Source: an uncultured Acidobacteriota bacterium (GTDB lineage Bacteria > Acidobacteriota > Thermoanaerobaculia > Multivoradales > JAGPDF01). Taken from it: a stretch of 64,000 nt of DNA. The position numbers and the translations under genes are program-made. Of the stretch, positions 1-64,000 are shown piece after piece. The DNA is taken from assembly GCA_963781755.1 (NCBI GenBank), contig CAWAGZ010000008.1, positions 16,153 to 80,152 on the forward strand, written 5' to 3'. The first letter of the stretch is position 1, and the number at the start of each line of letters is the position of its first letter. The notes beneath the pieces were generated by a model. The model worked only from the letters and a program-made list of their open reading frames with translations. It did not search any database and was not told where the DNA came from.

Positions 1-1
1 C

Positions 2-1207
2 GTCTACCAGATCCTCAACCAGGACCCGACCCCGCTGGTGGTGCGCCGGCCGGACCTCGGACCGCGGCTCGAGCAGCTGGTGATGAAGATGCTGCACAAG
101 GACCGCGATCAGCGCTTCGCCAACGCCGCCGAGGTGGTGCGCGAGATCGCGGCCTGCGAGCGCGAGCTGAGCCCGACCCTGCTCGCCGGCGCCGCCATGC
201 CCGGCGACGCCGTCGAGGGCGCCACGACGCGGATGCCCGAGGACGTCTCGACGACCGTGCGGCCCGCGGGAGCGCCCCCGCCGCCTCCGCCGCCGGGCGC
301 CGCAGCGCCGGCGGTTCCGCAGCCGGCCCAGTCGGCGGCCGCGGCGCCGAAGTCGCGCTTCGCGCTGGTGGCCGTGATCGTGGTCGTGATCCTCGCCGTG
401 CTGGTCGCGGGCGGACTGGCCGCCCGCAGCTTCGTCGGCCACTGGCTGGCGAAGCGCGCGGAGGCCCGGCTCGCGGCGGCGGCCGAGAGCAGCGCGCAGG
501 AGACGTCTCCGGCGACGGTTCCCGCGAGCGGCCCCGAGGCGACGCAGCCGGCAGCGAAGCCTCCGGTCTCGAACCCGCCGACGGCCGCGGATTCGGTCCC
601 GGCCGCGACCCCTTCGCAGGGTGCGGCGACGGCCGCCCCGACGAGTCCCGAACCGGCTCCGACCTCGAGCCCGGAGTCGAGCCCGATCCTGACGCCGGGG
701 ACGCGGGTGAAGGTGCCGCAGCCGACCCCCGCCGAGGTGCAGCCCCGGACCGAGCCGGAGCCGGCGCGTCCGGTGCGGCCGCGGCCGCAGGTCGAGGAGA
801 GCCACGCGACCTCCGCACCGAAGCCCGAGCCGCGCGTCGAGCAGCCCCCGGCGGAGCCGCCGCCCGATCCGCGCGAGATGCGCGAGGCGGTGATCGAGCG
901 CCTGCCGGTCGACCGCGAGATGACGACGGCGATGAACCTCTCCTTCGACGTCCAGCCGAAGGCCGCGGCCGAGCGCCTGATCGTGCGCCTCGACAAGATC
1001 GTGATCGGGACTCCCGCCGACTGGAACGCCGGCAAGCGCGGCGGTCGCTCCTACGGCGTGCCCGATCCCGGCCTCCACATCGTCTCGTTCCTGCTCGACG
1101 GCAACGAGATCTACCGCATCCGGATCCGCGCCCAGGTCGGCGGCGCGCCCAGCCCGACCACGATCTCGGTCTCGCTGCCCCAGGCCGGGGGGCGCCGCCG
1201 GCCCTGA
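2..1207 (+). CDS. Ser/Thr protein kinase, 5'-truncated at window edge. Kinase-domain tail, Pro/Ala-rich linker, one TM helix, C-terminal extracytoplasmic domain.
   Basis: Frame continues upstream of the ORF-track Met at 38 (VYQILNQDPTPLVVRRPDLGPRLEQLVMKMLHKDRDQRF, typical kinase subdomain XI end). Hydrophobic stretch FALVAVIVVVILAVLVAGGLAA. Confidence 0.6.
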   Translation, partial: VYQILNQDPTPLVVRRPDLGPRLEQLVMKMLHKDRDQRFANAAEVVREIAACERELSPTLLAGAAMPGDAVEGATTRMPEDVSTTVRPAGAPPPPPPPGAAAPAVPQPAQSAAAAPKSRFALVAVIVVVILAVLVAGGLAARSFVGHWLAKRAEARLAAAAESSAQETSPATVPASGPEATQPAAKPPVSNPPTAADSVPAATPSQGAATAAPTSPEPAPTSSPESSPILTPGTRVKVPQPTPAEVQPRTEPEPARPVRPRPQVEESHATSAPKPEPRVEQPPAEPPPDPREMREAVIERLPVDREMTTAMNLSFDVQPKAAAERLIVRLDKIVIGTPADWNAGKRGGRSYGVPDPGLHIVSFLLDGNEIYRIRIRAQVGGAPSPTTISVSLPQAGGRRRP

Positions 1208-1210
1208 GCC

Positions 1211-2485
1211 TTGGCTGCGCAGCCCGCCCCACCGCGTCCGCCGGCGCTCGCCGGCGAGATCGAGGTCTCGAAGCTCGCCAACGGGCTCGACCTGTGCCTG
1301 GTGCGCAATCCGCAGGCGCCGCTCGTGACCTCGGCGATCTTCTACCGGGTCGGCGCCCGCGACGAGGATCCGGGGCGCGGCGGACTGGCCCACTTCCTCG
1401 AGCACCTGATGTTCAAGGGCTCCGAGGACTACGGCCCGGGTGAGATCGACCGCCGCACCCAGGCGCTGGGCGGCTCGAACAACGCCTTCACCAGCCACGA
1501 CGTCACCGCCTACTGGTTCACCTTCGCCTCGGATCGCTGGACCGAGGCGCTGGCCATCGAGGCCGACCGCATGCGCGGGCTCAGGCTGGACCCGCGAGAG
1601 GTGGACGCCGAGCGGCGGGTGATCGTCGAGGAGATCGCGATGTACCGCGACGAGCCGTGGGACGCGCTCGAGCTCGACGTTCTGGCGGCGCTGTTCCCCG
1701 GCCACCCCTACGGCCGGCCGGTCCTGGGCACCGCCGAAGAGCTCGCGGGCGAGGGCCCGGAGATCCTGGCGGCGTTCCACCGGCGCTACTACCGGCCCTC
1801 CAACGCGGTGCTGGTGGTCGCCGGAGATGTCGAGAGCACGGCGCGCGAGCGCGTCGAGGCGGCCTTCGCCGGACTCGACGGCCCGCCGCCGCGGCGTACG
1901 CCGCCACCGCCGGCGCCGCGCAGCGCGGCGCGGGTCCGCATCGAGCGCCGTCACGGCGAAGTGGCGCGGTTGCTGCTCTCGCTGCCCGCTCCTCCGCCCG
2001 ACGAATCCGACCACGCCGGGCTGCGGCTGCTCGCGACGCTGCTCGCTTCGGGCCGCTCGAGCCGGTTGCAGCGGTCGCTGGTCGAGGAGGGGCACCACTG
2101 CCTCTCGGTCTCGGCCTCGCTGGCGGACAGCGAGGGCGACGGGTTCTTCTCGATCGCAGCGGAGCTCTTGCCGGGAGCCGATCCCGGTGAGGTCGAGCGC
2201 AGGGTCACCGCCGAGCTCGCCGAGCTCGCCACCGTGCCGGTGCCGACCGAGGAGCTCGAGCGCGCGCGGCAGGTCTTCCAGGCCGACTGGGCCTGGGGGC
2301 AGGAGCGCATCCATCAGCAGGCCGTGGCGGTCGGGCTGGCGCGGACGCAGTTCGACCTCGGCCAGCCGGGCCGGCTGCTCGACGCGGCGCTCGCCGCCGG
2401 TCCGAACCGCCTCGCGGCGCTCGCCGGCCGTTGGCTCGACCCGGTCGCCGGCGGCGTGCTGGGCGTCTCCCTGCCCGAGGTCTGA
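1211..2485 (+). CDS. M16 family zinc metallopeptidase (pitrilysin/insulinase-like), catalytic subunit
   Basis: HxxEH zinc motif in HFLEHLMFKG near N-terminus; 424 aa; TTG start 4 nt after upstream stop. Confidence 0.85.
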   Translation: MAAQPAPPRPPALAGEIEVSKLANGLDLCLVRNPQAPLVTSAIFYRVGARDEDPGRGGLAHFLEHLMFKGSEDYGPGEIDRRTQALGGSNNAFTSHDVTAYWFTFASDRWTEALAIEADRMRGLRLDPREVDAERRVIVEEIAMYRDEPWDALELDVLAALFPGHPYGRPVLGTAEELAGEGPEILAAFHRRYYRPSNAVLVVAGDVESTARERVEAAFAGLDGPPPRRTPPPPAPRSAARVRIERRHGEVARLLLSLPAPPPDESDHAGLRLLATLLASGRSSRLQRSLVEEGHHCLSVSASLADSEGDGFFSIAAELLPGADPGEVERRVTAELAELATVPVPTEELERARQVFQADWAWGQERIHQQAVAVGLARTQFDLGQPGRLLDAALAAGPNRLAALAGRWLDPVAGGVLGVSLPEV

Positions 2486-2488
2486 AGC

Positions 2489-3745
2489 GTGCGCCGCACC
2501 AGCGCGGGGGGCGCGACGAGCGGGACGGAAGCGACGGGGACCGCGCGGCGCGTCCGCCGCGTCTCGGGCGCACCGGTCGTGGCCGTCCGGGTCGTGCTGG
2601 CCGGCGGAGCGCGCGCCGAGGAGATCCCGGGCACGGCGCTGGTCGCCGGGCGCGCGCTGGCCGAAGGCACGACCCGGCGCGACTGGCGCGTGATCGCCGC
2701 CGAGGCCGAATCGCGCGGCACCAGTGTCGCCGGCTTCGGCGCTTTCGAGACGACGGGGGTCGCGGTCGACGCGTTGGCCACGGAGTGGCAACGGGCGCTC
2801 GCACTGGCCGCCGAGCTGGTCTTCGACCCCGCCTTCCCGGCGGAGCGGTTGGAGTGGCTGACCCGGCAGGCCGGCGCCGAGCTCGAAACCCTGGCCGACG
2901 AAGCCGACGTCCTGACCGGACGCGCCTTCGCCGAGCTGCTCTACGGGGCGCACCCGATGGGCCGGCCGCTGCAGGGGAGCCGGGAAAGCCTGGCCCGGAT
3001 CGACCGCGAGACCTGCGCCCGCTTCCACGCCCGCGCTCTGGAGCGGGGTGGCTGCGTCGCGGTGGCGGGCGTCATCGACGAGGACGCCGTCGCCGCCGAG
3101 CTGGAGCGGCTCTTCGGCCGCCTCTCTCCACCCGGCGGCGCGGACGCGACGCCGCCCGCGCCGCCCGAGCGCGGCGCGCGGCGCCGGGAGATCCGCACCC
3201 GCGCCCGCGATCAGGCGCACCTGTTCGTGGGCCAGCTGACGGTCGAGCGCCGCCACCCCGACTGCGCCGCGCTCGAGCTGGCAGCGGTGGCGCTGGGCGC
3301 CGGCTCCGGGCTGTCGGGGAGGATCCCGAACCGGATCCGCGATCGCGAGGGGCTCGCCTACCACTCGTGGGCCGACGCCGTCGCCGGCGCGGGGCTCGAC
3401 CGCGGCCGGTTCGTGGCCTACGTCGGAACGGCGCCCGCGAGCGTGGCCCGCGCGGAGCGCGCGATCACCGAGGAGACGCGGCGCCTGGTCGAGTCGGGGC
3501 TGACGCCGCGCGAGATCGCGGAGGCGCGCTCCTACCTGCTCGGTCGCGAGCCGTTCCGGCTCGAGACGGCGCGGCAGTGGGCGGACCTCGCCGCCCTGGG
3601 CGAGATCGAGGATCTGCCGCTCGCCGATCCGGACTGGGCGCGGGACCGGATCGAGCGGACGACCGACGCCGAGGTCGAGGCGGCGCTCCGCCGCCACCTC
3701 GACGCCGACCGCCTCGCGGTCGCGGTCGGTCTGCCAGGACGCTGA
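2489..3745 (+). CDS. M16 family peptidase, second (non-catalytic-type) subunit
   Basis: GTG start 4 nt after the preceding M16 gene. M16 fold similarity without HxxEH. The paired arrangement is typical of two-subunit M16B peptidases. Confidence 0.75.
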   Translation: MRRTSAGGATSGTEATGTARRVRRVSGAPVVAVRVVLAGGARAEEIPGTALVAGRALAEGTTRRDWRVIAAEAESRGTSVAGFGAFETTGVAVDALATEWQRALALAAELVFDPAFPAERLEWLTRQAGAELETLADEADVLTGRAFAELLYGAHPMGRPLQGSRESLARIDRETCARFHARALERGGCVAVAGVIDEDAVAAELERLFGRLSPPGGADATPPAPPERGARRREIRTRARDQAHLFVGQLTVERRHPDCAALELAAVALGAGSGLSGRIPNRIRDREGLAYHSWADAVAGAGLDRGRFVAYVGTAPASVARAERAITEETRRLVESGLTPREIAEARSYLLGREPFRLETARQWADLAALGEIEDLPLADPDWARDRIERTTDAEVEAALRRHLDADRLAVAVGLPGR

Positions 3746-3754
3746 GCTCGGGTT

Positions 3755-3771
3755 CCCGCGCCGGGCGCGGG
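3755..3771. terminator. GC-rich inverted repeat (CCCGCGCC-G-GGCGCGGG) between convergent genes; candidate bidirectional terminator
   Basis: Perfect 8-bp inverted repeat in the 27-bp gap between the 3' ends of the M16 gene (+) and the TPR/cNMP gene (-). Confidence 0.45.
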
Positions 3772-3772
3772 T

Positions 3773-5542
3773 TCAGACGGAGACGCTCTCGTCGCGCACG
3801 CCGCCGGCGAAGATGCGCCAAGTGGTGACCTTCTCGTCGATCTCGCGCAGGCGCTTGGCGATCAGCCGGCAGAGCAGCTTCAGGAACTCGAGCGAGGCCT
3901 CGGGGTCGAGCGCGAGCATCTCCTGAATCGTCCCCTGGTCGAGGGAGAGGACCGTGACCGGTCCGCCGTGGGCGCGGGCGTCGGCCGACCGGGGCTCGCC
4001 GTCGATCAGCGACATCTCGCCGAAGAAGTCGCCGCGCTCGAGGATCGCGAGGGCCTCCTCGCCGGCCCCCGGGATGTACTTCGAGATCAGCACCTTGCCG
4101 TCGAGCACGACGTACATCTCGTGGCCCTCGTCGCCCTCCTCGAACAACGCGCTGCCGGATTCGAAGCGCAGCTCGCGCGAGAAGTTGGCGAGCGTGGTCA
4201 GCTCTTTGCCCGAGAGCCCCTGCTCGCGCAGCATGCGCATCTTCTCCTCGCTCGGGACGTCGATGGTGCCGGAGACCGTCTCCCGCGCGCGCCGCAGGCG
4301 CAGGAAGTTCTCCGGCTGCTTGTCCGAAGCGAAGAAGGTCTTGAGCTGCTCGTTCGTGGCCCGCAGCTTGCCGGCCAGCGAGTGCCACAGGCCCCAGTAG
4401 ATCTGGACCCCGAACTCTGCCCAGTGCTGCGCCTGGCCGGCCATCGCCTCGCCGTCGAAGCGCAGCATGCGCGCGGCCTTGGAGACCAGCGCGTCGCCCG
4501 AGCGCGGACCCGACGCCACGAATCCGACCTCGCCGAACACCGAGCCCGGCTTGAGGATGGCGAGCGGGAAGGTGCCGTAGGGCGTCGGGCGCTGGATGGC
4601 GACCTCGCCCTCGTCGAGCAGGTAGAAGTCGGTTCCCACCGAGAGGTGGGCGAAGACGAGCGTACCCGCCTCGAGCGATTCCTCGCTCACCGAGGAGGAG
4701 AGCTTGAAGATCTGCTCGTCGGTCAGGTGCGACCAGGTCTCGCAGCGGCGCAGGCGCGAGGCGATCGAGAGTCGCCCCTGGGATCCCTCGGAAGTGGGCG
4801 ACGGCACGTCGGCCAGCGCGTCGGCGTCGTGGAAGCGCTCGCGCCGCCACTGCAACCGGTCGAAAGCGATGTGCAGGACGTCCTCGCGGTCGCGGAGCAG
4901 GCCGCTGACCTGGTGCGACTGCCACCCGAGCAGGTGGCGCAGGGTGCGAATGCGCCGGCGAAGACGAATGGCGCGCTCCTCTTCGGTCGAGGGCAGGAGG
5001 AGGAAGGCGTCGATGGTCGCGGACATGGCGTCGACATACTGTCGCCGCTCGTATTCGACCTGTCCCAGCAGCTCGGCGGCCTCTCGGTCGAAGGGGTTGA
5101 AGCGCAGCGCCTGGCGCAGCTGCTCGGCGGCGGCGTCGAAGTCCTGCAGGTGGTAGTGCAGGCGGCCGGCGAGCTTGAAGGCGCTGGGGGAGATGGGGTC
5201 CTTCGCGCGCGCGATCTCGAGGCACTCGAGAGCGCGGTACTCCTCCCCCTTCTCCGCGTAGAGCCAGGCCAGCCCGACGAAGTGCGAGGCGTCGATCGCC
5301 GCCCGCCTCAGCTCGTCACGCAGGACGTCGACCGGGTCCTTGTCGCTGTTGGTGTGGGACTGGGCGCGCTTGAGCTTGCGCAGCCGGGCGACCGCCAACC
5401 GGAGCCCGAGGTCCTGTGGCTCGAGGCGCAGCGCGAGGCCGAACAGCTCGATCGCCTCCTCGAATCGCTTGCGGTCGGCGAAGCGTCTCGCGAGGGCGAC
5501 GAGCTCTTCCAGGTCGGGAGAGCCGGTGGGTCGTTCGGTCAT
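3773..5542 (-). CDS. TPR-repeat protein with two C-terminal cyclic-nucleotide-binding (cNMP/CAP-type) domains
   Basis: ORF-track frame 3773..5713. Start chosen at internal Met (MTERPTGSPDLEEL) at 5540-5542 because the longer form would run into the divergent gene. Two FGE(M/V)...GxxRSA-like cNMP-binding signatures (FGEVGFV..., FGEMSLIDGEPRSADARA). Confidence 0.7.
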   Translation of the reverse strand: MTERPTGSPDLEELVALARRFADRKRFEEAIELFGLALRLEPQDLGLRLAVARLRKLKRAQSHTNSDKDPVDVLRDELRRAAIDASHFVGLAWLYAEKGEEYRALECLEIARAKDPISPSAFKLAGRLHYHLQDFDAAAEQLRQALRFNPFDREAAELLGQVEYERRQYVDAMSATIDAFLLLPSTEEERAIRLRRRIRTLRHLLGWQSHQVSGLLRDREDVLHIAFDRLQWRRERFHDADALADVPSPTSEGSQGRLSIASRLRRCETWSHLTDEQIFKLSSSVSEESLEAGTLVFAHLSVGTDFYLLDEGEVAIQRPTPYGTFPLAILKPGSVFGEVGFVASGPRSGDALVSKAARMLRFDGEAMAGQAQHWAEFGVQIYWGLWHSLAGKLRATNEQLKTFFASDKQPENFLRLRRARETVSGTIDVPSEEKMRMLREQGLSGKELTTLANFSRELRFESGSALFEEGDEGHEMYVVLDGKVLISKYIPGAGEEALAILERGDFFGEMSLIDGEPRSADARAHGGPVTVLSLDQGTIQEMLALDPEASLEFLKLLCRLIAKRLREIDEKVTTWRIFAGGVRDESVSV

Positions 5543-5600
5543 CGCGAGCTCGGCCGCGGGGTTCCTCGAAATAGTGTCGAAAGTGTAGCATGGACGAAGG

Positions 5601-6074
5601 ATGTCGAACGAGTCCGTGGACGCCTCGGCCCTGGCCGCGAAAGGGGTCTCCCTGTGTCGCGAGGGGGACTGGGACCGCGGTCTCGCGCTGCTCAGCGCCG
5701 CGGCCGAGGGCAAGAGCTCCGGCGAGGAGCTGCCGGGCGTCGTCTACTCGTTCCTGGGATACGGGATCGCCGCCCATCAGCGCCGCGCCAAGGACGGGCT
5801 GCGGCTGTGCGAGCACGCGGTCAAGATCCAGTACTACGAGCCCGACAATCACATGAACCTGGCGCGGGTCCAGCTCCTGATGTCGGACCGCAAGGCGGCG
5901 GTCAGCTCGATCGCCCGCGGCCTCAAGCTCAACCCCAACCACAGAGGTCTCAAGGATCTGCGGGTCGAGATCGGCGTGCGCAAGCGCCCGGTCCTGCGCT
6001 TCCTCTCGCGCACCAATCCGATCAACGTCCTGCTCGGCCAGCTGCGCAACTTCCTGCGCTCCAGGAACGACTGA
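5601..6074 (+). CDS. small TPR-like protein, divergent from the TPR/cNMP gene
   Basis: 157-aa ORF with helical-repeat composition; 58-bp divergent intergenic region. Confidence 0.45.
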   Translation: MSNESVDASALAAKGVSLCREGDWDRGLALLSAAAEGKSSGEELPGVVYSFLGYGIAAHQRRAKDGLRLCEHAVKIQYYEPDNHMNLARVQLLMSDRKAAVSSIARGLKLNPNHRGLKDLRVEIGVRKRPVLRFLSRTNPINVLLGQLRNFLRSRND

Positions 6075-6123
6075 ATCCGGTGCGCCTGACGGTGGGGCCG
6101 CGGCGCACTCTTCGCCGCGAAGG

Positions 6124-6218
6124 CCTTTTTGAAGGGAAAGGCTCCCGAGCCGAGACGCCTCGGGACCGGGAGCGCAGGCGGAGGTCCCGGTCCTTCCCTT
6201 CCATGGCAGCTTCTGTCG
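6124..6218. repeat. ~95-bp structured intergenic repeat (copy 1): inverted arms TGAAGGGAAAGG / CCTTCCCTTCCA around an internal hairpin, followed by GCAGCTTCTGTC tail
   Basis: Seen directly. Same architecture recurs at 31178-31275, with partial copies at 12541-12805 and 39572-39601. Sits between convergent 3' ends (TPR gene + / pstB -). Confidence 0.6.
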
Positions 6219-6265
6219 GATCGGACTCCAGGATGCGATCGACGGAGTGGCCCGACTCGGTCGCC

Positions 6266-7174
6266 TCAGCCGAAGCGGCCGGTGACGTAGTCCTCGGTCT
6301 TCTTCTGGGCGGGGTTGGTCATCACCGTGGCGGTGTCGTTGAACTCGATCAACTCGCCCAGAAAGAGGAAGGCCGTGTAGTCGGAGATGCGCCCGGCCTG
6401 TTGCAGGTTGTGGGTGACGATCGCGACGGTGTAGTCCGCCGCCAGCTCGCGTACCAGCTCCTCGATCGCGGCGGTCGCGATGGGGTCGAGGGCCGAGGTC
6501 GGCTCGTCGAGCAGGAGGACTTCGGGCTTGACCGCGATCGCGCGCGCGACGCACAGCCGCTGTTGCTGACCGCCCGACAAGCCGCGGCCGGTCTGCTTGA
6601 GCTTGTCCTTGACCTCCTCCCACAGCGCCGCCTTGCGCAGCGCCCATTCCACGCGCTCGTCCATGTCGGCCGGGCGCAGGCGCTCGTAGAGCCGCACGCC
6701 GAATGCGATGTTGTCGTAGATCGACATCGGAAACGGAGTGGGCGCCTGGAAAACCATGCCGACCTTGCGTCGCAGCAGGTTGAGGTCGTAGCCGGAGTCG
6801 AGGACGTTCTCGCCGTCGAGCAGGACCCGGCCCTCGGCGCGCTGTCTGGGATAGAGCTCGAACATCCGGTTCATGGTCCGTAGCAGCGTCGACTTGCCGC
6901 AGCCGGAGGGGCCGATGAAAGCGGTGACCCGGCGCGTGTAGATCGTCAGGTCGATGCCCTTGAGCACCTGCTGCTTGCCGTAGAAGAACTTCAGCGCGTC
7001 GACGACGATTCTCGGCTCGAGCGGGCCGGCGTCGGTGACGAGCGGAGCGGCTCCGAGCGAATCGGGAGCGGGAGCGGCCGATTCGACGCGGTTGCCGAGC
7101 TCCGTCGGCGACACCCCGTCGGCGCCTGCTCCGGGTGCCCGGGGCTCGGTCCGGTTCTCGAGAGGGGAAGCCAT
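6266..7174 (-). CDS. pstB: phosphate ABC transporter ATP-binding protein PstB, with a low-complexity N-terminal extension
   Basis: Walker [10 protein letters not shown], signature LSGGQQQRL, Walker [12 protein letters not shown]; very PstB-like over ~250 aa. Confidence 0.95.
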
Positions 7175-7177
7175 CGT

Positions 7178-8047
7178 TCAGCCGTTCCTTTCTGGGCGCA
7201 GGGTGGCCCGGGCCACGATGCTGAGAACCAGGACGCTCAGCGTGATCAGCACCGCTCCCGCCCAGGCGAGGTGGTGCCAGTCCTCGTAGGGGCTCATGGC
7301 GAACTGGAAGATGACCACGGGGAGGTTCGCCATCGGCCGGTTCATGTTCGTGCTCCAGAACTGATTGTTCAAGGCGGTGAAGAGCAACGGCGCCGTCTCG
7401 CCGCTGATCCTCGCCACCGCGAGCAGGACCCCGGTCAGGATACCCGACCTCGCCGCCCGGAACGTGATCAGGACGATCACCTTCCAGCGTGGCGCACCGA
7501 GAGCTGCCGCCGCCTCGCGCAGGGAGGTCGGCACCAGCCGCAGCATGTCTTCCGAGGTGCGGACGATGATCGGGATCGCGATGATCGCGAGCGAAGCGAC
7601 GCCGGCCCAGCCGGAGAAGTGCCCCATGGTGACGACCATCACCTCGTAGACGAACAGGCCGACGATGATCGAAGGCGCCGAGAGCAGGACATCGTTGACG
7701 AAACGGACCAGGTTGGCGAAACGCCCGGAGCCGCCGTACTCGGACAGGTAGGTTGCGGCCAGGATGCCGATCGGGGCGGCGAGTCCGATCGCCAGCCCGG
7801 TCATCGCCAGACTGCCGACGATGGCGTTGGCGAGACCACCGTCGCTGCCCGGAGGGGGCGTCATCTTCACCAGGACGTCGGGCCGCAGCGCGCCGAGGCC
7901 GCGGGCCGCCAGGGTCCAGAGGATCCAGAGCAGGACGAAGAGCCCGGCGGCGGTGGCGGTCACCGAGAGGCCCAGCGCGATCCAGTTGACCAGACGGCGC
8001 CGGCGGTAGAGCCGCCTCGAGACCCCGGGAATGGCCGCGACCGCCAT
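7178..8047 (-). CDS. pstA: phosphate ABC transporter permease PstA
   Basis: Six-TM permease with EAA-like loop; 4-nt gap to pstB; 1-nt start/stop overlap with pstC. Confidence 0.95.
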
Positions 8048-9042
8048 CAGCTCGTCGTTCCCTGACGCTTCTCCAGCCGGTTGAGCATCAGCTTCGAGAG
8101 GCTGATCACGATGCAGGTGATGACGAACAGAATCAGACCGAGCTCGATGAGCGAGGACGTGTAGAGATCGCCCACCGCCTCGGTGAACTCGTTGGCGAGG
8201 TTGGAGGAGATCGTGTTGCCCGGCATGAACAGCGAGGCATGCAAGTGGTGCGCGTTACCGATGACGAAGGTCACCGCCATCGTCTCGCCCATCGCGCGCC
8301 CGAGGCCGAGCATGATGCCGCCGGCCACGCCGACCTTGGCGTAGGGCAGGACGACGTTCCAGTTCACCTCCCAGGTCGTCGCGCCGAGGGCGTAGCTCGA
8401 CTCCTTGAGCACGCCGGGGACGGTGAGGAAGACGTCGCGCATGACCGACGAGATGAACGGGATGACCATGATGGCCAGGATCAGGCCGGCGGTGAAGATG
8501 CCGATACCCATCGGTGGACCCTGGAAGAGCGCTCCGACCACGGGCCAGTTGCCGAGGTGCGAGGTCATCCAGGGCTGGACGTGGTCGGCGAGGTAGGGAG
8601 CGAGCACGAACAGTCCCCACATGCCGTAGATGATGCTCGGGATCGCCGCCAGCAGCTCGACCGCGGTCGACAGCGGCCGGCGCAGCCACCGCGGACAGAG
8701 CTCGGTGATGAACAGCGCGATGCCGAAGGAGAGCGGGACGCCGATCAGCATCGCGATCAGCGACGTGACCAGGGTGCCGTAGATCGTCACTCCGGCGCCG
8801 AACTCCTCGGTCACGGGGTTCCAGCGCACGCTGGTCAGGAAGCCGGTCCCGAACCTGCGAATCGCCGGCAGGCTGCCCTCGAAGAGGGTGACCAGAACGG
8901 CGAACAGCACGCTCAGGACGAGCAGGGCGAAGAACAGCGTCGTGCCGCGGAACAGGCGGTCGCCCAAGCGGGCGGCGCGCGCGTTGCCGCCGGCGGAGAG
9001 GTCCGCCGCGGGCGGGTCGGTCTGGGCGATGGGCGGGGTCAC
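8047..9042 (-). CDS. pstC: phosphate ABC transporter permease PstC
   Basis: PstC-type permease (…[12 protein letters not shown]…), upstream of pstA in the operon. Confidence 0.95.
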
Positions 9043-9122
9043 GAGGTCAATGGGGGCAGCCCCCGCGGACGGGAGCTGCCCCTCCGGTTGGAAGCGTGAG
9101 CTCGGGCTCGAGGGCTACGGGC

Positions 9123-10175
9123 TCAGCGCCCGGTCCAGACGGCCTTGCCTCCGCTCTTGATCTCGTTGTGCCAGGCATCTTCGACCAGCTGGACCACCGA
9201 GTCGGGCATCGGCACGTAGTCCAGCGAGTTGGCCATGTCGTCGCCGTTCTTGTAGGCCCAGTCGAAGAATTTTAGCACCTCGCGCGCGGTGTCCGCGTTG
9301 GCCTGATCCTTGTAGAAGAGGATGAACGTGGCGCCGGTGATCGGCCAGCTGTCCTTGCCGGGCTGGTCGGTGAGCAGGAGGTGGAAGCCGGGGGCCTTCG
9401 CCCAGTCGGCGTTGGCCGCGGCGGCCTGGAAGCTCTCGGCCGAGGGCGCCACGAAATTGCCCTCGCTGTTCTTCATCAGGACGAAGGCGAGCTTGTTCTG
9501 CAGGGCGTAGGCGTACTCGACATAGCCGATGGCGCCGTTGATCCGGCCGGTGAACGCGGCGACGCCCTCGTTGCCCTTGCCGCCCACTCCGGTCGGCCAC
9601 TCGACCGAGGTGTTCTCGCCGACCTTCTCCTGCCAGGTCGGGCTGACCTGCGACAGGTAGTGGGTGAAGATGAACGAGGTGCCCGAGCCGTCGGAACGGT
9701 GGACGACCGAAATCGCCTGGTCGGGCAGGTTCACGCCGGGATTGAGCGCCTTGAGAGCGGGGTCGTTCCACTTCGTGATCTTGCCGAGGTAGACGTCGGC
9801 GAGGGTGGGCCCGTCGAGCCGGATCTGCCCGGCGGCGATGCCCTCGATGTGGACCACCGGGACGACGCCGCCCATCACGGTCGGGAACTGCATCAGGCCG
9901 CTCGCGTCGAGGTCCTTGACCTCCAACGGCATGTCGGATGCGCCGAAGTCGACGGTCTTGGCCTGGATCTGCTTGATGCCGCCGCCCGAGCCGATCGACT
10001 GGTAGTTCATGCCGACGCCGGTCTTCGCCCTGTAGGCCTCGGCCCACTTGGCGTAGATCGGGTAGGGGAAGGTGGCTCCGGCGCCGGACAGGTCGGTCGC
10101 CGCGAGCGGGGCCGCGGCGACGGTCGCGGCCGCGAGCAGGGTGAGTCCGAGAATCAGGGAGCTCCTGCGGTGCAT
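9123..10175 (-). CDS. pstS: phosphate-binding protein PstS (periplasmic SBP) with signal peptide
   Basis: ORF-track frame 9123..10292. Start set at Met of MHRRSSLILGLTLLAAATVAAAPLAA (signal peptide) at 10175, preceded by GGAGGAG-type RBS. PstS motifs ATFPYPIYAKWA, SGGGI. Confidence 0.9.
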   Translation of the reverse strand: MHRRSSLILGLTLLAAATVAAAPLAATDLSGAGATFPYPIYAKWAEAYRAKTGVGMNYQSIGSGGGIKQIQAKTVDFGASDMPLEVKDLDASGLMQFPTVMGGVVPVVHIEGIAAGQIRLDGPTLADVYLGKITKWNDPALKALNPGVNLPDQAISVVHRSDGSGTSFIFTHYLSQVSPTWQEKVGENTSVEWPTGVGGKGNEGVAAFTGRINGAIGYVEYAYALQNKLAFVLMKNSEGNFVAPSAESFQAAAANADWAKAPGFHLLLTDQPGKDSWPITGATFILFYKDQANADTAREVLKFFDWAYKNGDDMANSLDYVPMPDSVVQLVEDAWHNEIKSGGKAVWTGR

Positions 10176-10242
10176 GCGCTTTCTCCTCCTTTTGGGGTTG
10201 CTCGGGATCGGTACCTTGCGCGGAGAACTATCTCGTGCCGTT

Positions 10243-10258
10243 GTCACACCCGTGTGAC
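10243..10258. promoter_or_regulatory. perfect palindrome GTCACAC-GG-GTGTGAC ~70-85 bp upstream of pstS start; candidate operator
   Basis: Seen directly between the phoU terminator and the pstS start. Half-site TGTCAC resembles Pho-box half sites, but the arrangement is inverted, not direct. Confidence 0.4.
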
Positions 10259-10381
10259 CGAGCGCAGAAGATCGGGCGACCGGAGGGCGCAATTCCGGCG
10301 GGGTCCGGCGGCGCGGCGGGAAACTGGCGCGAGCCGCCGGCCGGCGGGTCCCCGACGCAGGCTCCCGCGGCGCGCGGCAAA

Positions 10382-10397
10382 CCCGCCTTCGGGCGGG
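10382..10397 (-). terminator. hairpin CCCGCC-TTCG-GGCGGG immediately downstream of the phoU stop; candidate intrinsic terminator
   Basis: 6-bp GC stem with tetraloop; on the minus strand followed by TTTG. Confidence 0.5.
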
Positions 10398-11078
10398 TCA
10401 GTTGGTCGTCTTGGAGGGCTCTGGGCGCGCGCTGTGGCGGATGTCGCGTCCCTCGACGAAGAAGATCACGTCTTCGGCGATGTTGGTGGCGTGATCGGCG
10501 ATCCGCTCGTAGTTGCGGGCGATCAGGAGCAGGTGGAGCGCCCGGGTGGTGGTCCGGGGGTCTTCGACCATGAAGCTCAACAGCTCGCGGAAGAGCTGCT
10601 TGTAGAGACCGTCGACGTCGTCGTCGCGGCGGCAGACGTCGATCGCGGCCCGCGCGTCCCGGCGGACGAAGCTGTCGAGGGCGTCGCGCACCATTCCCTG
10701 GGTGATCTCGGCCAGCCGCGGCAGGTCGATGTAGGGCTTGAGCGGCGGCTCGCGGTTGAGGACCGTCGCGGCCTGGGCGACGTTGACCGCCGAGTCCCCC
10801 ATGCGCTCGAGGTCGGTCGCGATCTTCATCGTCGAGACCAGGAAGCGCAGGTCGACGGCGGCCGGCTGCTGGGTCGCGAGCATCCGTGCGCACAGGCCGT
10901 CGATCTCCTTCTGCAGCTCGTCGACCTCGTCGTCGGTGCGGAGGACCGCCTCGATCCGGTCGGCGTCGCGCTCGACCAACGCCTGCATCGCCTCCCTGGT
11001 CATGCGCTCGACCAGTCCCCCCATGCGCAGCAGGGTCTGCCGGATCTTGTCGAGCTCCTGGTCCTGATGTCGTTCCAT
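10398..11078 (-). CDS. phoU: phosphate signalling/transport regulator PhoU
   Basis: 226 aa, two PhoU repeats (…ATDLERMGD…, …ARNYERIADHATNIAE…). Confidence 0.95.
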   Translation of the reverse strand: MERHQDQELDKIRQTLLRMGGLVERMTREAMQALVERDADRIEAVLRTDDEVDELQKEIDGLCARMLATQQPAAVDLRFLVSTMKIATDLERMGDSAVNVAQAATVLNREPPLKPYIDLPRLAEITQGMVRDALDSFVRRDARAAIDVCRRDDDVDGLYKQLFRELLSFMVEDPRTTTRALHLLLIARNYERIADHATNIAEDVIFFVEGRDIRHSARPEPSKTTN

Positions 11079-11130
11079 GGCGGGTTCTCATGATAGCGCC
11101 GAATCCGGAAGCGGAGCTCGGCGGGGTGGG

Positions 11131-11164
11131 GAAAAATGCGGGGGAGGCCCCGAGGCGAGGGGCC
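11131..11164 (-). terminator. candidate intrinsic terminator downstream of the porin gene (GGCCCC-loop-GGGGCC stem followed by T5 on minus strand)
   Basis: Seen directly ~70 nt downstream of the porin stop. Confidence 0.45.
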
Positions 11165-11232
11165 CCCCCCGACCGAGGGAGGGCGTCGGTGCGGCGACGG
11201 GCGGACCGCCGCCGCACCGGCGAGCCCGAGGA

Positions 11233-12294
11233 TCAGAAGTTGTAGACGAACCAGGCGCCGACCTCGCTGTACTTGCCCTTGGCGCCGGCGACCGTCGAGC
11301 CGACCGAGCCGTTGCTCGTCCCGGTCACGCCGCCCTTGCCTTCGGCGTACTTGTAGGCGAGCGAGGCGGCGAGCACCTTGTTGAACTTCTTCTGGATTCC
11401 GAGGTTGTAGTAGGTCAGCTCGCGGTCGGGAGCCAAGGTCTTGCTCGGCTTGGCGTCGTCGTAGCGCAGGAAGATCGTCAGGTCCTGGGCGGGGTCGAAA
11501 TGCGCCCAGATCGAGTAGCCGTCGGCCTTGTCGGTGGTATCCGTGTCCACGTTCTTCCAGTTCTTGGCCTCGAACCACTCGCCGCCGATGCCGAAGCGGT
11601 CGTTCTTCCAGTTGATCAGGGCGTTGGTGCGCTCGGCGGTGTGCTTGGCCGGCGAGGCGTCGGTGTCCTTGCCGAGCTTGCCCGAGTACCCGCCGACGGC
11701 GAGAGTCAGACCCTGGACCGGGGTGATGGCCAGCCGGCCCTCGAAGTCCATGCTCTTGGTGCGGTCGGGATTGCTGTAGCCCTTGCCGTTGACGGCGCTG
11801 ACCTGGTACGACACGACGCCGCTCTTGCCGAGCAGGTGGATGCCCCAGTCCGCGGAGGTCCCGAAGCCCAACGAATCGGTGGTGGTGTTCTCCAGGTAGC
11901 GCATGCCGTACATGCCTTCGGCGAACGGAATCCAGGCCATGTCGGCGGAGCCCAAACGCACCGTGAAGGCGTCGGAGAACTTGCCCTGCAGGAAGGCCTT
12001 CTTGACGAAGACGTCGTAGCGCTTGGTGCCGTGATCGCCGATGTCCGACTGGAACTGCGCCGACCAGGTGTCGTCGATCTTGTGGGTGACGGTGAAATAG
12101 AACCGCTTGACGTCCACCCCGATTCCGCTGTCGGAGCTCTTGGTGCCGGTGCCGTCGTCCTTGTTCTCCTTGCTGGAGAAGTCGGTGTAGAGACGGCCCT
12201 GGATCGTGGTCGATGACGACTGGGCATGGGCCGCGACCGTCCCGGCCACCAGGGCCAGGGCCGTGAGGCCGGCGACGACGTGGGTCTTGCGCAT
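11233..12294 (-). CDS. phosphate-selective porin O/P family (OprO/OprP-like) outer-membrane beta-barrel
   Basis: ORF-track frame 11233..12417. Start set at Met of MRKTHVVAGLTALALVAGTVAAHA (signal peptide) at 12294 with upstream GGAGGAGG RBS. Alternating amphipathic composition, C-terminal aromatic (…VYNF). Sits in the Pho context. Confidence 0.8.
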   Translation of the reverse strand: MRKTHVVAGLTALALVAGTVAAHAQSSSTTIQGRLYTDFSSKENKDDGTGTKSSDSGIGVDVKRFYFTVTHKIDDTWSAQFQSDIGDHGTKRYDVFVKKAFLQGKFSDAFTVRLGSADMAWIPFAEGMYGMRYLENTTTDSLGFGTSADWGIHLLGKSGVVSYQVSAVNGKGYSNPDRTKSMDFEGRLAITPVQGLTLAVGGYSGKLGKDTDASPAKHTAERTNALINWKNDRFGIGGEWFEAKNWKNVDTDTTDKADGYSIWAHFDPAQDLTIFLRYDDAKPSKTLAPDRELTYYNLGIQKKFNKVLAASLAYKYAEGKGGVTGTSNGSVGSTVAGAKGKYSEVGAWFVYNF

Positions 12295-12540
12295 GACTCT
12301 CCTCCTCCGATGTGAGGTCGAAATCCGGGGGTTCGCGTCGGCCGCCGCCGTCGGGCGCGCGGCCGTCGTCGGATCGGGAGAGACACTAGGCCGGACGCGC
12401 GATCGGCGCGGCGACACCCGAGTGACAGGCCTGCGACACGCGGACGCGCCGCCTCTCCGCTCGCCGGGTCCGGAGACCCGGCGGAAGGCTTGGTGCGGGA
12501 GTCAGCCCCTGGCGGTGGACGCCGCGCCGTTGTCGTCGCT

Positions 12541-12805
12541 GACAAGACTTTCTGATGAAGGGAAAGACCTGCGGGAAGATCGCTTCGGGTCCGGAGCCGG
12601 CGGCCGGAGCCCGCGCTCCTCCCTGGAAAGACCTTCTGTTGAAGGGAAAGGAACCCGGGATCGTTGCCTCGGAGCCCGCGGCGGGGCCAGTGCCCGAGGC
12701 CTTCCGCTCCTGGAGAACAGCGATCGGACCTGGCTTCGCGGCCTGCGGTGCCGGCCCCGGTTCCTAGCCGTTCCGATCGATGGAAGCTTCTACTTCGTCT
12801 CTTCT
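12541..12805. repeat. cluster of partial copies of the TGAAGGGAAAG(G)ACC / GGAAGCTTCT intergenic repeat family (copies at ~12553-12569, ~12636-12654, ~12775-12800)
   Basis: Seen directly in the 557-bp gap between the phoR-like 3' end and the porin 5' end. Confidence 0.5.
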
Positions 12806-12851
12806 GGAGGCTGAACGCGAAGCGGCGGGACCGTCTTCCTGGCTCGGGCCT

Positions 12852-14621
12852 TCAGCCGCGGGTCATGGGCAGCAGGACGCGGAAGGTGGAGCCGGTGCCG
12901 GGCTCGCTCTCGACCTCGACTCTCCCCTGGTGGGCCTGGGCGACGTGCTTGACGATCGCCAGCCCGAGGCCGGTGCCGCCCTCCTCGCGCGCCCGCCCCT
13001 TGTCCACCCGGTAGAAGCGCTCGAAGATGCGCGCGACGTGCGAGGCCGAGATGCCGATGCCGGTGTCCACCACCTCGAGCGCGGCCTGGCCCTCCCGCTC
13101 GGCGAGCCGCACCTCGACGCCGCCCCCCGGCCGGTTGTACTTGATGGCGTTGTCGAGCAGGTTGGCGAGGAGCCGCAGGAGCCCGTCCGCGTCGCCCTCG
13201 ACCACCAGCGGGGGGCCGTCCTGGACGCGGACCGTGACCGAGCGGGTTGCCGCGGCGGCGGCGACCATCTCGACCGCCTCGGCGACGATCTCGCGCAGGT
13301 CGACCCGCTCGACGGCCCGGAAGGGCTCCGTCCCCTCCAGTCGCGAGAGGGTGAGCAGGTCGTCGAGCAGGTCGCCCAGCCGGCGGCACTGATCCAGGAT
13401 TCGGGTGCTGAAGCGCAGCGCGGTGTCGCGCTCGTCCACGGCGCCGTCGACCAGAGTCTCGGCGTAGCCGCGGATCGCGGCCAGGGGCGTCTTGAGCTCG
13501 TGCGAGACGTTGGCGACGAAGTCCTTGCGCGTCCTCGACAGCCGCTCGGCCTCGGTGACGTCTCGCGCCACTACGACCAGCCCCTCACCGGCGGCCAACG
13601 AGGAGGAGAGCAGCGTCAGGCTGCGCGGCTCGGGCTCGAGCAACTCGAGCTCGGTCGCGCCGCCGCTCCCGGACTGGAGCGAAGCCGCGATGAGGTCGGT
13701 CAGCCGGGGTTGCCGGACCAGCTCGAGGACGGTCGCGGCGCCGGCGTCGGCGGGCAGGCCGAACAGATCACGAAACGCCGGGTTGACGATCTTCACCCGG
13801 CCCTGCCGGTCGGTGACCAGGACGCCCTCGTTCATGCTCGCCATGGTCGAGCGCAGGTGGTCCCGTTCGGCCTCGACTGCCGCGATCTGCCGCTCGGCGC
13901 GCGTGGCGATGCGCTCGAGCGCCCGCCCCAGGGTCGCCAGCTCGCTCTCGTCCGGGATCTCGGGACGGGCCGAGTAATCGCCCTCGCCGAGGCGGTGCGC
14001 CGTCGCGATGAGCTCCGAGAGCGGCTGGAAGAGGGAGCGCGTCAGCCACCAGGACAACGCCAGGGTGAGCACGGCGGCGACCGCGGCGGAGAGCAGCAGC
14101 ACCCCCCAGAGCCGCCGGCGCAGCGCGCCGAGCGAGCGCAGCGGCAGACCCAGGCGGACGACCGCGGCGCGGCCATCGTCCCGGCGCACGACGCGCGCGG
14201 CGTAGGCGGTCTCGAGGCCCGTCGTCTTGCTCGTGCGGACCGACCGTCCTTCGCCCGATTCGAGCGCCGCGACGACCTCCGGCCGGGTGCGGTGGTTGTC
14301 CATCACGCCGACCTGTTGCGGGGTCCGGTCGCTGTCGGCGACCACGCCGCCGTCGAGCTCGATGACCGTGATGCGGTAGGGGGTCTCGTCGGCGAGCGCG
14401 GTGATCCGCTCCTGGATCGCGGCGTCGGGACGGTCCCCGCCGGGACCGGGCAGCGGAACCGAGGGGGCGACGATCCGCAGCGCGGCCTGGAGCGACTCGG
14501 CTTCGCCGTGGGCGAGGGTCCCTGGCAGCAGGGCGATCGCCAGACCCGCGACCAAGACCAGCGCAGCCGCCGCCGGGATGAGCGGGGCGAGCCGCAGCTT
14601 GGGGGAATAGGGGATCGACAT
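12852..14621 (-). CDS. phoR: PhoR-like sensor histidine kinase: signal/TM, periplasmic domain, HAMP, PAS, HisKA, HATPase
   Basis: ORF-track frame 12852..14774. Start set at Met of MSIPYSPKLRLAPLIPAAAALVLVAGLAIALL at 14621. HisKA H-box VANVSHELKTPL; G-boxes DTGIGI, GGTGLGLAIV. Confidence 0.85.
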   Translation of the reverse strand: MSIPYSPKLRLAPLIPAAAALVLVAGLAIALLPGTLAHGEAESLQAALRIVAPSVPLPGPGGDRPDAAIQERITALADETPYRITVIELDGGVVADSDRTPQQVGVMDNHRTRPEVVAALESGEGRSVRTSKTTGLETAYAARVVRRDDGRAAVVRLGLPLRSLGALRRRLWGVLLLSAAVAAVLTLALSWWLTRSLFQPLSELIATAHRLGEGDYSARPEIPDESELATLGRALERIATRAERQIAAVEAERDHLRSTMASMNEGVLVTDRQGRVKIVNPAFRDLFGLPADAGAATVLELVRQPRLTDLIAASLQSGSGGATELELLEPEPRSLTLLSSSLAAGEGLVVVARDVTEAERLSRTRKDFVANVSHELKTPLAAIRGYAETLVDGAVDERDTALRFSTRILDQCRRLGDLLDDLLTLSRLEGTEPFRAVERVDLREIVAEAVEMVAAAAATRSVTVRVQDGPPLVVEGDADGLLRLLANLLDNAIKYNRPGGGVEVRLAEREGQAALEVVDTGIGISASHVARIFERFYRVDKGRAREEGGTGLGLAIVKHVAQAHQGRVEVESEPGTGSTFRVLLPMTRG

Positions 14622-14699
14622 CGGGGCGGGCGGCGCAGTGTAGCAGCGCCGCGACGGGGCTCCGCGCGGGCTCCGGGCATTCTCCGCAGCGGGTGCGGA

Positions 14700-14790
14700 A
14701 AAGCTTGTCGAAAACCGGTTCCGGAAGCCGCCGGCGCGCGCTCGGCGTGGGTCCCGCGCGCGTTCTGCACCCATTCTTGTGCAGGCGACG
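14700..14790 (-). promoter_or_regulatory. conserved promoter block upstream of phoR: TGCGGAAAAG ... GGGTCCCG ... GCGTTcTGCACcCATTCTTGTGCA (palindrome TGCACC-N6-TGTGCA at ~14766-14783)
   Basis: Near-identical block (24/26 in the core) upstream of the phoB-like gene at 30485-30570. Confidence 0.55.
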
Positions 14791-14950
14791 TAAGCCCCGT
14801 GATGTCAGAGGTTCCGGCCTGGAGATCGCGCCGGTCGTGGACCGGCGCGGGGGCGCTGCTGTGGGGTTTTCCGCAGGGGGCCGCGGCAGGCACCGGATCG
14901 GCGTCGGTTAACTCTCTGCGACAGAGCGACTTGGGCGGGTGGGACCGGGC

Positions 14951-16582
14951 TCAGCGCGGGCGTCGCCGCGAGCGCTCGAGGCCGGGCCGGTACTCGATCC
15001 GGCGGCCGAACACCTTCTCGAACAGGTCCGAGCGGTGGCGCGCCGCGTCCAGCTCGAGCGTGACCTGGTAGGGGGAGAGCACCTCCACCACCACCCGCCG
15101 GCGCCGGGCCAGCGAAGCGTAGAGCTCGACCACGCGCGCGGCGTGCGTCCGGTCGAGCGCGTTGGCGATGCGCAGCAGCGCGCCGAGCGCGAGCACCACC
15201 TGGCGCTGCCAGGGCTCGAGCGCGGCGAAGTCCTCGTGCCGCCCCTTGGGCAGGGCGCCGCGGTGATAGCGGGCCACGTTGGCGACGACCTCGATCTCGC
15301 GCGGATCGAAGGCGTCGAGCTCGGCGCTCGAGATCAGGTAGAGAGAGTGCTTGTGATGGCGTTGGAAGTGGATCGAGTAGCCGACGTCGTGGAGCAGCGC
15401 GGCGTACTCGAGCCACTCGCGCTCGCGGGAGCCGAGGTTGTGAACGGGAGCGGTCAGGTCGAACAGCCTCACCGCGAGCTTCGCCACCTGGCGGGCGTGC
15501 CCGGCGATCGAAGGCGCCCGCTGCGCCAGCTCGGAGACCTGGCGACGACGGACGTTGGCCGGCGTCGCACCGTCGCCCGCGGGGGCGCCCAGGGCTTCGA
15601 GCAGCAGACCCTCGCGCAAGGCCCGGTCGCACAGGTGGAGCCGTTCGACTCCGGCGTGGCGGGCGAGCTCCTCGAGCAGGATCGCGCCAGCCAGGATCGA
15701 ACCGGCGCGCCGGGGACCGACCGCCGGCAGCGCCGCGATCTGGCGGCGCCGGAGCGCGCGCAGCCGCTCCACGACCTCGCCCAGCTCGCGCAGCCGGAGC
15801 TCGCGCAGGCCGCCTGCGGCCAGCCGGCGGTCCCGCCCCGCGAAATGGTCGGCCAGGTCGCCGCAGCACATCGCGGTCCCCGAGGTCGCGATCAGTCGCT
15901 CGACCCGCGCCGGCGCCCGCAGCGAAGAGATCGTCGCCCGGAGCTTGCGGCGCAGACGGTCGATCGAGGCGGTCGCCGGCGGGTCGCCGTCGAGAGCGCC
16001 GGCGCAGCGCAACGACCCCAGGCGAAGGCTGCGCACCGCGCGCAGCTTGCCGGCGCGCGCGGTGCACCACTCGGTCGAGCCGCCGCCGACGTCGACCAGC
16101 ACCGACCAGCCCCTCCCCAGGTCGACCGCGTGCCGCACGGCGCGGAAGACCAGCGCGCCCTCTTCGTTGCCGGTCAGCTTGCGCACCTCGACCCCGGTCA
16201 GGGCGCGGACCTGGTCGAGGAACTCGGAGCCGTTCGACGCCTCCCGGACGGCGCTCGTCGCGACCGCTTCGATCCGGAGGGCGCCCTTGAGCCGGGCCAG
16301 CGTGGTCATCCGCAGCAGCGCCTCGAGGCCGTCGCGCACGGCGCGTTGGGAGAGCGATCCGTGCGCCAGCGCGCTCTTGCCCAGCCGCACCATCTCGCGC
16401 TCGCGGGCGAGGACGCGATAGGCGCCGGCGCCGTCCCCCTCGGCGACGATCATGTGGATCGAGTTGGACCCGATGTCGATCGCCGCCACCCGCTCGCCGT
16501 CGGTCGCGGCGGCCGGAACGGCAGGCGCGGCGCTCCGGGTCGCCCCGGACCCCGACACGGTGCGGGCAGCGCGCTCTCTCAT
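14951..16582 (-). CDS. ppx: exopolyphosphatase / guanosine pentaphosphate phosphohydrolase (Ppx/GppA) with C-terminal HD domain
   Basis: N-terminal VAAIDIGSNSIHMIV, Ppx-GppA fold; HD-like LLHDVGYSIHFQRHHKH. Confidence 0.9.
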   Translation of the reverse strand: MRERAARTVSGSGATRSAAPAVPAAATDGERVAAIDIGSNSIHMIVAEGDGAGAYRVLAREREMVRLGKSALAHGSLSQRAVRDGLEALLRMTTLARLKGALRIEAVATSAVREASNGSEFLDQVRALTGVEVRKLTGNEEGALVFRAVRHAVDLGRGWSVLVDVGGGSTEWCTARAGKLRAVRSLRLGSLRCAGALDGDPPATASIDRLRRKLRATISSLRAPARVERLIATSGTAMCCGDLADHFAGRDRRLAAGGLRELRLRELGEVVERLRALRRRQIAALPAVGPRRAGSILAGAILLEELARHAGVERLHLCDRALREGLLLEALGAPAGDGATPANVRRRQVSELAQRAPSIAGHARQVAKLAVRLFDLTAPVHNLGSREREWLEYAALLHDVGYSIHFQRHHKHSLYLISSAELDAFDPREIEVVANVARYHRGALPKGRHEDFAALEPWQRQVVLALGALLRIANALDRTHAARVVELYASLARRRRVVVEVLSPYQVTLELDAARHRSDLFEKVFGRRIEYRPGLERSRRRPR

Positions 16583-16630
16583 CGGGAATATTGGATCACG
16601 GCCGGGTCTCGGCGCCGTGACGCCCGTGCG

Positions 16631-17623
16631 TCAGGCGCCGCCGGCGAGAAAGGTGACGACGTAGTACGCCAGGGCCGAGACCAGGCCGGCGATCGGAATG
16701 GTCAGGATCCAGGCCCAGACGATGCGGCCGGCGATCCCCCAGCGCACCGCCGAGAGGCGGCGGGTGGCGCCGACGCCCATGATCGCGCCGGTGATCGTGT
16801 GGGTGGTCGAGACCGGGATGCCGCCCAGGGTGGCGCCGATGATGGTCAGGGCGCCCGCCGTCTCGGCGCAGAAGCCGCCGATCGGGTGCAGCTTGGTGAT
16901 CTTCGTGCCCATCGTGCGGACGATCCTCCAGCCGCCGAACAGCGTGCCCATGGCGATCGCGAAGTGCGACAGGAGGATGACCCAGATCGGGACCTCGAAC
17001 CGCTCGAGATACCCGGTGGCCACGAGCAGGCCGGTGATGATGCCCATCGTCTTCTGGGCGTCGTTGCCGCCGTGGCCGAGACTGTAGAAAGCGGCCGAGA
17101 CCAGCTGTCCCTTGCGGAAGAAGCGGTCGATCCGGCCCGGGTGCCAGTGGCGGAAGATCCAGGTCACGGTGATCATCAGGATCAAGCCCAGGACCAGCCC
17201 GAGCACCGGCGCGACGACGATGAACACCAACGGCTTGATCCAGCCGGAGACCAGGATCGCCCCGAAGCCGGCCTTGGCGATCGCGGCCCCGGCGTAGCCG
17301 CCGACCAGGGCGTGGGACGACGACACCGGGATGCCGTAGTACCAGGTGAAGAGGTCCCAGAGGATCGCGCCGATCAGGCCGGCGAGGATGACCTGCTGGG
17401 TGACCAACGACAGGTCGATCATTCCCTTGCCCATCGTCTTGGCGACGTGCGTGCCGAGCACGAAGGCGGCCAGGAAGTTGAAGAACGCGGCCCAGGCGAC
17501 GGCCAGGCGCGGCGACAGCACCCGGGTCGAGACCACCGTCGCGATCGAGTTCGCGGCGTCGTGGAAGCCGTTGAGGAAGTCGAAGACCAGCGCGACGAGG
17601 ATGATGCCGACGAGCCAGGTCAT
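16631..17623 (-). CDS. pit: low-affinity inorganic phosphate transporter (PiT/PHO4 family)
   Basis: MTWLVGIILVALVFDFLNGFHDAANSIATVVSTRVL (GFHDxANS signature), polytopic membrane protein. Confidence 0.9.
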   Translation of the reverse strand: MTWLVGIILVALVFDFLNGFHDAANSIATVVSTRVLSPRLAVAWAAFFNFLAAFVLGTHVAKTMGKGMIDLSLVTQQVILAGLIGAILWDLFTWYYGIPVSSSHALVGGYAGAAIAKAGFGAILVSGWIKPLVFIVVAPVLGLVLGLILMITVTWIFRHWHPGRIDRFFRKGQLVSAAFYSLGHGGNDAQKTMGIITGLLVATGYLERFEVPIWVILLSHFAIAMGTLFGGWRIVRTMGTKITKLHPIGGFCAETAGALTIIGATLGGIPVSTTHTITGAIMGVGATRRLSAVRWGIAGRIVWAWILTIPIAGLVSALAYYVVTFLAGGA

Positions 17624-17639
17624 CGCTCGCGCCGCAGGG

Positions 17640-18293
17640 TCAGGCGTTCTTGATCACCACGTTGCCGAGGACGTGGGTGAAGTCCTTGCACTTGTCGCAG
17701 GCGTCCTCGAGGTCCTGGTAGATCTTGTTCCACTTCATGACCTCGAGCGCGTCCAGTCCGTTGTCCTTGCGGAACAGCGCGCCGAGCGAGGTCAGGTAGA
17801 GGGCATCGGCCTGATTCTCGAGGTCGGAGATGTGGACCATCCCCTCCTGGATCCGCTCCGCGTTGGACAGGTCCCAGATCAGGTGGGTGAGCTCCTCGAT
17901 CTGGCGGCAGAGGTCGCGCAGGATCTCGGCGAACCGGGTCAGCGGCTCCGGCGCGTCGCCGATCTCGAAGAGAACGATGAACTGGGCGATCCCCTCCAGG
18001 TAGTCGAGGGCGTCGTCGACGTCGACCGCGATGGCGCGGATGTCCTCGCGGTCGAAGGGCGTGATGAAAGTGGAGTTGAGCGCCTCGAAGATCCGGCGGG
18101 TGATCTTGTCGCCCTGGTGCTCGACGGCCTTGAGCTCGACCAGCTTGACCTTGCGCTCGGCGACGTCGCGCGCGCGGGCGATGGCCAGGAACAACTCGGC
18201 GGCTTTGACCAAGTTGGCCGAGGCCTGCTCGAGCAGCTCCCGGAAGCGGCCCTCGCGCGGGAGCAGGAAGCGGAGGATCGAAGCGAATCCCAT
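17640..18293 (-). CDS. DUF47/TIGR00153 PhoU-like phosphate-transport regulator, companion of Pit
   Basis: 217 aa, PhoU-like helical protein 17 nt upstream of pit; canonical DUF47-Pit pair. Confidence 0.85.
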   Translation of the reverse strand: MGFASILRFLLPREGRFRELLEQASANLVKAAELFLAIARARDVAERKVKLVELKAVEHQGDKITRRIFEALNSTFITPFDREDIRAIAVDVDDALDYLEGIAQFIVLFEIGDAPEPLTRFAEILRDLCRQIEELTHLIWDLSNAERIQEGMVHISDLENQADALYLTSLGALFRKDNGLDALEVMKWNKIYQDLEDACDKCKDFTHVLGNVVIKNA

Positions 18294-18468
18294 GGCTCGA
18301 ATGGCTCGGATCGGTCGGTTCGGAAGGTCGAAGACGGCGCGGGGAAACTAGCATCCCCGTCACACCTCCGTCACACCCCCCGAGGTGGGCCCCGGCGCGA
18401 GGGTGGGGCGCCGCCTGGTCGCGCCCTCGCAGCCCCGCTGCTGGCCCGGCTTGCATAGACTCTGCGAA

Positions 18469-19197
18469 ATGTCCTCCTCTCCTCTGGCCGGCCGAGTAGC
18501 GATCGTCACCGGCGCGAGCTCGGGCATCGGCCGGGCGACCGCGGTCGAGCTGGCGCGGGCGGGCGCCTCGGTGGCCCTCGTCGCGCGCCGCCGGGAGTTG
18601 CTCGACGCGCTCGCGGCCGAGCTCTCGACCGCCGGCCCGGGCCGCGCCGTCGCGGCGCCCGCGGACGTCGCGGACGAGGCGGCGATCGAGAAGATGGTGC
18701 GCGCGACGCTCGGGGCTTTCGGCGCGCTCGACATCCTGGTCAGCGCCGCCGGCGTCGGCGCCTTCGCGCCGGTCGCCAAGATCTCGGCCGCCGCCCTGGA
18801 CCGGCTCTGGACGGTCAACGCGCGCGGAGCGATCCTGTGCGCCAAGCACGTCGCGCCGATCCTCGCAGCGCAGGGGCGCGGCGCGCTGGTCCACGTCGGG
18901 TCGGTCTCCTCGAAGCGCGGCTGGGCGCAGGGCACGGCGTACGTGGCCTCGAAGTTCGCCCTGCGCGGCGCGACGGAATGCCTGCGGGCGGAGCTGCGGC
19001 CGCACGGCGTGCGCGTGATCCACGTCTGCCCGGATCTGGTGGACACCGGCTTCTTCGCCGCCAGCGGCGTGGCTCTGTCCGGCGGCGAGGCCCTGCTCGC
19101 CGCCGCCGACGTGGCGCGCACGATCCGCTTCGCGCTCGAGCTTCCCGAGAGCGCAGAGCTGGCCGAGCTCGACCTGCTCCCGGTGCGTCGGGGGTGA
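18469..19197 (+). CDS. short-chain dehydrogenase/reductase (SDR) family oxidoreductase
   Basis: ORF-track frame from 18385. Start set at ATG ~18469 (MSSSPLAGRVAIVTGASSGIG = TGxxxGIG cofactor motif). Catalytic YxxxK region (YVASKFALRG). Confidence 0.8.
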   Translation: MSSSPLAGRVAIVTGASSGIGRATAVELARAGASVALVARRRELLDALAAELSTAGPGRAVAAPADVADEAAIEKMVRATLGAFGALDILVSAAGVGAFAPVAKISAAALDRLWTVNARGAILCAKHVAPILAAQGRGALVHVGSVSSKRGWAQGTAYVASKFALRGATECLRAELRPHGVRVIHVCPDLVDTGFFAASGVALSGGEALLAAADVARTIRFALELPESAELAELDLLPVRRG

Positions 19198-19201
19198 CCG
19201 G

Positions 19202-19945
19202 GTGACGCCCTCGTCGGCGCGGCTCGCCGGCAAGCTCGCCCTGGTCACCGGCGGCGTGCGCGGCATCGGACGGGCCACCGCCGAGCGGTTCCTCGCCGCG
19301 GGCGCGCGGGTTGCGGTCTGGGACGTGGAGCCGGGGGAGGCCGACTCGTGGCCGGAGCCGCGGCCGGAGGTCGCGCGGGTGGACGTCGCGGATCCCGCTT
19401 CGGTGGCCGCGGCGGCAGCCCGGCTCGAGGAGGACTTCGGAGGGATCGACGTCCTGGTCAACAACGCCGGGATCAACCTGGCGCGGTCGCCGGCGCTCGG
19501 CGACGTCCGCGAGGACGAATGGAGGCGGGTCCTCGACGTCAATCTCTCGGGCACCCTCCACGTCACTCAGGCCGTGCTGCCGCTGATGCTCAGGCGGGGC
19601 GGAGGGCGGATCATCAACTTCTCCTCGGTGCTGGCGCTCGCGGGCTTTCCCGGCCAGACCGCTTATGCGGCGAGCAAGGCGGGGATCCTGGGACTGACCC
19701 GGGTCTGGGCGCGGGAGCTGGGGCCGCGGGGGATCACGGTGAACTGCCTGGTCCCCGGCTACATCGAGACCGCGATGAACAACGCGGCGGCGGTGGAGTT
19801 TCGCCGTGCCGTCGTGGCGCGCACGGCACTGCGCCGCCTCGGAACACCCGACGACGTCGCCCGCGTCTGCCTGTTCCTCGCCTCCGAGGACGCCGCGTTC
19901 GTCACCGGAACCGCGATTCCGGTCGACGGCGGCCTCGCGACCTGA
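19202..19945 (+). CDS. SDR family oxidoreductase (FabG/3-oxoacyl reductase-like)
   Basis: LVTGGVRGIG, NNAG, YAASKAG motifs; 4-nt gap after the preceding SDR. Confidence 0.8.
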   Translation: MTPSSARLAGKLALVTGGVRGIGRATAERFLAAGARVAVWDVEPGEADSWPEPRPEVARVDVADPASVAAAAARLEEDFGGIDVLVNNAGINLARSPALGDVREDEWRRVLDVNLSGTLHVTQAVLPLMLRRGGGRIINFSSVLALAGFPGQTAYAASKAGILGLTRVWARELGPRGITVNCLVPGYIETAMNNAAAVEFRRAVVARTALRRLGTPDDVARVCLFLASEDAAFVTGTAIPVDGGLAT

Positions 19946-20016
19946 GCCCGGCAGGGCAGCACCCCTCGGCGGCGAGGGCGCCGGGGTTTCTCGGAACGAC
20001 GCCGCGCGGACCGTCT

Positions 20017-22434
20017 TCAGGTGAGCGCGGCCACGGCCTCCGCTTCCGACTCGACCGAGACCGAGGCGGGCGGCGAGCCGAACAGTGCGCTCAGGAAGGC
20101 GTCCCAGCCCCGGTTCTCGGCGCTCCGGCGGGCGGCGCGGCCGAGCACGTGCCGCAACGTGTCGTCGTGCAGCAGCCGCGAGAGGGCGGCGGCCAGGGGC
20201 GCCGCCGCGGCCGCGTCCACCACCAGGCCCTCGCACCCGTCCTCGATCTGCTCGGCCGGCCCCCCCTCGCGGGCGACCACCACCGGCAACCCCGAGGCCA
20301 TGGCCTCGAGCACGGCGTTGCCGAAGGTCTCCGTGCGGCTGGGGAAGACGAACAGGTCGGCGGAGGCGTAGGCGGTCGCCAGCGCGTCGCCGCCGCGCAC
20401 GCCCGCGAAGGTCACCCCCGGACCCGACCGGCGCTCGAGGCCGTCGCGCGCGGGTCCGTCGCCCACCAACACCAGGCGCGCGCCGGGGTGGCTCTCGCGC
20501 GCCCGGGCGAAGGCGTCGAGCAGGACCTCGAGGTTCTTCTCGGGCGCCAGCCGGCCGACGTAGAGAGCGACCGGGCCGCCCTCGACGCCGAGCCCCGGGA
20601 AGTAGTCGCGCCTCCGGCGGTCGGGGTGGAAGCGGTCGGTGTCGACGCCGCGCGGCAGGTGCGCGAGGCGGCCCGGCTCGACGCCGAGCTCGAGCAGCTG
20701 CGCCCGCGAGCTGGCCGAGGAGACCCAGACCCGGTCCATCTGGCCATAGAACCACTTCAGGTAGCCGGCGGCGAAGCCGGCCAGCTTGACGCCGCCGCCC
20801 AGGGCGGCGACGTAGCGCGGGAAGTCGGTGTGGTGGATGCCCACCGCCGGCAGGTCCAGGAGTCGCGCGGCCGCCAGCGCGGCCAAGCCCACCGGTCCGG
20901 GGGTCGACACGACGATCTCGCCGATCTGCTCGCGCTCGACCCACTCGACCACCTCGAGCAGTGGCGGGAAGCTCAGGACGAGCTCCTCGTAGCGCGGCAC
21001 CGGCATCTGCCAGATCGGCGGGAAGTTCTCGAGCTCGAAGTCGGTGCGCGGTGTCGCTGGCAGGCAGGTGAGCACCGTCACCGGGAAGTCGCGCCGGCGG
21101 GCGAGCCCGGCCGCGGTCGCCACCGTGCGCGCGACGCCGTTGACATCGACCAGGGTGTCGGTGGCCCAGACCCGGCGCGGGCTCTTGGCGCGCAACGGCG
21201 CGAGCTCGGGGAAGGCGTCGGCCACCTCGCGGTGGAACGGCTCGTCCTTGTGCTGGAAGCGGAACGCCGCGAGATAGGGCGACGCGGCGACCAGCCCCGT
21301 GGCCAGCGTCGAGAGCGCCGGGAGCGCTGACAGCGGCCGCCCCGCTTCGAGCGCGGCGGCGCCGGCGTCGAGCGAGCGGGCGAGGGCCCGTTGCGCCAGC
21401 CGGGCCGAGCCCTCGAACACCGCCCTCTCCTCCTCCCGGGCCAGCGTGGGCTCCGCGGCCCGCCGCGTGCGAGCGACGATCGCGGCCAGCGGGCGCGGCG
21501 GACCGAAGCTGGGCAGGAAGGCGGCGAGAGCGCGCAGCGACTGGCTCCAGGCGCTGCCCTCCGGGTTGCGTGGATCGATCTCGCCCGCGGCCATTCGCCG
21601 CAGCAGAGCGGCGATCGGGTCGTTGCGCCAGCGCGAGCCGGCGAGAACCTTCTGACGGTAGTAGTCGTGCGCCAGCGCCTGGAAGGCGCGGGCGAGCTTG
21701 AGCGAGGAACCCACCTCGCCGCCCGGGGCGTGGTCGCCGGCGGCCAGACGCGCGAGGTACTCGGAAACCGTGGCGGCCGGCGGCGTCTCGGTCCAGGTCG
21801 TGCCGACGTAGAGGCCGCAGTGGTCGTCGCTGCCGCCGACGAAGCGCTTGATCCACGGCTCCGGTCCCGACGGCTCGAGGCCGTGGCGGTCGGCGAGCTC
21901 GGCGATGCGCAGCGGCGTCAGGGCGTCGACCACCGCGGAGAACAGGGTCGTGGCGCGCGGGTCCCGCGTGCCGTTGACCAGCTCGAAGGTGCGGAACAGG
22001 AGCAGGCAGCGCTCGAGCTGGCCCAGAGTGAGCCGGTCGTCGACGCGGAAGAGCGGGTGGGCCAGAGCGTGCGCGATGCCGCGCTCGCACAGGTAGGCGA
22101 CGAGCGCGTAGAGGTCGCGGCGCAGATCCTGGGTCTCGCGGTGCTCGGCTTCGGTGATTCCCCAGACCAGAACGTGGACCTCGGTCCCATCCTCGGGAAA
22201 CGCGGCGGTGATCTCGCACGACAGGAAGGTGCCGGGCAGGTGCGCGATCTCGAGACCGCCGTCGATCGAATCGTGATCAGTGACGGTGACGAAGTCCATG
22301 CCGCGAGCGCGCGCGATGCGCACGATGTCGAGTGTCTCGGTGAAGCTCTCGGGCGCTCCGATGCGCTCCAGGTACCACTCGCTGGGTCGGTCGGAGCGGC
22401 GGCTGTGGACATGCAGGTCGCAGCGGCTCGGCAT
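20017..22434 (-). CDS. fusion protein: N-terminal PHP (polymerase/histidinol-phosphatase-type metal-dependent phosphoesterase) domain, ~300-aa central region of unknown function, C-terminal GT4 (group 1) glycosyltransferase
   Basis: N-term MPSRCDLHVHSRRSD...VTVTDHDSIDG (PHP His/Asp metal ligands). C-term EX7E-type GT4 motif (FPSRTETFGNAVLEAMASGLPVVV). 805 aa. Confidence 0.8.
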   Translation of the reverse strand: MPSRCDLHVHSRRSDRPSEWYLERIGAPESFTETLDIVRIARARGMDFVTVTDHDSIDGGLEIAHLPGTFLSCEITAAFPEDGTEVHVLVWGITEAEHRETQDLRRDLYALVAYLCERGIAHALAHPLFRVDDRLTLGQLERCLLLFRTFELVNGTRDPRATTLFSAVVDALTPLRIAELADRHGLEPSGPEPWIKRFVGGSDDHCGLYVGTTWTETPPAATVSEYLARLAAGDHAPGGEVGSSLKLARAFQALAHDYYRQKVLAGSRWRNDPIAALLRRMAAGEIDPRNPEGSAWSQSLRALAAFLPSFGPPRPLAAIVARTRRAAEPTLAREEERAVFEGSARLAQRALARSLDAGAAALEAGRPLSALPALSTLATGLVAASPYLAAFRFQHKDEPFHREVADAFPELAPLRAKSPRRVWATDTLVDVNGVARTVATAAGLARRRDFPVTVLTCLPATPRTDFELENFPPIWQMPVPRYEELVLSFPPLLEVVEWVEREQIGEIVVSTPGPVGLAALAAARLLDLPAVGIHHTDFPRYVAALGGGVKLAGFAAGYLKWFYGQMDRVWVSSASSRAQLLELGVEPGRLAHLPRGVDTDRFHPDRRRRDYFPGLGVEGGPVALYVGRLAPEKNLEVLLDAFARARESHPGARLVLVGDGPARDGLERRSGPGVTFAGVRGGDALATAYASADLFVFPSRTETFGNAVLEAMASGLPVVVAREGGPAEQIEDGCEGLVVDAAAAAPLAAALSRLLHDDTLRHVLGRAARRSAENRGWDAFLSALFGSPPASVSVESEAEAVAALT

Positions 22435-22659
22435 CGGTCTCGTCTCCTCGCGGCAGCGGGCCGGAGCCCGGACGGTTCTTCCCGGCGAGCGGCGGACAGC
22501 TGGCCTCCACGCCGGGCCGGGAACACGCTAGGCGCCCGGTGCGGCGGCGGCGTCACCGACGCGCGGCGCCGGGGCGACGTTCGCGAGCTGGCGCGTACCG
22601 TCACCGGCTCGTCGATGCGCCGCCACCGCCCGGTCGGCACCGGGCGATAGAACGCGTCC

Positions 22660-24130
22660 ATGGAGACTCCGACCGCGGTACTCGAGCTCGGCCCTCTGCG
22701 CTGCCTGTCCCTGAATCTGCGACGGCTCGAGAGGTGGCTTTCGGCGCGCGGCGCTGCGCGGCGTCCTCGCACTGTCGGGCGGCGCGGTCCGCGTCGAGGG
22801 CGCGGACCGGCTCGCGGCGGCGCCGGAGCCGTCGATCTTCGCCCTGACCCACCACAACGTCTGGGAGGCGCTGCTCGCGCCCGCGGCGTTGATGGCGGCG
22901 CGCCGCGGCCGCCCGGTCCGGTTCCTCATCGACTGGATGTTCGTCGACCTGCCGTGGACTGGGTGGCTCCTGCGTCGCTTCGCGCCGATACCGGTCTACG
23001 CCAAGCCCGCACGCTTCCGGCTACGCGAGCGCCATCGCCGCGAGCGGCGGCGCGATTCGGCGTTCGACGCCGCGGTGGCGGCGCTCGGCGAGGGTCAGGA
23101 CGTCGGCCTCTATCCGGAGGGACGGCGCAATCCGGATCCCTGGTTGCTCGGCGCGCCGCGCCGCGGCCTGGCGCGCCTGGCGTTGCGCGCGGGCGCGCCG
23201 GTCGTGCCGATCGGCATCGACTTTCCCGCCCGCGACCGGCTCCAGCGCACCCCCCGAGCCGGCCGTCTCGTGCTGCGCGTCGGCGAGCCGCTTTCGTTCG
23301 GGGCGGAGCACGCGGCCTGGCGGGACGCGCCTTCGGGAGGAGAGCGGCGCCGGGTCGAGAAGCGGCTGGGGCCCGAGATCGCCGACCGGGTCCACGAAGA
23401 GCTGGCGCGCCTCGCGCGCAAGGTCTACGTCCGCAGAAGCCGGCCGGAGAAGGAGGCCACGGTGGCGGGGGCGGCGATCGAGAGCGGGCTGTCGGTGGCG
23501 AAGGTCCTGGATCCGGCGATGCGCGAGGCCGCGCTGGGCGTGATCGCGGAGGTCTACGGCGAGGAGAAGCGCTGGCTGGCGGACGCGGCGCCGGAGATCC
23601 CGGTCGATCCGACGGCGGACTCCAGAGTCAGCTGGTTCCTCGCCCGTTCGGCGGGCGAGCCGGTGGGCGTCGTGCGCCTGTCCTACGATCCGCCGCTCGA
23701 GCTGCCGCGGGACTTCGAAGTCGAGATCGACTCCGGGATCGATCTCGAGCGGCTGGCCGCGGGCGGCCGGTTCGTCGAGGTCGGCAGGCTCATGATCCGC
23801 TCGAGCTGGCGCTCGCGTCCGGCGGCCGTCCTGGCGCTGATGCGGTCGGCGCTCGCCGAGGTCGTCGGGCGGGGCTACACCCACCTGTTCACGGCGGTGT
23901 TCGAGGACGACCCGCATTCGCCCTATCGATTTCACACCCGTCAATTGGGTTTCGAGCGCGTCGGCACCCATCGCCACGGCGAGTTGGAATGCGAGAGCCG
24001 CAGGATCCTGCTCGTGCTCGACCTGGCGCGCGCCTGGCGCCGTCTGAGGGCGCGCCGGGCGGCAGTGGTCGGTCACCTGGCGCGCGGTCTCGAGGAGCGA
24101 CTCGAAGGGCTCGCGGTCGCTTCATCGTGA
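22660..24130 (+). CDS. bifunctional acyltransferase (N-terminal PlsC/LPLAT-like O-acyltransferase with HHNVWE box, C-terminal GNAT/OlsB-like N-acyltransferase; OlsF-like). N-terminus unresolved (apparent frameshift or non-canonical start).
   Basis: ORF track calls 22889..24130 (TTG start). The LPLAT domain (LRGVLALSGGAVRVEGADRLAAAPEPSIFALTHHNVWEALL, then EGRRNPD, PVVPIGI) continues upstream in the same frame to ~22715 with no ATG/GTG/TTG. An ATG at 22660 opens a different frame (METPTAVLELGPLRCLSLNLRRLERWLS) that would join with a 1-nt indel near 22740. C-terminal domain carries an OlsB-like VGVVRLSY box. Confidence 0.65.
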
Positions 24131-24206
24131 CGCCGCCGACGCGCCGAGTTGACGCCCGAGGCGCAAGCTCTGGACGCGGCGGAGAAGCGTCCGGAGGCCG
24201 GCGACC

Positions 24207-24743
24207 ATGAACCTCGACACCAGAACCCTCGGACCCCGGCTGCAGGAGCTGGAGGTCGGGCTCTGCCAGCGCGCCGTCCGCATCCAGGAGCGCCGCGCGG
24301 TCCTGGCTTTCTTCCGCACGGTCTCGCGCCTCGGCGACGGCGGGCTCTGGATCGCGTTGGCGGGTTTGCTGGCGGTCGTCGGCGGCGAGCGGACGCTGGC
24401 GACGGTGGCGCGGATGGCGGCGGTCGGCCTGGCTTCGACGGTCGCGAGCAAGCTGCTCAAGAGGTGGGCGTGCCGGCCGCGGCCGTGCACCGTCGCGGCG
24501 GGCATTGCGGCCGGCGCGGCGCCGCTCGATCCCTGGAGCTTCCCCTCGGGCCACACCCTCCACGCGGTGGCCTTCACCGCGGTCGTGGGCGCCGAGCTGC
24601 CGACGCTCGCCCTGCTGCTGTTGCCGTTCACCCTCGCCGTCGCCGCGTCGCGCGTCGTCCTCGGCCTGCACTATCCGAGCGACGTCGCGGCGGGCGCCGC
24701 GATCGGACTGGCTCTCGCCGGCGCGGTCCTGGCTTTCTCGTGA
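24207..24743 (+). CDS. PAP2 superfamily phosphatase (phosphatidic-acid / lipid-phosphate phosphatase type)
   Basis: All three PAP2 motifs: KLLKRWACRPRP (KxxxxxxRP), PSGHT, SRVVLGLHYPSDV (SRxxxxxHxxxD). Membrane protein, 178 aa. Confidence 0.85.
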   Translation: MNLDTRTLGPRLQELEVGLCQRAVRIQERRAVLAFFRTVSRLGDGGLWIALAGLLAVVGGERTLATVARMAAVGLASTVASKLLKRWACRPRPCTVAAGIAAGAAPLDPWSFPSGHTLHAVAFTAVVGAELPTLALLLLPFTLAVAASRVVLGLHYPSDVAAGAAIGLALAGAVLAFS

Positions 24744-25981
24744 ACCCGCGCGTCCTCTTCCTCTCCGACGTCTACTTCCCGCGCGTCAACGGCGTCTCGA
24801 CGTCGATCGGTGTCTTCCGCCGCGAGCTGGCGGCCCACGGCGTCGAGGTCGAGCTGATCGCGCCGGCCTACGGCCGTACCGCCGGTGATGGAGAGGAGGC
24901 GGGGATCACGCGGGTGCCGGGGCGGAGCTTGCCGTTCGACCCCGAGGACCGGCTGGTCGCGGCGCGGCGCATGACCCGGGCGGCCGCGGCCCTGGAGTTC
25001 GACCTGGTCCACGTCCAGACCCCTTTCGCGGCCCACCGCGCGGGAGTCCACCTGGCCCGGCTCCGGCGGGTGCCGTTGGTCGAGACCTGGCACACCGACT
25101 TCGAGCACTACTTCGAGCACTACGTGCGCTGGGTCCCGGCGCCGCTCGCCCGCGCGCTGGCGCGGACCCTGGCGCGCCGCGTCGCCCGGCGGGTGGACCT
25201 GCTCGTCGTGCCCTCGGCGGCGATCGACCGCGCCCTGGCCGCGATCGGCGTCGCGACCCCGCGCGCCGTGATCCCGACCGGGCTCGCTCCGGGCGAGCTC
25301 GGCGCGGGGGACGGCGCGCGCTTCCGCGCCGCCCACGGCATCCCGGCCGACCGCAAGGTGGCGGTCCACGTCGGCCGCGTCGCGCGCGAGAAGAACATCG
25401 GCTTCCTGCTCGAGGCCGCAGACCGGGCGCGCCGCGAGATCCCCGACCTCTTGCTGGTCGTCGCCGGCGAGGGACCGGCGCGCAGCGAGCTCGAGCGGCG
25501 CGCCCGGGAGCTCGGGCTGGGATCGAACGTCTTGTTCGTCGGTTACCTCGGTCGTTGCGGCGAGCTCGCCGACTGCTATTGCGCCGGCGACTGCTTCGTC
25601 TTCGCCTCGCGGACCGAGACCCAGGGCCTCGTGCTGCTCGAGGCGATGTCGCTCGGGGTACCGGTCGTGGCGCTCGCCGAGCAGGGGACGGTGGACCTGC
25701 TCGTGGCGCGGCGCGGCGCCCTGGTGCCGGCAGCGGAGCCCGGCGACTTCGCCGCCGCGATCGTCCGCCTGCTGCGTGACCCCGCGCTCGCCTCCCGCCT
25801 CGGGCGCGAGGGACGCGAGGTCGCGGCGGAGTGGTCGGCGCCGGCGCTCGCCGGCCGTCTGGCGGCCCGCTACCGGGAGCTGCTCCCGGCACCGCTAGGG
25901 GCCGGAGAGGGTGTGGTGGGCGCGCCGGGCGCCGCGGTGGCAGGCGAGCTCCGTCACGTCGCCGTCACCGCCCGGGACTAG
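24740..25981 (+). CDS. GT4 (group 1) glycosyltransferase
   Basis: GTG start at ~24740 overlapping the PAP2 stop (GTGA). VNPRVLFLSDVYFPRVNGV N-terminal GT-B fold; EX7E-like FASRTETQGLVLLEAMSLGVPVVA. The long ORF-track N-terminal extension (from 24149) overlaps PAP2 and is rejected. Confidence 0.85.
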   Translation: MNPRVLFLSDVYFPRVNGVSTSIGVFRRELAAHGVEVELIAPAYGRTAGDGEEAGITRVPGRSLPFDPEDRLVAARRMTRAAAALEFDLVHVQTPFAAHRAGVHLARLRRVPLVETWHTDFEHYFEHYVRWVPAPLARALARTLARRVARRVDLLVVPSAAIDRALAAIGVATPRAVIPTGLAPGELGAGDGARFRAAHGIPADRKVAVHVGRVAREKNIGFLLEAADRARREIPDLLLVVAGEGPARSELERRARELGLGSNVLFVGYLGRCGELADCYCAGDCFVFASRTETQGLVLLEAMSLGVPVVALAEQGTVDLLVARRGALVPAAEPGDFAAAIVRLLRDPALASRLGREGREVAAEWSAPALAGRLAARYRELLPAPLGAGEGVVGAPGAAVAGELRHVAVTARD

Positions 25982-25993
25982 ACTCCGGAGGCG

Positions 25994-28207
25994 ATGACGT
26001 CCGAGACGACGGCCCTCGGGGGCCCGGCCGGGGAAGTTGGAGCATCCGCCCGCGAGCCCGGCGGCGCCGCGGCGGACGGTGGTCCGGGGGCCGGCGCGGA
26101 ATCGCCGTTCTTCGACCGCGAGCTGTCCTGGCTCGAGTTCAACCGGCGCGTGCTCCACCAGGCCGAGGACGACTCCCTGCCGCTGCTCGAGCGGCTGAAG
26201 TTCGTCGCCATCTTCGGCGGCAACCTCGACGAGTTCTTCATGAAGCGGGTGGGGGGCCTCAAGCTGCAGCTGCTGTCCGGCCGTTCGACCCGGTCGCCGG
26301 AGGGCCGCACCCCGGCCGAGCAGCTCGACGCTGTCGCCGCGGCGGTGCGGCCGCTGGCCGACCGCGCCCGGGAGGTGCTGGTCGGCGACCTGCTCCCCCT
26401 GCTGCGGCAGCGGGGCGTCGAGCTGGTGAGCTGGCGCGAGCTGGGACCCGAGGAGCGTCGCTGGGCGCGCGATTACTTTCTGCGCACGGTCTTCCCCATC
26501 CTGACGCCTCTCGGTCTCGACACCTCGCACCCCTTCCCGTTCATCTCCAACCTGTCGCTGTCGCTGGCGGTCGCGATCCGCAGCCCGGCGTCGAGCGAGG
26601 TGCGGTTCGCGCGCGTCAAGGTCCCGCCGTCGCTGCCGCGCTGGGTCCAGCTGCCGGAGGGCAACCGGTTCCTGGCGCTCGAGGACCTCATCGCGCAGCA
26701 TCTGGAGAAGCTCTTCCCCGGTCTCGAGCTGCTCGAGACCTACGCCTTCCGGGTCACCCGGGCGGCCGACGTCGAGCGTCACGAGGAGCCGGCCGAGGAC
26801 CTGCTCGAGTCGATCCAGGAGGAGCTGCGCGAGCGCCGCTTCGCCGCGGTGGTGCGGCTGGAGGTGGTGCCCGAGATGCCGGCGTGGATGCGCGCCCTGC
26901 TCGCCGACGAGCTCGAGATCGAGGCCACCGATCTCTACGAGACCCGGCCGCCCCTGGCCGCCCGAGACCTGTTCCAGCTCGCCGCGTTGCCCGTGCCGGG
27001 TCTCGTCGAGCCGCCCTGGCAGTCGGTGACGCACCCGCGCCTGGCGCCGGGCGCCGACGGGCGCGAGCCCGACCTGTTCCGCGTCCTGCGCGGAGGGGAT
27101 CTCCTGGTCCACCATCCCTACGACTCGTTCACGAACTCCGTCCAGAGGTTCCTCCAGGTGGCGGCAGAGGACCCGGCGGTACTCGCCATCAAGCAGACCC
27201 TGTACCGGACCTCGCGCAGCTCGCCCGTGGTGCGGGCGCTGATCGAGGCGGCCGAGCGCGGCAAGCAGGTGGCCGTGCTCGTCGAGCTGCGGGCGAGCTT
27301 CGACGAGGCGCGCAACATCGAGTGGGCCGAGGCGCTGGAGCAGGCGGGAGCTCACGTGGCCTACGGCGTGGTCGGGTACAAGACGCACGCCAAGGTCTCG
27401 CTCGTGGTGCGTCAGGAGAGCGACGGACTGCGCGCCTACAGCCACTTGGCGACCGGCAACTACAACACCGACACGGCGGAGCTCTACACCGACATCGGGC
27501 TGTTCACCTGCGATCCGGAGATCGGCGACGACAACGCCCAGCTGTTCAATCTCCTGACCTCCGGCCACCTCGCGGACCAGAGCTTCTCGAAGATGCTGGT
27601 CGCGCCGGTCAACATGCGCCGCGGGATCCTCGAGCGCATCCAGCGCGAGATCGAGCACGTCCGGGCCGGCAGGGGCGGACGCATCCAGGCCAAGATGAAC
27701 GCCCTGGAGGACGCGGAGATCGTCCTCGCGCTCTACGACGCGTCGGCCGCCGGAGTCGAGATCGACCTGCTGGTGCGCGGCGTCTGCCGGCTGCGCCCTG
27801 GGCTGGCCGGGCGGAGCGAGAACGTCCGGGTGATCTCGATCGTGGGCCGCTTCCTCGAGCACGCGCGGATCACCTGCTTCGGCAACGGCGGCGAGCCCGA
27901 GTACTTCATCGGATCGGCGGACTGGATGTCGCGCAACCTCGATCGCCGGGTCGAGGCGATGGTTCCCGTCAACGCGCCGCCGCTGCGCCGCGAGCTGCAG
28001 GAGATCCTCGACCTCCAGCTGGCCGACAACCGCAACGCCTGGGAGCTCGGGCCGGACGGCTCCTGGCGGCGCAAGCTCCCGGCTCCGGGCGAGCCCGAGT
28101 GCGCCAGCCAGCGAGTCCTGATGGAGCGGTCGCGCGCCCGCGTCGCCCGCGTCGAACGCTTCCCGGCCCCTGGCGACGAAACGCCCGGCGGGTCGCCCGT
28201 GCGCTAG
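25994..28207 (+). CDS. ppk: polyphosphate kinase 1
   Basis: 737 aa; N-domain FFDRELSWLEFNRRVL, PLD-like HKD motifs (GYKTHAKVSLVV, …), full PPK1 architecture. Confidence 0.95.
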   Translation: MTSETTALGGPAGEVGASAREPGGAAADGGPGAGAESPFFDRELSWLEFNRRVLHQAEDDSLPLLERLKFVAIFGGNLDEFFMKRVGGLKLQLLSGRSTRSPEGRTPAEQLDAVAAAVRPLADRAREVLVGDLLPLLRQRGVELVSWRELGPEERRWARDYFLRTVFPILTPLGLDTSHPFPFISNLSLSLAVAIRSPASSEVRFARVKVPPSLPRWVQLPEGNRFLALEDLIAQHLEKLFPGLELLETYAFRVTRAADVERHEEPAEDLLESIQEELRERRFAAVVRLEVVPEMPAWMRALLADELEIEATDLYETRPPLAARDLFQLAALPVPGLVEPPWQSVTHPRLAPGADGREPDLFRVLRGGDLLVHHPYDSFTNSVQRFLQVAAEDPAVLAIKQTLYRTSRSSPVVRALIEAAERGKQVAVLVELRASFDEARNIEWAEALEQAGAHVAYGVVGYKTHAKVSLVVRQESDGLRAYSHLATGNYNTDTAELYTDIGLFTCDPEIGDDNAQLFNLLTSGHLADQSFSKMLVAPVNMRRGILERIQREIEHVRAGRGGRIQAKMNALEDAEIVLALYDASAAGVEIDLLVRGVCRLRPGLAGRSENVRVISIVGRFLEHARITCFGNGGEPEYFIGSADWMSRNLDRRVEAMVPVNAPPLRRELQEILDLQLADNRNAWELGPDGSWRRKLPAPGEPECASQRVLMERSRARVARVERFPAPGDETPGGSPVR

Positions 28208-29223
28208 CCGGCAGCCTCGCCGGACTGGCCGGCCACGGCGAGAGCGTCCACCAGTCCGGCGATTCCGGACTCGAGCGCCGCCGCCTCCGGGGCCTCCTCG
28301 GCCAGCCAGCGTTCCGCGAACTCGGCGGCGAGCCGGTCGCGGCGTTCGGCGATCCGGCGCGCCAGCGCCGAGCGGCCGGCGCGACCGCCGGGCAGCCGCG
28401 GCCGTCGGCTCCCCCCCGTGGCGGCCAGAACCCGGCTGCGCTCGCCCTCCGCGGCCTCGGCCGCGAGCTCGGCGGCGAGCACCGCGAGATCGTTGGCGGC
28501 GCCGAGCAGGTCCTGGAGATGGCGCAGCCGCGCGACCACGGCGCGGGCGGCCGGCAGCCGCGGCGTCACCGGCTCGAGCAGGTAGCGCAGTCGCTTGGCC
28601 GCGATGCGGACGCGGTGGATCCGGACCGGCTCCGGGGACTCCCGCGCGAGGTCCAACGCGGCGAGCAGCGCGTCGGCGTGGCGGGCGAGCTGGGCGCCCA
28701 GGGCGGCGCGGAACGGACGCTCGGGCTCGGTCTCTCCGTCGAGGCGGATCTCGACCCGCCAGATGCCGAGCGTCTCGCGCAACCCCGCGATCAGCCCGTC
28801 GAGCTCGCCCAGCCTCTGCTCGCGGACGTGACGGTAGACCTGTTCGCGGCGGTCGCTCAGCCGGCCGGCGAGGACGCCGGCCGCACGGCGCTCGCTGCCC
28901 TCGGCGCCGTCGGCGAGCTGGGCGAGCAGAGCCGCGCCCACCTCGGCGTCGCGCCCGGGGTTGGTCGCCGCCGCCAGGCGGCGCACCCGGCGCCGGAGCT
29001 TGCGTCCCACGGCGTCGCCGAGCTCGGGGCGGAAGGCGCGCAGGTCGCTGCGCAGGCGGCGCAGGGCCACCCGAAGGTCGTGCAGAGCCTCCGGGTCCCC
29101 GCCGCGCTCGAGCGCGAGCCGGGCCTGCTCGGCCCGCGCGACCTCGGCGAGCGCGATCCGGCGCGCCGCCTCGCCCGCCGGACGCTCGAGTAGATCGCGC
29201 GGCAGCGCGGGCTCGCGGATCAC
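28204..29223 (-). CDS. CHAD domain protein (conserved histidine alpha-helical domain; polyphosphate-associated)
   Basis: Repeated HDLRVALRRLR / HRVRIAAKRLRY CHAD signatures; 3' end overlaps ppk1 3' end by 4 nt (convergent). Confidence 0.8.
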   Translation of the reverse strand: MIREPALPRDLLERPAGEAARRIALAEVARAEQARLALERGGDPEALHDLRVALRRLRSDLRAFRPELGDAVGRKLRRRVRRLAAATNPGRDAEVGAALLAQLADGAEGSERRAAGVLAGRLSDRREQVYRHVREQRLGELDGLIAGLRETLGIWRVEIRLDGETEPERPFRAALGAQLARHADALLAALDLARESPEPVRIHRVRIAAKRLRYLLEPVTPRLPAARAVVARLRHLQDLLGAANDLAVLAAELAAEAAEGERSRVLAATGGSRRPRLPGGRAGRSALARRIAERRDRLAAEFAERWLAEEAPEAAALESGIAGLVDALAVAGQSGEAAG

Positions 29224-29720
29224 GGCGCGAGGTCCCGCGCCTGACCGGCGGTCAGGTGCCAGAGGAGACGTCCGCCCCCGGCCCGGATCGAAGTCCGGAA
29301 ATCGACCAACGCGGCGCCGCCCTTGCGCATCGCCGCGATCGACTGCGCCCGGCCGGTGACCATCAGTCCTTCGAGCCGGGAGAGCCCGGGCTCGTGGCCG
29401 ACCAGCGCGATCGCGGCGAGCTCCCGGCGTTCGGCAAGGAAGCGCAGCAAGGGCGCGCCGCCGCCGCCGGGCGCGAGCGCCCCGAGATCGACGATCTCGG
29501 GATGGCGGGGGTGGGCGTCGCGCAGGAGCTCCGCGGTCTGCCGGGCGCGACGCAGGGGACTCGTCGCGATCAACGCCAGCCCCGGAACGTGAGCCGAGAG
29601 CCCGCGGGCGCCGCGTCGGAAGCGACGCTTGCCCTCGGGCGTCAACGGCCGGGCCCGGTCGTCGTCGGGAGAGGCGCCGCGCTCCGCGGCGATGGCATGA
29701 CGCACCAACAGCACGCGCAC
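29220..29720 (-). CDS. histidine-phosphatase superfamily protein, SixA-like phosphohistidine phosphatase
   Basis: LVRHAIA (RHG-type motif), PLTPEG, GHEP; 166 aa; 4-nt overlap with CHAD gene. Confidence 0.75.
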   Translation of the reverse strand: MRVLLVRHAIAAERGASPDDDRARPLTPEGKRRFRRGARGLSAHVPGLALIATSPLRRARQTAELLRDAHPRHPEIVDLGALAPGGGGAPLLRFLAERRELAAIALVGHEPGLSRLEGLMVTGRAQSIAAMRKGGAALVDFRTSIRAGGGRLLWHLTAGQARDLAP

Positions 29721-29760
29721 GGCGCGCGACGCTAGCAGAGAGGTGTGACGGTTCGCGGCG

Positions 29761-30441
29761 TCAGGCGCGCAGGCGGTAGCCGACGCCGATCACGGTCTCG
29801 ATCCGGTCGGCTTCGGCGCCGAGCTTGCGGCGCAGCCGGCGCACGTGGGTGTCCACCGTCCGACTGTCGACGTCCTCGGCGTATCCCCACACGTCCGAGA
29901 GCAGCCGCGAGCGGGTCTGGACGCGTCCCTGCCGTTCGAGCAGGACCTTGAGCAGGCGGAACTCGGTCGCCGTCAGGGTGACCTCCTTGCCCCGCGCCTC
30001 GACCCGGTGCGCCGATGCGTCGAGCCGGAGGCCACCCGCCTCGATCACGTCGCCGGCGTCCTCTCCGGCGTGACGGCGCAGGACCGCCTTGATCCGGAGC
30101 ACGACTTCGCGTGGGCTGAACGGCTTCGGGATGTAGTCGTCGGCGCCCAGTTCGAGTCCCACGATGCGGTCGACCTCCTCGCCCTTGGCGGTGAGCATGA
30201 CCAGGGGGACCCGGGCGGTCGCCGGGTCGCGCTTGAGCAGGCGGGTGAGCTCGAGACCGTCCAGGCCCGGGAGCATCAGATCGAGCACGATGAGGTCGGG
30301 CGGCTGGCGCCGGATGGCCTCCAGGGCGCCGTCGCCGCGACGCAGGACCTCGACCCCGAAGCCCGCCTTCTCGAGGTTGAACTGCAGCACTTCGGCGATG
30401 TCGGGCTCGTCCTCGACGACGTAGATCCGCTGTTCGGCCAT
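29761..30441 (-). CDS. phoB: OmpR/PhoB-family two-component response regulator (PhoB-like)
   Basis: REC domain (VVEDEPDI…DLIVLDLMLPGLDG…K) plus winged-helix trans_reg_C (…RTVDTHVRRLRRKL…GVGYRL); 226 aa. Confidence 0.85.
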   Translation of the reverse strand: MAEQRIYVVEDEPDIAEVLQFNLEKAGFGVEVLRRGDGALEAIRRQPPDLIVLDLMLPGLDGLELTRLLKRDPATARVPLVMLTAKGEEVDRIVGLELGADDYIPKPFSPREVVLRIKAVLRRHAGEDAGDVIEAGGLRLDASAHRVEARGKEVTLTATEFRLLKVLLERQGRVQTRSRLLSDVWGYAEDVDSRTVDTHVRRLRRKLGAEADRIETVIGVGYRLRA

Positions 30442-30484
30442 GCGCAGCGGACGCTAGCACGGGCCTTCCGCAGGCCATGCGGAA

Positions 30485-30570
30485 ATGTCTGCGGAAAAGG
30501 ATCCTCCACCGGGGTCCCGGTGCCCGTCTCGGCGGGCTTTGGAGCGTTTTGCACACATTCTTGTGCATCG
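30485..30570 (-). promoter_or_regulatory. conserved promoter block upstream of the phoB-like operon: TGCGGAAAAG ... GGGGTCCCGG ... GCGTTtTGCACaCATTCTTGTGCA (palindrome TGCACA-N6-TGTGCA at ~30550-30567)
   Basis: Same block as upstream of phoR (14700-14790); ~110 bp upstream of the phoB-like start. Confidence 0.55.
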
Positions 30571-30778
30571 AAGGCAACTCCATGGTGCTCAACGCGTTAC
30601 GCTCAAGTCCGTGGACCGATTGAAGAAAGCGCTGCGCAACCGGGCACCACTTTTCCACAGCGACCGGTGACGGGCCGGTAACGGCGGCCGTAAATCTTTG
30701 CAACGCTTCGTCTTGACAGCCCGAGCGGGCGGCGGTTACCGTCCCGTCAGTGGTCCCCGGACCGGCGGAGGCTGGAGC

Positions 30779-31096
30779 ATGACGATGACGACGCTCGCGA
30801 CGATCCGCTCGTATCTGATCTTCACCGGCACCGGTCCGATCCTCGTGCTGTCGACCTATCCCGAGCTGCGCGACCCGCGGCTGCTCGCCAAGCTCCAGTA
30901 CAAGGGCATCTCGAAGTTCATCGCCTACGAGGTCGCGCTCGACGCGGTCAAGAACCGCTACGAGCACGCCTACGGCAACATCGCGCACGATCTCGACGAG
31001 GTCGAGGACATCCGCGTGCTCGACTTCAACGGCCACCAGATCATGGCCAACTTCTCGCTCGACGAGCTCGGCGACCCGATCAAGTTCGGCGGCTGA
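30779..31096 (+). CDS. hypothetical small protein (105 aa), no recognised domain
   Basis: ATG at ~30779 preceded by GGAGG; N-terminal hydrophobic stretch; ORF-track frame 30698..31096. Confidence 0.4.
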   Translation: MTMTTLATIRSYLIFTGTGPILVLSTYPELRDPRLLAKLQYKGISKFIAYEVALDAVKNRYEHAYGNIAHDLDEVEDIRVLDFNGHQIMANFSLDELGDPIKFGG

Positions 31097-31177
31097 CCGC
31101 CGCCGGGTGCTGGCGGCACTCCGCGCGAACCCGCGGCGCATCGCGATCCACGGTCTCGCAGGCTCGCAGCAGCGACT

Positions 31178-31275
31178 TCCATTGAAGAGAAGACCTCGGG
31201 TCCAGGCCCGCGCCGCGAGACTCGAGGCGCCGTTCCGGCTGCGGTCCTTTCCATCATTGGAAGCTTCTGTCTCTC
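31178..31275. repeat. ~95-bp structured intergenic repeat (copy 2): arms TGAAGAGAAGACC / GGTCCTTTCCATCA + TTGGAAGCTTCTGTC tail
   Basis: Collinear with the copy at 6124-6218; sits between convergent 3' ends (hypothetical + / maf -). Confidence 0.6.
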
Positions 31276-31306
31276 TCGGCACGAAGGCGCGATCCGCTTG
31301 GCGGAC

Positions 31307-31945
31307 TCAGGTTGCGCGGCTCGATCTCCGCCGGCCCCGTCCGGGGCCGGCGGCCGAAAAGCCCATCTCGGCCAGCAGCTGCCCGACCAGCGTGAGCGGC
31401 AGGCCGACGACGTTGTCGTAGTCCCCGTCGACGTGGTCGACGAAGGCGGCGGCGCCGCCCTGGATGGCGTAGGCGCCGGCCTTGTCGAGCGGCTCCCGAC
31501 CGGCTGCGTAGGCCGCGATCTCCTTTGCGCCGAGGCGGCGGAATGTGACCTCGGTGCGGCAGGCGCGGGCGAGCTCGCGGGCGACGGTGCCCGGGGCGCC
31601 GGACCGGACGACGGCGACGCCGGTCCAGACGTCGTGGCGGCGGCCCGAGAGCCGGTGCAGCATCCGCTCGGCCTCGGCCGCGTCGGCCGGCTTGCCGAGC
31701 AGCTCGCCGTCGACGGCGACCACCGTGTCGGCGCCGATCACGATCTCGCCGGTCCGGGCCGCGGCGATCGCCTTGGCGCGGGCCAGACGCAGGGCGAGAC
31801 GCTCGGGCGGTTCACCGGCTCGCGGAGTCTCGTCGGCGTCCACCGGGCGGACCTCGAACTCGAGGCCGAGTCGGAGGAGCAGGTCGCGCCGGCGGGGCGA
31901 CGCCGAGGCCAGGACGAGCCGCGGCGGACCGGGACTTCCGCTCAC
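31307..31945 (-). CDS. maf: Maf-like nucleoside triphosphate pyrophosphatase (septum formation protein Maf)
   Basis: GTG start (VSGSPGPPRLVLASASPRRRDLL…); Maf signature LASASPRR; start overlaps the stop of the upstream VWA gene (GTGA). Confidence 0.85.
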   Translation of the reverse strand: MSGSPGPPRLVLASASPRRRDLLLRLGLEFEVRPVDADETPRAGEPPERLALRLARAKAIAAARTGEIVIGADTVVAVDGELLGKPADAAEAERMLHRLSGRRHDVWTGVAVVRSGAPGTVARELARACRTEVTFRRLGAKEIAAYAAGREPLDKAGAYAIQGGAAAFVDHVDGDYDNVVGLPLTLVGQLLAEMGFSAAGPGRGRRRSSRAT

Positions 31946-33745
31946 GGGTAGTAGCCGGTCGCGGTGCGCACCGTGACGCCGGGCCGGTCGACCGCGACCT
32001 CGACCTTGCGGTACCCGTCGCCCCCGGGCGAGTCCGACTGGTAGGCGAGCAGATACTGCGAGCGCAGGTCCTTCTCGATCTCCTCGTAGATCGGCCCCAG
32101 GCGACTGGCGCGGTCGACGCGGAAGGAGCGCCCCCCGGTCTCGCGTGCCAGGCGGTCGAGGGCGACGCCCGCGGTGGGCGGATGGGTCGGGACGTCGAGG
32201 CCGATGGCGTAGATCGCCACGCCGCTGCGCCGGGCGTAGTCGAGGACGTCGTCGAACCGGGTGCGGCTGTTCGAATCCTGGCCGTCGGAGATCAGGATCA
32301 GGGCGCGCTTGCCGCTCAGTCCCGCGAAGTAGTGGAGGGTGAAGGCGAGGCTGTCGTAGAGGGTGGTCTCGCCCTCCGCACGGAGGTCGGCGAGCCCTCC
32401 CGCGAGCCGGTCCAACCGGCCCGTGAACTTGACCGCGAGGCGCGGCGAATCCGCGAACGTGATCACCGCGGCCCGGTCGAGGGGGGTCAGGACCTGCTCG
32501 AAGAAGCGCAGCGCCGCGCGCTCGGCCTCCTGGAGCTCGGCCGCCATCGAGCCGGAGGTGTCGAGCATGACCGCGGCGTGGATCGGCACGTCGCCGATCT
32601 TCTCCAGGCGCAGCAGCTTCTCGGGACGTCCGTCCTCGCGGATCTCGACCTCCTCGGGCCGGAGATCGTCGACGGGTCGGCCGTGACGGGCGAGGACGGT
32701 GGCGAACAGCTCGACGAGGTCGACGTCCACCTGATCGTTCGTCGCCCCCGCGGCGCCGAGCGTGCGCACGGCCTCCGCCGCGCCGCCGCCGGCGAGGAAG
32801 GCGACGGCGCGGATCCACGTGATCGGAGCTTCGGCGGGCGTCTCGAGTTGCTGGACGAAGGGCGGTTGGAAGAGCGTGGCGCGCAGCTCGCCGCCGACGC
32901 GGAACTCGACCCGGTCGAGCGTCCTCGCCCTCGGGCACCGCGACGGCGGCGCGCGCCTCGACGGCGCCGGGGGCCGGCACGGCGGGTTCCGCCAGCGACA
33001 GCCGGACCGCGAAGCGTTGCGGTCCGGCGTTGAGCGTCGCCTCGTCGCGCGCCAGCTCGGCGCCGCCGGAGTCGAGCGCGACCGCCGCGACCCGATGCAG
33101 CCTGGGGCTCGACCCGAGGTCCAGCTCGACGGTCCACGGCGGACGGCTCCGGGTCATCACGCGGTGGCCGTCGAGCTCGAAGCCGACGCGGTCCACCCGG
33201 TCCCCCCGCACGTCGGCGTCGAATCGGACCTTGCCGGTCAGCAGCTCGCCGACCGGCGCGAGGAGGCGGACGGCTGCTCCCTCCCCGGTGGCCGTCGTCG
33301 CCGTGGCGGGCGCACCCGGGACGTCGAGCTCGCGCGACTCGCGGTGGCACCTCCCGGTCGCCTCCTCCTCGAGCGCCAGCTGCATCCGGTAGTGGCCGGC
33401 CGGCAGCCGGCGCAGGAATTCCAGTCGCACCGGATCGGCGGACGGCGGCGGCGAGAAGCGGTAGCGGAAGCCCTCGATCCGGCGGTCGCCGCGGACGATC
33501 TCGCCGTCGAGACGGTAGGCGCCCGGCCCGGCCTCCGCCTCCCGGCCGGCCGTGCCGGTCAGCGTCAGCGTGCCTTCGACCCGGGTGCTGGCGGAGCCGC
33601 GGTCGGTGAAGGCGACCGAGAGGACGGCGTCGAGCTTCGGGGCGTTGGCGGGGCAGGGTCCGGCGGTGGGCTCCGGCGCGGTCGTCGCCGCCGGGAGCCG
33701 ACCCGGTACCGCCAGCAGGAGCAGCAGGGTGACGAGGGCGCGCAT
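31942..33745 (-). pseudogene. VWA-domain secreted protein (Acidobacterial VWFA-related family, paralog of 33803..36340), with an apparent +1 frameshift near 32915-32930
   Basis: N-terminal part in frame of ORF 31307..33745 (signal peptide MRALVTLLLLLAVPG…), C-terminal VWA part in frame of ORF 31942..32769. Alignment to the intact paralog (…VEVPEDSSLDRVEF…) shows the shift at PEGEDA|LDRVEF. Confidence 0.7.
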
Positions 33746-33802
33746 GCCCCGATCCTAAGCAAATCCGGCGTCCCCGTGGGGGGGCCGCGGTCGGAGCCGC
33801 CG

Positions 33803-36340
33803 TCAGGGGTAGTAGCCGCGCATGGTCTTGGCCTCCAGGCCGGGGCGGTCGACCTTGACCTCGACGGTGCGGAACTTCGTGTCCTGGTTGGTGTTGGTGG
33901 ACTGATAGGCGAGCAGGAAGCGGGAGCGCAGCTCCTTCTGGATCGCGTCGTAGACCGGCGGCAGGTCGCTCGCCTTCTTGACGAAGAAGCTGCGCCCGCC
34001 GGTCTCGTCGGCGAGGCTCTTGAGCACCTTGCGGGTCTCGAACTCGGTGCGCCCGATGTCCAGGCCGATGGTGTAGATCGCCACCCCGGCGTGGCGCGCG
34101 AAGTCGAGCGTCTGGTCGAAGGTGAAGCGGCTGTTCTCGTCCTTGCCGTCGGAGAGCACGAGCAACGCGCGCTGGCCCTTGAGGCCGTTGAAGTAGAACA
34201 GGCCGAAGACGACCGAGTCGTAGAGCGACGTGCCGCGTTCCGCCTTGAGGCCCGCCAGGCCGCCGGCCAGATCCTCGATCCGGTTGGTCATCTTGACCGC
34301 CAGGGTCGGCCGGTCGTTGAACGGGATCAGGGCGGCGCGGTCGCGCGGCGTGATGGCCTGCTGGAAGAAGCCCAGGGCGGCCTGGCGCGCGACGTCGAGG
34401 CTGGGCTCCATCGAGGCCGAGGTGTCGAGCAGCACGGCGACGTGGATGGGCAGGTTCTGGAGCTGCTCGAAGCGGACGAGCTTCTGCGGCACGCCGTCCT
34501 CGGCGACGGCGAAGGCGTCGCGGGGCAGGTCGGAGACCGGGTGTTTCGCTCGGTCCACCACGGTGGTGTAGAGCTCGACGAACTGGACGTCGACCTCCTC
34601 GAGGTTCTCGGGCGCGTTGACGAAGACCAGGTCCTCGGTCGAGTTGCCGTCGGTCAGGTAGGCGACCGCGCGGACGTAGGCGATCTGACTCTCGGGGGGC
34701 AGGACGATCGGTTGGGTGAACGGCTCCTGGTAGAGCGTCGCGACCAGCGTCTCGTTGAGGTAGAACTCGACCCGGTCGAGCGAGGAGTCCTCGGGGACCT
34801 CGACCTGGGCTTCGGCGCGCAGGCTCGAGCGGTAGCGCTTCCCGCGCCGGGGCTCGATCAGGCGGATCGAGAAGCGGTGCGCGCTGGCGTTCAGCAGGGC
34901 CTGGTCGGAGGCGACCTCGTGGCCGGCGGCGTCGTAGGCGGTGGCGGTCAGGGTCCGCGTGCGGGGCACCTGTCCGAGGTCGAGCTCGACCGAGAACGGC
35001 GGGCGGTTCTTGCGCAGGATCGGCTTACCGTCGATCGCGAACTCGACCTCGGAGATGTCCGGTCCGGTGGTCAGCGTGTCGAAGCGCTCGAGGCCCGACT
35101 GCATCTGACCGCTGGGCTCGACGATCTTGATCGTGTTGTCCAGCGTCGAGAGCGCGGCGTTGGCCTCGGTCAGGAGACGGGCGGTCTGGTCGTCGGCCGG
35201 CGGCGGCAGCGGCTCCGTGGACTCGGGCACCGCGAGCGGACGCTCGGCGCGGAAGTACTTGTCGCCGTTCAGGTCCTCGACCTTGACGATCAGGGTGTAG
35301 TCCTCGCCGGGGCGCAGGAAGCGCTCGAAGACGAGCGGTATCGAGTCGGATTCGATCTGCGAGGCGGGGAAGTCGAACTTGTAGCGGAAGGTGTCGAACA
35401 GCTTGCCGCGCAGCAGGACCTCGCCGTTGAGCAGGAAGTTGTAGGAGTGGCTGCCCGCGATGTCGGCGGTGCCCGCGGCGTCGGCGGGGATCGCCACCGT
35501 GCCCTGGACGACGGTCCGGCTCTGGCGACGGCCGGGGAAGGCGAGGGTGAGGTCGCCGGGCAGCTCGCCGGCTCCCTCCGGGACGTCGGTCGAGTAGGAG
35601 TTGAAGGTCGAGACCCACTCTCGCGAGGGCCCCTGGATCGGCTTCAGCGCCACCGCGATGAGATTGGCGTAGTCGAGCTGTCCGCGATTCAGGACGGCGC
35701 TGACCGCAGCGGCCATCCGGTCGGCGCGCACGCAGCTATTGCTGATCTGGTCGATCAGGTCGTACGCCGAGGTGTTGGGAGCGGCTGCCTGGAAGAGCTT
35801 GCCGACGCCGTCGGCGGGCATCCAGAGCCGCCAGTCCCCGCGGCCGAAGGGCTGGTAGAAGACCAGCACCAGCACCTCCCGGACCCGCTCGCTGGGCGGG
35901 TAGATCCAGGCTTCCGTGGGCCACAGCAGCACGCCGCAGGTGTCCACCTGGCGTAGCGCCGGCGCACCGTTGAGCAGGTACATCCGAGCGCGCACGTCGT
36001 CGAGGGTGCCGAACTCCTGCCGGGCCTCCTCGACGCGCGCGGACCAGCTCTCGCGCAGCTCGTTGCGGGCGGTGTCCGGGTAGGGGTCGCGGACCCGCCA
36101 GAAGCTCTCGATGAAGGCGTCGCGCTGGTAGTCCTTCTCGAGCTTGAGGAACGCCTCGCGCTCCTCCTTGGTGATCAGCGGCGCCACCTCCTGGAGCCAC
36201 TCCCGATAGGTCTGCGGGAGGTTGGCTACCGCCTGGCGCTCCTCGGCCTTCTTGCCCGCACCGGCGGGCACGACGACGACGAGGGCGGCCACCGCGGCCA
36301 GAGCCGCGACGGCGCGCCGGATCCGCGCGCGCGATCGCAT
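33803..36340 (-). CDS. VWA-domain secreted protein with large N-terminal Acidobacterial VWFA-related domain (TIGR03436-like)
   Basis: Signal peptide MRSRARIRRAVAALAAVAALVVVVPAGA; C-terminal VWA with MIDAS DTSASM…; ends …KTMRGYYP like its paralog. Confidence 0.8.
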   Translation of the reverse strand: MRSRARIRRAVAALAAVAALVVVVPAGAGKKAEERQAVANLPQTYREWLQEVAPLITKEEREAFLKLEKDYQRDAFIESFWRVRDPYPDTARNELRESWSARVEEARQEFGTLDDVRARMYLLNGAPALRQVDTCGVLLWPTEAWIYPPSERVREVLVLVFYQPFGRGDWRLWMPADGVGKLFQAAAPNTSAYDLIDQISNSCVRADRMAAAVSAVLNRGQLDYANLIAVALKPIQGPSREWVSTFNSYSTDVPEGAGELPGDLTLAFPGRRQSRTVVQGTVAIPADAAGTADIAGSHSYNFLLNGEVLLRGKLFDTFRYKFDFPASQIESDSIPLVFERFLRPGEDYTLIVKVEDLNGDKYFRAERPLAVPESTEPLPPPADDQTARLLTEANAALSTLDNTIKIVEPSGQMQSGLERFDTLTTGPDISEVEFAIDGKPILRKNRPPFSVELDLGQVPRTRTLTATAYDAAGHEVASDQALLNASAHRFSIRLIEPRRGKRYRSSLRAEAQVEVPEDSSLDRVEFYLNETLVATLYQEPFTQPIVLPPESQIAYVRAVAYLTDGNSTEDLVFVNAPENLEEVDVQFVELYTTVVDRAKHPVSDLPRDAFAVAEDGVPQKLVRFEQLQNLPIHVAVLLDTSASMEPSLDVARQAALGFFQQAITPRDRAALIPFNDRPTLAVKMTNRIEDLAGGLAGLKAERGTSLYDSVVFGLFYFNGLKGQRALLVLSDGKDENSRFTFDQTLDFARHAGVAIYTIGLDIGRTEFETRKVLKSLADETGGRSFFVKKASDLPPVYDAIQKELRSRFLLAYQSTNTNQDTKFRTVEVKVDRPGLEAKTMRGYYP

Positions 36341-36398
36341 CGCCCGGGATTGTTGCAGATCCGGTGCCCAGCGCCGCCGGCGCTACAATCGCCCGACC

Positions 36399-37598
36399 GT
36401 GACGCGCGTCTACCTCGATCACAACGCCACCACGCCGCTCGACCCGCGGGTGCGCGAGTCGATGCTGCCCTGGCTCGGCGACCGCTGGGGCAATCCGTCC
36501 TCCGCGCACCGCGCCGGGCAGGAGGCGAGCGCCGCCGTCGAGGAGGCCCGCGAGCAGGTGGCGCGGTTGATCGGCGCGCGGGCTCCCGAGATCGTCTTCA
36601 CCGCCTCGGGAACCGAGGCCAACAACGCGGTGGTCCGCTCGGCGCTGCTCGGCGATCCGGAAATCTGGACCCGGAGCCGCGAGCGTGCCGCCGGCGCCCC
36701 CCACCTGGTGATCTCGGCCTTCGAGCATCCCTCGGTGGAGGTCGCGGCGGCCGATTGGGCCCGGGCTTCGGGCGCCGAGGTGACCCGGGTGCGGCCGGAC
36801 CGGCACGGCGTGGTCGATCCCGAAGCGGTCGTCGCGGCGCTGCGTCCGGAGACCCGGCTGGTGGCGCTGATGCTCGCCCAGAACGAGGTCGGGACGCTGC
36901 AGCCGGTGGCCGAGACCGCCCGGCTCTGCCGCGAGCGCGGCGTGCGGGTGCTGTGCGACGCGGTCCAGGCGCTGGGCAAGGTGCCGGTCTCGGTGGCGGA
37001 TCTCGGCGCCGATTACCTGACCCTGGGGGCGCACAAGTTCCACGGCCCGCTCGGCGCCGGAGGGTTGTGGATCCGCGCCGACGCGCCGCTCGAGCCGCTC
37101 CTGGTCGGCGGCGGACAGGAGCGGCGCCGGCGGGCGGGCACGGTCAACGTCGCCGCGGTGGTCGGGTTCGGGCGCGCCGCGGAGCTCGCCCGGACCGAGC
37201 TCGCGCGGCGCGCCGAGCGGCTGACGGAGCTGCGCGACCGCTTCGAGGCCGGGCTGTCGTCGGCCGTTCCCGACGCGATCGTCCACGGCGCCGGGGCGCC
37301 GCGCCTGCCCCACACCTCGCACGTCGCCCTGCCGGGCACGGTCAACTCCGAGCTGATGATCCGCCTGGACCTCGCGGGGTTCGCGGTCTCGACCGGCGCC
37401 GCCTGCTCGTCGGGGGTGGTCGAGCCGGGTCCGGCGATGGTCGCGATGGGCGTGCCGCACGAGCAGGCCGTGGCCTCGATTCGCGTCTCCTTCGGTATCG
37501 GCAACACGCCGGCCGAGGTCGACGCCTTCCTCGCGGCGCTGGCGGCCGAGGTCGCGACGTTGCGCCGGGACGTCGCGGCGTCACGGGCGGGGCGATGA
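36399..37598 (+). CDS. iscS: cysteine desulfurase (IscS/NifS class V aminotransferase)
   Basis: GTG start (VTRVYLDHNATTPLDPRV…); PLP-lysine region LTLGAHKFHGPLGAGGLW; active-site loop STGAACSSG; directly coupled to mnmA. Confidence 0.85.
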   Translation: MTRVYLDHNATTPLDPRVRESMLPWLGDRWGNPSSAHRAGQEASAAVEEAREQVARLIGARAPEIVFTASGTEANNAVVRSALLGDPEIWTRSRERAAGAPHLVISAFEHPSVEVAAADWARASGAEVTRVRPDRHGVVDPEAVVAALRPETRLVALMLAQNEVGTLQPVAETARLCRERGVRVLCDAVQALGKVPVSVADLGADYLTLGAHKFHGPLGAGGLWIRADAPLEPLLVGGGQERRRRAGTVNVAAVVGFGRAAELARTELARRAERLTELRDRFEAGLSSAVPDAIVHGAGAPRLPHTSHVALPGTVNSELMIRLDLAGFAVSTGAACSSGVVEPGPAMVAMGVPHEQAVASIRVSFGIGNTPAEVDAFLAALAAEVATLRRDVAASRAGR

Positions 37599-38705
37599 GC
37601 GCCGATCCCGCGACGACGCGCGGCCTGACCGCGGTGGCGATGAGCGGCGGCCTCGACTCGAGCGTCGCCGCCTGGTTGCTGGCGCGCGAAGGGGAGCCGG
37701 TGATCGGTCTCTCGATGCTGCTCTGGGACCGCTCGGGCGAGGCCCGCCACGGCCGCTGCTGCGGCGCGCTCGACCTCGGCGACGCGCGCCGGGTGGCGAC
37801 CCAGGCCGGCATCCCGCACTACACGCTGAGGCTGGACGAGGAGTTCCGCCGTCACGTCGTCGACCCCTTCGTCGCGGACTACCTCGCGGGGCGCACACCG
37901 TCGCCGTGCGTGCGCTGCAACACCTTCGTCAAGTTCGACCTGTTGATCGAGCGCGCGCGGCGGCTGGGCGCGACGCGGCTGGCGACCGGCCACTACGCGC
38001 GCATCGTGGAAGGCGGGGACGGTCCGGAGCTGCACGCGGCCGTGGACGCCGCCAAGGACCAGAGCTACTTCCTGTTCGAGCTCGACCGCGCGCAGCTCGC
38101 CTTCAGCCGCTTCCCTCTGGGTGAACGGACGAAGCCCGAGGTGCGCGAGCTGGCGCGCGAGGCGGGGCTCGCGGTGGCCGGCAAGGGCGAGTCGATGGAG
38201 GTCTGCTTCGTCGACGGCACGGTGCGCGAGTTCGTCGAGAAGGAGGCGGGTGAGCGCCCGGCGGCGCACGGGCCGCTCCCGGCCGCCGGGGCGCGGGTGA
38301 TCGACCGCGAGGGCCACGAGCTGGGGCACGGCGACCCCTATTTCCGCTACACGGTGGGCCAGCGCCGCGGTCTCCACATCGCCGCGGGCGAGCGCCGCTA
38401 CGTGCTCGAGGTGCTGCCCGCCGAAAACGCGGTGGTGGTCGGCGCGGAGGCGGACCTCTACGCCCCGGGTCTGGCCGGCGAGCGCCTGCACTGGATCGGC
38501 CCGCCGCCGCCCGGCCCGGTGGAGGCCACCGTCAAGATCCGCTCCCGCCACCCGGGCGTCGCCGCCCGGATCCGCCCGAAGAGCGACGGCGAGGTCGAAG
38601 TCGACTTCGCCGAGCCCCAGCGCGGCGTCGCCCCCGGCCAAGCCGCCGTCTTCTACCAGGCCACGAAGGTCCTCGGCGGCTGCTGGATCACGGGGCAGGC
38701 TGTGA
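37595..38705 (+). CDS. mnmA: tRNA-specific 2-thiouridylase MnmA. 3' end uncertain: no in-frame stop before the downstream gene.
   Basis: ATG overlapping the iscS stop (ATGA). PP-loop AVAMSGGLDSSVAA; catalytic Cys regions; C-terminal …GQAAVFYQATKVLGGCWITGQ matches the MnmA tail. A TGA in the +1 frame overlaps a GTG at ~38702 (GTGA). Confidence 0.85.
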
Positions 38706-39457
38706 GTCGGCGTCGGCCCGAGCTGCCGCTCCTCCTTCTCGCCTGGGTCCTCGCCTGCGCGCTGCCGCCACGCCCCGCGAGGGCCAGCGCGGTCAAGTCT
38801 TTCCAGAAGGACCTCCAGCGCATCGAGGACCGACTGCACCGGGGGGAGTGGCGCCAAGCGAGCGATTCCTGCGATCGCGTGATCCGGGACCTGGTCAACG
38901 AGGGCGCGCACGGCAAGGGGGCGCGACCGCTCTATGGTCTCGCCTTCGCCTTCCGCGCCATCGCCGAGAGTGATCTCGGGGACGAAGCCGCCGCCGTCTG
39001 GGATTGGTCCGTCGCCGGCCAGATGTCGCCGCAGACGACGACTTTCGACCTCGCCCGTTTCGGAGCGGCGGGGAGCCACCTCGCGGCGATCCTCGCCGAG
39101 CGCGCCGCCGATCCCGATCCCGTCTACGTATTCGACGAATCCGACGACACCCTGAAGGGTCCGAAGAAGATCTCGGCCGAGCAGCCGGAATACCCGAGAT
39201 GGGCGAGGCAGGCGGGCATCCAGGCAGTGATCCGCACCAAGGTGGAGATCGACCGGTCGGGGCGACCCGCACGAGTGCTGGAGATGGATCCGTCCGAGCT
39301 CGACGCCCATGCGGCCATCGCGGTCCTGACCTTGAAGGCGATTCGCACCTGGCGCTTCGAGCCCGCGACGCGCGACGGCCAGCCGGTCCGGATCTCCTAC
39401 GAGCTCACGGTCTCCTTCAGCCTGTGGGATGCGTGGGGGAGGCCGGTCTCCCACTGA
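38702..39457 (+). CDS. secreted protein with Sec signal peptide and C-terminal TonB-C-like domain
   Basis: Same frame as mnmA with no intervening stop. Textbook signal peptide (M/V)SRRRPELPLLLLAWVLACALPPRPARA|SAV starting at GTG ~38702. C-terminal EYPRWARQAGIQAVIRTKVEIDRSGRPARVLEMDPSELDAHAAIAVLTLKAIRTWRFEPATRDGQPVRISYELTVSF resembles TonB_C. Confidence 0.6.
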   Translation: MSRRRPELPLLLLAWVLACALPPRPARASAVKSFQKDLQRIEDRLHRGEWRQASDSCDRVIRDLVNEGAHGKGARPLYGLAFAFRAIAESDLGDEAAAVWDWSVAGQMSPQTTTFDLARFGAAGSHLAAILAERAADPDPVYVFDESDDTLKGPKKISAEQPEYPRWARQAGIQAVIRTKVEIDRSGRPARVLEMDPSELDAHAAIAVLTLKAIRTWRFEPATRDGQPVRISYELTVSFSLWDAWGRPVSH

Positions 39458-39740
39458 AGCTGGGCGCAGCACGCGGACGCCGCCGCGCGGCGGCGCGACA
39501 GAGACTTGCAGTGATGGTGGGGGGTGACCGGTCGCCGGCGGTGGCTGGCGGCAGCTCGCCGGGCGCACTCTCCGTTCCCTTCATTGGAGGTTTCGTTCTC
39601 GAGGGCGCGCACGGATTCGTTGCGGCGCCTCGAATCGAAGCGCGCTGGGAGGAGCTGTTTCCGGAGGACCCGCGCACCGGCGGGTCCGGCGCGCCGGGCT
39701 TCGTGACGGCGGTCTCGGGCCGGGATAGGGTGAGGCTCCG

Positions 39741-40688
39741 ATGAGCGTCGCTCCGAGAGGATGGTCCCCTGTGGCAGCGGGACTAGCGCTCGCGCTGGCG
39801 TGCGCGCTCGCGGCGGCGCCTTCGGCGCGAGGGCAGGCGACGGCGGAGCAGAGAGAGTGGAACCGGCCGGTGGAGCCGTTCAAGATCATCGGGAACATCT
39901 GGTACGTCGGGGCGAGCGACATCACCTCGTTCCTGATCACCACGCCCGAAGGGCACATCCTGATCGACGGCGGCTTCGTCGAGACCGCGCCGCAGATCCT
40001 GGCCAACATCGAGAAGCTCGGGTTCCGGTCCGAGGACGTCAAGTTCCTGCTCAACAGCCACGCCCACTTCGACCACGCCGGCGGGCTGGCCGAGCTCGAG
40101 AAGGTCACCGGCGCGCGCATGGTGGCGAGCGCCGAGGACGCGATCCAGCTCGAGCGCGGCGGCAAGGGGGACTTCGCCTTCGGCGACGAAGCGACCTTTC
40201 CGCCCGTCGCCGTCGACCGGGTGATCGCCGACGGCGACACCGTCGAGCTGGGCGGCACCACCCTGGTCGCCCACCTGACCCCCGGGCACACCCAGGGCTG
40301 CACCACCTGGACGATGCGGGTCGGTCCCGCGCCCGGGCTGGCGGTGGTCTTCCTGTGCAGCGTCTCGGTCCCGGGCTACCAGCTCGTGGACAACCCGCGC
40401 TGGCCGGGGATCGTCGAAGCCTACGAATCGACCTTCGAGAAGCTCGAGGCGCTGCCCTGCGACGTCTTCCTGGCGGCCCACGGCTCCTTCTTCGGCCTCG
40501 AGGCCAAGCGCCGACGGGCGCTGATGGGGATGAGCGCGGGTGGCCGGGGACCGGCGCGCGGTCCCGCCGCCGGCGCCGGGCCGGCCAATCCGTTCGTCGA
40601 CCCGCAGGGCTACCGCGACCACCTGGCGAGGATGGAGAAGGCTTTCCACGCCGAGCTCGAACGCCAGCGGCGCGCCGCCGGGCACTGA
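39741..40688 (+). CDS. subclass B3 metallo-beta-lactamase-fold hydrolase (L1/GOB-like) with signal peptide
   Basis: HAHFDHAGG (HxHxDH), later H…; signal peptide with AxA; 315 aa. Confidence 0.8.
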   Translation: MSVAPRGWSPVAAGLALALACALAAAPSARGQATAEQREWNRPVEPFKIIGNIWYVGASDITSFLITTPEGHILIDGGFVETAPQILANIEKLGFRSEDVKFLLNSHAHFDHAGGLAELEKVTGARMVASAEDAIQLERGGKGDFAFGDEATFPPVAVDRVIADGDTVELGGTTLVAHLTPGHTQGCTTWTMRVGPAPGLAVVFLCSVSVPGYQLVDNPRWPGIVEAYESTFEKLEALPCDVFLAAHGSFFGLEAKRRRALMGMSAGGRGPARGPAAGAGPANPFVDPQGYRDHLARMEKAFHAELERQRRAAGH

Positions 40689-40695
40689 GCCGGCG

Positions 40696-41403
40696 TCAGC
40701 CCGGTTCGCTCTCGGGGCTCTCGCCCGCCACGACCAGCACGAACTCCCCCTTGAGCGCGGGGCGGGCGCCGAGCTCCGCGCGCAATCCGCCGAGCGTGCC
40801 GCGCAGCACCTCCTCGTGCAGCTTCGTCAGCTCGCGCGCGACGGCGGCCGGGCGCTCCGGTCCCAGCTCGGCGATCGCGTCGTCGAGGCTGGCGAGAAGA
40901 CGGTGGGGAGACTCGAAGACCACGAGGGTGTGCCCGAGCGCGCCCAGCCCGGCCCAGAACCGGCGCCGCCGGCCGCTCTTGGGCGGTGAGAAGCCCGCGA
41001 AGGTGAACGGGTAGGGCGGCAGGCCCGAGACCACCAGGGCGGCGAGGATCGCCGAGGGCCCCGGGATCGGCTCGACCCGGATCCCCCGCGCCGCCGCTTC
41101 CCGGACCAGCGGGAAGCCGGGGTCCGAGACCAGGGGCGTGCCGGCGTCCGAGGCGACCGCCACCGTCTTGCCCGCCTCGAGAGCCGCGATCAGCTCCGGC
41201 ACGCGCCGCCGCTCGTTGTGCTCGTGGAGCGAGACCAGGGTCTTGGCGAGGCCCAGGTGACGCAGCAGCTTGCCGGTGTGACGGGTGTCCTCGCAGGCGA
41301 CCAGGTCGGCCTCGGCCAGGGCGCGCGCGGCGCGCGGCGAGAGGTCCTCGAGATGGCCGATCGGGGTGGCGACGAGCAGGAGCCGGCCGGGCACGGAGGG
41401 CAT
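40696..41403 (-). CDS. rsmI: 16S rRNA (cytidine1402-2'-O)-methyltransferase RsmI
   Basis: LLLVATPIGHLEDLSPRA…EDTRHTGKLL…YEGPHRL-type TP-methylase motifs; 235 aa. Confidence 0.9.
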   Translation of the reverse strand: MPSVPGRLLLVATPIGHLEDLSPRAARALAEADLVACEDTRHTGKLLRHLGLAKTLVSLHEHNERRRVPELIAALEAGKTVAVASDAGTPLVSDPGFPLVREAAARGIRVEPIPGPSAILAALVVSGLPPYPFTFAGFSPPKSGRRRRFWAGLGALGHTLVVFESPHRLLASLDDAIAELGPERPAAVARELTKLHEEVLRGTLGGLRAELGARPALKGEFVLVVAGESPESEPG

Positions 41404-41508
41404 CCTATCGGCGGCGGGCGCGAGCGTCGCTCGGAAGGTCTCCGGGAGCGCGGATTCGACGTCCAGAATCCGGTGGACGGCGCCGGCGGGTCAGAATACG
41501 GTCACGGC

Positions 41509-42597
41509 ATGAACGGAGCCCTTCCCCCCCGCCCCGAGATGGACCGGGCGTGCCGGTCCCGCGACGCGTCCTACGACGGCGTCTTCTTCCTCGCCGTGCG
41601 CACCACCGGGATCTTCTGCCGCCCGTCCTGTCCGGCGCGCCAGCCGCGGCCGGAGAACGTCGAGTACTTCGGCGACGTCCGCTCGGCGCTGTTCGCCGGC
41701 TACCGGCCCTGCCTGCGTTGCCGTCCGCTCGAAGCCGACGGCCGGCCGCCCGACTGGGCCGCGGCTCTGATCGCCGAGATCGACCGCGACCCCGCGGCGC
41801 GGATCGACGACGCCGAGCTGCGCCGGCGCGGGCTCGAACCGGCGCGCGTGCGCCGCTTCTTCCGCAAGGAGTACGGGATGACCTTTCACGCCTTCCGACG
41901 CGCGCGCCGCCTGAGCGGCGCCCTGGACGAGATCCGCCGCGGCGGCGGTCTCGACGACGCCGGCTGGGACGCCGGATACGAGTCGTCGAGCGGATTCCGG
42001 GAAGCCTTCGCCCGCACCTTCGGCGACGCCCCGGGGCGCAGCCGCGACGCCGACTGCATCCGGATCGGCTGGATCGAGAGCCCGGTCGGCCCGCTGTTGG
42101 CGGGGACGACCGCCGAAGCCGTGTGCCTGCTCGAGTTCACCGACCGGCGGGCGCTCGAGCGCCAGATCGCCACCCTGCGCCGCCGCTTCGACCGGGCGAT
42201 GGTGCCGGGCGAGCACCCGCTCCTGGACCGGCTGCGCGCGCAGCTGGGCGAGTACTTCGAGGGCCGGCGCGAGCGCTTCGATCTCCCGCTCGAGACCCCC
42301 GGAACGGAGTTCGAGAGCTCGGTCTGGAGCGAGCTGCGGCGCATCCCGTACGGCGAGACCCTGTCCTACGAAGAGCTCGCGACGCGGGTCGGCCGGCCCG
42401 GCGCCCAGCGCGCCGTCGGCAGCGCGAACGGCCGCAACCGGGTGGCCATCGTCGTGCCCTGTCATCGGGTCGTCAACAAGAGCGGCCAGCTCGGCGGCTA
42501 CGGCGGCGGGCTGTGGCGCAAGAGCTACCTGCTCGACCTCGAGCGCCGCCACTCGGGCCTGTTCGCTGCGCGCGCTCCGATCGAGCCGGTGGCGTAG
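41509..42597 (+). CDS. ada: Ada-type bifunctional regulator/methyltransferase (N-terminal Zn/Cys4 methylphosphotriester acceptor + AraC HTH + C-terminal O6-methylguanine-DNA methyltransferase)
   Basis: Start at internal Met (MNGALPPRPEMDRACRSRD…) of ORF 41218..42597. FCRPSCPAR / CLRCRP Zn-Cys4; C-terminal PCHRVV active site. Confidence 0.85.
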   Translation: MNGALPPRPEMDRACRSRDASYDGVFFLAVRTTGIFCRPSCPARQPRPENVEYFGDVRSALFAGYRPCLRCRPLEADGRPPDWAAALIAEIDRDPAARIDDAELRRRGLEPARVRRFFRKEYGMTFHAFRRARRLSGALDEIRRGGGLDDAGWDAGYESSSGFREAFARTFGDAPGRSRDADCIRIGWIESPVGPLLAGTTAEAVCLLEFTDRRALERQIATLRRRFDRAMVPGEHPLLDRLRAQLGEYFEGRRERFDLPLETPGTEFESSVWSELRRIPYGETLSYEELATRVGRPGAQRAVGSANGRNRVAIVVPCHRVVNKSGQLGGYGGGLWRKSYLLDLERRHSGLFAARAPIEPVA

Positions 42598-42637
42598 GCC
42601 GCGGCCGCTCCGCGGCGGCCGTGCTAGGGTCCCGCCG

Positions 42638-43120
42638 ATGCGGCGAGTCTCGTTGCTGCTGCTCGCGCTGGTCTTCTTCGCCGGCGGCTCGCCGGCCGAA
42701 TTCCTCCTGTGTCCGGTCGTCCACGGAAGCTGCGCCCGCGCGGCCTCGACGACGACCCCGCACGGCTGCGCGCGCGGAGCGGGGGACCAACGTCCGCGTG
42801 CGGCGATGCCGGCGTGCCCCTACCTGGCGCGCGCCGCGCGGGCGGCCGCCTCGGCGTGCCCGTACCTGCGGTCCGTCGCGGGATCGCTCGACAGCCGCTG
42901 TCGGATGCGGCCCGCGCCGCCGGCGAACTCTCCCGAGGCGCCGGCCTCGGTCCATCCCCCGCGGCTGATCCGGGTCGCCTCGACGTCCTCGCCGGACCCG
43001 GCTCCCCTGCGGCGTGTGCTCGCGCCGCAGCGGATCCGTCCGCGGATCGGCTCGCCGCCCGGGAACCCCCCGGACTCTCCGCGGCCGCCCCCGGCCACCT
43101 TCGTTTCTCCCGCGCGCTGA
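42638..43120 (+). CDS. putative small secreted Cys-rich protein (N-terminal half convincing, C-terminal Pro/Arg-rich half doubtful)
   Basis: Signal peptide MRRVSLLLLALVFFAGGSPA. Mature part has CPVVHGSC, HGC, two ACPYL repeats. High-GC chance ORF not excluded. Confidence 0.3.
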   Translation: MRRVSLLLLALVFFAGGSPAEFLLCPVVHGSCARAASTTTPHGCARGAGDQRPRAAMPACPYLARAARAAASACPYLRSVAGSLDSRCRMRPAPPANSPEAPASVHPPRLIRVASTSSPDPAPLRRVLAPQRIRPRIGSPPGNPPDSPRPPPATFVSPAR

Positions 43121-43182
43121 AGTCGTACGTCCACGCAGGAGAACCGCCGGAGGGCGAGGTCCCTCCGGCAGGGAGAGAGACC

Positions 43183-43686
43183 ATGAGCTCCACCGATCGA
43201 AATCGTTGGCTGTTCGCCGGGGCGGCGATGACCGTCGCGCTCGCGGCCTGGTTCGCGCTGTCGCCGCTGAGGGCCGCGGAGTCGCAGGCCGTCCCGGCCG
43301 CGGGGACGGCGACCACGGCGTCGCCGGCACCGGAGTCCGGCGAGGCCGGTTGCTGCTGCTGTCGTCACCGGGCGGCGGAGGGGAAGGCCGCCGACTGCCC
43401 GCGTCACGGCGAGGGGAAGGCGATGGATTGCCCGCGTCAGGGCGAGGGGAAGGGGATGGACTGCCCGCGCCACGGCGCAGAGAAGGGCATGGACTGCCCG
43501 CGGCACGACGCAAAGGGTGAGGCCGGTGCGGGGATGCACCACCGCCACCACGCCGCGCAGGCGGCGAAGGCCGACGGAGGTTGCTGCCGCTGTGCGGGGC
43601 ACGGCGGCGAAGGCTGCGATCGCAAGGGCGGCGCGGACACCGGCGGGAAGCCGGCGGCACCCGCTCCGCCGGCCGCGCCGAACTGA
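43183..43686 (+). CDS. secreted Cys/His/Met-rich tandem-repeat protein (putative metal-binding)
   Basis: ATG ~43183 after GGGAGAGAGA. Signal/TM MSSTDRNRWLFAGAAMTVALAAWFALSPLRA. CCCC, then 4 x 11-aa repeats (A/M)DCPR(H/Q)G(E/A)xKGM, then HHRHH and GGCCRCAGHGGEGCDRKG. 12 Cys, >10 His in ~130 mature residues. Confidence 0.6.
   Translation: MSSTDRNRWLFAGAAMTVALAAWFALSPLRAAESQAVPAAGTATTASPAPESGEAGCCCCRHRAAEGKAADCPRHGEGKAMDCPRQGEGKGMDCPRHGAEKGMDCPRHDAKGEAGAGMHHRHHAAQAAKADGGCCRCAGHGGEGCDRKGGADTGGKPAAPAPPAAPN
43393..43521 (+). repeat. 4 x 33-bp perfect-to-near-perfect tandem direct repeats (gactgcccgcgtcacggcgaggggaaggcgatg …) inside the Cys/His-rich CDS
   Basis: Seen directly; in-frame, no spacers (not CRISPR). 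Confidence 0.85.
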
Positions 43687-43789
43687 GTCTCGAGAGGTCG
43701 ATTCACGGGCGGGGGGCGCTCGGCGCCTCCCGCCCCTTCGCGATCGGGCCGCTCCGTCGTAACCTCGGCGCGACAGATCCGGAGCGCAG

Positions 43790-45898
43790 ATGGACGACCG
43801 CGAAGAATCCCACGACGGCGAGGCATCGGCCGATCCGGCGTACGCGCCGACCGAGGCCCTGTCGGCGCCCACCGCCCCGACGCTGCACCTCTCCGACCCG
43901 GCTCCGCCGGCCGCCGGCACGGCGCCGACGGTCCTGCTGCCGGAGCCGCCGGCGGCCGCGGGCGCGGAAGGCTCCGCCGCGACCGGCGGCTCGACCGCCG
44001 ACGAGGCGTTGCCCGCGGGACCGGGAGCCGACCGCGATCTCGAGCTGCTCTCCCGGCAGACGCGCTTCCGGATCGAGAAGCTGCTCGGCGAGGGCGGGAT
44101 GGGCAAGGTCTACCGCGCGTTCGACACCGAGCTCGCGCGGCCGGTGGCGCTCAAGGTGCTCTTCGCCTCCGATGGCGAGGCGGATGCCCGTTTCGCGCGC
44201 GAAGCCCAGGCCCAGGCGCGGGTCGACCACCCGCACGTCGGCAAGGTCTACGAGACCGGCGCGATCGGCGGTCGGCGCTACATCGTCATGCAGCTGATCC
44301 CGGGCGAGACCCTCGACCGCGCCGGCGCCGCGATGACCCTCGAGCAGAAGGTCCTGGCCGTGCGGCGGGTCTGCGAGGGCGTCCACGCGGCGCACCGGAT
44401 CGGCCTCGTCCACCGCGACATCAAGCCGTCGAACATCCTCGTGGCGCGCACCGAGGAAGGGGAACATCACCCCTACGTCCTCGACTTCGGCATCGCCCGC
44501 GACCTCGAGGCGGGGCAGACGGCGACCTCGGCGGTCGTCGGCACGCCCTGGTACATGGCGCCCGAGCAGGTCGCCGCCGGCGCCGTCGACCGGCGCACCG
44601 ACGTCTACGCGCTCGGGGTCACGCTCTACCAGCTGCTCAGCGGCAAGCTGCCGATCACCGGCACCGGGTCGGTGGACGTTCTGGTGCGGGTGCTCCGCGA
44701 AGAGCCGGTGCCGCTGATGGTGGCGGACCCGAAGCTGCCCGCGGATCTCCAGACCGTGGTCATGAAGTGCCTCGAGAAGGACCCCGTCCGCCGCTACGAC
44801 TCGGCGCGCGCCTTGGCCGAAGACCTCGGCCGGTTCCTCGACGGCGAGCCGGTGGCGGCGCGTCCGGCGACCTTCGGCTACCGGCTGGCCAAGAAGGTGC
44901 GCAAGCACCGCACGCTGGTCGCGGTGGCGGCGTCGGCGCTGGCCGTGGTCGCGGTGGTGGGCGTCCTCGCGCTGCGCGACTCCTTCCGCGCGCGGCGCCT
45001 CGAGTCGCTCTCGGCGAGCTACGGCGCGGAGGCGGAGCGCTTCGAGTGGATGCTGCGCGCCGAGCGCCAGATGCCCCTGCACGACACTCGTCCGCTCGAG
45101 ACCCGGCTGCACGAGCGCCTGAGCGGCGTCCGCTCGGAGGTCGACCAGCTTCCACCTTCAGAGCGCGGACCCGGGCTCTACGCCCTGGGGCGCGGCGAGC
45201 TGGCGCTGGGCAACGTGGCCGAAGCCGAGGACCTGCTGGACCAAGCGTGGAAGCTGGGCAACCGGGGGCCCATGGTGGCCTACTGGCGCGGCAAGGCGAA
45301 GGCCTTGACGCTCAAGCGCGACCTCGACCACGCGCGATCGCGGACGCACGGCGAGGAGCGGGCCCAGGCGATCGAGGAGGTGATGCGCCGGGACCGCGAA
45401 GCGGCGGTGGCGTCGCTCCAGGCCGGAGGCGCGAGCTCGCTCGAGGGCGAGGACTACGGCCGGGCGCTGCTCGAGTGGGCCGAGGGGCGGCCGCGCGTGG
45501 CGATCGACCTCGCGGCGCGGCAGCTCGAGCGGCTGCCCTTCTTCTACGACGCCCGGATCCTGATCGGCGACGCCGAGCTGGAGCTCGCCCGCGCCGAAGG
45601 AGCCTCGGCCGAAGAGAGCTCGGCTGCGCTGGAACGGGCGCGGGAGGCCTACGGCGCCGCCGCGGCGATCGGGGCCAGCGACCCCCGCCCCTACCAGCGC
45701 CTGTGCGAGCTCGGCCTCGAGCGGGCCCGGACCGCCACCGCGGCGGACGAGCGGCGGAGCGCGGCCGAGGAGGCGCTGGCGAGCTGCGACCGGGCGCTGG
45801 TCGCCGACGCCACCGACGAGCTGGCGATCGAGACGCGCAGCGCGGTGCGGGAGTTCCTGGACGGGGTCAGTCGCGCGGAATCTCGCGGTCCAGGTTGA
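43790..45898 (+). CDS. Ser/Thr protein kinase with one TM helix and C-terminal helical-repeat (TPR-like) domain
   Basis: GxGxxG-like LLGEGGMGKVYRA, VALK, HRDIKPSNIL, DFGIA, GTPWYMAPE; TM TLVAVAASALAVVAVVGVLAL. Confidence 0.85.
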   Translation: MDDREESHDGEASADPAYAPTEALSAPTAPTLHLSDPAPPAAGTAPTVLLPEPPAAAGAEGSAATGGSTADEALPAGPGADRDLELLSRQTRFRIEKLLGEGGMGKVYRAFDTELARPVALKVLFASDGEADARFAREAQAQARVDHPHVGKVYETGAIGGRRYIVMQLIPGETLDRAGAAMTLEQKVLAVRRVCEGVHAAHRIGLVHRDIKPSNILVARTEEGEHHPYVLDFGIARDLEAGQTATSAVVGTPWYMAPEQVAAGAVDRRTDVYALGVTLYQLLSGKLPITGTGSVDVLVRVLREEPVPLMVADPKLPADLQTVVMKCLEKDPVRRYDSARALAEDLGRFLDGEPVAARPATFGYRLAKKVRKHRTLVAVAASALAVVAVVGVLALRDSFRARRLESLSASYGAEAERFEWMLRAERQMPLHDTRPLETRLHERLSGVRSEVDQLPPSERGPGLYALGRGELALGNVAEAEDLLDQAWKLGNRGPMVAYWRGKAKALTLKRDLDHARSRTHGEERAQAIEEVMRRDREAAVASLQAGGASSLEGEDYGRALLEWAEGRPRVAIDLAARQLERLPFFYDARILIGDAELELARAEGASAEESSAALERAREAYGAAAAIGASDPRPYQRLCELGLERARTATAADERRSAAEEALASCDRALVADATDELAIETRSAVREFLDGVSRAESRGPG

Positions 45899-46703
45899 CC
45901 GCGCTGCCCGACAGGCGGGCGATGAGCATGAGGCGGCGCTTGAACCGGTTGGCGCGCTCGAGCGCCTCGATGCGCGCGACCACCGCGTCCGGATAGCCGC
46001 GCTCGACGATCTCGGCGGCGGCGAGCCCCTGGTCGAACATCAGGTAGAGCACCTCGTCGGCGATCCGGTAGTCGAAGCCGAGCTCGCCCTCCGAGGTCTG
46101 GCCCGGCCACAGGTCCGCCGACGGCGGCTTGTCCACCACCGCGCCCGGCACGCCGAGATCGCGGGCGAGCTGCCAGACCTGCTGCTTGTACAGGTCGCCG
46201 TTGGGGTTGATCGACGAGGCGTTGTCGCCGAAGACGGTGGAGTAGCCGAGCAGGATCTCGGTCTTGTTCGAGGTGCCGAGCACCAGGCAGCCGAGCTTCT
46301 TGGCCTGGTCGAAGAGAACGCTCATCCGCTCGCGCGCCATCTTGTTGCCCCGCCGCACGCGGTCGGCATCGGGCTCCTCGCGCTCGAAGTAGGCGTCGAC
46401 CTGGGGGGTGACGTCGATCGTGCGCAGCTCCAGGCCGAGCGCCGTCGCGACCTCGCGCGCGTGCCCCGCCGAGGCCGCGTCGGAGGTCCGGTAGGGGAGG
46501 AAGAAGGCGTGGACGCGGGCGGCGCCGAGGCCCCGGACCGCGAGCGCGGCAGCGAGCGCCGAATCGACGCCGCCCGAGAGGCCGACCACGACGCCTTGGG
46601 AACCGGCGGTGCCGACGGCGTCGGCGATGAACCGGGAGAGCGCCGCCACGGCCAGCTCGGGGTCGAGACGCAGCCGGGCCGCCACCTCTTCGCGCCGGAT
46701 CAT
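45867..46703 (-). CDS. nadE: ammonia-dependent NAD+ synthetase
   Basis: PP-loop VVGLSGGVDSALAAAL; NadE motifs; 278 aa; 3' end overlaps the kinase 3' end by ~32 nt. Confidence 0.9.
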   Translation of the reverse strand: MIRREEVAARLRLDPELAVAALSRFIADAVGTAGSQGVVVGLSGGVDSALAAALAVRGLGAARVHAFFLPYRTSDAASAGHAREVATALGLELRTIDVTPQVDAYFEREEPDADRVRRGNKMARERMSVLFDQAKKLGCLVLGTSNKTEILLGYSTVFGDNASSINPNGDLYKQQVWQLARDLGVPGAVVDKPPSADLWPGQTSEGELGFDYRIADEVLYLMFDQGLAAAEIVERGYPDAVVARIEALERANRFKRRLMLIARLSGSAVNLDREIPRD

Positions 46704-46727
46704 TCCGTGCTCCTCACCCTATCCGCC

Positions 46728-47585
46728 TCACTCCGGACCGACGATGTCGGCGCGCTCGGCGGCCAGGATCGGCAGCCGCCAGCGCAGCCGGTCGGCCTCG
46801 CGCAGGTCGATCTCGGCGACCAGCAGGTGCTCGTCGAAGTAGGGCGCGCGGACCAGCACCTCGCCCCCCGGGCGCACGACGTGGCTGCCGCCGGTGTAGA
46901 AGGACCCTTCCTCCCAGCCGACGCGTCCGCAGTAGATCACCCATGCGGTGTTGAGCAGCGCCGAGGCGCGGGTCAGCGACTCCCACTCCTCCTGGGAAGG
47001 CGGCATCGGACCGGGGCCGACCCGGCCCGGCGAGGCCGAGACGACGCACAGCAGCTTGGCTCCGGCGCGCGCCAGGCGCTCGGCCGGGTCGGAGTGCCAG
47101 AAGTCCTCGCAGATCAGGATCCCGAACGGGTTGCCGGCGACCTCGGCGAGCGCCAGCCGCCGGCCCTGGCCGAAGAACCGCCCCTCCTGGAAGATGCCGT
47201 AGGTGGGCAGGTAGAGCTTGCGGTGGACGTGGGCGATCTCGCCTCCCGCCAGCAGCAGCGCGCTGTTGAACAGGAAGCCCCGCTCGTCCTCCTCGACGCA
47301 TCCCACGACGATCTCCATCTCCGGAGCCGCTTCGCGCAGGCGGGAGATCAGGGGCGAACGGTGGGGCTGGAGCGCGACCCGGGGGGTCAGGTGGAGCAGC
47401 CGGTAGCCGGTCAGGGAGAGCTCGGGGAAGACCAGCAGCTCGACCCCCTCGCCGCGGGCGCGCCCGATCCACTCCAGATGGTGCGCGAGGTTGTGCTCGA
47501 GGTCGCCCAGGCGGGCGTCGATCTGGGCGAGGCCGACCCGGATCCGCGTTCTGCGCTCGGCGGTCACCGTCGCGGATGCTAGCAT
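46728..47585 (-). CDS. carbon-nitrogen hydrolase (nitrilase superfamily) protein, likely the glutaminase partner of NadE
   Basis: E-K-C triad context: FPELSLTGY, …KLYLP…, ILICED; start set at MLASATVTAERRTRIRVGLAQ (ORF-track frame 46728..47624). Same reading frame as nadE but separated by two stops and a GGTGAGGAG RBS. Confidence 0.75.
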   Translation of the reverse strand: MLASATVTAERRTRIRVGLAQIDARLGDLEHNLAHHLEWIGRARGEGVELLVFPELSLTGYRLLHLTPRVALQPHRSPLISRLREAAPEMEIVVGCVEEDERGFLFNSALLLAGGEIAHVHRKLYLPTYGIFQEGRFFGQGRRLALAEVAGNPFGILICEDFWHSDPAERLARAGAKLLCVVSASPGRVGPGPMPPSQEEWESLTRASALLNTAWVIYCGRVGWEEGSFYTGGSHVVRPGGEVLVRAPYFDEHLLVAEIDLREADRLRWRLPILAAERADIVGPE

Positions 47586-47601
47586 CCCCGCCGGTCCGCA
47601 C

Positions 47602-48369
47602 GTGTTCCGACGAACCGCTCCCAAGCTGCTTCCAGCCCTGCTCCTGGCGCTCGTCGCCGGGCTCGTCGCCGCCTCGTACCGGCCGCTCCGGGCCCTGCCG
47701 CAGAGCGCCGCGGACGTCGCGAAGCCGGCCGACCTCGAGCTGGTCGACCGCGTGGTCGCCGTGGTGGACGAGGACCCGATCCTGCTCTCGGACGTCGAGC
47801 GGGTGATCGGCCTGCGGCTGGTCGAGGCGCGGCCGGACGAGAGCCGCCGGGCGCTCGAGAGTCGGGTCCTCGACGGCCTGATCGAGCAGCGCCTGCGACT
47901 GCACGAGATCGCCCGCTTCGGCTTCGAGGAGGCGCCGCTCGAGGATGTCGAGAAGCAGTTCGAGAACCTGCGCTCCCAGTTCCCCGACGAGGCGTCCTTC
48001 CGCGCCGAGCTCGACCGCCTCGGCCTCGACGAGTCGGCGGTGCGCCAGGTGCTCGCGCGGCAGCTGTCGATCCTCGCCTACGTCGAGGAGCGTCTCGGGC
48101 CGCGGGTCTTCGTCGGCGTCGACGACATCCGCCGCTACTACGAGGAGACGCTGACGCCGGAGCTGCGCAAGCAGGGCAAGCCCGTGCCGCCGCTCGACGA
48201 CGTGCGCGAGCAGATCCGCGCCGTGCTGCGCGAGAGCCGCCTGAACGACGAGATCGACCGCTGGACCGACGACCTGCGCAAGAAGGCCGACGTCGTCGAC
48301 CTGCTCGACGCTCCCGAGCGCCCGCTGCCCCCCGTCGTCGACACCGTCCCGCCGCAGTCGCCGGGCTGA
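47602..48369 (+). CDS. SurA-N-domain-like periplasmic chaperone (no PPIase domain evident)
   Basis: GTG start giving signal peptide (V)FRRTAPKLLPALLLALVAGLVAASY; helical SurA_N-like composition; ORF-track frame from 47491. Confidence 0.55.
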   Translation: MFRRTAPKLLPALLLALVAGLVAASYRPLRALPQSAADVAKPADLELVDRVVAVVDEDPILLSDVERVIGLRLVEARPDESRRALESRVLDGLIEQRLRLHEIARFGFEEAPLEDVEKQFENLRSQFPDEASFRAELDRLGLDESAVRQVLARQLSILAYVEERLGPRVFVGVDDIRRYYEETLTPELRKQGKPVPPLDDVREQIRAVLRESRLNDEIDRWTDDLRKKADVVDLLDAPERPLPPVVDTVPPQSPG

Positions 48370-48394
48370 GCGGCCGAAAGGCGGCGTCGCCCGC

Positions 48395-49780
48395 TCAGGG
48401 CGTGCCGCCCCAGGCGCTGCGATCGCCGGTCTCGAATCCGTCGCCGAAGACCGGGTCGCCGACGCCGAGGTCGGTGCCGGTGACGACGCCCAGCGGCGAG
48501 TAGCCGGCGTAGCCGGGGAAGACGAGGTCGACGCGGCCGTTGCCCAGGCGGCGCACGACGATCTCGGCGAGGACGCGGCGGAAGTCGTTGGTCACCTCGA
48601 CGTCGCCCTCGTTCAGGAGCTCTTCGCGCAGCCCGGGCCAGGTGCCGTGCAGGCCGCCGATGGCGTGCCCGGAGAGCACCATCAGGTTGTTGCCGTGGCC
48701 GTGGTCGGTGCCGTTGTCCTCGTTCTGGCCGGCGCGGCGGCCGAACTCCGACATCACGACCACGGTCAACCGTTGCGCCGGGTTGCCCGCCGCCGGGTCG
48801 CCCAGATCCTCCCAGAGCGCCGCCAGGCCGCGCGAGAGCTCGTCGACCAGGTCGCCGAAGATCCCCTGCTGCGGATTGCCGGGGTTGGCTTCGTTCTCGT
48901 GGTGGTCCCAGCCGCCGAGGTCCAGCGTGGCGATGCGCAGGCCGAGGTCGAGCTTGACCAGCTGCGCGATCGAGGCCAGGTTGTCGCCGAACCAGGTCGT
49001 CGGGTAGACGACGCCCGGGCGCGGCGTGTAGCCGCCCGAGGCGTAGAGCTCGACGATGTCCACCGCGTCGAGCGCCTGGAGTCCGGCCTGGTGGAGCCAC
49101 GTGGTGTCGCCCTCGTAGAGGTTGCGCAGCGCCACCCGCTGGCCGGTGCGCGCCGACCAGGGGCCGGTGGCGAGCGCGAAGTCGTCCGGGCTGCCCATGC
49201 TCACGGTCTCGTAGCTGCCGAGCTGCGAGACCGCCTGCAGACCGCCGATCGAGAGCGAGGGCATCAGGATCTGAGGCGGCAGGTTGCCCGCGCTGGTCAG
49301 GTGCCGGGTCAGCCAGCCGGTGGTGCCGTTGTTCACTCCCGGGGTGCCCAGCTCCATCCAGTTCATCGATTCGAAATGGCTGCGCTCGTTGGCGGCCATG
49401 CCGGCGGCCACCACCACCGCGAGGTTGCCGTCCAGGAAGATCTCGTGGAGCGGCGCCGCGGCCGGGTGGAAGCCGAACGGGGTCTCGCCGTCGGGGCCGG
49501 TCAGGGAACCCAGCGGGTAGCCCTCGGCCAGGTTCGCCGGGATCCCGATCTGCGGCCGCAGGAGGTCGTAGCGGGAGCGGTCGTAGCCGGCGGTCGGCAC
49601 GACCAGATTGAGGCCGTCCTGGCCGCCGCGCAGGAAGAGGACGACCAGAATCTCGTCGTTCCAGCTCCCGCCCTGCGCGAATGCCAGCGAGTTGAATCGC
49701 GATCCGGCCAGCGCGGCGATCGCCGCCGAGCAGCCGGTGACGAATCCGCGTCGGGTGATCTGACAGTGGCATCGGGACAT
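48395..49780 (-). CDS. DUF1501 family protein (sulfatase-fold) with Tat signal
   Basis: Twin-arginine motif TRRGFVTGCSAAIAALAG; DUF1501-typical length and downstream DUF1800 partner. Confidence 0.8.
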   Translation of the reverse strand: MSRCHCQITRRGFVTGCSAAIAALAGSRFNSLAFAQGGSWNDEILVVLFLRGGQDGLNLVVPTAGYDRSRYDLLRPQIGIPANLAEGYPLGSLTGPDGETPFGFHPAAAPLHEIFLDGNLAVVVAAGMAANERSHFESMNWMELGTPGVNNGTTGWLTRHLTSAGNLPPQILMPSLSIGGLQAVSQLGSYETVSMGSPDDFALATGPWSARTGQRVALRNLYEGDTTWLHQAGLQALDAVDIVELYASGGYTPRPGVVYPTTWFGDNLASIAQLVKLDLGLRIATLDLGGWDHHENEANPGNPQQGIFGDLVDELSRGLAALWEDLGDPAAGNPAQRLTVVVMSEFGRRAGQNEDNGTDHGHGNNLMVLSGHAIGGLHGTWPGLREELLNEGDVEVTNDFRRVLAEIVVRRLGNGRVDLVFPGYAGYSPLGVVTGTDLGVGDPVFGDGFETGDRSAWGGTP

Positions 49781-49798
49781 TCGTTCCTCCGCTCCCGT

Positions 49799-51517
<1,719 letters not shown>

Positions 51518-51747
51518 CGGGTACTCGCCGCCCGGCAGCTCCCGGCGCAGGCGGAAACGGCCGTCCCGCGGACGATCGAACGGGCGCGGCGGACGCCGCG
51601 CGGGGGCGAAGAACATGGTGTCTCCTCCGGGGATCGAGGTTGCGCCCCCACCCTAGCGGGGGGTGACCGGCGGCGAAGCGGAGCGCGGCACACCGCCCCG
51701 GCGGAAGGGGTCACGGAAGCGCGCCCTGCGATAGAGTTTTTTCGACT

Positions 51748-52848
<1,101 letters not shown>

Positions 52849-52939
52849 GATCCGGCCCGAAGCCGGCCCGGACCCGTCGCAACCCGGTCAGGTTCCGATC
52901 GAGAGCCCTTACCCCCATCCCCGGAAGGAGAGACCAGGC

Positions 52940-53323
52940 ATGTACCCGAGCGATTGCCGCTACACGCGGGAGCACGAGTGGGTGCGGATCGAGGACGATC
53001 TCTGCGTCCTCGGCATCACCGATTTCGCCCAGAACGAGCTGGGCGAGGTGGTCTACGTCGAGCTGCCCGAGATCGGACACATGTTCGACGCCGGCGACGA
53101 GCTGGGGACGATCGAATCGGTGAAGGCGGTGGCCGAGGTCTACACGCCCGTGGCCGGCGAGATCGTCGAGATCAACGAATCCTTGCGCGACGACCCGCAG
53201 TCGATCAACGAGGACCCGCACGGCGACGGCTGGCTGGTCAAGATCAAGTACTCGGCCTCCTCCGATTTCGAGGAGCTGATGAAGGCGGATCAGTACGAGA
53301 AATACACCCAAGAAGGGACGTGA
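52940..53323 (+). CDS. gcvH: glycine cleavage system H protein (lipoyl carrier)
   Basis: Lipoyl-lysine context ESVKAVAEVYTPV; 127 aa. Confidence 0.95.
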   Translation: MYPSDCRYTREHEWVRIEDDLCVLGITDFAQNELGEVVYVELPEIGHMFDAGDELGTIESVKAVAEVYTPVAGEIVEINESLRDDPQSINEDPHGDGWLVKIKYSASSDFEELMKADQYEKYTQEGT

Positions 53324-53327
53324 ACCC

Positions 53328-56225
<2,898 letters not shown>

Positions 56226-56226
<1 letters not shown>

Positions 56227-56600
56227 TGCTGCGTACGGAGGCGGTGCTCGGAGGCTTCTTCCTCGCGACCTGGATCGTCGCGCTGATCTACGGGGTGGGG
56301 TGGCTCGAGGCGCCCGGCCTCGCGCTGTCGCTCTACGGTCTGTTCAGCTTCGCCGCCGCGTTCGGCTGGGTGATCGGCAACCTCTACGTCCTGCGCCTGC
56401 GCTCGTTGCCCGCCGAGCCGCGCCGTCTCAGGCGCCGGTTCGGCGTCCTCTACCTCGCGGTCTCCGCGGGCGTCGTCGCTCTCGCCCGCGCCATGGCGCC
56501 CCCCGAGCTGCGCCTCGCGGCGCCGCTCGCCGAGCCGCTGGCGCTGGGCGTCTACGCCATCTTCTTCATGGTTCCGCTGACGCTGCGACGGCGGGCGTGA
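56226..56600 (+). CDS. small integral membrane protein (3-4 TM), translationally coupled to gcvP (taGTG)
   Basis: GTG overlapping the gcvP TAG stop; hydrophobic segments FFLATWIVALIYGVGW, LSLYGLFSFAAAFGWVIGNLYVL, VLYLAVSAGVVALA, LGVYAIFFMVPL. Confidence 0.4.
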
Positions 56601-56711
56601 CATCGACGTCGCACCGCGGTCGCCGGGCGCTCGGTTAGACTCGAAGGCGTTCGCGGCGGCGCATGAGGGCCGGCGGCCGCCGAAAGCGGATCGGACGGGA
56701 AGGAGAGGCAC

Positions 56712-57062
56712 GTGACCTACGAATACGGAGTCGTGATCCGTCGTCAGAAGAAGGGCGAGCCGATCGTCTGGCAGTTCTGGGTGGGCGCCGGACACGTCCA
56801 CGAGGAGTCCAGTTTCCTGGCGATGATGAACTGGGCCGGAGCGCGGGGATTCGAGGCCTTCGCCGCCGGCAACTTCGACGAGATGGGGGTTCCCGAGGTG
56901 ATCCTCAAGCGCGCGATCGCCTCGCCCCCGCCGCCGCCGACCGGCGAGCACGCCGCGACGCCGGGCTCGACCGGCCGCGAGCTCGCGAGGACGCCGGCCA
57001 AGGCGCGGACCGGATCCCGGACCGCGCGCCCGCGCAAGAAGACTTCCAAGCCGTCGGGCTGA
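56712..57062 (+). CDS. hypothetical small protein with Pro-rich, basic C-terminal tail
   Basis: Strong RBS GGAAGGAGAGG 7 nt before GTG; N-terminal 70 aa look globular ([32 protein letters not shown]…). Confidence 0.45.
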
Positions 57063-57066
57063 GCCG

Positions 57067-57672
57067 GTGGCCGAATTGCGCTCGGTGGCGGTCTTCTGCG
57101 GCTCCCGGCTCGGGAGCCGGCCCGCCTACCGACGGGCCGCGGAGGATTTCGGCCGCACGGCCGCCCGGCGCGGGCTGACCGTCGTCTACGGCGGCGGCAA
57201 CGTCGGCCTGATGGGCGTGCTCGCGGACGCCGCACTGGCCGAGGGCGGGGAGGTGGTCGGCGTCATCCCGCGCTTTCTGGTCGAGCGGGAGGTCGGCCAC
57301 GGCGGCGTGACGCGCCTGCTCCTGGTCGACTCGATGCACGAGCGCAAGGCACGGATGGCGGAGATGGCCGACGCCTTCGTGGCTCTGCCCGGCGGTCTGG
57401 GGACGCTCGAGGAGCTGTTCGAGGCCTGGACGTGGAACCTGCTCGGCCTGCACGCCAAGCCGTGCGGCCTGCTCGACTCGGAGGGCTACTTCTCGCCCCT
57501 GGTCGGTTTCCTCGACCGGACGGTCGAGGAGGGCTTCGTCTCGGCCGGACACCGCGGCATCCTGGTGGTGGAGCGCGAGCCCGGCCTTCTGCTCGATCGC
57601 CTGGCCGCGGCGCCGGCGCCGCCGGCCGCGAAGTGGACCGAGCCGGGCAGCGTCGACCTCGAGCGCAGTTGA
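57067..57672 (+). CDS. LOG family protein (TIGR00730; cytokinin riboside 5'-monophosphate phosphoribohydrolase-like)
   Basis: VFCGSRLG…, [12 protein letters not shown] (PGGxGTxxE motif); 201 aa. Confidence 0.85.
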
Positions 57673-57688
57673 GCCCGCGGCGCCGGGT

Positions 57689-58723
57689 TCAGCCCGCCGG
57701 ACGCCGTTCGAGCAGCATGGCGTCGCCGTAGGAGAAGAACGAGTAGCCCTCGGCCACGGCGTCGCGGTACGCGTCGAGCACCCGCTCGCGCCCGGCGAAG
57801 GCGGCCACCAGCATGAGCAGCGTCGAGCGCGGCAGGTGGAAGTTCGTTATCAGCGCGTCGACGACCTGGAAGCGGAAGCCGGGGACGATGAACAGCTCGG
57901 TCGAGCCGGCGCCCGCGCGGACCTCCCCCGCGTCGGCCAGGGCGGCGCTCTCGAGGGTGCGGACGACGGTGGTGCCGACGGCGACGACACGACGGTTCGC
58001 GGCGCGGGCGCGGGCGATGGCGGCGGCGGTGGCCGCCGACACCGACCAGCGCTCGGCGTCCATCCGGTGCTCGTGGACCAGCTCGGCCGTGACCGGCTTG
58101 AAGGTCCCGAGGCCGACGTGGAGGGTCACCGCCACTCGTTCGACCCCACGCGCATCGAGCTCGGCCAGCAGCTCGCCCGAGAAGTGCAGGCCGGCGGTCG
58201 GCGCCGCGATGGCGCCCGGCTCGCGCGCCCAGACGGTCTGGTACCGCTCGCGGTCCTCGGGCTCGTCCGGGCGGTCGATGTAGGGCGGGAGCGGAACATG
58301 GCCGAGAGTGTCGAGATGGGGCTCGACCGGGCCGGAGAAGCACAGGCGCCGCCGTCCCTCGGCGCCCCGCGAGATCACCTCGGCGTCGAGCTCCGGCGAG
58401 AAGACCAGCCGCACGCCGGGTCGCGCCTTGCGTCCCGGGCGCACGAGGCAGTCCCAGGTGCGCGCGTCGACCCGCTGGGCGAGCAGGACCTCGATCCGGC
58501 CGCCGCCGGGCTCGCGCCGGGCGAAGAGACGAGCCGGCAGCACCCGGGTGTCGTTGACCACCAGCAGGTCGCCGGGACGCAGGATCGACGGCAGAGCCGA
58601 GACCCGGCGGTGGCGGGAGCCGGCAGGCGCGTCGAGGACGAGGAGCCGGCTGGCGCCCCGCGGTTGCGGTTTCTGGGCGATCCTTCCGGCGGGCAGCTCG
58701 TAGTCGAAGTCGCGGACCAGCAT
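57689..58723 (-). CDS. queA: S-adenosylmethionine:tRNA ribosyltransferase-isomerase
   Basis: Start at MLVRDFDYELP within ORF 57689..59260; full QueA similarity (…NDTRVLPARL…, …GTTVVRTLES…). Confidence 0.9.
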   Translation of the reverse strand: MLVRDFDYELPAGRIAQKPQPRGASRLLVLDAPAGSRHRRVSALPSILRPGDLLVVNDTRVLPARLFARREPGGGRIEVLLAQRVDARTWDCLVRPGRKARPGVRLVFSPELDAEVISRGAEGRRRLCFSGPVEPHLDTLGHVPLPPYIDRPDEPEDRERYQTVWAREPGAIAAPTAGLHFSGELLAELDARGVERVAVTLHVGLGTFKPVTAELVHEHRMDAERWSVSAATAAAIARARAANRRVVAVGTTVVRTLESAALADAGEVRAGAGSTELFIVPGFRFQVVDALITNFHLPRSTLLMLVAAFAGRERVLDAYRDAVAEGYSFFSYGDAMLLERRPAG

Positions 58724-58746
58724 GGCGGTTCCCGGCGGCCGGAGGA

Positions 58747-59733
58747 TCAAGGGGCGGTCGTGCCGGAGCGCGGGTCGAGACGGTCGCGCAGGGCGTCTCC
58801 GATCAGACCGCAGGCCAGGACGGTCGCGACCAGGGCCAGGCCCGGGAAGAGCGAGATCCACCAGGCGCTGGCGGCGACCTCGCGGCCGTCCGCGATCAGG
58901 TTGCCCCAGGAGGGCACGGGCGGCGGGACCCCCAGGCCGAGGAAGGAGAGCGCGGCCTCGGTGGTCACGGCCGCCCCCATCGCCAGCGACGCCTCGATCG
59001 CGACCGGCGCCGCCACGTTGGGCAGCAGATGGCGCCGCGCCAGGCGCAGCGGCGGGACGCCGGCGGAGCGCGCCGCGAGCACGAAATCGCTGCCGCGGAT
59101 CTTGCGCGTCTCGGCGCGCACGAAGCGGGCGACCGGCATCCACCCGGAGAGTCCCAGCACGACCACGGTCGTGGTGACGCCGGCGGGCACGACGGCGACC
59201 AGGGCGACGAGCAGGAAGAGTCGGGGGAAGGCCTGCGCCGCCTCGATCGCACCCAGCCATGTCCGGTCGCCGATGCCGTGCGAGAGGCCGGCGACGAGGC
59301 CGACGGGGACGCCGACCGCGAGGGAGAGCGCGACGGCCAGCAGACCGACGGTCAGCGAGACCCGGGCCCCGGCCAGCAGCCGCGCCGCGACGTCGCGGCC
59401 GAGCGCGTCGGTCCCGAGCCAGAACCGCCGCACGCCGACCGGCCGCCGGGTGTCGACGGCGTCGGTGGCGACCTCCCGGGTGCCGTGCGGACCTTCGAGC
59501 CGGAATCCGTCCGCCTCCCGCTCGATCCTCTCGGCGGCCAGGTCGTAGCCGGCGGACAGGCGCAGGGTCTCGAAGCGCGCTCCGGGGGGCGCCAGCGCCG
59601 TCGCCCCCGGGTCCAGCGTCAGCTCGGGGTCGCCCCCTTCGAGCGCGGGCCCGACCAGCGCCAGCGCCGCGAGCAGCGCCAGGGTGGCCACACCCGCCGT
59701 CAGGGACGCGGAGCGGCGGCGCGCTTCAGGCAT
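58747..59733 (-). CDS. ABC transporter permease, OppC/DppC-type (oligopeptide/dipeptide family)
   Basis: Start at MPEARRRSASLTAGVATLALLAAL (ORF-track frame to 59847); EAA-like loop …AARSAGVPPLRLARRHLLPN…. Confidence 0.85.
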   Translation of the reverse strand: MPEARRRSASLTAGVATLALLAALALVGPALEGGDPELTLDPGATALAPPGARFETLRLSAGYDLAAERIEREADGFRLEGPHGTREVATDAVDTRRPVGVRRFWLGTDALGRDVAARLLAGARVSLTVGLLAVALSLAVGVPVGLVAGLSHGIGDRTWLGAIEAAQAFPRLFLLVALVAVVPAGVTTTVVVLGLSGWMPVARFVRAETRKIRGSDFVLAARSAGVPPLRLARRHLLPNVAAPVAIEASLAMGAAVTTEAALSFLGLGVPPPVPSWGNLIADGREVAASAWWISLFPGLALVATVLACGLIGDALRDRLDPRSGTTAP

Positions 59734-60688
59734 TGCGGACCCTCGGATCGAGGGCGGCGTGCGCCAGCTCGGCGATCGCGCTTCCCACCACGACCGCGGC
59801 GGCGGCCAGCGCGGCGCTGGCGACCAGGACCGGGTAGTCGCGTGCACCGAGCGCGTCGTAGGCCACGCGCCCCAGCCCCGGCCAGGCGAAGACCACCTCG
59901 ACGGCGAGCGAGCCGGAGAGCAGCGCGCCGATCGAGAAGCCGACGAGCTGCATCAAGGGAGCCGCGGCGGCGCGCAGGGCGTGGCCGAACAGGACCCTCG
60001 AGGCGCTCAGACCGCGCGCCCGGGCGGCCACCAGGAAGGGCTCGCCGGCGATCTCGAGCAGCGCCGCGCGAACGAAGCGCGCGGTGCCGGCCGCGGCCGG
60101 AAGCCCCACCGCGAGCGCCGGCAGAGCGAGGTGCGCGAGCAGGTCGGTGAAAGCGCCGAAGGGTCCCGTCCCGGGCGCGCCCGAGGCCACGCCGCCGGCG
60201 GGCGCGATCCGCCAGCGGACCGCGAAGGTGCCGAGCAGGAGCAGGGCGAGCCAGAACCCGGGGACGGCGCGCAGCGTGAGGGTCGAGGCGCGCAGCATCC
60301 AGTCGAGCGGGCCGTCCGGCCGGCGGGCCGCGAGCAGCCCCAGCGCGAGGCCGCCGACGAGCTCGATGCCGAGCGCGGAACCGGAGAGCAGCAGGGTCCA
60401 GGGCAGGGCCTCTCCGATCACCGCCACGACCGGCCGGTGCTGCGCCAGGGACGGCCCCCAGTCGCCGCGCGCGGCGGCGGCGAGGAAGAGCAGGTAGCGC
60501 TCGCCCAGCGGCCGGTCGAGGCCCCAGGCCGCGCGCACGCGCGCGGCCTGGTCGGGCGGGACGCGCGGATCCTCCGGGATGACGCCCGGACCGCCGGGAA
60601 GCGAGTGAACGAGCACGAACGACGCGCTGACGACCACGAACAGCAGGGTGGCCACGACGGCCAGGCGGCGGACGAGGAGCCGGGCCAA
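59726..60688 (-). CDS. ABC transporter permease, OppB/DppB-type
   Basis: MARLLVRRLAVVATLLFVVVSASFVLVHSLPG (typical DppB N-terminus), EAA loop …AARARGLSASRVLFGHALR…; overlaps the next gene by 8 nt. Confidence 0.85.
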   Translation of the reverse strand: MARLLVRRLAVVATLLFVVVSASFVLVHSLPGGPGVIPEDPRVPPDQAARVRAAWGLDRPLGERYLLFLAAAARGDWGPSLAQHRPVVAVIGEALPWTLLLSGSALGIELVGGLALGLLAARRPDGPLDWMLRASTLTLRAVPGFWLALLLLGTFAVRWRIAPAGGVASGAPGTGPFGAFTDLLAHLALPALAVGLPAAAGTARFVRAALLEIAGEPFLVAARARGLSASRVLFGHALRAAAAPLMQLVGFSIGALLSGSLAVEVVFAWPGLGRVAYDALGARDYPVLVASAALAAAAVVVGSAIAELAHAALDPRVRNA

Positions 60689-60691
60689 GGT

Positions 60692-62365
60692 TCAGCGCGC
60701 GGGCGGCCGGCGCGACCAGCGGTCGAGGGTGCGCAGCGCGGAGATCGCGTCGGTCTCGATGCCCTCGATGTCGCGGGCGGCCGCGCTCAGCCGCTTCGGC
60801 TCCCACAGAAAGGTGTAGGGCTGCTCGCGGTGGAGGATGCGCTGGAGACGGATCAGCTGGGGCCGCGCGGCTTCGAGATCGGGGGCGTCGCGGATCTGGT
60901 CGAGGAGCCGGTCCACCTCCGCGTTGCGGTAGGCGACGAAGTTGTGGCCGCGGTCGCCGATCTGAGAGGAGTGGAAGTCGGGTCGGAAGTCGAGCGTGGA
61001 AGGGATTCCCCAGCCGCCGATGACGGCGTCGTAGTCGCCGACGAGCTCCCGTTCCCACTCGACCTGGAACTCGAGCGTCGCGGGCTCGGCGTCGATCCCG
61101 ACGCGCCGCAGCTGGTCGCGGACCAGAACCGCCGCTTCGGCGCGCATCCGGTTGCCCGTGTTGGTGGTCAGGGTGAAGCGGAACGGCCGCCCGTCGCGTT
61201 CGAGGACGCCGTCGCCGTCGCCGTCGCGGAAGCCCTTGGCCGCCAGGATCGCGCGCGCCTGTTCGGGATCGTAGGGCCACGGCTCGAGGTCGGGATCCCG
61301 GGCCCACACGCCCGGCGGCACGGGCCCGGAGCAGATGCTGGCGAAACCGCGCATCAGGGTTTCGACGAGGCTCTTGCGGTCGATCGCGAGCGTCAGCGCG
61401 CGGCGGATCTCGGGATCGTCGAAGGGCGGGCGGCGGTTGTTCCAGCCGATGTACTCGAACTGCCGCACGTCGGTGACGATCAGACGCAACCGGTCCGAGG
61501 CGCGGACGCGCTCGGCGTCGCGCGGCGTCAGACCCTCGTAGAAGTCGAGATCGCCGGCCAGCAACCGTTCGACCAGCGCGGCGGAGTCCGGGATGACCCG
61601 GAAGACGACGCGTTCGAAGCGGGATCCGGCCGGCGGATCCGAACCCTCCGTGGCGGCGCTCGCGGCCGGCGCCCGGATCGCCGGATTGCGGATCAGCGTG
61701 AAGTCGGAGGACTTGGAGGTCCAGTCCGCGAGCAGGAAGGGGCCGCTGGTCACCAGATGCTGCCGGAACCAGGGCTCCGACACGCGCCAGCGCTCGAAGG
61801 GCAGCGGCTTCCAGGCGTGGCTCGGCAGCACCCGGCCGTCGTTGACGTCGATCACCGAGAACGGATAGGCCTCGCGAAAGCGGAAGCGCACGGTCCGCTC
61901 GTCGACGGCCTGGACCGACTCGATCTGGTGCTTCGAGTTGGCGAAGGGCCAGGCGATCTCGGGCGAGAGCTGCGCCTCGTAGGTGAAGCGGACGTCCTCG
62001 GCGGTCACCGGCGCGCCGTCGCTCCAGTGGGCGCCCGGTCGCAGGTGGAAGGTCAGCTCGAGACCGTCGGGCGAGATCTCCCAGCTCTCGGCCAGCTCCG
62101 GTTCCAGACTGGGCGGGTGCTGGGCCCAGTCGGTCTGCTCGGCGAGCAGGGAGAGGAAGAGCTGGTCGAGGACCTCGTTGGTCAGTCTCACGCCGCCGGA
62201 GAGCAGCGCGTTGACGCCCTCCAGTCCGACCGTCGCTCCGATGGTCACGGTGCGGGACCGCGCCGGATCGGCCGGGTTGCGACGCGCCGGTCCCGGACAG
62301 GCGCAGACGCACAGCGCCAGAACGGCGCCGGCGACGGGAGCGAGACGTCGCGCTGGAGGCCTCAT
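60692..62365 (-). CDS. ABC transporter substrate-binding protein, family 5 (peptide/opine/nickel type), probable lipoprotein
   Basis: 557 aa; signal plus LALCVCAC lipobox-like; SBP_bac_5 similarity throughout. Confidence 0.85.
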   Translation of the reverse strand: MRPPARRLAPVAGAVLALCVCACPGPARRNPADPARSRTVTIGATVGLEGVNALLSGGVRLTNEVLDQLFLSLLAEQTDWAQHPPSLEPELAESWEISPDGLELTFHLRPGAHWSDGAPVTAEDVRFTYEAQLSPEIAWPFANSKHQIESVQAVDERTVRFRFREAYPFSVIDVNDGRVLPSHAWKPLPFERWRVSEPWFRQHLVTSGPFLLADWTSKSSDFTLIRNPAIRAPAASAATEGSDPPAGSRFERVVFRVIPDSAALVERLLAGDLDFYEGLTPRDAERVRASDRLRLIVTDVRQFEYIGWNNRRPPFDDPEIRRALTLAIDRKSLVETLMRGFASICSGPVPPGVWARDPDLEPWPYDPEQARAILAAKGFRDGDGDGVLERDGRPFRFTLTTNTGNRMRAEAAVLVRDQLRRVGIDAEPATLEFQVEWERELVGDYDAVIGGWGIPSTLDFRPDFHSSQIGDRGHNFVAYRNAEVDRLLDQIRDAPDLEAARPQLIRLQRILHREQPYTFLWEPKRLSAAARDIEGIETDAISALRTLDRWSRRPPAR

Positions 62366-62490
62366 GGAGAGGCCCCGATGCTAGAGAAGGCGGGCGGAAA
62401 ACGAAAGCGGGAGCCCCTGGAGGGACTCCCGCGAGATCGGGCGACCGGGGCCGGAGGCGGGATCCGCCCCCACCTCCGGGTCACGCGCCG

Positions 62491-62943
62491 TCACTTGATC
62501 GCGATCTTGTGCGGCTTCGACTCCTCCTGCCTGGGCAGGGAGATGGTCAGCACGCCGTGCTCGAACCGGGCCGCGATCTGATCGGTCCGGACCGTCGCCG
62601 GCAGCGTGAAGGAGCGGCTGAAGCTCCCGTACGAGCGCTCCACGCGGTGGAAGGTCTCGCCCTTGGCCTCCTTCTCGAGCTTGCGCTCACCGGAGAGGGT
62701 CAACACGTTGTTCTCGACCGTGATCGAGACGTCGTCCTTGGTCAGTCCGGGCAGCTCGGCGGTGAGGGTCAGCGCCTCGCCGCTCTCACGGATGTCGACC
62801 GGCGGAGCCCAGACGTGAGCCGAGTACTCCTCGGAGCCGGCGCCCGGTCCCCAGAGGTCGTGCAGCATCTCGTTGAACATGCGGTCCATGCGCCCGCGGA
62901 CCAGGTTGGCCTCGGGGTTCCAGCGAATCAGTCCAGTCGTCAT
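62491..62943 (-). CDS. Hsp20/alpha-crystallin family small heat-shock protein
   Basis: Start at MTTGLIRWNPE… (cat at 62941-62943, AAGGAG RBS); alpha-crystallin domain …AELPGLTKDDVSITVENNVLTLSGER…GVLTISLP…. Confidence 0.9.
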   Translation of the reverse strand: MTTGLIRWNPEANLVRGRMDRMFNEMLHDLWGPGAGSEEYSAHVWAPPVDIRESGEALTLTAELPGLTKDDVSITVENNVLTLSGERKLEKEAKGETFHRVERSYGSFSRSFTLPATVRTDQIAARFEHGVLTISLPRQEESKPHKIAIK

Positions 62944-63024
62944 GGTTTTCTTTCTCCTTTCGGTTCGTATCGTCGGGCGCTCCCCGAATGGGGCCAACGC
63001 CTTTCATGCTCTTTTAACGCTTAG

Positions 63025-63076
63025 ATTTTCGCACACATTTCAGGCGGTGTCAAATTTCTTAGTAGAAGTCGCTAAG
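63025..63076 (-). promoter_or_regulatory. candidate sigma70-type promoter for hsp20 (-35 TTGACA at 63053..63048, 17-bp spacer, -10 GAAAAT at 63030..63025) with adjacent inverted repeat CTTAG-N9-CTAAG (63058-63076). Lies in the AT-richer divergent region shared with the downstream kinase gene.
   Basis: Seen directly on the minus strand; region is conspicuously AT-rich for this genome. Confidence 0.4.
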
Positions 63077-63137
63077 ATCATTTAAGTACAGCGTTTGGAA
63101 TGGTTTGTGCTTCCAGGACCGCCGGGAGAGTGGTATC

Positions 63138-64000
63138 TTGCCCTTCGTGCTGAGGATCGGTAACCGTCGGGCGACCCGCCGGTTCTGGCTCGTGGCCGGG
63201 TTGGTGGGGCTCTTCCTGGTCTTCGATCTGGCGCTGTTCGCTTGGCTGATCTTCCGCTCGCTGTCGCAGCGCGAGCTCGACCGGATCCTGCTCGAGACCC
63301 GGGCGGAGGCCCAGGACCTCGCCGGCCGGCTGAACCGGACGGCGGAGCAGACCGGCGGCGACCTGTTCACCGCGATCGCCCTCGAGCAGGAGACCCAGAC
63401 CTACATCGACTCGGTGCTGCGTCAGCGCCAGATCGTCCAGACGGTCGAGATCACCGACAAGAACGGCGTGCTGGTCATGAAGGAGCGGCGCGAGGCGGAG
63501 ATCTCGCCTCCGGCGCCGCCGCTCCAACCGTCGCAGGAGCTCGGCGCGCATCCGCCCAAGGTCGAGACCCGGACGATCCAGCGCCAGAAGACGCAGGACA
63601 TCCGGCTGCCGAGCAAGGAGCTCGGCACCCTCGACGTGACGGTTCCGATCGGCGAGTTCGGGTCCCTGCGCATCGGTATCAGCCAGGCCGAGATGGAGCG
63701 CCGGGTCGCGGTGCTGCGCCGGGAGCTGCTGCGCCAGACGACGGTGATCGGCGGCCTCACCTTCGTCATCGCGGGCTTCGCCTTCGCCTTGATCTCCGTT
63801 CTCATCCGCCGCGGCGAGAGGCTCGAGGCGCAGGCCGCCGAGGCCGAGCGTCTGGCCTACCTCGGCACGCTCGCGGCCGGGCTCGCGCACGAGATCCGGA
63901 ACCCGCTGAACTCGCTCAACCTCAACATGCAGATGCTCGAGGAGGACCTCGACGAGTCGGTCCGGCCGATCAGCGGCCGGCGCCTGCTGGCGATCACGCG
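63138..64000 (+). CDS. sensor histidine kinase, 3'-truncated at window end (two TM helices, HisKA H-box)
   Basis: Not in the ORF track (no stop inside the window). TTG ~63138 (or GTG ~63147) after GGGAGAG. Translation …FWLVAGLVGLFLVFDLALFAWLIF…TTVIGGLTFVIAGFAFALISVLI…LAAGLAHEIRNPLNSLNL… (H-box). Confidence 0.7.
   Translation, partial: MPFVLRIGNRRATRRFWLVAGLVGLFLVFDLALFAWLIFRSLSQRELDRILLETRAEAQDLAGRLNRTAEQTGGDLFTAIALEQETQTYIDSVLRQRQIVQTVEITDKNGVLVMKERREAEISPPAPPLQPSQELGAHPPKVETRTIQRQKTQDIRLPSKELGTLDVTVPIGEFGSLRIGISQAEMERRVAVLRRELLRQTTVIGGLTFVIAGFAFALISVLIRRGERLEAQAAEAERLAYLGTLAAGLAHEIRNPLNSLNLNMQMLEEDLDESVRPISGRRLLAIT

Follow-up and report, generated by a model that had tools for sequence, protein, structure and literature searches.

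A family of box-bounded intergenic repeats in a narrow group of Thermoanaerobaculia

The window, i.e., the whole 64,000-nucleotide stretch of DNA analyzed here, has a GC content of 72% and contains, at four intergenic loci, six modules that belong to a single repeat family. The repeat unit of this family is a ~28-nt purine-rich box, and the boxes form AT-richer patches of the window. In the general plan of a module, a box, (G)ACAGAAGCTTCCAtNGAAGGGAAAGACC, is separated by 35-60 nt of GC-rich interior from an inverted box, commonly found in the variant form CCTTTCCCTTCAACAGAAGGTCTT. The copies are confined to intergenic DNA, have hairpin potential, and have homologs at non-syntenic sites in other genomes. 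The family itself is restricted to a narrow group of Thermoanaerobaculia and has a patchy distribution there. Nearly all knowledge of Thermoanaerobaculia comes from metagenome-assembled genomes (MAGs), and no repeat family described for this group was found in a literature search. The family is probably a lineage-restricted set of non-coding dispersed repeats, that is, REP/BIME-REPIN- or MITE-type selfish DNA.

Boxes and modules in the window

The arm TGAAGGGAAAGGACC, searched for as a 15-mer with no more than three mismatches, has seven matches in the window versus 0.83 expected, and this count was reached by none of 100 shuffles. Five of the seven matches fall within the loci listed in an earlier reading made from the letters alone (herein referred to as the sequence-only reading). 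A profile search with nhmmer, based on 26 arms, located eight boxes in the window, all of them in the four intergenic spacers and none in coding sequence; non-coding DNA, which holds all eight, makes up ~10% of the window. The sequence-only reading had proposed an intergenic repeat family. Its repeat sequences were found where it had placed them, and the proposal itself is borne out by the shuffle control and the profile census.

The modules are ~90-160 nt long and are bounded by inverted boxes of ~25-30 nt; those consisting of an inverted pair with an interior measure ~95-110 nt. Three arrangements of boxes were found: inverted pairs around a GC-rich interior, head-to-tail strings of modules, and short tandem arrays. 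Each box carries a small internal dyad of 4-5 bp, CTTC N4 GAAG. Eleven modules from three genomes can be aligned over their full length, including the interior, and the interior motif ...CCCGAGGC... is common to the aligned modules. Thus, whole modules are homologous, not the ends alone. The architecture of arm, GC hairpin, and inverted arm described in the sequence-only reading holds, whereas the TTGGAAGCTTCTGTC stretch set apart there as a tail belongs to the ~28-nt box, of which it forms the outer half. Likewise, the cluster of copies at 12541-12805 is real but consists of two full modules (C and D) and a half module (E) rather than partial copies, and the supposed partial copy at 39572-39601 belongs, as the right arm, to a complete module of ~105 nt (F). 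The following features were found in the window:

6097-6130, plus strand: GC hairpin followed by TTTTT, adjoining module A; terminator-like for the plus-strand ORF
6113-6220, minus strand: module A, full (nhmmer 75 bits; MFE -49.7 kcal/mol)
6126-6144: right box of module A
6187-6216: left box of module A, GACAGAAGCTGCCATGGAAGGGAAGGACC on the minus strand
12536-12625, minus strand: module C, directly abutting module D (nhmmer 64 bits)
12541-12571: right box of module C, the left box of which is strongly degenerate
12621-12729, minus strand: module D, full (nhmmer 76 bits), with a degenerate left box, GTTCTCCAGGAGCGGAAGGCC
12627-12651: right box of module D, CCTTTCCCTTCAACAGAAGGTCTTTCC on the minus strand
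12725-12800, minus strand: half module E, left box and GC-rich hairpin, its own right box being absent (E=0.0011)
12764-12791: left box of half module E, GTAGAAGCTTCCATCGATCGGAACGG
31167-31274: module B, full (MFE -50.3, z = -3.2), of ambiguous orientation because both arms are of the left-box type
31171-31197 and 31241-31271: the two arms of module B
39497-39601, plus strand: module F, full (MFE -53.3, z = -3.2, 0 of 200 shuffles)
39497-39529: left box of module F, degenerate, GACAGAGACTTGCAGTGATGGTGGGGGGTGACC; missed in the sequence-only reading
39572-39594: right box of module F, followed by TTTCGTTC (E=0.011)

Modules E, D, and C are arranged head to tail. Most modules fold as one long imperfect hairpin, which either strand can form, with MFE values from -36 to -56 kcal/mol and a folding z-score of -2 or lower for four of eight modules; in module A, the GC-rich interior forms two hairpins. 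The T-run at 6097-6130 is the mutated outer edge of the right box of module A, which reads CTTCTGTT in the loci L119 and L120 of a close relative.

Module A lies between a TPR-like ORF (5601-6074, plus strand) and pstB (6266-7174, minus strand). Module B lies between an ORF at 30698-31096 (plus strand) and a maf-containing ORF ending at 31307 (minus strand). The gene coordinates therefore agree with the earlier observation that these two copies, the only ones then considered full, are located between convergent gene ends. They agree also with the placement of further copies in the phoR/porin spacer and downstream of the mnmA-TonB_C gene: E-D-C are located in the 557-nt spacer from the phoR stop codon (12852) to the porin ATG (12294), and module F comes after the end (39457) of the mnmA-TonB_C gene. 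Three of the four loci belong to a large cluster of genes for phosphate metabolism (pstSCAB-phoU, phoR, ppx, PHO4, ppk, CHAD, and a phoB-type regulator), which spans the surrounding 6-30 kb of the window. For the PhoU protein of the window, no exact protein match is on record. Across the copies, the insertion sites include three convergent, four tandem, and one divergent spacer. Most copies are located at gene 3' ends, not at promoters, and these sites fit tolerated positions.

A Pho-box-like direct repeat, TGTCGCAGGCCTGTCAC, was found at 12422-12438 on the minus strand. It has two TGTCnC half-sites 11 bp apart, is located ~128 nt upstream of the porin ATG, and is kept in L119 and L120. The direct repeat is likely to be the PhoB-dependent promoter of the porin gene and is separate from the repeat modules. 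As E-D-C are located upstream of it, these modules follow phoR and are outside the porin leader. The box of the repeat family was rejected as a Pho box itself, having a single CTGTC only, with the two-repeat site lying apart from it.

Some additional features were observed in the window. Four tandem 33-nt repeats (GAGGGGAAGGC...GACTGCCCGCG...CA.GGC) at 43378-43509 may encode a Cys-containing peptide repeat. Two adjacent paralogous genes for VWA-domain proteins (31942-33745 and 33803-36340) are ~67-75% identical at the DNA level in several blocks; this gene pair is the source of the repeat families D6, D13, and D19 and of secondary blastn matches. A patch of 45% GC at 62950-63100, upstream of the hsp20 gene (62491-62952, minus strand), contains a promoter-like site, TTGACA-N17-GAAAAT, with a long leader, and a strong intrinsic terminator is located by the same gene at 62407-62432.

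Copies in relatives and in other contigs

By its PstB homologs, the window belongs to Thermoanaerobaculia. The close relative, 97-99% identical to the window, was represented by the loci L119, L120, and L167. It keeps module A and E-D-C (L119/L120) as well as module B (L167) at orthologous sites. In the ortholog of module A, the interior is identical and the left box has five changes; module C is conserved in L119/L120, and the ortholog of module B in L167 is 98% identical. An extra copy, herein referred to as L120x, was found between divergent genes at positions 19945-20055 of L120. Module F is located in a segment that cannot be aligned with L167. In total, ~5 loci were found in ~68 kb of the window species (the window together with L119/L120/L167), or ~1 locus per 14 kb; the hundreds of copies genome-wide predicted in the sequence-only reading would be an extrapolation from this density. 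With 65-79% identity between copies of one genome, nothing points to recent bursts.

No copies are present in ~120 kb from six Thermoanaerobaculia genomes that are more distant (L121-L123 and L168-L172), and the sites orthologous to A (L121/L122 and L123) and B (L168) are among those that lack the family. The spacer at pstB is 192 nt long with the element in the window versus 38 nt without it in L121/L122, and in L123 another gene follows 15 nt after pstB. The spacer at maf is 211 nt long in the window, whereas in L168 maf and its neighbor overlap. No clean empty site was found at the orthologous sites of these relatives. The spacers there are unrelated or missing, so ordinary intergenic turnover could also have produced the differences. 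The non-syntenic full-length copies described below, the orthologs in the close relative, and the absence from the distant genomes support the earlier suggestion of a REP/MITE-like family specific to this lineage.

In module A, the left box of the window (6187-6216) differs from that of L120 (10959-10988 in L119/L120) at five positions. Within ~260 nt around the same module, the differences between L119 and L120 are two left-box positions (GGG/GGA and ATC/ATA). These left-box differences could be due to gene conversion, to a genuine hotspot, or to nanopore errors where a motif is modified. In the boxes of A and B together, 11 of 109 positions differ between the window and the close relative, compared with 8 of 295 in the rest of the spacers. 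With all three spacers considered, i.e., with E-D-C included, the divergence is 15.6% for boxes versus 14.9% for the rest. A faster evolution of the boxes was thus rejected, as it reaches significance only with the strongly diverged C/D/E spacer excluded. This phoR-porin spacer (12440-12851 in the window, 4305-4760 in L120) is ~25% diverged, compared with a genome average of ~3% and with 2-7% for the spacers at A and B.

Two other differences from the close relative were observed. The segment 38705-39815, which is not alignable with L167 at the DNA level, includes the part of the mnmA-TonB_C fusion that encodes the C-terminal linker and TonB_C, together with the downstream spacer containing module F. 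The C-terminal part of the protein is 41% identical between the two genomes and the flanks are ~97% identical; the segment looks like an allelic replacement. In addition, the window has a ~2.1-kb segment (43735-45862) with a gene for a 702-aa Ser/Thr protein kinase (43790-45898), whereas L167, otherwise 95-98% identical, has only ~34 nt at this place, and the difference is thus an insertion/deletion polymorphism.

Full-length homologous copies were also found at non-syntenic places in the high-GC MAG contigs L116, L105, L136, and L165. A search of related DNA with the repeat unit, proposed in the sequence-only reading, detected such copies by blastn: module D matches L116 4267-4362 with 78.6% identity over 98 nt (E=1.4e-13). 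Two full modules are present in L116, a symmetric 160-nt module and a tandem array of boxes (33-nt period, 3.5 copies) in L105, a 200-nt module in L136, and three tandem modules with a 75-nt period in L165; several boxes were found at each of these loci. Inverted dimers are represented by A, B, D, F, L116, L120x, and L136. In L116 and L165, a second conserved module, GGTTGCGCGG..., follows the right box; it was not found outside these two contigs and is therefore a subfamily trait. The neighbors of the copies in other contigs include genes for PagL, Rieske oxidoreductase, pirin, Na/H exchanger, SurE, and an RNase J-like protein. The contig L116 is labeled Solirubrobacterales but encodes the lipid A deacylase PagL and thus comes from a diderm. 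This label is therefore doubtful, and no spread across phyla is claimed.

Most matches in the collection scans were due to chance. A scan of genome contigs with TTCCN{4,7}TGGMAGCTTCTGTC yielded at least 118 loci, and among the matches listed only those in L116 and L105 are real. A scan of metagenomes with CYTTCCCTTCAACAGAARG yielded 43 loci, of which only L136, L165, and perhaps L164 are real. Scans of viral contigs gave chance matches only, all of them in contigs of 29-56% GC, and nothing related to the family was found by plasmid BLAST.

Three observations concern single contigs. A stretch of 25 nt that matches the consensus of the right box exactly was found inside the coding sequence for valyl-tRNA synthetase (L137 845-872, the same as L128 594-621), where it encodes ...KARLSVEGKD... 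and where third-position GC falls to 0.74; it is probably a chance match, although it could be an intragenic copy. In L116, the TAA stop codon (4355-4357) of the Na/H exchanger-TrkA_N ORF is located inside the outer edge of a box (GGGTAAGACC), and the last ~16 codons of this ORF overlap the extension that only the subfamily has, so an insertion may have remodeled the 3' end of the gene. In L105, a perfect 27-nt tandem duplication (5700-5752; two copies of GAGTTTCGGTGCCTGTCCCCGAAATAG) is located at the contig end just after the repeat module.

Explanations for the boxes and hairpins

Dispersed repeats of this kind would owe their spread to an enzyme of the transposase type, with the boxes or the hairpin as its substrate. 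The most plausible enzyme is an IS200/RAYT/TIRYT-like HUH protein, which would be encoded elsewhere in the genome. Copies would persist where insertion is harmless, mostly beside gene 3' ends, and the hairpin together with the following pyrimidine-rich box would probably affect transcripts incidentally, as a barrier to 3' exonucleases or as a weak terminator. The window and the annotated loci of the relatives contain no transposase of any kind, and no RAYT (IS200-like Y1/HUH) gene was found in the window or in L119-L123 and L167-L172. No insertion sequence was found in any locus examined, and there is no candidate parent element. Inspection by eye of the flanks of ten copies revealed no recurrent direct repeat that could be a target-site duplication, the lone candidate being a possible GTGCG repeat at L105 5505/5668.

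The sequence-only reading had named a structured RNA motif, sRNA, or terminator as an alternative. A selected cis-acting RNA, i.e., a 3'-UTR stabilizer or a U-tract-poor bidirectional terminator that needs the box and so keeps it conserved, would agree with the location of A and B between convergent genes, with the 33-52 nt that separate the starts of A, E-D-C, and F from the stop codon of a gene in the same orientation, and with the long hairpins. A crude terminator scan also matches the box regions of A, B, and F, because a pyrimidine-rich box follows the hairpin. However, the search of Rfam suggested in that reading returned no matches at the gathering score and only noise in the E-value mode, and the RNAalifold consensus energy is close to zero (-1.75 kcal/mol). 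The covariation check, made on 11 partly redundant sequences, likewise failed to favor an RNA: in the arm-arm helix, 80% of cells are paired versus 79.8% in shuffles, and no pair is changed on both sides. Neither strand folds consistently better (the reverse one is better in five of nine cases), and no strand asymmetry due to G-U pairs was found. Among modules with distinguishable boxes, three are co-directional with their neighbors (A, D/C, and the first module of L116), two are opposite (the second module of L116 and L136), and one is located between divergent genes (L120x), so no consistent rule of orientation relative to flanking genes was found. No conserved hairpin with a U-tract was detected in the elements: B and C/D/E have no terminator-like sites, a looser scan gives no more than weak 5-bp stems in B and F, and the site at A depends on a mutation specific to the window. 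Ordinary terminators with a GC stem and a U-tract are used elsewhere in the window (11140-11170 and 62407-62432). The divergence of the A and B boxes relative to the rest of their spacers is the opposite of purifying selection, an effect that is gone with the E-D-C spacer included. A selected RNA is thus unlikely.

The boxes could also be sites at which an abundant or a regulatory protein binds DNA (a nucleoid protein, for instance, or a regulator related to phosphate), with the arrays as binding platforms. The share of window loci in the phosphate gene cluster, the small dyad of the boxes, and the regular spacing of the tandem arrays in L105 and L165 point in this direction, but the dyad is lost in the boxes of L165 (CTTCCATGTACGGGAAAG), the copies in other contigs adjoin unrelated genes, and most copies are located away from promoters. 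In addition, the porin promoter already has its separate Pho-box-like repeat, and the boxes of A and B change fast between close relatives when the E-D-C spacer is left out; we consider a binding site of this type very improbable. Neither a selected RNA nor a constrained binding site is supported, and the data fit a DNA repeat family. It is doubtful, but conceivable, that the box is recognized by a nucleic-acid enzyme or a binding protein specific to the lineage, e.g., a TIRYT-like HUH transposase, and that ongoing gene conversion or re-templating preserves the similarity of the copies. Such a process would explain why the A and B boxes differ ~4 times more than their flanks between genomes that are 97-99% identical and why the box variants CCATGG, CCATCG, and CCATAG each recur in other copies. 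If so, box-hairpin-box modules might serve as U-tract-independent, bidirectional 3'-end modules in a lineage with 72% GC. A chance resemblance of AT-richer patches in a 72% GC genome would be in line with the many chance matches of the collection scans and with the high-GC match in the valyl-tRNA synthetase gene (L137/L128). This explanation is refuted by the shuffle control, the full-length alignment of modules, the cross-genome blastn match, and the several boxes per locus in L105, L116, L136, and L165, and retains virtually no probability.

Other candidate functions were also rejected. Small ORFs starting from ATG or TTG in CCA-ATG-AAG-GGA (MEGKD..., MMERT...) lack conservation among the copies and are poor in third-position GC, and the 'ATG' is ATA or ATC in L105, L119, and L136. 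No sigma-70 promoter was found in the elements, most of which are located at gene ends; by inspection, spacing and bases are also unlike those of sigma-54 (TGGCAC-N5-TTGC) and ECF (GGAAC-N16-CGTC) promoters. A CsrA or Hfq sponge was rejected given that a box has only one or two A(N)GGA motifs, that there is no orientation rule, and that the density of copies is too high for sRNA genes. No tRNA- or tmRNA-like element was found. For an integron attC site, there are only near-matches (CTTCAAC and GTTGAAG) to the R''/R' core sites (RYYYAAC ... GTTRRRY), with no intI-like gene or cassette array in the window.

The preferred reading, a family of dispersed repeats, has several implications. The model of boxes and modules flags a source of assembly breaks, mis-called short ORFs, and mis-called gene ends, such as the stop codon inside a box in L116. 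The family can also mark a narrow clade and offers a way to track down the enzyme behind its spread. Within the phosphate gene cluster, operon expression might be affected if mRNA 3' ends are shaped by the elements as well.

Comparison with known repeat classes

Among known repeats, REP/BIME and REPIN elements and the TIR-repeat families of other Acidobacteria come closest to this family; MITEs and BOX elements are similar as well. The REP/BIME elements of Enterobacteria and the RAYT-mobilized REPINs of Pseudomonas are likewise short and extragenic, form singles, hairpin-forming inverted doublets, and clusters, and are distributed patchily among relatives. REP/BIME elements are enriched near gene 3' ends, including those of the pst operon in Escherichia coli. 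The family described here shares with REP/BIME the extragenic location and the occurrence as singles, inverted dimers, and clusters. In contrast to REP, the box lacks the GTAG/CGTC tag: the boxes start with GACAG or GAAAG, and only that of E in the window reads GTAG. The box is also not itself a strong palindrome, unlike the imperfectly palindromic REP unit of 20-40 bp (PMC3733652), having only the 4-5 bp dyad, and the long hairpin needs two boxes. Furthermore, the 35-60 nt interior is homologous between copies, and no RAYT gene was seen in the examined loci.

In the same phylum, families of inverted TIR repeats have been described in Koribacter, Terriglobus, Acidobacterium, and Granulicella together with TIRtrons; the repeats are present as singles, dimers, and clusters and are linked to the RAYT-like TIRYT transposases (Di Nocera et al., 2013, PMC3733652). 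These inverted repeats are unrelated to the GTAG REPs, as are those found here, but their hosts are not Thermoanaerobaculia (PMC3733652). Their common GGGGWSAS motif (PMC3733652) is absent from the box consensus, and only the degenerate arm of F reads GGGGTGAC.

MITEs such as Correia/NEMIS, ERIC/IRU, and RUP are also non-coding units of ~100 bp with inverted ends of ~25-30 nt and one hairpin, are intergenic, and are missing in some relatives. The modules described here resemble them in that inverted boxes bound a short unit that is non-coding, the ORF readings of the copies not being conserved. They differ from MITEs in the lack of target-site duplications, the variable length and number of modules, the tandem arrays of boxes, and the 65-79% identity within a genome. 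The BOX elements of Streptococcus pneumoniae, boxA-boxB(n)-boxC, are likewise modular, with pairing end modules and a variable number of internal modules, but have no sequence relationship to this family and differ in phylum and module sizes. Having neither the GTAG/CGTC tag and palindromic box of REPs nor the target duplications of MITEs, the family is classed as a REP/MITE-like repeat family that is a member of neither class.

Follow-up and report, generated by a model that had tools for sequence, protein, structure and literature searches.

The closest described counterparts of the DNA element analysed here are the Pho-box autoregulated phoBR promoters, such as those of E. coli and, with multiple boxes, V. 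cholerae. Regulators of the OmpR/PhoB family bind direct repeats, with rare atypical exceptions (PMC3960148), and in E. coli the phoB promoter has both a Pho box that activates and an antisense PhoB site that serves auto-repression (PMC6194859). The two upstream regions described below resemble these promoters in lying upstream of Pho two-component genes, in having a canonical Pho box (tandem YGTYRC units with an 11-bp period) at the upstream edge, in a core that has no -35 element and in having extra sites, which are likewise known for E. coli phoB (PMC6194859). They differ in that the Pho box lies ~200 bp from the start instead of 10 bp from the -10, that rigidly spaced non-Pho boxes and a palindrome stand between Pho box and start, and that phoB and phoR are unlinked in our sequence, each with its own copy of the arrangement.

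Repressor and activator complexes in which an architectural protein sits at the apex of a DNA loop (GalR-HU, NagC-CAP and AraC) and CRP/FNR-type operators, which are 5-N6-5 inverted repeats typically centred at -41.5 or -61.5, offer further points of comparison. So does the NtrC enhancer, whose UAS consensus is TGCACCAnnnTGGTGCA, a 17-bp palindrome of the form TGCACC-N5-GGTGCA with half-sites 11 bp apart (PMC8743547). In a literature search, no paper turned up that deals with Pho boxes or PhoB of Acidobacteriota or Thermoanaerobaculia. To our knowledge, little has been established about transcriptional control in Acidobacteriota at all.

Results

The phoR and phoB loci

The window (the whole stretch of 64,000 bp that was analysed; 72% G+C, 28% A+T) encodes a PhoR-like histidine kinase and, from a locus ~15 kb away, a PhoB-like response regulator (Table 1). 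The best NCBIfam matches of the kinase are PnpS and phoR_proteo, and that of the regulator is TIGR02154 PhoB; homologues of the regulator are 76-100% identical to it, and the few with a named source are labelled Thermoanaerobaculia or Acidobacteriota. The neighbours of phoR, all on the minus strand, are PhoU_div, pit, ppx (14951-16582), a gene read as a porin, phoU and pstSCAB. A ~26-bp direct repeat (TCTTTCCCTTCAWCAGAARGTCTT; ~12543-12651, minus strand) is also present twice in the long stretch between phoR and the porin gene, on the upstream side of the porin Pho boxes. Elsewhere, a 33-bp unit (GAGGGGAAGG...TGCCCGCG.CA.GGC; 43378-43509) is repeated in tandem three to four times shortly before a Ser/Thr protein kinase gene (43790-45898), and the array may encode an 11-residue peptide repeat. 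phoB is accompanied by genes for a SixA-like phosphatase and a CHAD protein, and ppk converges on this group. Across the clade the gene order is variable, as seen in a comparison with L040, L041, L125 and L126, and several relatives have an ECF sigma/anti-sigma pair between ppk and PhoU_div that is absent in the window.

phoB is divergent from an orphan gene for a 105-residue protein (30779-31096, plus strand), which has its own promoter, TTGACA-18-TACCGT (30713-30742). The protein is 72-99% identical across many Thermoanaerobaculia and Holophagales and belongs to no Pfam or NCBIfam family. AlphaFold yields a confident model (pLDDT 85) of alpha/beta type, for which we found no significant PDB fold match and none to a DNA-binding protein. 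maf always adjoins the gene, and a Holophagales genome links it to maf rather than to phoB. On these grounds we rejected it as a regulator of the upstream module described next. The other regulators encoded in the window, a cNMP-binding/TPR protein and an Ada-like protein, were rejected as well because neither keeps synteny with the module. In the loci compared, the module is not accompanied by any regulator gene.

Anatomy of a duplicated upstream module

The first-pass annotation had described a block of ~100 bp, shared by the phoR-like and phoB-like genes and containing a palindrome. Such a block is indeed there: TGCACNCATTCTTGTGCA has exactly two matches in the 64-kb window (14766 and 30550), a number that does not change with 3 mismatches allowed and compares with a chance expectation of 0.04. 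In a MAFFT alignment the two upstream regions run gap-free over ~200 bp at an offset of 15,784 bp, which is common to CTGYGGAAAA, the palindrome and TCCGCAG-N4-TGCGGAAA. The block is therefore longer than first described, with a third box that aligns at the same offset without gaps. As claimed, the distance from palindrome to start codon is 145 bp at phoR and 109 bp at phoB, counted from where each palindrome starts. The core identity, given as 24/26, is 22/24 for GCGTTYTGCACMCATTCTTGTGCA and 23/26 with flanks. The pairing proposed for TGCGGAAAAG was 12 bp off register, 14694 pairing with 30478 and not with 30490, and GGGTCCCG, also listed as a shared element, is 20 bp off register and not kept in relatives, so we take it as chance.

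Read in gene orientation, each copy runs from E1 and E2 across 93-94 bp to E3, across a further 68 bp to E4a/E4b/E4c, and on to a -10 hexamer and the start codon (Table 1). Four copies of one box, WTTTCCRCAG, make up most of the named elements: E2 (consensus CTGYGGAAA) is distal, and the proximal cluster has E4a (TTTTCSRCAG) and E4b (TTTCCRCA, beginning 12 bp past E4a) as direct copies and E4c (YTGYGGAR, beginning 25 bp past E4a) inverted. E2 and E4a are inverted copies 162 bp apart, and E4b and E4c, also inverted relative to each other, lie close together. The palindrome E3 has the consensus TGCAC-N8-GTGCA followed by RAACGCT. The E2-E3 spacer is AT-enriched in its 3' half, where it shows a CAA-N4-TTG pattern, and the E3-E4 spacer is very GC-rich. 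Against an expectation of 16.7, the window has just 9 matches to the box YTGYGGAR, and the two modules hold 5 of them.

Table 1. Genes and module elements in the window (positions are those of the 64,000-bp stretch).
Feature	Position	Strand	Description
phoR-like histidine kinase gene	12852-14621	-	Pfam HAMP, PAS, HisKA, HATPase_c
phoB-like response regulator gene	29761-30441	-	Pfam Response_reg, Trans_reg_C
394-aa gene, read as porin	11233-12417	-	no family match
E1, phoR copy	14907-14924	-	CTGTCGC-N4-AGTTAAC, Pho-box-like, just past the ppx stop codon
E2, phoR copy	14867-14876	-	CTGCGGAAAA; plus strand TTTTCCGCAG
AT-enriched tract upstream of E3, phoR copy	14791-14832		conserved A/T positions
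E3, phoR copy	14760-14783		palindrome TGCACCCATTCTTGTGCA (14766-14783) with conserved flank; gene orientation TGCACAAGAATGGGTGCAGAACGC
E4 cluster, phoR copy	14680-14714	-	E4a TTTTCGACAA (14705-14714), E4b TTTTCCGCA (14694-14702)
E4c, phoR copy, inverted	14680-14689	-	CTGCGGAGAA
Putative -10, phoR copy	14637-14642	-	TACACT, preceded by TGC; placed from conserved hexamers
E1', phoB copy	30667-30683	-	canonical Pho box CGTTAC-CGGC-CCGTCAC, ends 6 nt before E2
E2, phoB copy	30651-30660	-	CTGTGGAAAA
AT-enriched tract upstream of E3, phoB copy	30575-30616		contains TAACGCGTTG
E3, phoB copy	30544-30567		palindrome TGCACACATTCTTGTGCA, TGCACA-N6-TGTGCA (30550-30567), with flank
E4 cluster, phoB copy	30465-30498	-	E4a TTTTCCGCAG (30489-30498), E4b TTTCCGCA (30478-30485)
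E4c, phoB copy, inverted	30465-30473	-	CTGCGGAAG
Putative -10, phoB copy	30451-30456	-	TAGCGT, preceded by TGC; putative position

The putative -10 of phoR stands 15 nt before the ATG (14619-14621) and 47 bp past the start of E4c, and that of phoB 9 nt before the ATG (30439-30441) and 17 bp past the start of E4c. Over all instances the hexamer is TAnnnT, mostly with an upstream TG, and in most it lies 7-15 nt before the start codon. Scans with strict sigma-70 and terminator models found no match in either upstream region. The corresponding regions from hexamer to start are TAGACT at 25976-25996 for ppk, TAGCGT at 30439-30456 for phoB, TATCAT at 11078-11095 for phoU and TACACT at 14619-14642 for phoR. 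At these four genes the gap between hexamer and start codon is 9-15 nt and we found no Shine-Dalgarno sequence, which together suggests leaderless or near-leaderless mRNAs; pstS and the 105-residue protein gene have GGAGG.

That the block is neither an E. coli-type Pho box nor sigma-54-like, as originally stated, was borne out by motif comparison and promoter scans. For sigma-54 (-24/-12, TGGCAC-N5-TTGCW), 14622-14950 has no coding-strand match with up to 3 mismatches, and the sole match at that threshold in 30442-30778 lacks the GG; we rejected a sigma-54 reading of E3 or of the -10 region because the spacing does not match and a fitting GG/GC pair is missing.

Conservation of boxes and distances among relatives

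phoB loci of relatives were gathered via PhoB homologues of 76-99% identity and phoR loci via a metagenome scan (PhoR identity 56-72%), and the module is present in every phoB and phoR upstream region of the clade loci gathered. Its geometry is rigid: among 16 non-redundant instances (phoB, phoR and phoBR), E2 and E3 are separated by 93-96 bp (93-94 bp in all those at phoR), E3 and E4a by 67-68 bp, and E4a and E4c always by 25 bp. Mean pairwise identity over 13 instances is 0.88 for E2, 0.74 for E3 and 0.73 for E4; for the two spacers it is 0.32 and 0.43, where ~0.30 is expected at 72% G+C. The 64 boxes collected give the consensus WTTTCCRCAG, in which T4 and C5 are invariant, C8 is kept in 63/64 and A9 in 60/64. 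Fixed distances across randomised spacers argue for a nucleoprotein complex that needs helical phasing.

A TAnnnT hexamer is found 16-18 bp from E4c in all 8 non-redundant phoB/phoBR instances, and TACACT or TACGCT is kept 47-49 bp from E4c in 7 phoR instances. The difference between the two, ~31 bp, corresponds to three helical turns, so the module would lie on the same helix face at both genes.

Within E3 the arms are conserved and the spacer is variable. In three lineages the second arm is GGTCA rather than GTGCA (TTGGTCAA in L040, L123 and L126), and E3 could instead be read as two TTGNNCAA-like boxes. The AT fraction from -50 to -9 relative to E3 is 0.5-1.0 in the 13 instances, as against 28% A+T genome-wide, and in relatives the tract carries the CAA-N4-TTG pattern, which resembles an IHF core. 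At the upstream edge, the phoB-type E1' is conserved in all phoB instances and rigidly adjacent to E2. The phoR-type E1 is degenerate, at a distance from E2 that varies between genomes (33-36 bp); it is kept as CTGTCAC-AAGG-AGTTAAC in L040 and L045-L048, and L043 and L123 have an additional Pho-box pair beside it.

The spacers of E3 also bear on the relation between copies. In the lineage of the window (the window and L035) the phoR and phoB copies have almost the same spacer (AAGAATGG and AAGAATGT), and in other genomes the two spacers differ (e.g., AAGAAACA and AAGATCTT in L040). This pattern may point to gene conversion between the paralogous modules, or to co-evolution with a binding protein in individual lineages. 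We also considered a site-specific recombination site with core and arm sites, and rejected it because the E3 spacers differ within most genomes (L040 and L041, for instance), which makes strand exchange between copies unlikely.

The possibility that the motif is a generic repeat was checked by motif scan, which found the two window copies, and with an nhmmer profile of the module, which matched only phoB and phoR sites in 1.27 Mb, a restriction that holds for the window plus ~1.2 Mb of loci. On the strength of that sequence we rejected a dispersed repeat or MITE. The exact 18-mer has 34 matches in 185,579 species genomes (apparently without the source genome), in unrelated contexts and in a number consistent with chance; none of them is beside phoB or phoR.

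Conserved inverted elements at fixed distances could in principle also work at the RNA level, either in a structured 5' leader or in a small RNA made from a Pho-box promoter at E1/E2. Hairpins can be drawn at E3 and E4b/E4c, E2 is complementary to E4a, and the phoB E2 sits where a -10 would be relative to the Pho box. RNAalifold, however, gave -8.6 and -10.5 kcal/mol on the two strands, a weak consensus energy to which only the invariant palindromes contributed, with an unfavourable covariation term; there was no covariation on either strand and no conserved helix in the spacers, and a search of the module against Rfam found no match. The pairing of E2 with E4a has a C-A mismatch in L045-L048, every element is upstream of the conserved TAnnnT hexamer, and a Pho-box-driven start would fall past E2, leaving E2 outside the RNA. 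We regard an RNA-level role as highly improbable.

Pho boxes and the place of PhoB

The first-pass annotation had suggested that the PhoB-like protein itself uses the palindrome as a non-canonical site. The canonical sites are elsewhere. YGTYRC-N4-YYGTYRC has 4 exact matches in the window where 0.6 are expected, all at Pho-related promoters: those of the porin gene (12422), the pit operon (18358), ppk (25952) and phoB (E1, 30667). Relatives keep these boxes, and the distance between box and -10 hexamer does not change among them. The sites at the porin gene, the pit operon and ppk, with one at pstS, define the canonical Pho box of the clade as (C/G)YGTC(A/G)C units with an 11-bp period. Inside the modules (16 modules, 3145 bp) the YGTYRC pair does not occur once. 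Conversely, E3 and the boxes are absent from the promoters of ppk, pit, porin, pstS and phoU, which have GTCAC/GTGAC repeats.

The arrangement of the units varies. Three tandem units precede the porin-read gene (12411-12438, minus strand); two precede ppk (25952-25968, plus strand), 10 nt before its -10 TAGACT; and pstS has one unit and one inverted unit (10243-10258). The latter had been listed as a relative of the phoB/phoR palindrome and is in fact a Pho-box-type GTCAC element, unrelated to E3. A second supposed relative, between hsp20 and a histidine kinase gene, has only a 9-mer in common with E3 and lacks the second arm. That AT-rich divergent region (63010-63080) contains an inverted repeat of its own, CTTAG-N9-CTAAG (within TTTCTTAGTAGAAGTCGCTAAGATC), which may be a heat-shock operator, unrelated to E3. 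At the PhoU_div-pit-ppx operon the units are reversed (GTGAC; 18358-18374, plus strand) at a similar distance from the -10. By analogy with S. meliloti, where repression of orfA-pit has been reported, the reversed units may mediate repression of the low-affinity transporter.

Neither E3, an inverted repeat, nor the WTTTCCRCAG boxes have tandem half-sites with an 11-bp period, and we rejected the possibility that they are Pho boxes. The protein points the same way: the regulator is 48% identical to E. coli PhoB, with a nearly identical recognition helix (RTVDTHVRRLR versus RTVDVHIRRLR). With canonical boxes at the Pho promoters and never inside a module, binding of PhoB to the palindrome seems unlikely.

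A broader version of the idea is that PhoB itself binds the module, with the boxes, E3 or both serving as non-canonical or low-affinity sites for PhoB~P. The two-component genes would then have a mode of autoregulation not shared by the output genes, for example positive feedback coupled to negative. In the sequence examined the module does occur only at the two genes that would need autoregulation, a canonical Pho box abuts the phoB copy, CTGY is common to the box CTGYGGA and the Pho half-site CTGTCAC, and the E. coli phoB promoter itself mixes an activating box with an antisense auto-repression site (PMC6194859). Yet the best-kept positions of the box (TTTCC..CAG) are not Pho-like, and a weak site is unlikely to be kept so strictly. 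E3 is an inverted repeat, whereas the family binds tandem repeats (PMC3960148); the E. coli-like recognition helix fits the GTCAC boxes that are actually there; and boxes and palindrome are missing at the other Pho promoters listed above. Taken together, these points make PhoB an unlikely occupant of the module. Of the original interpretation, the analysis supports a functional, selected cis-regulatory block that gives two unlinked genes the same architecture; it does not support PhoB at the palindrome.

Origin of the two copies

In L126, whose PhoB is 78% identical to that of the window, ppx is followed by the module and by phoB-phoR as one operon (ppx-phoB-phoR, 8161-12566), with the same spacing. 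In the lineage of the window the order is ppx-phoR, and phoB has moved beside maf and the 105-residue protein gene. More distant Acidobacteria have adjacent phoB and phoR, whose promoter lacks the module and carries ordinary Pho boxes close to the start; the clade Pho box lies ~200 bp further from the start codon than in these outgroups. As judged from these sequences, the window copies are paralogues of the ancestral phoB-phoR operon promoter, retained after phoB relocated, since L126 has the module before an intact operon.

Duplication by itself could leave a functionless relic, and the module might equally have begun as an exapted MITE-like insertion bounded by the 10-bp inverted E2 and E4a. 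The paralogy of the two copies, the resemblance of E2 and E4a to terminal inverted repeats 172 bp apart and the displacement of the Pho box by ~200 bp would all suit such a history. Against it, the spacers have decayed to random while boxes and distances are kept in 16 instances, with PhoR identity down to 56%, and there are only two copies per genome region, always at phoB and phoR. We consider a relic extremely improbable. By its pattern of conservation, the module is a real, strongly selected, clade-specific regulatory element.

A model for the module

We favour the view, with a probability of roughly 0.6, that the module is a ~200-bp element acting at the DNA level, the ancestral phoB-phoR promoter duplicated when the operon split, on which one or more factors that do not use PhoB sites assemble a phased, probably looped complex. 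The sequence comparisons show how the module is built, that it is conserved with rigid spacing and differs from Pho boxes, that it is confined to phoB and phoR in the loci examined and that it gives no RNA signal; from them we infer protein binding, looping and the transcription starts, with an effect that may be activation or repression. The module would be the promoter region of the ancestral operon, duplicated when phoB left phoR, with both copies retained by selection. One or two sequence-specific proteins, other than PhoB acting through its normal site, would occupy the boxes and the palindrome and together form the phased complex, probably with a loop between the inverted boxes E2 and E4a and with the bendable tract and E3 near its apex. 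The complex would set transcription from a leaderless-type promoter with an extended -10 and no -35, and PhoB would provide its input through the canonical Pho boxes (E1) directly upstream of the module.

Roughly halfway from E2 to E4 come the AT-rich tract and E3, a placement consistent with a looped or wrapped complex bent at its apex. Measured from the putative starts, the proximal boxes cover about -55 to -20 at phoB, where there is no -35, and about -85 to -50 at phoR; no single, simple geometry of activation or repression suits both genes. By analogy, the module resembles the GalR-HU, NagC-CAP and AraC systems in having operators of the same motif at a fixed, phase-sensitive distance with a second site or bend between them; it differs in having four boxes plus a palindrome, and its promoter at the putative loop edge instead of inside the loop. 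The phoB-type E3 can also be written GCACA-N6-TGTGC, the 5-N6-5 format of CRP/FNR-type operators. Its centre lies about 115 or 145 bp upstream of the putative start, and its arms are unlike those of known CRP/FNR members.

The arms of E3, TGCAC/GTGCA, are the same as the half-sites of the NtrC enhancer (PMC8743547). The position of E3, ~115-145 bp upstream of the putative start, is similar too, and the module has an AT tract with an IHF-core-like pattern. However, GCAC and GTGC are 12 bp apart in 16/16 instances of E3 (an 18-mer), not 11 bp (a 17-mer), the promoter is of the sigma-70 type (TAnnnT) with no -24/-12, and the AT tract is upstream of E3 rather than between E3 and the promoter.

The box itself invites comparison with DnaA assemblies (oriC, datA and DARS), which the module resembles in having several copies of a TTWTNCACA-like 9-mer in both orientations, at fixed spacing and with an IHF-like site. 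It could accordingly be a DnaA-box cluster with an IHF-type bend that ties phoB and phoR to the initiator or titrates DnaA. TCCACA occurs in 30/64 boxes, and 12/64 fit TTWTNCACA exactly, a consensus that may not be the clade's own; TTTTCCACA is an accepted cyanobacterial DnaA box (PMC4674748, Ori-Finder papers), and fixed spacing around an AT-rich tract with CAA-N4-TTG recalls DnaA-IHF assemblies. But core positions 6 and 7 vary, with G at position 7 in 33/64 boxes (A in 30/64) and at position 6 in 5/64. The window lacks dnaA, dnaN and any feature of an origin, known DnaA assemblies contain nothing that corresponds to E3, and the module sits at two regulatory-gene promoters with no replication context. 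We therefore think a DnaA-box cluster very unlikely.

Discussion

The module is a phylogenetically footprinted element with base-pair-exact spacing, present in two paralogous copies per genome, one at each master regulator gene of the phosphate-starvation response. It illustrates from nature how two genes can stay co-regulated after their operon has split, and it is a ready DNA bait for finding the factor that binds it; the analysis also defines the clade's canonical Pho box. Were WTTTCCRCAG to be the DnaA box of this clade, the module would be a DnaA-IHF assembly in front of phoB and phoR, and phosphate and polyphosphate signalling would be coupled to the replication initiator, or the module would be a DnaA-titrating locus. 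On the reading that we prefer, the arrangement suggests that the Pho two-component genes of the clade receive a second input besides PhoB autoregulation, and a dedicated regulator acting through a phased loop, if true, would be an unrecognised second layer of Pho control in Acidobacteriota.

Follow-up and report, generated by a model that had tools for sequence, protein, structure and literature searches.

A fused PlsC-type/FeeM-type acyltransferase gene with an apparent one-base assembly error in an Acidobacteriota genome, and its possible role in aminolipid synthesis

The window, the 64,000-nucleotide stretch of DNA analyzed here, carries at 22660–24130 on the forward strand an acyltransferase gene with an interrupted 5′ end (Table 1). 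On its upstream side lies a divergent glycosyltransferase gene whose synteny is kept in five relatives (L002, L003, L013, L044, and L083); the N-terminal 430 residues of the product gave no Pfam match. Directly 3′ of the acyltransferase gene is a lipid phosphatase gene conserved in the closest clade, followed by a second glycosyltransferase gene and by polyphosphate kinase 1, whose surroundings (Ppx, PHO4, PhoU, CHAD, and a response regulator) form a phosphate-homeostasis neighborhood. A scan of 22380–22900 for sigma-70 promoters and terminators found nothing, and a search for intergenic repeats returned short GC-rich matches only.

Table 1. Features of the acyltransferase gene and its neighbors in the window
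Feature	Position	Strand	Basis or remark
Glycosyltransferase, 805 aa, divergent	20017..22434	-	GT4 domains in C-terminal half
Probable true 5′ end: ATG 22660 plus 24 codons (METPTAVLELGPLRCLSLNLRRLE)	22660..22732	+	Reading frame used before the break
Frame break, one extra nucleotide in GAGAGGTGG	22731..22735	+	Versus three related assemblies
Main reading frame, to TGA 24128–24130	22733..24130	+	
PlsC/LPLAT-type O-acyltransferase domain, PF01553	22787..23218	+	Pfam, E 8.5e-15
Motif I, H-H-N-V-W-E: H(X4)E in place of H(X4)D	22850..22867	+	
YPEGRRN, counterpart of LPLAT motif III (FPEGTRS in PlsC)	23111..23131	+	
FeeM-type N-acyl amino acid synthase domain, GNAT fold, PF21926	23543..23977	+	
PAP2-family lipid phosphatase	24207..24743	+	PF01569, E 6e-21
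Second GT4 glycosyltransferase, 413 aa	24740..25981	+	L083 gene calls, tblastn synteny, L082
Polyphosphate kinase 1	25994..28207	+	Pfam labels on syntenic L083; JGI member named polyphosphate kinase

The N-terminal domain belongs to the PlsC-type acyltransferases. Residues 25–168 of the frame starting at 22715 match PF01553 with 55.2 bits (cut-off 23), and PlsC 5KYM is the top match both among PDB profiles (E 1.4e-7) and in Foldseek (E 1e-7). The score against TIGR00530, the model of PlsC proper, is 25.8 bits and lies below the cut-off of 102.95, so the protein is not a PlsC ortholog. The AF2 model of an ortholog has a mean pLDDT of 84, with blockwise means of at least 92 at residues 11–60 and 66 at residues 1–10, and places a strand at 7–9 and a helix at 12–16. 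A preliminary description of this DNA had pointed out that the catalytic box reads HHNVWE instead of the usual H(X4)D. The reading itself is correct, but it is no peculiarity of this gene: all 34 aligned sequences have H46 and E51, and of 72 species-level loci 71 carry H(X4)E and one (L064) carries HX4D. In the numbering of the ortholog P0051 the two residues are H64 and E69. The motif thus looks like a hallmark of the family and hardly like a defect. LpxM of A. baumannii, another LPLAT enzyme, requires the glutamate at the corresponding position, E127, for activity (PMC6286764). YPEGRRN aligns with FPEGTRS of 5KYM, and alignment A1 shows no variation at its E135 and G136 and almost none at P134.

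The C-terminal domain matches PF21926 over residues 277–421 of the same frame (E 4.3e-9; 36.8 bits, cut-off 27). Within the GNAT fold, the best solved-structure match is FeeM 2G0B, found by Foldseek with an E-value of 1.3e-7 and a target-normalized TM-score of 0.67, at an identity of just 17–19%. All 31 family members scanned matched PF01553 and PF21926. PF13444, which we take to be the type of the OlsB N-acyltransferase, stayed under its gathering score of 22.4 in the window protein (19.3 bits) and in its ortholog P0051 (18.3 bits), with a best E-value of 3.2e-5 among the 31 members. The idea of a two-domain protein joining an O-acyltransferase to a GNAT-type N-acyl amino acid synthase is thus borne out, whereas an OlsB-type C-terminal domain is not, PF13444 being sub-threshold where PF21926 passes.

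As had been noted before, the main frame has no ATG, GTG, or TTG upstream of 22889, and the ATG at 22660 lies in the neighboring frame, with a stop four codons before it. In the window sequence, the frame of 22889 is open as far back as the TGA at 22712–22714, and in a coding-potential scan the signal sets in at 22736, 51 codons 5′ of the first canonical start. In L001 (P0022), in L083 (P0051), and in all 30 full-length homologs, the N terminus read from ATG 22660 continues into the remainder of the gene without a change of frame; L083 encodes an intact 489-aa protein, P0051, from the equivalent of ATG 22660. Deleting one base at 22732 likewise gives a 489-aa protein in the window, and the repaired gene shows a dN/dS of 0.22 in comparison with L083. 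If, on the other hand, the sequence were correct as it stands, translation would have to start in the main frame, at ATC 22715, at a CTG, or at TTG 22889 or ATG 22892, which we hold to be very improbable. The called starts of four homologs (P0023, P0024, P0027, and P0032) are equivalent to approximately residue 25, so a short N terminus may be tolerated, and the deposited annotation (P0001, 412 aa) does use the internal ATG 22892, a choice probably due to the frame shift caused by the extra base at 22731–22735. A start at 22889 or 22892, however, cuts off H(X4)E along with the N-terminal ~75 of the ~140 residues that match PF01553, whereas ATG 22660, four codons behind a stop, is common to L001, L083, and L084. 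With no canonical start in 22715–22888 and a conserved ATG at 22660, the non-canonical start considered in the preliminary description finds no support.

The position of the break was obtained from a four-way DNA alignment, in which the window reads CTCGAGAGGTGGCTTTCGG, L001 reads CTCGA-AAGTGGCTTTCGG, and L083 reads CTCGA-AGGGGGTTTCCGG, while L084 is one base shorter again than L001 and L083. The extra base of the window is absent from all three related assemblies (L001, 99.5% identical; L083, 96%; L084, 96%). The junction between the frames had been sought inside gcgcgcggcgctgcgcggc (22745–22763) but lies at 22731–22735 (CTCGAGAGGTGGC); the RR pair of the homologs (GGFRRAALR) belongs to the downstream frame, in which it is encoded from 22739 on. 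Two further +1 breaks interrupt unrelated genes of the window: a VWA gene at 32923, whose counterpart in L083 is unbroken (600 aa), and gcvP at ~55230, whose pieces cover positions 1–613 and 615–939 of TIGR00461. The suggestion of a sequencing indel in a GC context is therefore probably right about the indel, given the three relatives without the base and the two further +1 breaks, and wrong about the place, as the break is ~15–25 nt upstream of the GC tract. A candidate fourth break at ~41490 was rejected; that gene simply starts at 41403 (MPSVPGRLLLVATPIGHL).

The sequence around the break also permits a prfB-like programmed +1 frameshift to be imagined, with an SD-like GAGAGGUGG and a following CUU U that would make ribosomes leave the ATG frame for the main frame. 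The arrangement GAGAGGUGG-CUU-U at 22729–22743 has a superficial likeness to the SD-like element and CUU U of prfB, and a shift at CUU U would give ...LERWLRRAAL, a product equal in length to the homologs. Yet no relative needs a frameshift, the 30 homologs and three near-identical assemblies being either in frame here or broken at another place; CUU is followed by UCG, a sense codon that is neither a stop nor evidently slow; and the +1 breaks in the VWA gene and gcvP have no motif in common with the one at 22731–22735. We give this reading a negligible probability and rejected it because the requirement is not conserved in orthologs; judged by these sequence comparisons, the programmed frameshift raised in the preliminary description is effectively excluded.

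Indels are not confined to the window. Six others were counted in L001, one in the ppk gene of L083, and three in the acyltransferase gene of L084. Together with the other +1 breaks in the window, the relatives' own indels make an assembly error the best reading: the missing start codon most likely reflects a one-base assembly error in an otherwise intact gene, in which one spurious base at 22731–22735, within a purine/G run, would shift the frame. Contig names in the related assemblies are of the Flye style, and one of these assemblies is a 3.87-Mb metagenome contig; both features suggest that the related assemblies come from long-read data. As a separate observation, three of the four assemblies have the gene broken, at differing positions, for which relaxed selection is an alternative reading.

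That the extra base is a real mutation of the strain, leaving a recent pseudogene or only an N-terminally truncated product in a family that is perhaps decaying, seems unlikely to us, though less unlikely than the other alternatives. L001 and the window differ by 8 synonymous, 10 nonsynonymous, and 5 intergenic substitutions, and therefore real strain variation exists. The break site varies among all four relatives, and the extra base lies amid two substitutions between the window and L001 within 13 nt, a picture that a real variable site would give as well. Moreover, the window, L001, and L084 each have the gene broken at a different place; R replaces a mostly conserved P at 22721 in the window, S replaces the near-invariant P of YPEG in L001, and L003 has an in-frame stop within the PF01553-type domain. 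The Logan contig L082, from run ERR11571143, is an exact copy of the window (100% identity) over 23780–25974, but it starts at 23780 and its span excludes the break. No independent assembly of exactly the window strain was found across the break; exact-sequence look-ups of P0001 and the 805-aa GT4 protein matched no contig, and three repaired versions of the protein and one of the VWA protein were absent from a collection of 15 billion proteins. Against a real mutation stand the same kind of +1 break in two other genes of the same 64 kb, the housekeeping gcvP among them, the indels in other genes across all related assemblies, the dN/dS of 0.22, and the remaining 1.4-kb frame, which is fully open. 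Under an assembly error, the 412-aa model P0001, which lacks the H(X4)E box, is to be replaced by the 489-aa frameshift-corrected product. The contig of the window has about one indel per 20 kb, and other short or split genes on it are therefore suspect, too.

Among the relatives, the acyltransferase gene without exception either neighbors the synthase gene or is fused to it, and comes first; the two are separate adjacent genes in most relatives and fused in the Thermoanaerobaculia clade of the window. Of 64 loci that span at least 12 kb, 27 have PstS, PstC, PPK1, PPK2, Ppx, PHO4, or PhoU within 10 kb of the pair, a plain count without formal background control. In the Prosthecochloris locus the pair is followed by a porin, PstS, and PstC, and the Imhoffiella locus contains PPK2; the linkage is absent from the most distant relatives (L061–L081). 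It suggests a phosphate-limitation aminolipid pathway, no description of which was found in the literature. The literature search also found no described PlsC–FeeM fusion, an absence that is no proof of novelty, and returned nothing relevant on ornithine lipids in green and purple sulfur bacteria.

To our knowledge, no enzyme of the PF01553–PF21926 family has been characterized. By analogy with OlsB/OlsA, GlsB/GlsA, and OlsF, we infer that the fused PlsC-type O-acyltransferase/FeeM-type synthase probably makes phosphorus-free amino-acid lipids when phosphate is scarce. The C-terminal FeeM-type domain would first N-acylate an amino acid with an acyl-ACP, probably a 3-hydroxy one, and the N-terminal PlsC-type domain, working with His-Glu and not His-Asp, would then esterify a second fatty acid onto the hydroxyl. 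Under phosphate limitation this would yield an acyloxyacyl amino-acid lipid free of phosphorus, in the lineage of the window possibly alongside glycolipids from the adjacent PAP2 and GT4 enzymes. Taken as a whole, a spurious base, a start at ATG 22660, a two-domain enzyme of ~489 aa, and this proposed mechanism provide the best explanation, one that we consider to have good odds of being correct. A broader and distinctly more tentative proposal, which we would sooner doubt than accept, is that the pair of a PF01553 (HX4E) and a FeeM-type enzyme represents a fourth, uncharacterized route to acyloxyacyl amino-acid lipids beside OlsBA/GlsBA, OlsF, and OlsHI, one that phosphate limitation would induce in green and purple sulfur bacteria, Acidobacteriota, and others. 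PMC11631085 raises the question of whether membrane lipids are ever made by O-acylation of FeeM-type N-acyl amino acids, and the fourth route, if true, would answer it. A FeeM-type synthase and a PlsC-type O-acyltransferase beside pst, ppk, and ppx in several phyla make a testable aminolipid candidate, and Prosthecochloris vibrioformis DSM 260, Imhoffiella purpurea AK35, and Thiococcus pfennigii are cultured carriers of the pair.

Among known systems, the closest in layout is OlsF, the bifunctional ornithine/lysine lipid synthase (Spro_2569 of Serratia proteamaculans, Fjoh_0833 of Flavobacterium johnsoniae, and VC0489 of Vibrio cholerae). As in OlsF, the O-acyltransferase is N-terminal and the N-acyltransferase C-terminal in a single polypeptide (PMC12971839), here in the repaired frame and in P0051. 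VC0489 is induced by phosphate limitation (PMC12186959, PMC12971839), and the window gene similarly sits among phosphate-homeostasis genes. The label OlsF-like in the preliminary description thus fits the domain layout but not the Pfam families: the N terminus of OlsF is reported to be PF19576 and not PF01553, and its C terminus OlsB-like (PMC11631085), whereas none of the 31 family members matched PF19576 at E ≤ 1. This separation is drawn from Pfam families and the descriptions in two reviews. The window protein, at ~490 aa, also differs in length from OlsF VCA0646 (581 aa). With OlsB/OlsA and GlsB/GlsA the family would share the two-step logic, N-acylation of an amino acid followed by O-acylation by an LPLAT enzyme, and it shares the separate adjacent genes seen in most relatives; OlsA is a PF01553 protein (PMC11631085), as is the N-terminal domain here. 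The FeeM-type N-acyltransferase, the acyltransferase-first gene order, and the HX4E form of motif I set the family apart from both. The C-terminal domain resembles FeeM in passing the gathering score of PF21926, and differs from stand-alone FeeM-type enzymes in being fused or adjacent to an LPLAT. We know of FeeM-type enzymes only as makers of N-acyl amino acids, not of membrane aminolipids. None has been reported to feed an O-acylation step (PMC11631085). PlsC 5KYM has PF01553, the fold, and the PEG(T/R)R motif III in common with the N-terminal domain, unlike which it carries HX4D in motif I. Finally, the lipid A late acyltransferases LpxL and LpxM belong to the same LPLAT superfamily and can have Glu in motif I (HX4E/D), but are of another Pfam family and act on another substrate, and they serve as precedent only for a working His-Glu motif.

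The frame containing TTG 22889 is open back to TGA 22712-22714 and offers no ATG, GTG or TTG in 22715-22888, as the preliminary description had stated. In a codon-usage scan trained on the long genes of the window, the coding signal of this main frame begins at 22736, 51 codons ahead of the first canonical start. The ATG at 22660, correctly assigned to a neighbouring frame, has a stop four codons before it and reads METPTAVLELGPLRCLSLNLRRLERW.... Among 5.8 billion protein clusters, a search picked out 34 relatives with both domains at full length (47-69% identity, 474-563 aa); most come from MAGs of Thermoanaerobaculia and of other Acidobacteriota, and 30 of the 34 begin M-x(5-6)-L-x-LDPxRALxLELPRLxGxxRRxxLRxLLALSxGxVRVEG, corresponding to the ATG-22660 frame and then the main frame. 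The RR pair is kept in the relatives and encoded in the main frame from window position 22739, and the frame junction therefore lies at 22731-22738 and not, as first proposed, in the GC tract 22745-22763. Removal of one base at 22732 yields a protein of 489 aa that contains ...LEGGFRR..., matching P0051, the intact 489-aa ortholog (MDTPTAVLELGPLRCLSLDLPRLEGGFRRATLRGVL...) encoded by the related assembly L083 from the same ATG.

At the frame-break site, the window is one base longer than both L001 and L083, and L084 is one base shorter than these two, within the G run (see table). The codon-usage scan revealed two further window sites where the coding signal switches frame with no intervening stop or start. 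The first is in a VWA-domain gene whose L083 ortholog is intact (600 aa); its downstream fragment matches TIGR03436, and only a 275-aa fragment (P0053) is kept in the deposited annotation. The second is in gcvP, where fragments 53328-55229 and 55231-56223 cover TIGR00461 profile positions 1-613 and 615-939 of 939, respectively. A fourth suspected frame break, at about 41490, was rejected, as the gene there starts at 41403.

Coordinates and sequences of the features discussed
Feature	Location	Strand	Details
Frame-break site	window		CTCGAGAGGTGGCTTTCGG
Frame-break site	L001, ERZ25039495 contig_104918		99.5% identity to window; CTCGA-AAGTGGCTTTCGG
Frame-break site	L083, ERZ25039533 contig_18705, 3.87 Mb		96% identity to window; CTCGA-AGGGGGTTTCCGG
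Frame-break site	L084, ERZ25039539 contig_19398		96% identity to window; CTCGA-GGG-GGATTTCGA
VWA-domain gene, acidobacterial	window 33745 to 31942	minus	split by extra C at 32923/4 vs L083
gcvP (glycine dehydrogenase)	window 53328-56226	plus	split by one extra base, about 55229-55236, near ATCGATCGTCTCC
Phosphate-homeostasis neighbourhood, one flank	window 12852-18293		histidine kinase, Ppx/GppA, PHO4 transporter, PhoU-like protein
Phosphate-homeostasis neighbourhood, other flank	window 25994-30441		PPK1, CHAD protein, His_Phos (histidine phosphatase family) protein, OmpR/PhoB-type response regulator
Separate adjacent acyltransferase and FeeM-type synthase	L050 9839-11343
Separate adjacent acyltransferase and FeeM-type synthase	L060 9788-11337

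The three window breaks are all of the same sign, one extra base, and one of them hits a housekeeping gene. The related assemblies are themselves prone to indels: L001 has six more single-base indels in 6 kb, two of which break up the acyltransferase-synthase gene so that it reads as three ORFs; in L083, ppk carries one base too many and the PHO4 gene is split; and L084 has two additional insertions within the acyltransferase-synthase gene. Their Flye-style contig names and the 3.87-Mb metagenome contig suggest long-read data. The dN/dS of the repaired window gene against L083 is 0.22 (0.16-0.62 in neighbouring genes), and the gene is thus under purifying selection. Taken together, these observations make an assembly indel the best explanation and a likely one, in agreement with the sequencing-indel option of the preliminary description; the extra base is absent from L001, L083 and L084, and the window holds two further +1 breaks. 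A genuine strain-specific mutation is improbable, although the frame-break site truly varies between strains and the substitutions separating L001 from the window (8 synonymous, 10 non-synonymous and 5 intergenic) represent real divergence. Repaired versions of the window protein do not occur in a 15-billion-protein collection, and L082 (Logan ERR11571143), the one independent contig that equals the window in sequence, begins only at 23780, past the break. The programmed frameshift that had also been considered is effectively excluded, since no relative needs one, the three window breaks share no motif, and the SD-like GAGAGGUGG and following CUU U lead into a sense codon. The assembly indel thus being preferred, the N-terminus that had appeared unresolved is most probably an assembly artefact. 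As a separate observation, about 600 bp are missing from L084 at about 3077-3111, equivalent to window 21940-22540, covering the 5' end of an 805-aa glycosyltransferase gene (670 aa called there) and part of the divergent intergenic region; this could be a deletion or a misassembly.

The predicted PlsC-like domain was recovered as PF01553 (Acyltransferase, E 8.5e-15), and the C-domain matched PF21926 (FeeM N-acyl amino acid synthase, E 4.3e-9), both above the Pfam gathering score. All 31 family members scanned carry both and none matches PF19576; PF13444 (OlsB-type GNAT) was matched by 29 of the 31 at E ≤ 1, with scores under the gathering score in both proteins for which they were reported. 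No NCBIfam equivalog was found for the window protein, TIGR00530 (PlsC) scoring 25.8 against a cut-off of 103. An AlphaFold2 model of P0051 (mean pLDDT 84) has two folded domains with a disordered linker between them (residues 261-274), and among solved structures the closest matches are Thermotoga PlsC 5KYM for the N-domain (E 1e-7) and FeeM 2G0B for the C-domain (E 1.3e-7, target TM-score 0.67). Because blockwise mean pLDDT, 66 for residues 1-10, is at least 92 for residues 11-60, and the model places a strand at 7-9 and helices at 12-16 and 26-38, the segment severed by the frame break looks like a structural part of the N-domain. A start at 22889, or at 22892, where the deposited 412-aa model P0001 begins, would lose the H(X4)E box and the first ~75 of the ~140 residues of the PF01553 match.

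The HHNVWE box is present at 22850-22867 and departs from H(X4)D as described, but is no anomaly: in a scan of GTDB representative genomes that gave 72 species-level loci, motif I is (N/H)H-x4-E in 71 and H-x4-D in 1. H46 and E51 (22715 frame numbering) are invariant in a 34-sequence alignment. Judged by this conservation, H(X4)E would be a hallmark of this acyltransferase subfamily and not a degenerate box. A. baumannii LpxM depends for its activity on E127 of the HX4E/D motif, making Glu a working variant in the LPLAT superfamily (PMC6286764). The sole H(X4)D relative, L064 (NHESRRD), suggests that the two acidic residues may be interchangeable in the subfamily. Another locus, L003 from an Acidobacteriota MAG, has an in-frame stop in the acyltransferase domain at about 10244-10246 (WLVR*IDP; Q in relatives), explicable by a nonsense mutation or by an erroneous base.

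When 1.84 billion representative proteins were searched exhaustively with a profile, 176 matched at E ≤ 1e-30, only about seven of them full-length fusions and the others acyltransferases of ~260-285 aa or synthases of ~215-235 aa. In genome loci the acyltransferase always stands right before the synthase; Prosthecochloris vibrioformis DSM 260 and Imhoffiella purpurea AK35 encode them as two ORFs, each in its own frame. As the relatives mostly have separate adjacent genes, the fusion in the window's clade is a derived one. Loci L004 (2140-2170) and L006 (10705-10735) have an in-frame stop and a conserved ...AM... start three codons on, where fused proteins read Q/R-E-x-A-M, a pattern that looks like fusion through stop-codon loss.

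Tight synteny (divergent 805-aa GT4 protein; acyltransferase-synthase, PAP2, GT4, PPK1) is found only in the closest clade (L002, L003, L013, L044, L083), and the adjoining PAP2 and GT4 genes hint at glycolipid synthesis running in parallel in the window's lineage. A looser association reaches much further: of the 64 loci that span 12 kb or more, 27 have PstS, PstC, PPK1, PPK2, Ppx, PHO4 or PhoU within 10 kb, a raw count with no formal background. The gene order in Prosthecochloris is acyltransferase, synthase, porin, PstS, PstC, and in Imhoffiella a PPK2 gene is directly upstream of the pair. The response regulator flanking the window gene has Response_reg and Trans_reg_C domains. The 805-aa protein (window 20017-22434, minus strand), kept in whole length by the closest clade, next to the acyltransferase gene, has its GT4 domains confined to the C-terminal half; its N-terminal 430 aa (MPSRCDLHVHSRRSD...) had no Pfam match at E ≤ 0.1, and an HVH motif in that half looks PHP-like by eye. 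The divergent GT4/acyltransferase intergenic region contains the direct repeat CGTCACCG(A/G)C at 22551-22563 and 22599-22611, 48 nt apart, a possible regulator site; the region yielded no sigma-70-like promoter.

By analogy with OlsB/OlsA, GlsB/GlsA and OlsF (PMC12971839, PMC11631085), the FeeM-type domain would N-acylate an amino acid using acyl-ACP and the PlsC-type domain would add a second acyl chain by ester to the 3-hydroxyl of the first, giving a phosphorus-free acyloxyacyl aminolipid. O-acylation of FeeM-type N-acyl amino acids into membrane lipids is a step for which the family is an obvious candidate. No account of the family turned up in the searchable literature, which is weak evidence of novelty, and that the pair forms a fourth aminolipid pathway is a tentative suggestion. 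The phosphate-gene linkage agrees with the known induction of the Vibrio cholerae OlsF, VC0489, under phosphate limitation (PMC12186959, PMC12971839). According to a 2024 review, OlsF has PF19576 at its N-terminus instead of the PF01553 found in OlsA/PlsC, and it closely resembles OlsB at its C-terminus (PMC11631085). Compared by Pfam families and that account, the likeness to OlsF first proposed holds for the domain layout but not for membership, the domains here being PF01553 and FeeM-type. The gene behind the break appears, from its sequence, to combine OlsA/PlsC-type and FeeM-type domains in an OlsF-like arrangement; its His-Glu motif is conserved, and it is linked to phosphate-homeostasis genes.

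Follow-up and report, generated by a model that had tools for sequence, protein, structure and literature searches.

The window, that is, the whole stretch of 64 kb that was analysed, carries in a Thermoanaerobaculia-like acidobacterium what appears to be an ordinary Pho two-component system in two pieces: phoB would be the first gene of a unit that includes the widespread pair sixA–CHAD and meets ppk1 tail-to-tail, and phoR stands behind ppx. We consider it somewhat probable that we are dealing with a phosphate/polyphosphate (polyP) island in a form specific to this clade, where a phosphate-starvation unit expresses regulator and polyP accessory proteins jointly. The identities of the genes, their junctions and order, the cis-elements in common and the widespread linkage of SixA–CHAD with PPX/PPK were observed directly. 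The SixA–CHAD pair itself is known; the clade-specific part is the split Pho system, with phoB before sixA–CHAD and phoR after ppx.

Genes and junctions of the island

The unit and the convergent ppk1 are the following:
29761-30441, minus strand: phoB-like OmpR-family response regulator (RR), 226 aa, with REC (Response_reg) and Trans_reg_C domains
29220-29720, minus strand: SixA-type histidine phosphatase, 166 aa (His_Phos_1 and TIGR00249 matches)
28204-29223, minus strand: CHAD-domain protein, 339 aa (PF05235, 112.8 bits)
25994-28207, plus strand: ppk1, convergent with CHAD (NF003921, 959 bits; all four PPK domains)

The earlier note had placed and named these four ORFs; all are present at those coordinates and the family matches agree with their identities. 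The first three lie head-to-tail on the minus strand. They had been described as tightly coupled, with a 41-bp gap between phoB and sixA and a 4-nt overlap between sixA and CHAD, the latter overlapping the 3'-end of ppk1. Read from the sequence, the gap from the phoB stop to the sixA GTG is actually 40 nt (29721-29760), and the rest of the description stands: GTGA at 29220-29223 is the sixA stop overlapping the CHAD start, and the palindromic CTAG at 28204-28207 gives the stop codons of both CHAD and ppk1. No terminator-like sites were found in 27900-31400, including between the genes of the unit.

The top NCBIfam model for the RR, which is the only one in the 64-kb window, was TIGR02154 PhoB (267.5 bits, under the cut-off of 296.2), and in a NJ tree it clusters with kinase-paired and phoU-linked PhoBs. 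In sequence, the CHAD protein matches 6QV5, 6QV7 and 3E0S, which are crystal structures of CHAD, and PPK1 has the catalytic His of KTHAK. Regarding the SixA-like protein, it scores 30.2 bits with His_Phos_1 (cut-off 21.7) and matches TIGR00249 sixA over its full length, with 60.7 bits, under the cut-off of 74.5. Among 60 homologs, its residues R7, H8, R58 and H109 do not vary, and its AF2 model (pLDDT 96.2) compares with E. coli SixA 1UJB and Nostoc Alr0221 3F2I at TM 0.83-0.88. The SixA fold, as modelled, and the catalytic residues are established here; by the model comparison the protein is not the generic phosphoglycerate-mutase-family (PGM) type that had been envisaged as a pitfall.

The other genes of the island are:
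12852-14621, minus strand: phoR-like histidine kinase, HAMP-PAS-HisKA-HATPase (Pfam; NCBIfam)
14951-16582, minus strand: ppx, Ppx/GppA family, directly upstream of phoR (family matches)
16631-18293, minus strand: DUF47 (PhoU_div) and PHO4/Pit phosphate transporter, upstream of ppx (Pfam)
6266-12417, minus strand: porin-like gene, phoU, pstS, pstC, pstA and pstB (family matches; pstA and pstB read from the sequence), including
11233-12417, minus strand: porin-like gene (signal peptide and C-terminal Phe)
10398-11087, minus strand: phoU (above the equivalog cut-off)
9123-10397, minus strand: pstS (above the equivalog cut-off)
7178-8047, minus strand: pstA (read from the sequence)
6266-7174, minus strand: pstB (read from the sequence)

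Two further observations of the earlier note were borne out here, namely that phoR is distant from phoB (15 kb off, following ppx) and that phoU comes before pstS. The phoR-like ORF spans 12852-14774, with the probable true start at 14621 (MSIPYS), 15 nt past TGCTACACT. The top NCBIfam models for this kinase were PnpS (364 bits) and phoR_proteo (319 bits), both just under cut-off; it is the sole PhoR-like kinase found in the 64-kb scan and the probable partner of the phoB-like RR. With Pfam, no HPt domain, the classical type of SixA substrate, was found in it. The porin-like gene had no family match and is so called by its signal peptide and C-terminal Phe alone.

Upstream elements and candidate promoters

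The following elements were located:
29729-29737, minus strand: -10-like element TGCTAGCGT, 8 nt ahead of the sixA GTG; sixA of L001, L004 and L166 is likewise preceded by it
30451-30459, minus strand: -10-like element TGCTAGCGT, 9 nt ahead of the phoB ATG; the RR genes of L001, L004 and L166 also have it upstream
30467-30498, minus strand: block TTTTCCGCAGACATTTCCGCATGGCCTGCGGA, a TTTCC direct repeat of 12-nt period with hairpin arms TTCCGCA/TGCGGAA
30544-30567, minus strand: palindrome TGCACA-N6-TGTGCA, then AAACGC
30640-30719, minus strand: far-upstream conserved block with the 11-nt direct repeat CGTTACCGGCCCGTCAC (30667-30683)
14637-14783, minus strand: module before phoR, a paralog of the one before phoB, with the palindrome at 14760-14783, the repeat block at 14683-14714 and TGCTACACT at 14637-14645
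25952-25968, plus strand: direct repeat CGTCACGTCGCCGTCAC, 26 nt upstream of the ppk1 ATG, with CTAGACT 9 nt on
18358-18374, plus strand: direct repeat CGTCACACCTCCGTCAC, adjoining the -10-like TGCTAGTTT of the DUF47-pit-ppx operon, conserved in L165

An upstream module of ~115 nt is common to phoB and phoR, and relative L004 has it at both its RR and kinase genes. Within the window the repeat block, which is kept in relatives, and the palindrome with its AAACGC were each found solely upstream of phoB and phoR (0 expected in both cases); across five relatives the arms of the phoB palindrome are invariant and its spacer is variable. These shared elements of the two-component genes are consistent with autoregulation. 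The module could also be leader RNA rather than operator DNA; when covariation was examined, its hairpins were conserved and almost invariant.

The 11-nt direct repeat CGTYAC-N5-CGTYAC has three sites (ppk1, the pit-ppx operon and phoB) against 0.02 expected, and they are conserved at orthologous positions in relatives; the arrangement CGTCACGTCGCCGTCAC/CTAGACT is repeated before ppk1 in L001, L004 and L165. The far-upstream block of phoB is missing before the small divergent gene in the genomes where phoB is not adjacent. The repeat was not found in the pst cluster and, therefore, both motif sets remain candidate PhoB sites. Furthermore, since the -10-like TGCTAnnnT lying 8 nt before sixA is conserved, sixA–CHAD may have its own internal promoter. 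We infer both the co-transcription of the unit and the pairing of factor with motif.

Conservation and wider linkage of SixA and CHAD

Comparative synteny, suggested earlier as a check, agrees with the arrangement: RR>SixA>CHAD with the identical 4-nt overlap is found in all five close relatives (Thermoanaerobaculia-like, SixA identity 57-87%), the short gap, orientation and gene order being kept down to 57% SixA identity. This recurrence exceeds chance. The order ppx>HK is also present in relative L004.

Among 80 species-level genome loci, SixA adjoins CHAD in 31, and PPX or PPK1 lies within 5 kb of SixA in 41. The commonest enzyme neighbour within 3 kb of SixA is PPX (36/80), versus 14/80 for PPK1; a kinase is that close in 4 of the 80 species-level genomes, and a RR is directly upstream of SixA in none of the 80 loci. 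Both orders of the pair are kept (82 CHAD>SixA and 19 SixA>CHAD). The linkage is not peculiar to the Pho regulator; this is a widespread polyP accessory pair of many phyla. Its conserved role is polyP-related, since the pair tracks PPX/PPK1, is never directly behind a RR in the 80 loci and occurs in Sulfolobus, which is not known to have two-component systems. The pair was also found with PPK3-type kinases (see also PMC12995831) and, therefore, PPK1~His-P cannot be its universal target. Typically, polyP operons include SixA and CHAD, and in Sulfolobus both are co-transcribed with ppx and PPK3 (PMC12995831); SixA–CHAD in polyP gene clusters has been described previously (PMC12995831, PMC10892726).

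Proposed mechanism, rival readings and related systems

In the reading that we prefer, PhoR would phosphorylate PhoB under phosphate limitation, and PhoB~P would activate its own unit and phoR via the common upstream module. Levels of the regulator would rise jointly with those of the SixA-type phosphatase and of the polyP-binding CHAD protein, and ppk1 and pit-ppx, which have the 11-nt direct-repeat box in common, would rise alongside. The CHAD protein would bind polyP with the SixA-type enzyme as its co-worker in polyP turnover, and the latter would most likely dephosphorylate either an enzyme intermediate with phosphohistidine or a substrate of phosphoanhydride type, tied to PPX/PPK, its action on PhoR~P being a secondary possibility. 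Every substrate named here is putative, as is the direction of the polyP effect.

The earlier note had suggested a phosphatase or polyP input into Pho signalling. It is unlikely, in our opinion, that the SixA-type enzyme is a phosphohistidine phosphatase for PhoR~P (or sequesters PhoR), which for a PhoB-activated gene would give negative feedback, with CHAD perhaps linking polyP stores. sixA is directly behind phoB in the five relatives and has its fold and catalytic RH…R…H residues intact. Furthermore, in a second acidobacterial arrangement CHAD>SixA faces a convergent PhoB paralog that is an orphan, and within 1.5 kb of SixA the density of PhoB-like RRs is 2- to 4-fold that of the remaining parts of the loci, although this enrichment is modest and expected of phosphate islands. 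Mycobacterial MutT1 has a SixA-like domain which, via the RHG motif, dephosphorylates SenX3, PhoR and other kinases and reduces RegX3~P (PMC12407098); by analogy with this 2025 precedent on SenX3, action on PhoR~P here is a possibility. However, MutT1 is distant (TM ~0.6-0.7, 20-23% identity) and its Nudix domain is missing from the SixA-like protein, the HPt type of substrate is lacking in this PhoR, and the pair tracks PPX/PPK rather than RRs or kinases in the 80 species-level genomes and is present in Sulfolobus (PMC12995831).

It seems quite unlikely that phoB and sixA–CHAD are separate transcription units, made neighbours by island rearrangement without functional coupling. The -10-like element inside the gap would suit this, the arrangement occurs in a single sub-clade only (the small-gene/Maf/VWA block next to it is retained in other Thermoanaerobaculia and in Holophagales, where phoB–sixA–CHAD is missing) and other islands are known in which pst, phoBR, ppk, sixA and ppx are mixed (PMC10734472). 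Nevertheless, the maintained order, orientation and short gap, the lack of terminator-like sites between the three genes and the rare direct-repeat box, which points to one regulon, argue against it. We give little credence to the protein being a small-molecule phosphatase (for a nucleotide, sugar phosphate or short polyP/PPi) instead of a protein phosphohistidine phosphatase. The histidine-phosphatase superfamily has many small substrates, alpha-ribazole phosphatase, phosphoserine phosphatase and RosC are among the fold matches, the protein falls short of the curated sixA equivalog cut-off, and the C-terminal domain of MutT1 also processes 8-oxo-GDP. However, the top fold and sequence matches are minimal SixA proteins, whereas the larger small-molecule enzymes reach a TMt of merely ~0.55-0.6, and the 166 aa lack the substrate-capping insertions of PGM-type enzymes.

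Several known systems resemble the preferred arrangement in part. Sulfolobus acidocaldarius saci_2017-2021 (sixA-ppx-PPK3-CHAD; PMC12995831, PMC10892726) likewise has SixA and CHAD beside polyP enzymes, but here the pair is headed by a Pho RR, ppx is 12.6 kb off with phoR, and the adjoining kinase is PPK1, convergent. The Streptomyces lividans operon ppk-pptA(CHAD)-nudix (PMC8003754), of the Pho regulon (PhoR/PhoP control) and with stop/start overlaps and internal promoters, also has a CHAD phosin adjoining ppk and a phosphohydrolase in the unit; this is, however, a Nudix hydrolase, ppk is first and co-directional, and the regulator gene is outside. Mycobacterial ppk1 (Rv2984) adjoins mutT1 (Rv2985), a SixA-fold phosphatase with a demonstrated effect on a phosphate-sensing two-component system (PMC12407098), but MutT1 is a Nudix–SixA fusion without CHAD partner and not in a regulator operon. 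E. coli SixA (1UJB) has the same minimal fold (TM 0.83/0.88, rmsd 2.4 Å) and catalytic RH…R…H, although the identity is 25% and the gene is linked neither to Pho nor to polyP genes. As targets of the E. coli protein, the ArcB HPt domain, NPr and Ndk have been reported (PMC12934123 and references therein). The marine HIMB59 island (PMC10734472) joins pstSCAB-phoU, phoR-phoB, ppk, a phosphohistidine phosphatase, ppx and glycosyltransferase/lipid genes, but phoR-phoB are paired there and neither CHAD nor a phoB–sixA unit is described. Finally, the PhoB-like RR, PhoR-like kinase, PstSCAB and PhoU of the textbook E. coli phoBR/pstSCAB-phoU are all here, but phoB and phoR are in separate units, phoU comes before pstS and polyP genes lie in between those for signalling. 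The position of phoB ahead of sixA–CHAD hints at cross-talk between polyP stores and phosphate signalling.

Gene identities and the surrounding phosphate island

The window has a G+C content of about 72%, and its proteins have their closest named relatives in the Thermoanaerobaculia (Acidobacteriota). The four ORFs described in an earlier note on this DNA were found at the coordinates given there:

29761-30441, minus strand, phoB-like response regulator (RR): receiver plus winged-helix OmpR/PhoB output domain, best NCBIfam model TIGR02154 PhoB
29220-29720, minus strand, sixA-like gene: 166-aa His_Phos_1 protein, best model sixA
28204-29223, minus strand, CHAD protein: PF05235, 112.8 bits vs a Pfam gathering score of 25.6
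25994-28207, plus strand, ppk1: 959 bits, unambiguous

The RR scored 267.5 bits against TIGR02154, which is under the equivalog cut-off of 296.2 and is the top of 103 matching families, and the acceptor residues E10/D11, D54, T84 and K106 are present in its translation. The tight coupling of phoB and sixA that the note had described was confirmed, with a gap of 40 nt instead of the 41 nt it reported. The sixA stop overlaps the CHAD start on the same strand by the 4 nt GTGA, and the stop codons of the convergent CHAD and ppk1 genes share the palindrome CTAG. The CHAD protein resembles the CHAD structures of a polyphosphate (polyP) binding study (6QV5, E=2e-9; 6QV7/6QVA and 3E0S, E~7e-9) and is a putative polyP-granule binder of the phosin type.

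Regarding the SixA-like protein, its His_Phos_1 match (30.2 bits) is above the Pfam gathering cut-off of 21.7. The score against TIGR00249 sixA (60.7 bits) is under the NCBIfam equivalog cut-off of 74.5, yet the match is full-length (1-155 of 154). The catalytic residues R7 and H8 (RH motif), R58 and H109 (GHEP) are invariant among 60 homologs. The AlphaFold2 model (pLDDT 96.2) has the minimal SixA fold of about 160 aa, and its best structural matches are E. coli SixA (1UJB, TM 0.83/0.88) and Nostoc Alr0221 (3F2I, TM 0.84-0.87); after them come other SixA entries and then the C-terminal domains of MutT1. Alignment to the larger small-molecule histidine phosphatases is less complete. Given the invariant catalytic residues and these structural matches, we classify the protein as SixA-type, with a putative phosphohistidine phosphatase function, and not as the generic phosphoglycerate-mutase-family enzyme that the note had considered as the alternative. 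It differs from the MutT1-type Nudix–SixA fusion in lacking an N-terminal Nudix domain, His_Phos_1 being the sole domain match in its 166 aa.

These genes belong to a phosphate island that spans 6 to 31 kb of the window. The minus-strand order is DUF47, Pit, ppx, PhoR-like kinase, porin-like gene, phoU and pstSCAB; a lipid/glycosyl block (two SDRs, GT4, acyltransferase with FeeM, PAP2, GT4) follows in the layout and leads to ppk1 on the plus strand, and CHAD, sixA and phoB lie beyond it on the minus strand. PhoU, PstS and PstB exceed their equivalog cut-offs, and PnpS and PhoR are the best models of the kinase, with scores just under the cut-offs. HMMs made in this analysis picked out exactly one RR of the OmpR type and a single PhoR-like kinase across the 64 kb. 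The RR is not encoded beside its probable partner kinase, the only one of the window (phoR, 12852-14621, minus strand) being 15 kb away. The note was therefore right about the distance of phoR, as well as about phoU being ahead of pstS, which the family matches bear out. The polyP kinase gene adjoins the SixA–CHAD pair as the convergent ppk1, and ppx (14951-16582) is 12.6 kb away; in the close relative L004 it is adjacent. What the note had called a porin (11233-12417, minus strand) has no Pfam or NCBIfam match and is porin-like by its sequence features, namely a signal-peptide-like N-terminus and a C-terminus ending in VYNF, as in outer-membrane beta-barrels.

The lipid/glycosyl block lies between phoR and ppk1 (20017-25981):

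20017-22527, minus strand, GT4
22715-24130, plus strand, acyltransferase with FeeM
24153-24743, plus strand, PAP2
24749-25981, plus strand, GT4

Its three plus-strand genes reach ppk1 with gaps of 5-23 nt. The acyltransferase-FeeM architecture resembles that of OlsF, a bifunctional ornithine-lipid synthase, and would be consistent with a remodelling of membrane lipids that spares phosphate. In L165, another close relative, ppk1 likewise has PAP2 and a GT fragment as neighbours.

The gene divergent from phoB is the following:

30779-31096, plus strand, small protein of about 103-105 aa, no Pfam or NCBIfam match

About 1,479 homologs with 72-95% identity were found in Thermoanaerobaculia, Holophagales and other Acidobacteriota, thus it is much more strongly conserved than its neighbours. 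We rejected it as a member of the unit, because more distant genomes have it with Maf–VWA–VWA and without phoB.

Conservation of the gene order

Close relatives were found by exact-protein look-ups; in a single-protein metagenome scan, SixA identity was at most 48% among the matches listed. The order RR>SixA>CHAD, with the identical 4-nt overlap, was present in five out of five close relatives (57-87% SixA identity), thus the synteny on which the note's proposal depended is kept. The ppk1 gene is convergent in the five relatives, one of which has a beta-helix gene inserted between CHAD and ppk1, and one relative shows a compact form, RR>SixA>CHAD>ppk1<ppx>kinase>. In the long-contig assemblies of L165 and L001, two of the close relatives, ppk1 and the RR were called as several fragments, which look like assembly frameshift errors rather than real pseudogenes.

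The wider survey was a genome scan with an 11-sequence SixA alignment (a 31-sequence alignment was too diverse). It covered 80 species-level genome loci from many phyla with a SixA identity of 30-46%, and neighbours were identified by HMMs built from the window proteins.

Neighbours of SixA homologs in the 80 genome loci
CHAD adjoining SixA, same strand: 31/80
PPX or PPK1 within 5 kb of SixA: 41/80
PPX within 3 kb of SixA: 36/80
PPK1 within 3 kb of SixA: 14/80
RR directly upstream of SixA, same strand: 0/80
PhoB-like RR within 1.5 kb of SixA, either orientation: 8/80

Both orders of the pair occur (CHAD>SixA 82 times, SixA>CHAD 19 times), and no SixA–CHAD, SixA–PPX or SixA–PPK fusion proteins were found among 164 loci. 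Another acidobacterial layout, the Vicinamibacteria type, is phoU<pstS<ppx<CHAD>SixA>RR<. The RR of this layout, an orphan PhoB paralog, falls into a separate clade in a rough NJ tree, in which the window RR groups with kinase-paired and phoU-linked PhoBs and not with the orphan paralogs. The orphan RR is convergent to CHAD>SixA in the loci L017, L023, L030, L044, L050 and L064 and in many metagenome loci (within L089-L164), and in loci of this type a canonical phoB-phoR pair lies a few kb off, past DUF47-pit. The sole distant genome locus with two-component genes directly before SixA was that of a Competibacteraceae MAG (L005), with RR>kinase>SixA>PPX on one strand. In a bacterium with a 7-Mb genome (L002, 3877-8507), two thymidylate-kinase-family genes lie beside ppx, divergent from CHAD–SixA, which is the layout reported for archaeal PPK3 (PMC12995831).

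Upstream modules and repeated motifs

The upstream regions of phoB and phoR align over about 115 nt, and the module is unique to these two genes. It contains the palindrome TGCACA-N6-TGTGCA followed by AAACGC and, 46 nt past the palindrome, the block TTTTCnnCAnnCnTTTCCGCAnnnnCTGCGGA; each has two copies only in the window, at phoB and phoR (0 expected for the palindrome). Next comes TGCTAnnnT, 9 nt before the phoB start codon and 15 nt before that of phoR. In five relatives the arms of the palindrome do not vary, in contrast to its spacer, and the whole module is also found upstream of the kinase gene in L004.

The shared module may act either as DNA or as leader RNA. Leader-RNA hairpins were predicted upstream of phoB without covariation support, the pairs being nearly all invariant in five sequences. 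Rfam gave no family in the entire window, and a scan of 27900-31400 found neither sigma-70 promoters nor intrinsic terminators. The far-upstream block is flanked by a long-range inverted repeat (30665-30682 / 30735-52), which was discarded, its arms showing no compensation in the relatives.

A further TGCTAnnnT, 8 nt ahead of the sixA GTG, is kept in the relatives L001, L004 and L166, so sixA–CHAD may have an internal promoter. Across the window this extended -10-like motif occurs at 5590, 14645, 18353, 29737, 30459 and 47584 on the minus strand and at 42622 and 47577 on the plus strand; it is rare, since even the looser TGnTAnnnT gives just 10 matches in 64 kb. Several copies are 7-16 nt before start codons that have no Shine-Dalgarno, which suggests that this organism has transcripts with very short leaders or none.

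Two direct repeats are candidate RR-binding motifs. A TTTCC repeat with a 12-nt period precedes phoB, phoR and the porin-like gene, these being its three occurrences in the window (0.69 expected). The other is CGTYAC-N5-CGTYAC, with an 11-nt period, which was used instead of a first Pho-box guess, GTYACCG-N4-GTYACCG, that was not enriched (34 matches vs 27 expected). It has three perfect sites in the window vs 0.02 expected:

26 nt before ppk1, with CTAGACT 9 nt further on
beside the -10-like element of the DUF47-pit-ppx operon
within the conserved block far upstream of phoB

Four relatives keep the sites at orthologous positions, and the repeat is nearly missing from the other 160 loci (2 matches in 3.6 Mb, counting both strands). 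In L001 (13380-13491), the stretch from which ppk1 and a GT4 gene diverge carries CGTCAC-N5-CGTCAC as well as a TGCACA-N6-AGTGCA palindrome, so neither motif type is confined to the phoB and phoR promoters.

A 23-nt element, CTTTCCCTTCAnCAGAArGTCTT, is present in two copies 84 nt apart (12544-12566 and 12628-12650, minus strand) upstream of the porin-like gene, with 0 copies expected by chance, and its first 11 nt appear again at 6130-6140 (minus strand), downstream of pstB. It may be a control region of the porin-phoU-pst cluster.

Reading of the locus

The linkage of SixA, CHAD and polyP is already known, since SixA and CHAD are among the proteins typical of PPK1/PPK2 neighbourhoods (PMC12995831; also PMC10892726), in Sulfolobus both are co-transcribed with ppx and PPK3 (PMC12995831), the ppk-pptA(CHAD)-nudix operon of Streptomyces is PhoP-controlled with internal promoters (PMC8003754), and marine HIMB59 has phosphate islands in which pst, phoBR and ppk occur together with ppx and a phosphohistidine phosphatase (PMC10734472). 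The locus is read most economically as a clade-specific rearrangement of a known phosphate/polyP island. The Pho two-component genes would have been split, with phoB placed before the polyP accessory pair and phoR after ppx. Co-regulation of both genes would be maintained by their paralogous upstream modules, and under phosphate limitation the regulator and the accessory proteins would be made together. The wide linkage of SixA–CHAD to PPX and PPK, including in the archaeon Sulfolobus, which is not known to have two-component systems, argues that the core job of the pair is in polyP turnover.

The earlier note had gone further and proposed the SixA-type phosphatase and CHAD as an input to Pho signalling; its observation held and its interpretation is supported in part. 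Such an input has one experimental precedent, the mycobacterial MutT1, whose SixA-like domain dephosphorylates SenX3, PhoR and other sensor kinases, with a fall in RegX3~P (PMC12407098). The mutT1 and ppk1 genes have consecutive locus tags, Rv2985 and Rv2984. E. coli SixA, for its part, dephosphorylates the phosphohistidine intermediate of Ndk (PMC12934123), and for the SixA-type phosphatases of polyP clusters, from archaea to bacteria, we found no experimental function or target in the literature. Direct dephosphorylation of PhoR~P by the SixA-like protein is a possible activity, on the model of MutT1. A more elaborate version, which we regard as improbable, is that CHAD tethers SixA to polyP and that SixA, depending on polyP occupancy, is released or activated to act on PhoR~P, the pair being a store sensor for Pho signalling. 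If this were true, Pho two-component signalling would respond directly to how much polyP is in reserve, and the circuit would have left genomic traces in the phoB–sixA–CHAD unit and in the orphan PhoB paralog that other Acidobacteriota have beside CHAD–SixA.

With sixA directly behind phoB, and phoB and phoR divided among polyP genes, the rearranged island offers a concrete system in which polyP enzymes and the phosphate-sensing kinase can be set against each other as the target of SixA-type enzymes. If these enzymes do not act on the kinase, the locus is simply one more phosphate-island layout; if they do, the Pho response would be subject to feedback from polyP stores.

Follow-up and report, generated by a model that had tools for sequence, protein, structure and literature searches.

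One extra base joins mnmA to a downstream TonB_C-domain gene in an acidobacterial contig

Does an acidobacterial genome encode a tRNA thiolase fused to an exported protein, or have two neighbouring genes been run together in its sequence? The question is raised by a single open frame at 37595-39457 on the plus strand of a 64 kb window (the whole stretch of DNA that was analysed), which extends over 620 codons and meets a stop only at TGA 39455-39457. The first-pass annotation described this frame as mnmA open into a signal-peptide/TonB-C-like protein, which is what we find; it considered a true fusion implausible and proposed either a 1-nt indel in the last mnmA codons hiding a GTGA junction, or a genuine stop-less overlap in which the downstream gene initiates internally. 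We favour two separate genes and an extra C that is most probably an insertion error of the assembly, a reading to which we give a probability of about 0.8 from comparisons with relatives and from other frame breaks in the window.

The fused frame and the base that creates it

The features of the locus, with mnmA given as reconstructed, are as follows.

36375-37598, plus strand: class I (NifS/IscS-like) cysteine desulfurase (PF00266); start codon uncertain, frame open back to TTG 36222
37595-38705, plus strand: mnmA, tRNA 2-thiouridine(34) synthase, reconstructed; 369 aa, full-length MnmA HMM matches
38696, plus strand: extra C in the context ACGGGG[C]AGGCTGTGA, which puts the end of mnmA in the downstream gene's frame, hiding its stop
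38702-38705, plus strand: GTGA start/stop overlap, in which GTG is the start codon of the TonB_C gene and TGA the stop codon of mnmA once the frame is repaired
38702-39457, plus strand: predicted exported TonB_C-domain protein, 251 aa (PF03544/TIGR01352, homologues, AlphaFold model)
38702-38785, plus strand: predicted signal peptide, about residues 1-28 of the TonB_C protein
Residues 26-135 of the TonB_C protein, plus strand: helical domain (AlphaFold model)
About 39164-39421, plus strand: TonB C-terminal-domain fold, residues 155-240 of the TonB_C protein

A complete MnmA occupies residues 13-365 of the 620-aa product, with the signal-peptide/TonB_C protein lying C-terminal to it. The product matches the curated equivalog models NF001138 (365 bits, cutoff 284; model positions 3-345 of 345) and TIGR00420 (306 bits, cutoff 237) over their full length and above cutoff, which identifies it as an MnmA, and the three Pfam domains of the family (PF03054, PF20259 and PF20258; HUP, PRC barrel and C-terminal beta-barrel) are all present. 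The translation reads AMSGGLDSS at residues ~20-28 and so contains SGGxDS near the N-terminus, which we take to define the PP-loop ATP-binding motif of MnmA. At its 5′ end, the start ATG 37595 and the TGA of the cysteine desulfurase gene before it overlap as ATGA (37595-37598). At the other end, the frame runs on from the MnmA peptide ...GQAAVFYQATKVLGGCWITGQ into AVSRRRPELPLLLLAWVLACALPPRPARASAV, and this stretch includes residues 377-391, which are more hydrophobic than any other 15-residue segment of the ORF. GTG 38702-38704 belongs to the mnmA frame, and TGA 38703-38705 overlaps it in the +1 frame, as the first-pass annotation had read them.

The indel that it suspected can be identified as the C at 38696, which lies seven bases (two codons) upstream of the TGA where MnmA stops in close relatives. 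With this base removed, MnmA is 369 aa long and ends ...GGCWITGRL at the stop TGA 38703-38705; only in this form does it have the usual size of an MnmA (~355-380 aa) and a C-terminus a few residues past the last beta-barrel strand. The repaired protein is of equal length to a 97%-identical homologue, with 358/369 residues identical and the last 25 residues the same. The stop-less frame is due to one identifiable extra base and is not a chance oddity of a 72% GC genome. The local context is four Gs, then the C, then A, in which no homopolymer is lengthened; homopolymer extension is the classic context of long-read errors. A scan of metagenome contigs for either junction allele (TGCTGGATCACGG N3-4 GGCTGTGAG) gave 0 matches and hence no independent copy of the +1 allele or of the strain itself, and neither the 620-aa fused protein nor the 315-aa metallo-beta-lactamase-fold protein next to it had an exact match on record.

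Both genes would be ordinary. The TGA of mnmA would overlap the GTG of the downstream gene by 4 nt, and the extra C would move the last mnmA codons into the downstream frame, so that the stop goes unread and an apparent 620-codon ORF results. Overlaps of this kind are the usual layout in this genome: besides the ATGA at 37595, GTGA junctions were confirmed at 24740 (PAP2/GT4) and 31945 (VWA/Maf), the two sites to which the first-pass annotation had compared this one. The geometry of the restored overlap suggests translational coupling, in which it would serve termination-reinitiation.

The junction in relatives

We compared the locus with five independent relatives (74-97% identical, L008 being the closest). 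In all five, MnmA ends 4-6 codons past GGCWI, with the terminal residues ITARL in L002, ITGRLT in L003, ITGRL in both L005/L006 and L008, and IESGL in L009. Termination is at the homologous TGA in L002, L005/L006 and L008, and at other stop codons in L003 and L009. C38696 is missing from L002, L003, L005/L006 and L008, and it is the only indel private to the window in a five-way alignment of the desulfurase and mnmA genes. Against L002, a short-read JGI contig, the window aligns over 2,349 columns with 146 mismatches and one gap, which is C38696; L002 has the identical 4-nt overlap (at 1548-1551 of that contig), called as two genes. L003 has ATGA at the place equivalent to the GTGA of the window, and start and stop likewise overlap in L012. 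The junction DNA of L008 is that of the window minus C38696. The TonB_C region of this contig aligns to the window only via dozens of small indels, the gene hopping between all three frames, and we therefore used L008 for the junction and not for the body of the TonB_C gene. Both L003 and L008, which are public contigs, are visibly indel-rich.

The orthologue check proposed with the first-pass annotation revealed no conserved long fusion ORF. TonB_C was found in none of the 120 best MnmA homologues (353-480 aa) from a database of 5.8 billion proteins. The 480-aa member of this set was considered as a partial fusion and rejected, since its MnmA ends GGCWIESGL before a stop and the extra length is not C-terminal. 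The four close TonB_C homologues (242-253 aa) each stand alone, their genes being called separately beside mnmA. At all five syntenic loci mnmA and the TonB_C gene are distinct, with an out-of-frame overlap or a 17-nt gap between them, and orthologues from independent genomes contain no conserved fusion of the Rosetta-stone type. The sole fused call, in L003, is due to an extra C of that contig itself, within a run of Cs in mnmA; that a false fusion arose independently in this noisy contig indicates that the junction fuses easily in a 72% GC genome. Further out in Thermoanaerobaculia, mnmA is followed by an unrelated gene: PBP1, an ACT-domain gene or an antitoxin. The reading of the locus as a true bifunctional MnmA-TonB_C protein under selection, for which the uninterrupted frame in the window alone speaks, is already contradicted by this comparison of orthologous sequences, and we regard it as extremely improbable.

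The neighbouring genes

The gene upstream of mnmA matches PF00266 over residues 12-385 (246 bits), and its best NCBIfam matches are NifS/IscS models, all under their equivalog cutoffs. Its orthologues (385-412 aa) lie directly upstream of mnmA, and the pair recurs in L006, L008, L010, L012 and L013 and is conserved across Thermoanaerobaculia. This order, with a class I cysteine desulfurase gene immediately before mnmA, is already known from yrvO-mnmA, the pair behind the abbreviated 2-thiouridine pathway of Bacillus subtilis (PMC5372745). The pair in the window has the same kind of IscS/NifS-like gene in the same position, overlapping mnmA by ATGA, but belongs to an acidobacterial and not a Gram-positive lineage, and the likeness is one of gene arrangement. 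The view that an iscS-mnmA-(TonB-C-like) linkage is unusual thus applies to only one side of mnmA: the desulfurase-mnmA pair is known and conserved, whereas the TonB_C neighbour is clade-specific, and nothing suggests a functional link between it and mnmA.

By both sequence and fold, the downstream protein has a TonB C-terminal domain. It scores 50-52 bits against PF03544 (cutoff 24.6) and 31-33 bits against TIGR01352 (cutoff 27.1), and in the AlphaFold model (pLDDT 83, pTM 0.80) the best Foldseek match is the TonB CTD 6i97_D (TM 0.80 normalised to the target, rmsd 2.5 A). The C-terminal ~85 residues that match these families superpose on the solved CTDs 6i97_D, 1u07 and 2gsk. The remainder differs from TonB in three respects. 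There is no Pro-rich spacer, its place being taken by residues 26-135, which form a helical bundle in the model (pLDDT about 80-97). The hydrophobic segment LPLLLLAWVLACAL lacks a His and is followed by PPRPARA and then S, resembling a signal peptidase site (A-x-A) with a predicted mature N-terminus SAVKSFQ, in contrast to what we take to be the anchor of TonB, an uncleaved N-terminal transmembrane segment with a conserved S-x3-H that couples to ExbB/ExbD. Finally, the immediate neighbours are mnmA and a metallo-beta-lactamase-fold gene, and not exbB/exbD, in the window as in L003, L005, L006 and L008. The best name is TonB_C-domain protein, not a TonB. A lipoprotein reading based on Cys19 was rejected, as VLAC does not make a canonical lipobox and the homologues have no conserved lipobox at that position. 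A scan of genome contigs with the TonB_C protein returned only one remote, 32%-identical deltaproteobacterial match.

Origin of the extra base

Two other genes in the window are broken in the same manner. An extra C at ~32923 (CC at 32923/32924) splits a VWA gene, to which the 495-aa protein of L008 maps in two frames at 96-98% identity, and removal of one C gives an open frame of 518 codons ending TGYYP. The housekeeping gene gcvP is split by C55233 exactly between positions 614 and 615 of TIGR00461, and without this base is open over 980 codons. A GC3-phase scan of the whole window flagged further same-strand switches at 24.7 kb, 42.6-43.7 kb and 58.7 kb, which we rejected as frame breaks because they are normal gene boundaries; of the flagged switches only those at 32.9 kb and 55.2 kb are frame breaks, and outside the three sites the window looks clean at gene scale, a point against the error reading. 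Three single-C insertions that break genes (mnmA, VWA and gcvP) within 64 kb point to residual indel errors in the assembly, and since two of them lie in other genes, the extra C in mnmA is most probably an error as well. The locus resembles known chimeric ORFs induced by frameshifts, in which a base inserted near the 3′ end of a gene removes its stop and merges it with the next, and in which deletion of that base restores proteins of orthologue length; the fused call in L003 is the same artefact. In the present case the error is deduced from the comparisons and from the two other frame breaks.

The alternative that survives best, though we consider it unlikely, is that C38696 arose recently as a true mutation in this strain alone, giving MnmA a C-terminal extension of 251 residues and a product of ~68 kDa in place of the 41-kDa MnmA. 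The sequence as given does read as a fusion, the G4-C-A context is not that of a homopolymer extension, and all MnmA domains are intact, with the HMM match complete by residue 365. Against this, the allele is absent from all five relatives, one of them 97% identical, no fused protein occurs among the best 120 MnmA homologues in the 5.8-billion-protein database, and the indel-rich state of the related public contigs L003 and L008 also counts against a real mutation. Moreover, the one-base insertions in VWA and gcvP would imply frameshifts at a density rarely met in a free-living bacterium but typical of assembly errors. Supposing that the base is real, what was once a signal peptide could serve as an internal anchor in the membrane, with MnmA in the cytoplasm and TonB_C in the periplasm; this succession of cytoplasmic domain, hydrophobic helix and periplasmic domain should be physically possible, and such a membrane-tethered chimera, its signal peptide serving as transmembrane segment, is slightly less probable again than the mutation itself. 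Free TonB_C protein would then arise only by independent initiation at GTG 38702, termination-reinitiation coupling being lost. The stop-less overlap with internal initiation proposed in the first-pass annotation would apply in this situation alone, which the VWA and gcvP breaks make unlikely.

Programmed +1 ribosomal frameshifting near 38696, which within ACG GGG CAG GCT GTG A would let translation end at TGA 38703 and yield a normal MnmA from the sequence as written, is hardly credible, given that the site is not conserved, that relatives terminate in the zero frame without a shift, that the site has neither an in-frame stop nor a known slippery or hungry-codon motif of the prfB type, and that the same ad hoc rescue would have to be invoked for two other genes in the window.

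On the reading of two genes run together by an extra base, the significance of the locus is mainly one of quality control. At least three single-base insertions corrupt gene calls in this window (the false mnmA/TonB_C fusion, the split VWA gene and the split gcvP), and other odd ORF structures in the assembly should be treated with suspicion. Wherever a 620-aa "MnmA-TonB fusion" has been annotated, two genes should be entered in its place. The trap is a general one for high-GC genomes with NTGA overlaps: because off-frame stops are rare, one base inserted close to the 3′ end of the first gene merges it unnoticed with the second. The MnmA-TonB_C fusion is most likely not new biology and no genuine feature of this organism; were the base real, the locus would be a minor but neat snapshot of how one base inserted at a 4-nt overlap can give rise to a fusion protein.

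A stop-free frame through mnmA and a TonB_C gene

Two features on the + strand define the region:
37595-39457, +, stop-free reading frame of 620 codons, from ATG 37595 to TGA 39455-39457
Upstream of mnmA, +, class I cysteine desulfurase (PF00266), its TGA overlapping the mnmA ATG (ATGA 37595-37598)

Residues 13-365 of the frame are an end-to-end match to MnmA (NF001138 positions 3-345 of 345, scoring 365 bits where the cutoff is 284; TIGR00420, 306 bits), with the Pfam HUP, PRC-barrel and C-terminal barrel domains. Past ...GGCWITGQA (junction peptide GGCWITGQAVSRRRP...) the frame runs via GTG 38702 into VSRRRPELPLLLLAWVLACALPPRPARA/SAV, a stretch that contains the ORF's most hydrophobic 15-mer, and on to a TonB_C domain (PF03544, 52 bits; TIGR01352, 33 bits). 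The first-pass annotation had described mnmA as reading without a stop into a signal-peptide/TonB-C-like protein, and a +1-frame TGA overlapping the GTG start of the latter; both are present, the TGA (38703-38705) forming the string GTGA with GTG 38702. Because off-frame stops are rare in the window (72% GC), a 1-nt shift can stay open for hundreds of codons. Very long ORFs (574-1064 aa) also occur at 37013-39568 (-), 32762-35956 (+) and 35736-37460 (-); we rejected these as genes: they overlap real genes on the opposite strand or in another frame, and are a by-product of the GC content.

The junction in relatives and the extra base

The fusion had been judged implausible, and the homologues agree. 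A TonB_C domain is absent from all of the best 120 matches to the 620-aa ORF (353-480 aa; those with names are Thermoanaerobaculia), headed by P0008, a MnmA homologue of 369 aa and 97% identity. A search of the 251-aa downstream protein against 5.8 billion sequences returned only four close homologues (242-253 aa), each standalone, and on their contigs mnmA and the TonB_C gene are separate gene calls in the order found in the window: desulfurase, mnmA, TonB_C gene, metallo-beta-lactamase-fold gene. The comparison of relatives' MnmA C-termini that the annotation had proposed gave a stop soon after GGCWI at all loci extracted.

MnmA C-termini in junctions extracted from loci of relatives
L002: GGCWITARL*
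L003: GGCWITGRLT*
L005/L006: GGCWITGRL*
L008: GGCWITGRL*
L009: GGCWIESGL*

In the JGI short-read contig L002, mnmA (369 aa) shares 4 nt with the TonB_C gene; in L006 it encodes 363 aa and lies 17 nt from the next start. GTGA in L002 and ATGA in L003 support a predicted TonB_C gene start that coincides with the mnmA stop or lies close to it.

The junction reads ATCACGGGGCAGGCTGTGAG in the window, ATCACGGGG-AGGCTGTGAG in L008 and L006, and ATCACGGCA-AGGCTGTGAG in L002; as it is one base shorter in these relatives, the window carries one extra base, C38696, seven bases ahead of the TGA ending MnmA in L002, L005/L006 and L008. Aligned with L002 over the desulfurase 3' end and the entire mnmA and TonB_C genes (2,349 columns, 146 mismatches), the window shows a single gap, C38696, which is also its sole private indel in a five-way alignment of desulfurase and mnmA. 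Deleting this base in silico gives a 369-aa MnmA, identical to P0008 at 358 of 369 positions and in its last 25 residues (VAPGQAAVFYQATKVLGGCWITGRL), whose stop, TGA 38703-38705, overlaps GTG 38702. Biologically, then, there are two genes with a GTGA overlap, and the suspicion of a 1-nt indel hiding such a junction near the end of mnmA is supported by both the relatives' junctions and the repaired protein. Similar overlaps occur at PAP2/GT4 (24740) and VWA/Maf (31945), as previously remarked, and at desulfurase/mnmA (37595).

The TonB_C-domain protein and the mnmA neighbourhood

A confident model of the 251-aa protein (pLDDT 83, pTM 0.80) shows a hydrophobic N-terminal helix, a weakly TPR-like helical domain (residues 26-135) and a third domain superposable on solved C-terminal domains of TonB (6i97_D, TM 0.80 normalised to target, rmsd 2.5 A; 1u07; 2gsk). 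Because it lacks the Pro-rich spacer and His-bearing anchor of TonB, and its locus has no exbBD neighbours, we describe it as a predicted exported protein with a TonB_C domain rather than as a TonB. In some close relatives the first copy is followed in tandem by a second paralogue (P0002/P0003, sharing 45-46% identity with the protein of the window; L003 5696-6762, L007 3-1054, L004 440-1506); the window, L005 and L006 have a single copy ahead of the metallo-beta-lactamase-fold gene.

The iscS-mnmA-(TonB-C-like) linkage had been called unusual, which does not hold for its first part: the desulfurase-mnmA pair is the known yrvO-mnmA arrangement of B. subtilis, in which a dedicated IscS-like desulfurase (yrvO) upstream of mnmA is enough for s2U34 formation (PMC5372745). 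It does hold for the TonB_C neighbour, which is clade-specific. The pair, with a divergent large VWA/Big_7 gene upstream, is kept across Thermoanaerobaculia (L010, L012, L013), and the gene 3' of mnmA there varies and is unrelated (PBP1, ACT-domain gene or antitoxin), so that the TonB_C neighbour is an accident of synteny; nothing suggests a functional link to mnmA. MnmA residues ~101-107 (TPSPCVRCN; window 37895-37915) hold a C-x-x-C motif, which in place of the D-x-x-C of E. coli MnmA presumably resembles 'C-type' MnmA, reported to be iron-sulfur-cluster dependent in Thermus.

Origin of the extra base

We consider the extra C to be probably a residual assembly error (roughly 0.8), since three +1 insertions in 64 kb, one in a housekeeping gene, would fit assembly errors far better than three true frameshifts in a free-living bacterium. 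The other two breaks are:
31945-33430, -, VWA gene, frameshifted at ~32923 by one additional C that is private to the window (GAGCGT[C]CTCGCC)
53283-56226, +, gcvP, single-chain glycine dehydrogenase (TIGR00461), split at C55233

Around ~32923 the 100-nt context is otherwise identical. The 495-aa VWA protein of L008 maps to window 33430-32924 and, in another frame, 32937-31945 (96-98% identity), the break falling inside a conserved ...PEGETLDRVEFRVGGELRATL... stretch; with one C deleted, a 518-codon frame ends in TGYYP*, the last residues of the L008 protein. The gcvP break was found by a GC3-phase scan over the entire window: 53283-55232 matches TIGR00461 positions 1-614 (873 bits) and 55138-56226, in the +1 frame, positions 615-939 (564 bits), C55233 being the sole base between the halves (GNID[c]VSDLRAKAE), and deletion of one C gives a 980-codon frame. 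The first gcvP frame stays open by chance as far as 56600, and gcvH lies directly upstream (52850-53323). At all three sites (32923, 38696, 55233) the extra base is readable as a + strand C, with close relatives for comparison at the first two. GATC occurs at or near two of the three (GGATCACGGGGC and ATCGATCGTC). Three events do not suffice to separate systematic basecalling error from coincidence.

That C38696 is a real mutation private to the strain seems unlikely: it does not lengthen a homopolymer, which is the main caveat on an assembly error, but the window also carries the VWA and gcvP breaks, and indels are plainly abundant in L003 and L008 (ENA), the closest public contigs. Over 2.4 kb, seven 1-nt indels are private to L003, which also has, independently of the window, its own false fusion call (386 aa) joining the C-terminal half of MnmA to TonB_C, caused by an extra C in a C-run within mnmA (~4680; gagCCCCCagcg versus CCCC in the window at 38614); its true MnmA ends ...CWITGRLT*, with an ATGA overlap with the next gene. 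Programmed +1 frameshifting restoring the MnmA end has neither a conserved site nor an in-frame stop at the site, and relatives need no shift. A conserved bifunctional fusion is contradicted by all orthologues examined.

Were the insertion real, a membrane-tethered MnmA-TonB_C chimera would be topologically possible, and termination-reinitiation coupling of the downstream gene would be abolished. With an assembly error as the preferred explanation, the fusion is, on these comparisons, not a real feature of the organism's biology, and its main use is as a warning of sporadic single-base insertions in this assembly.
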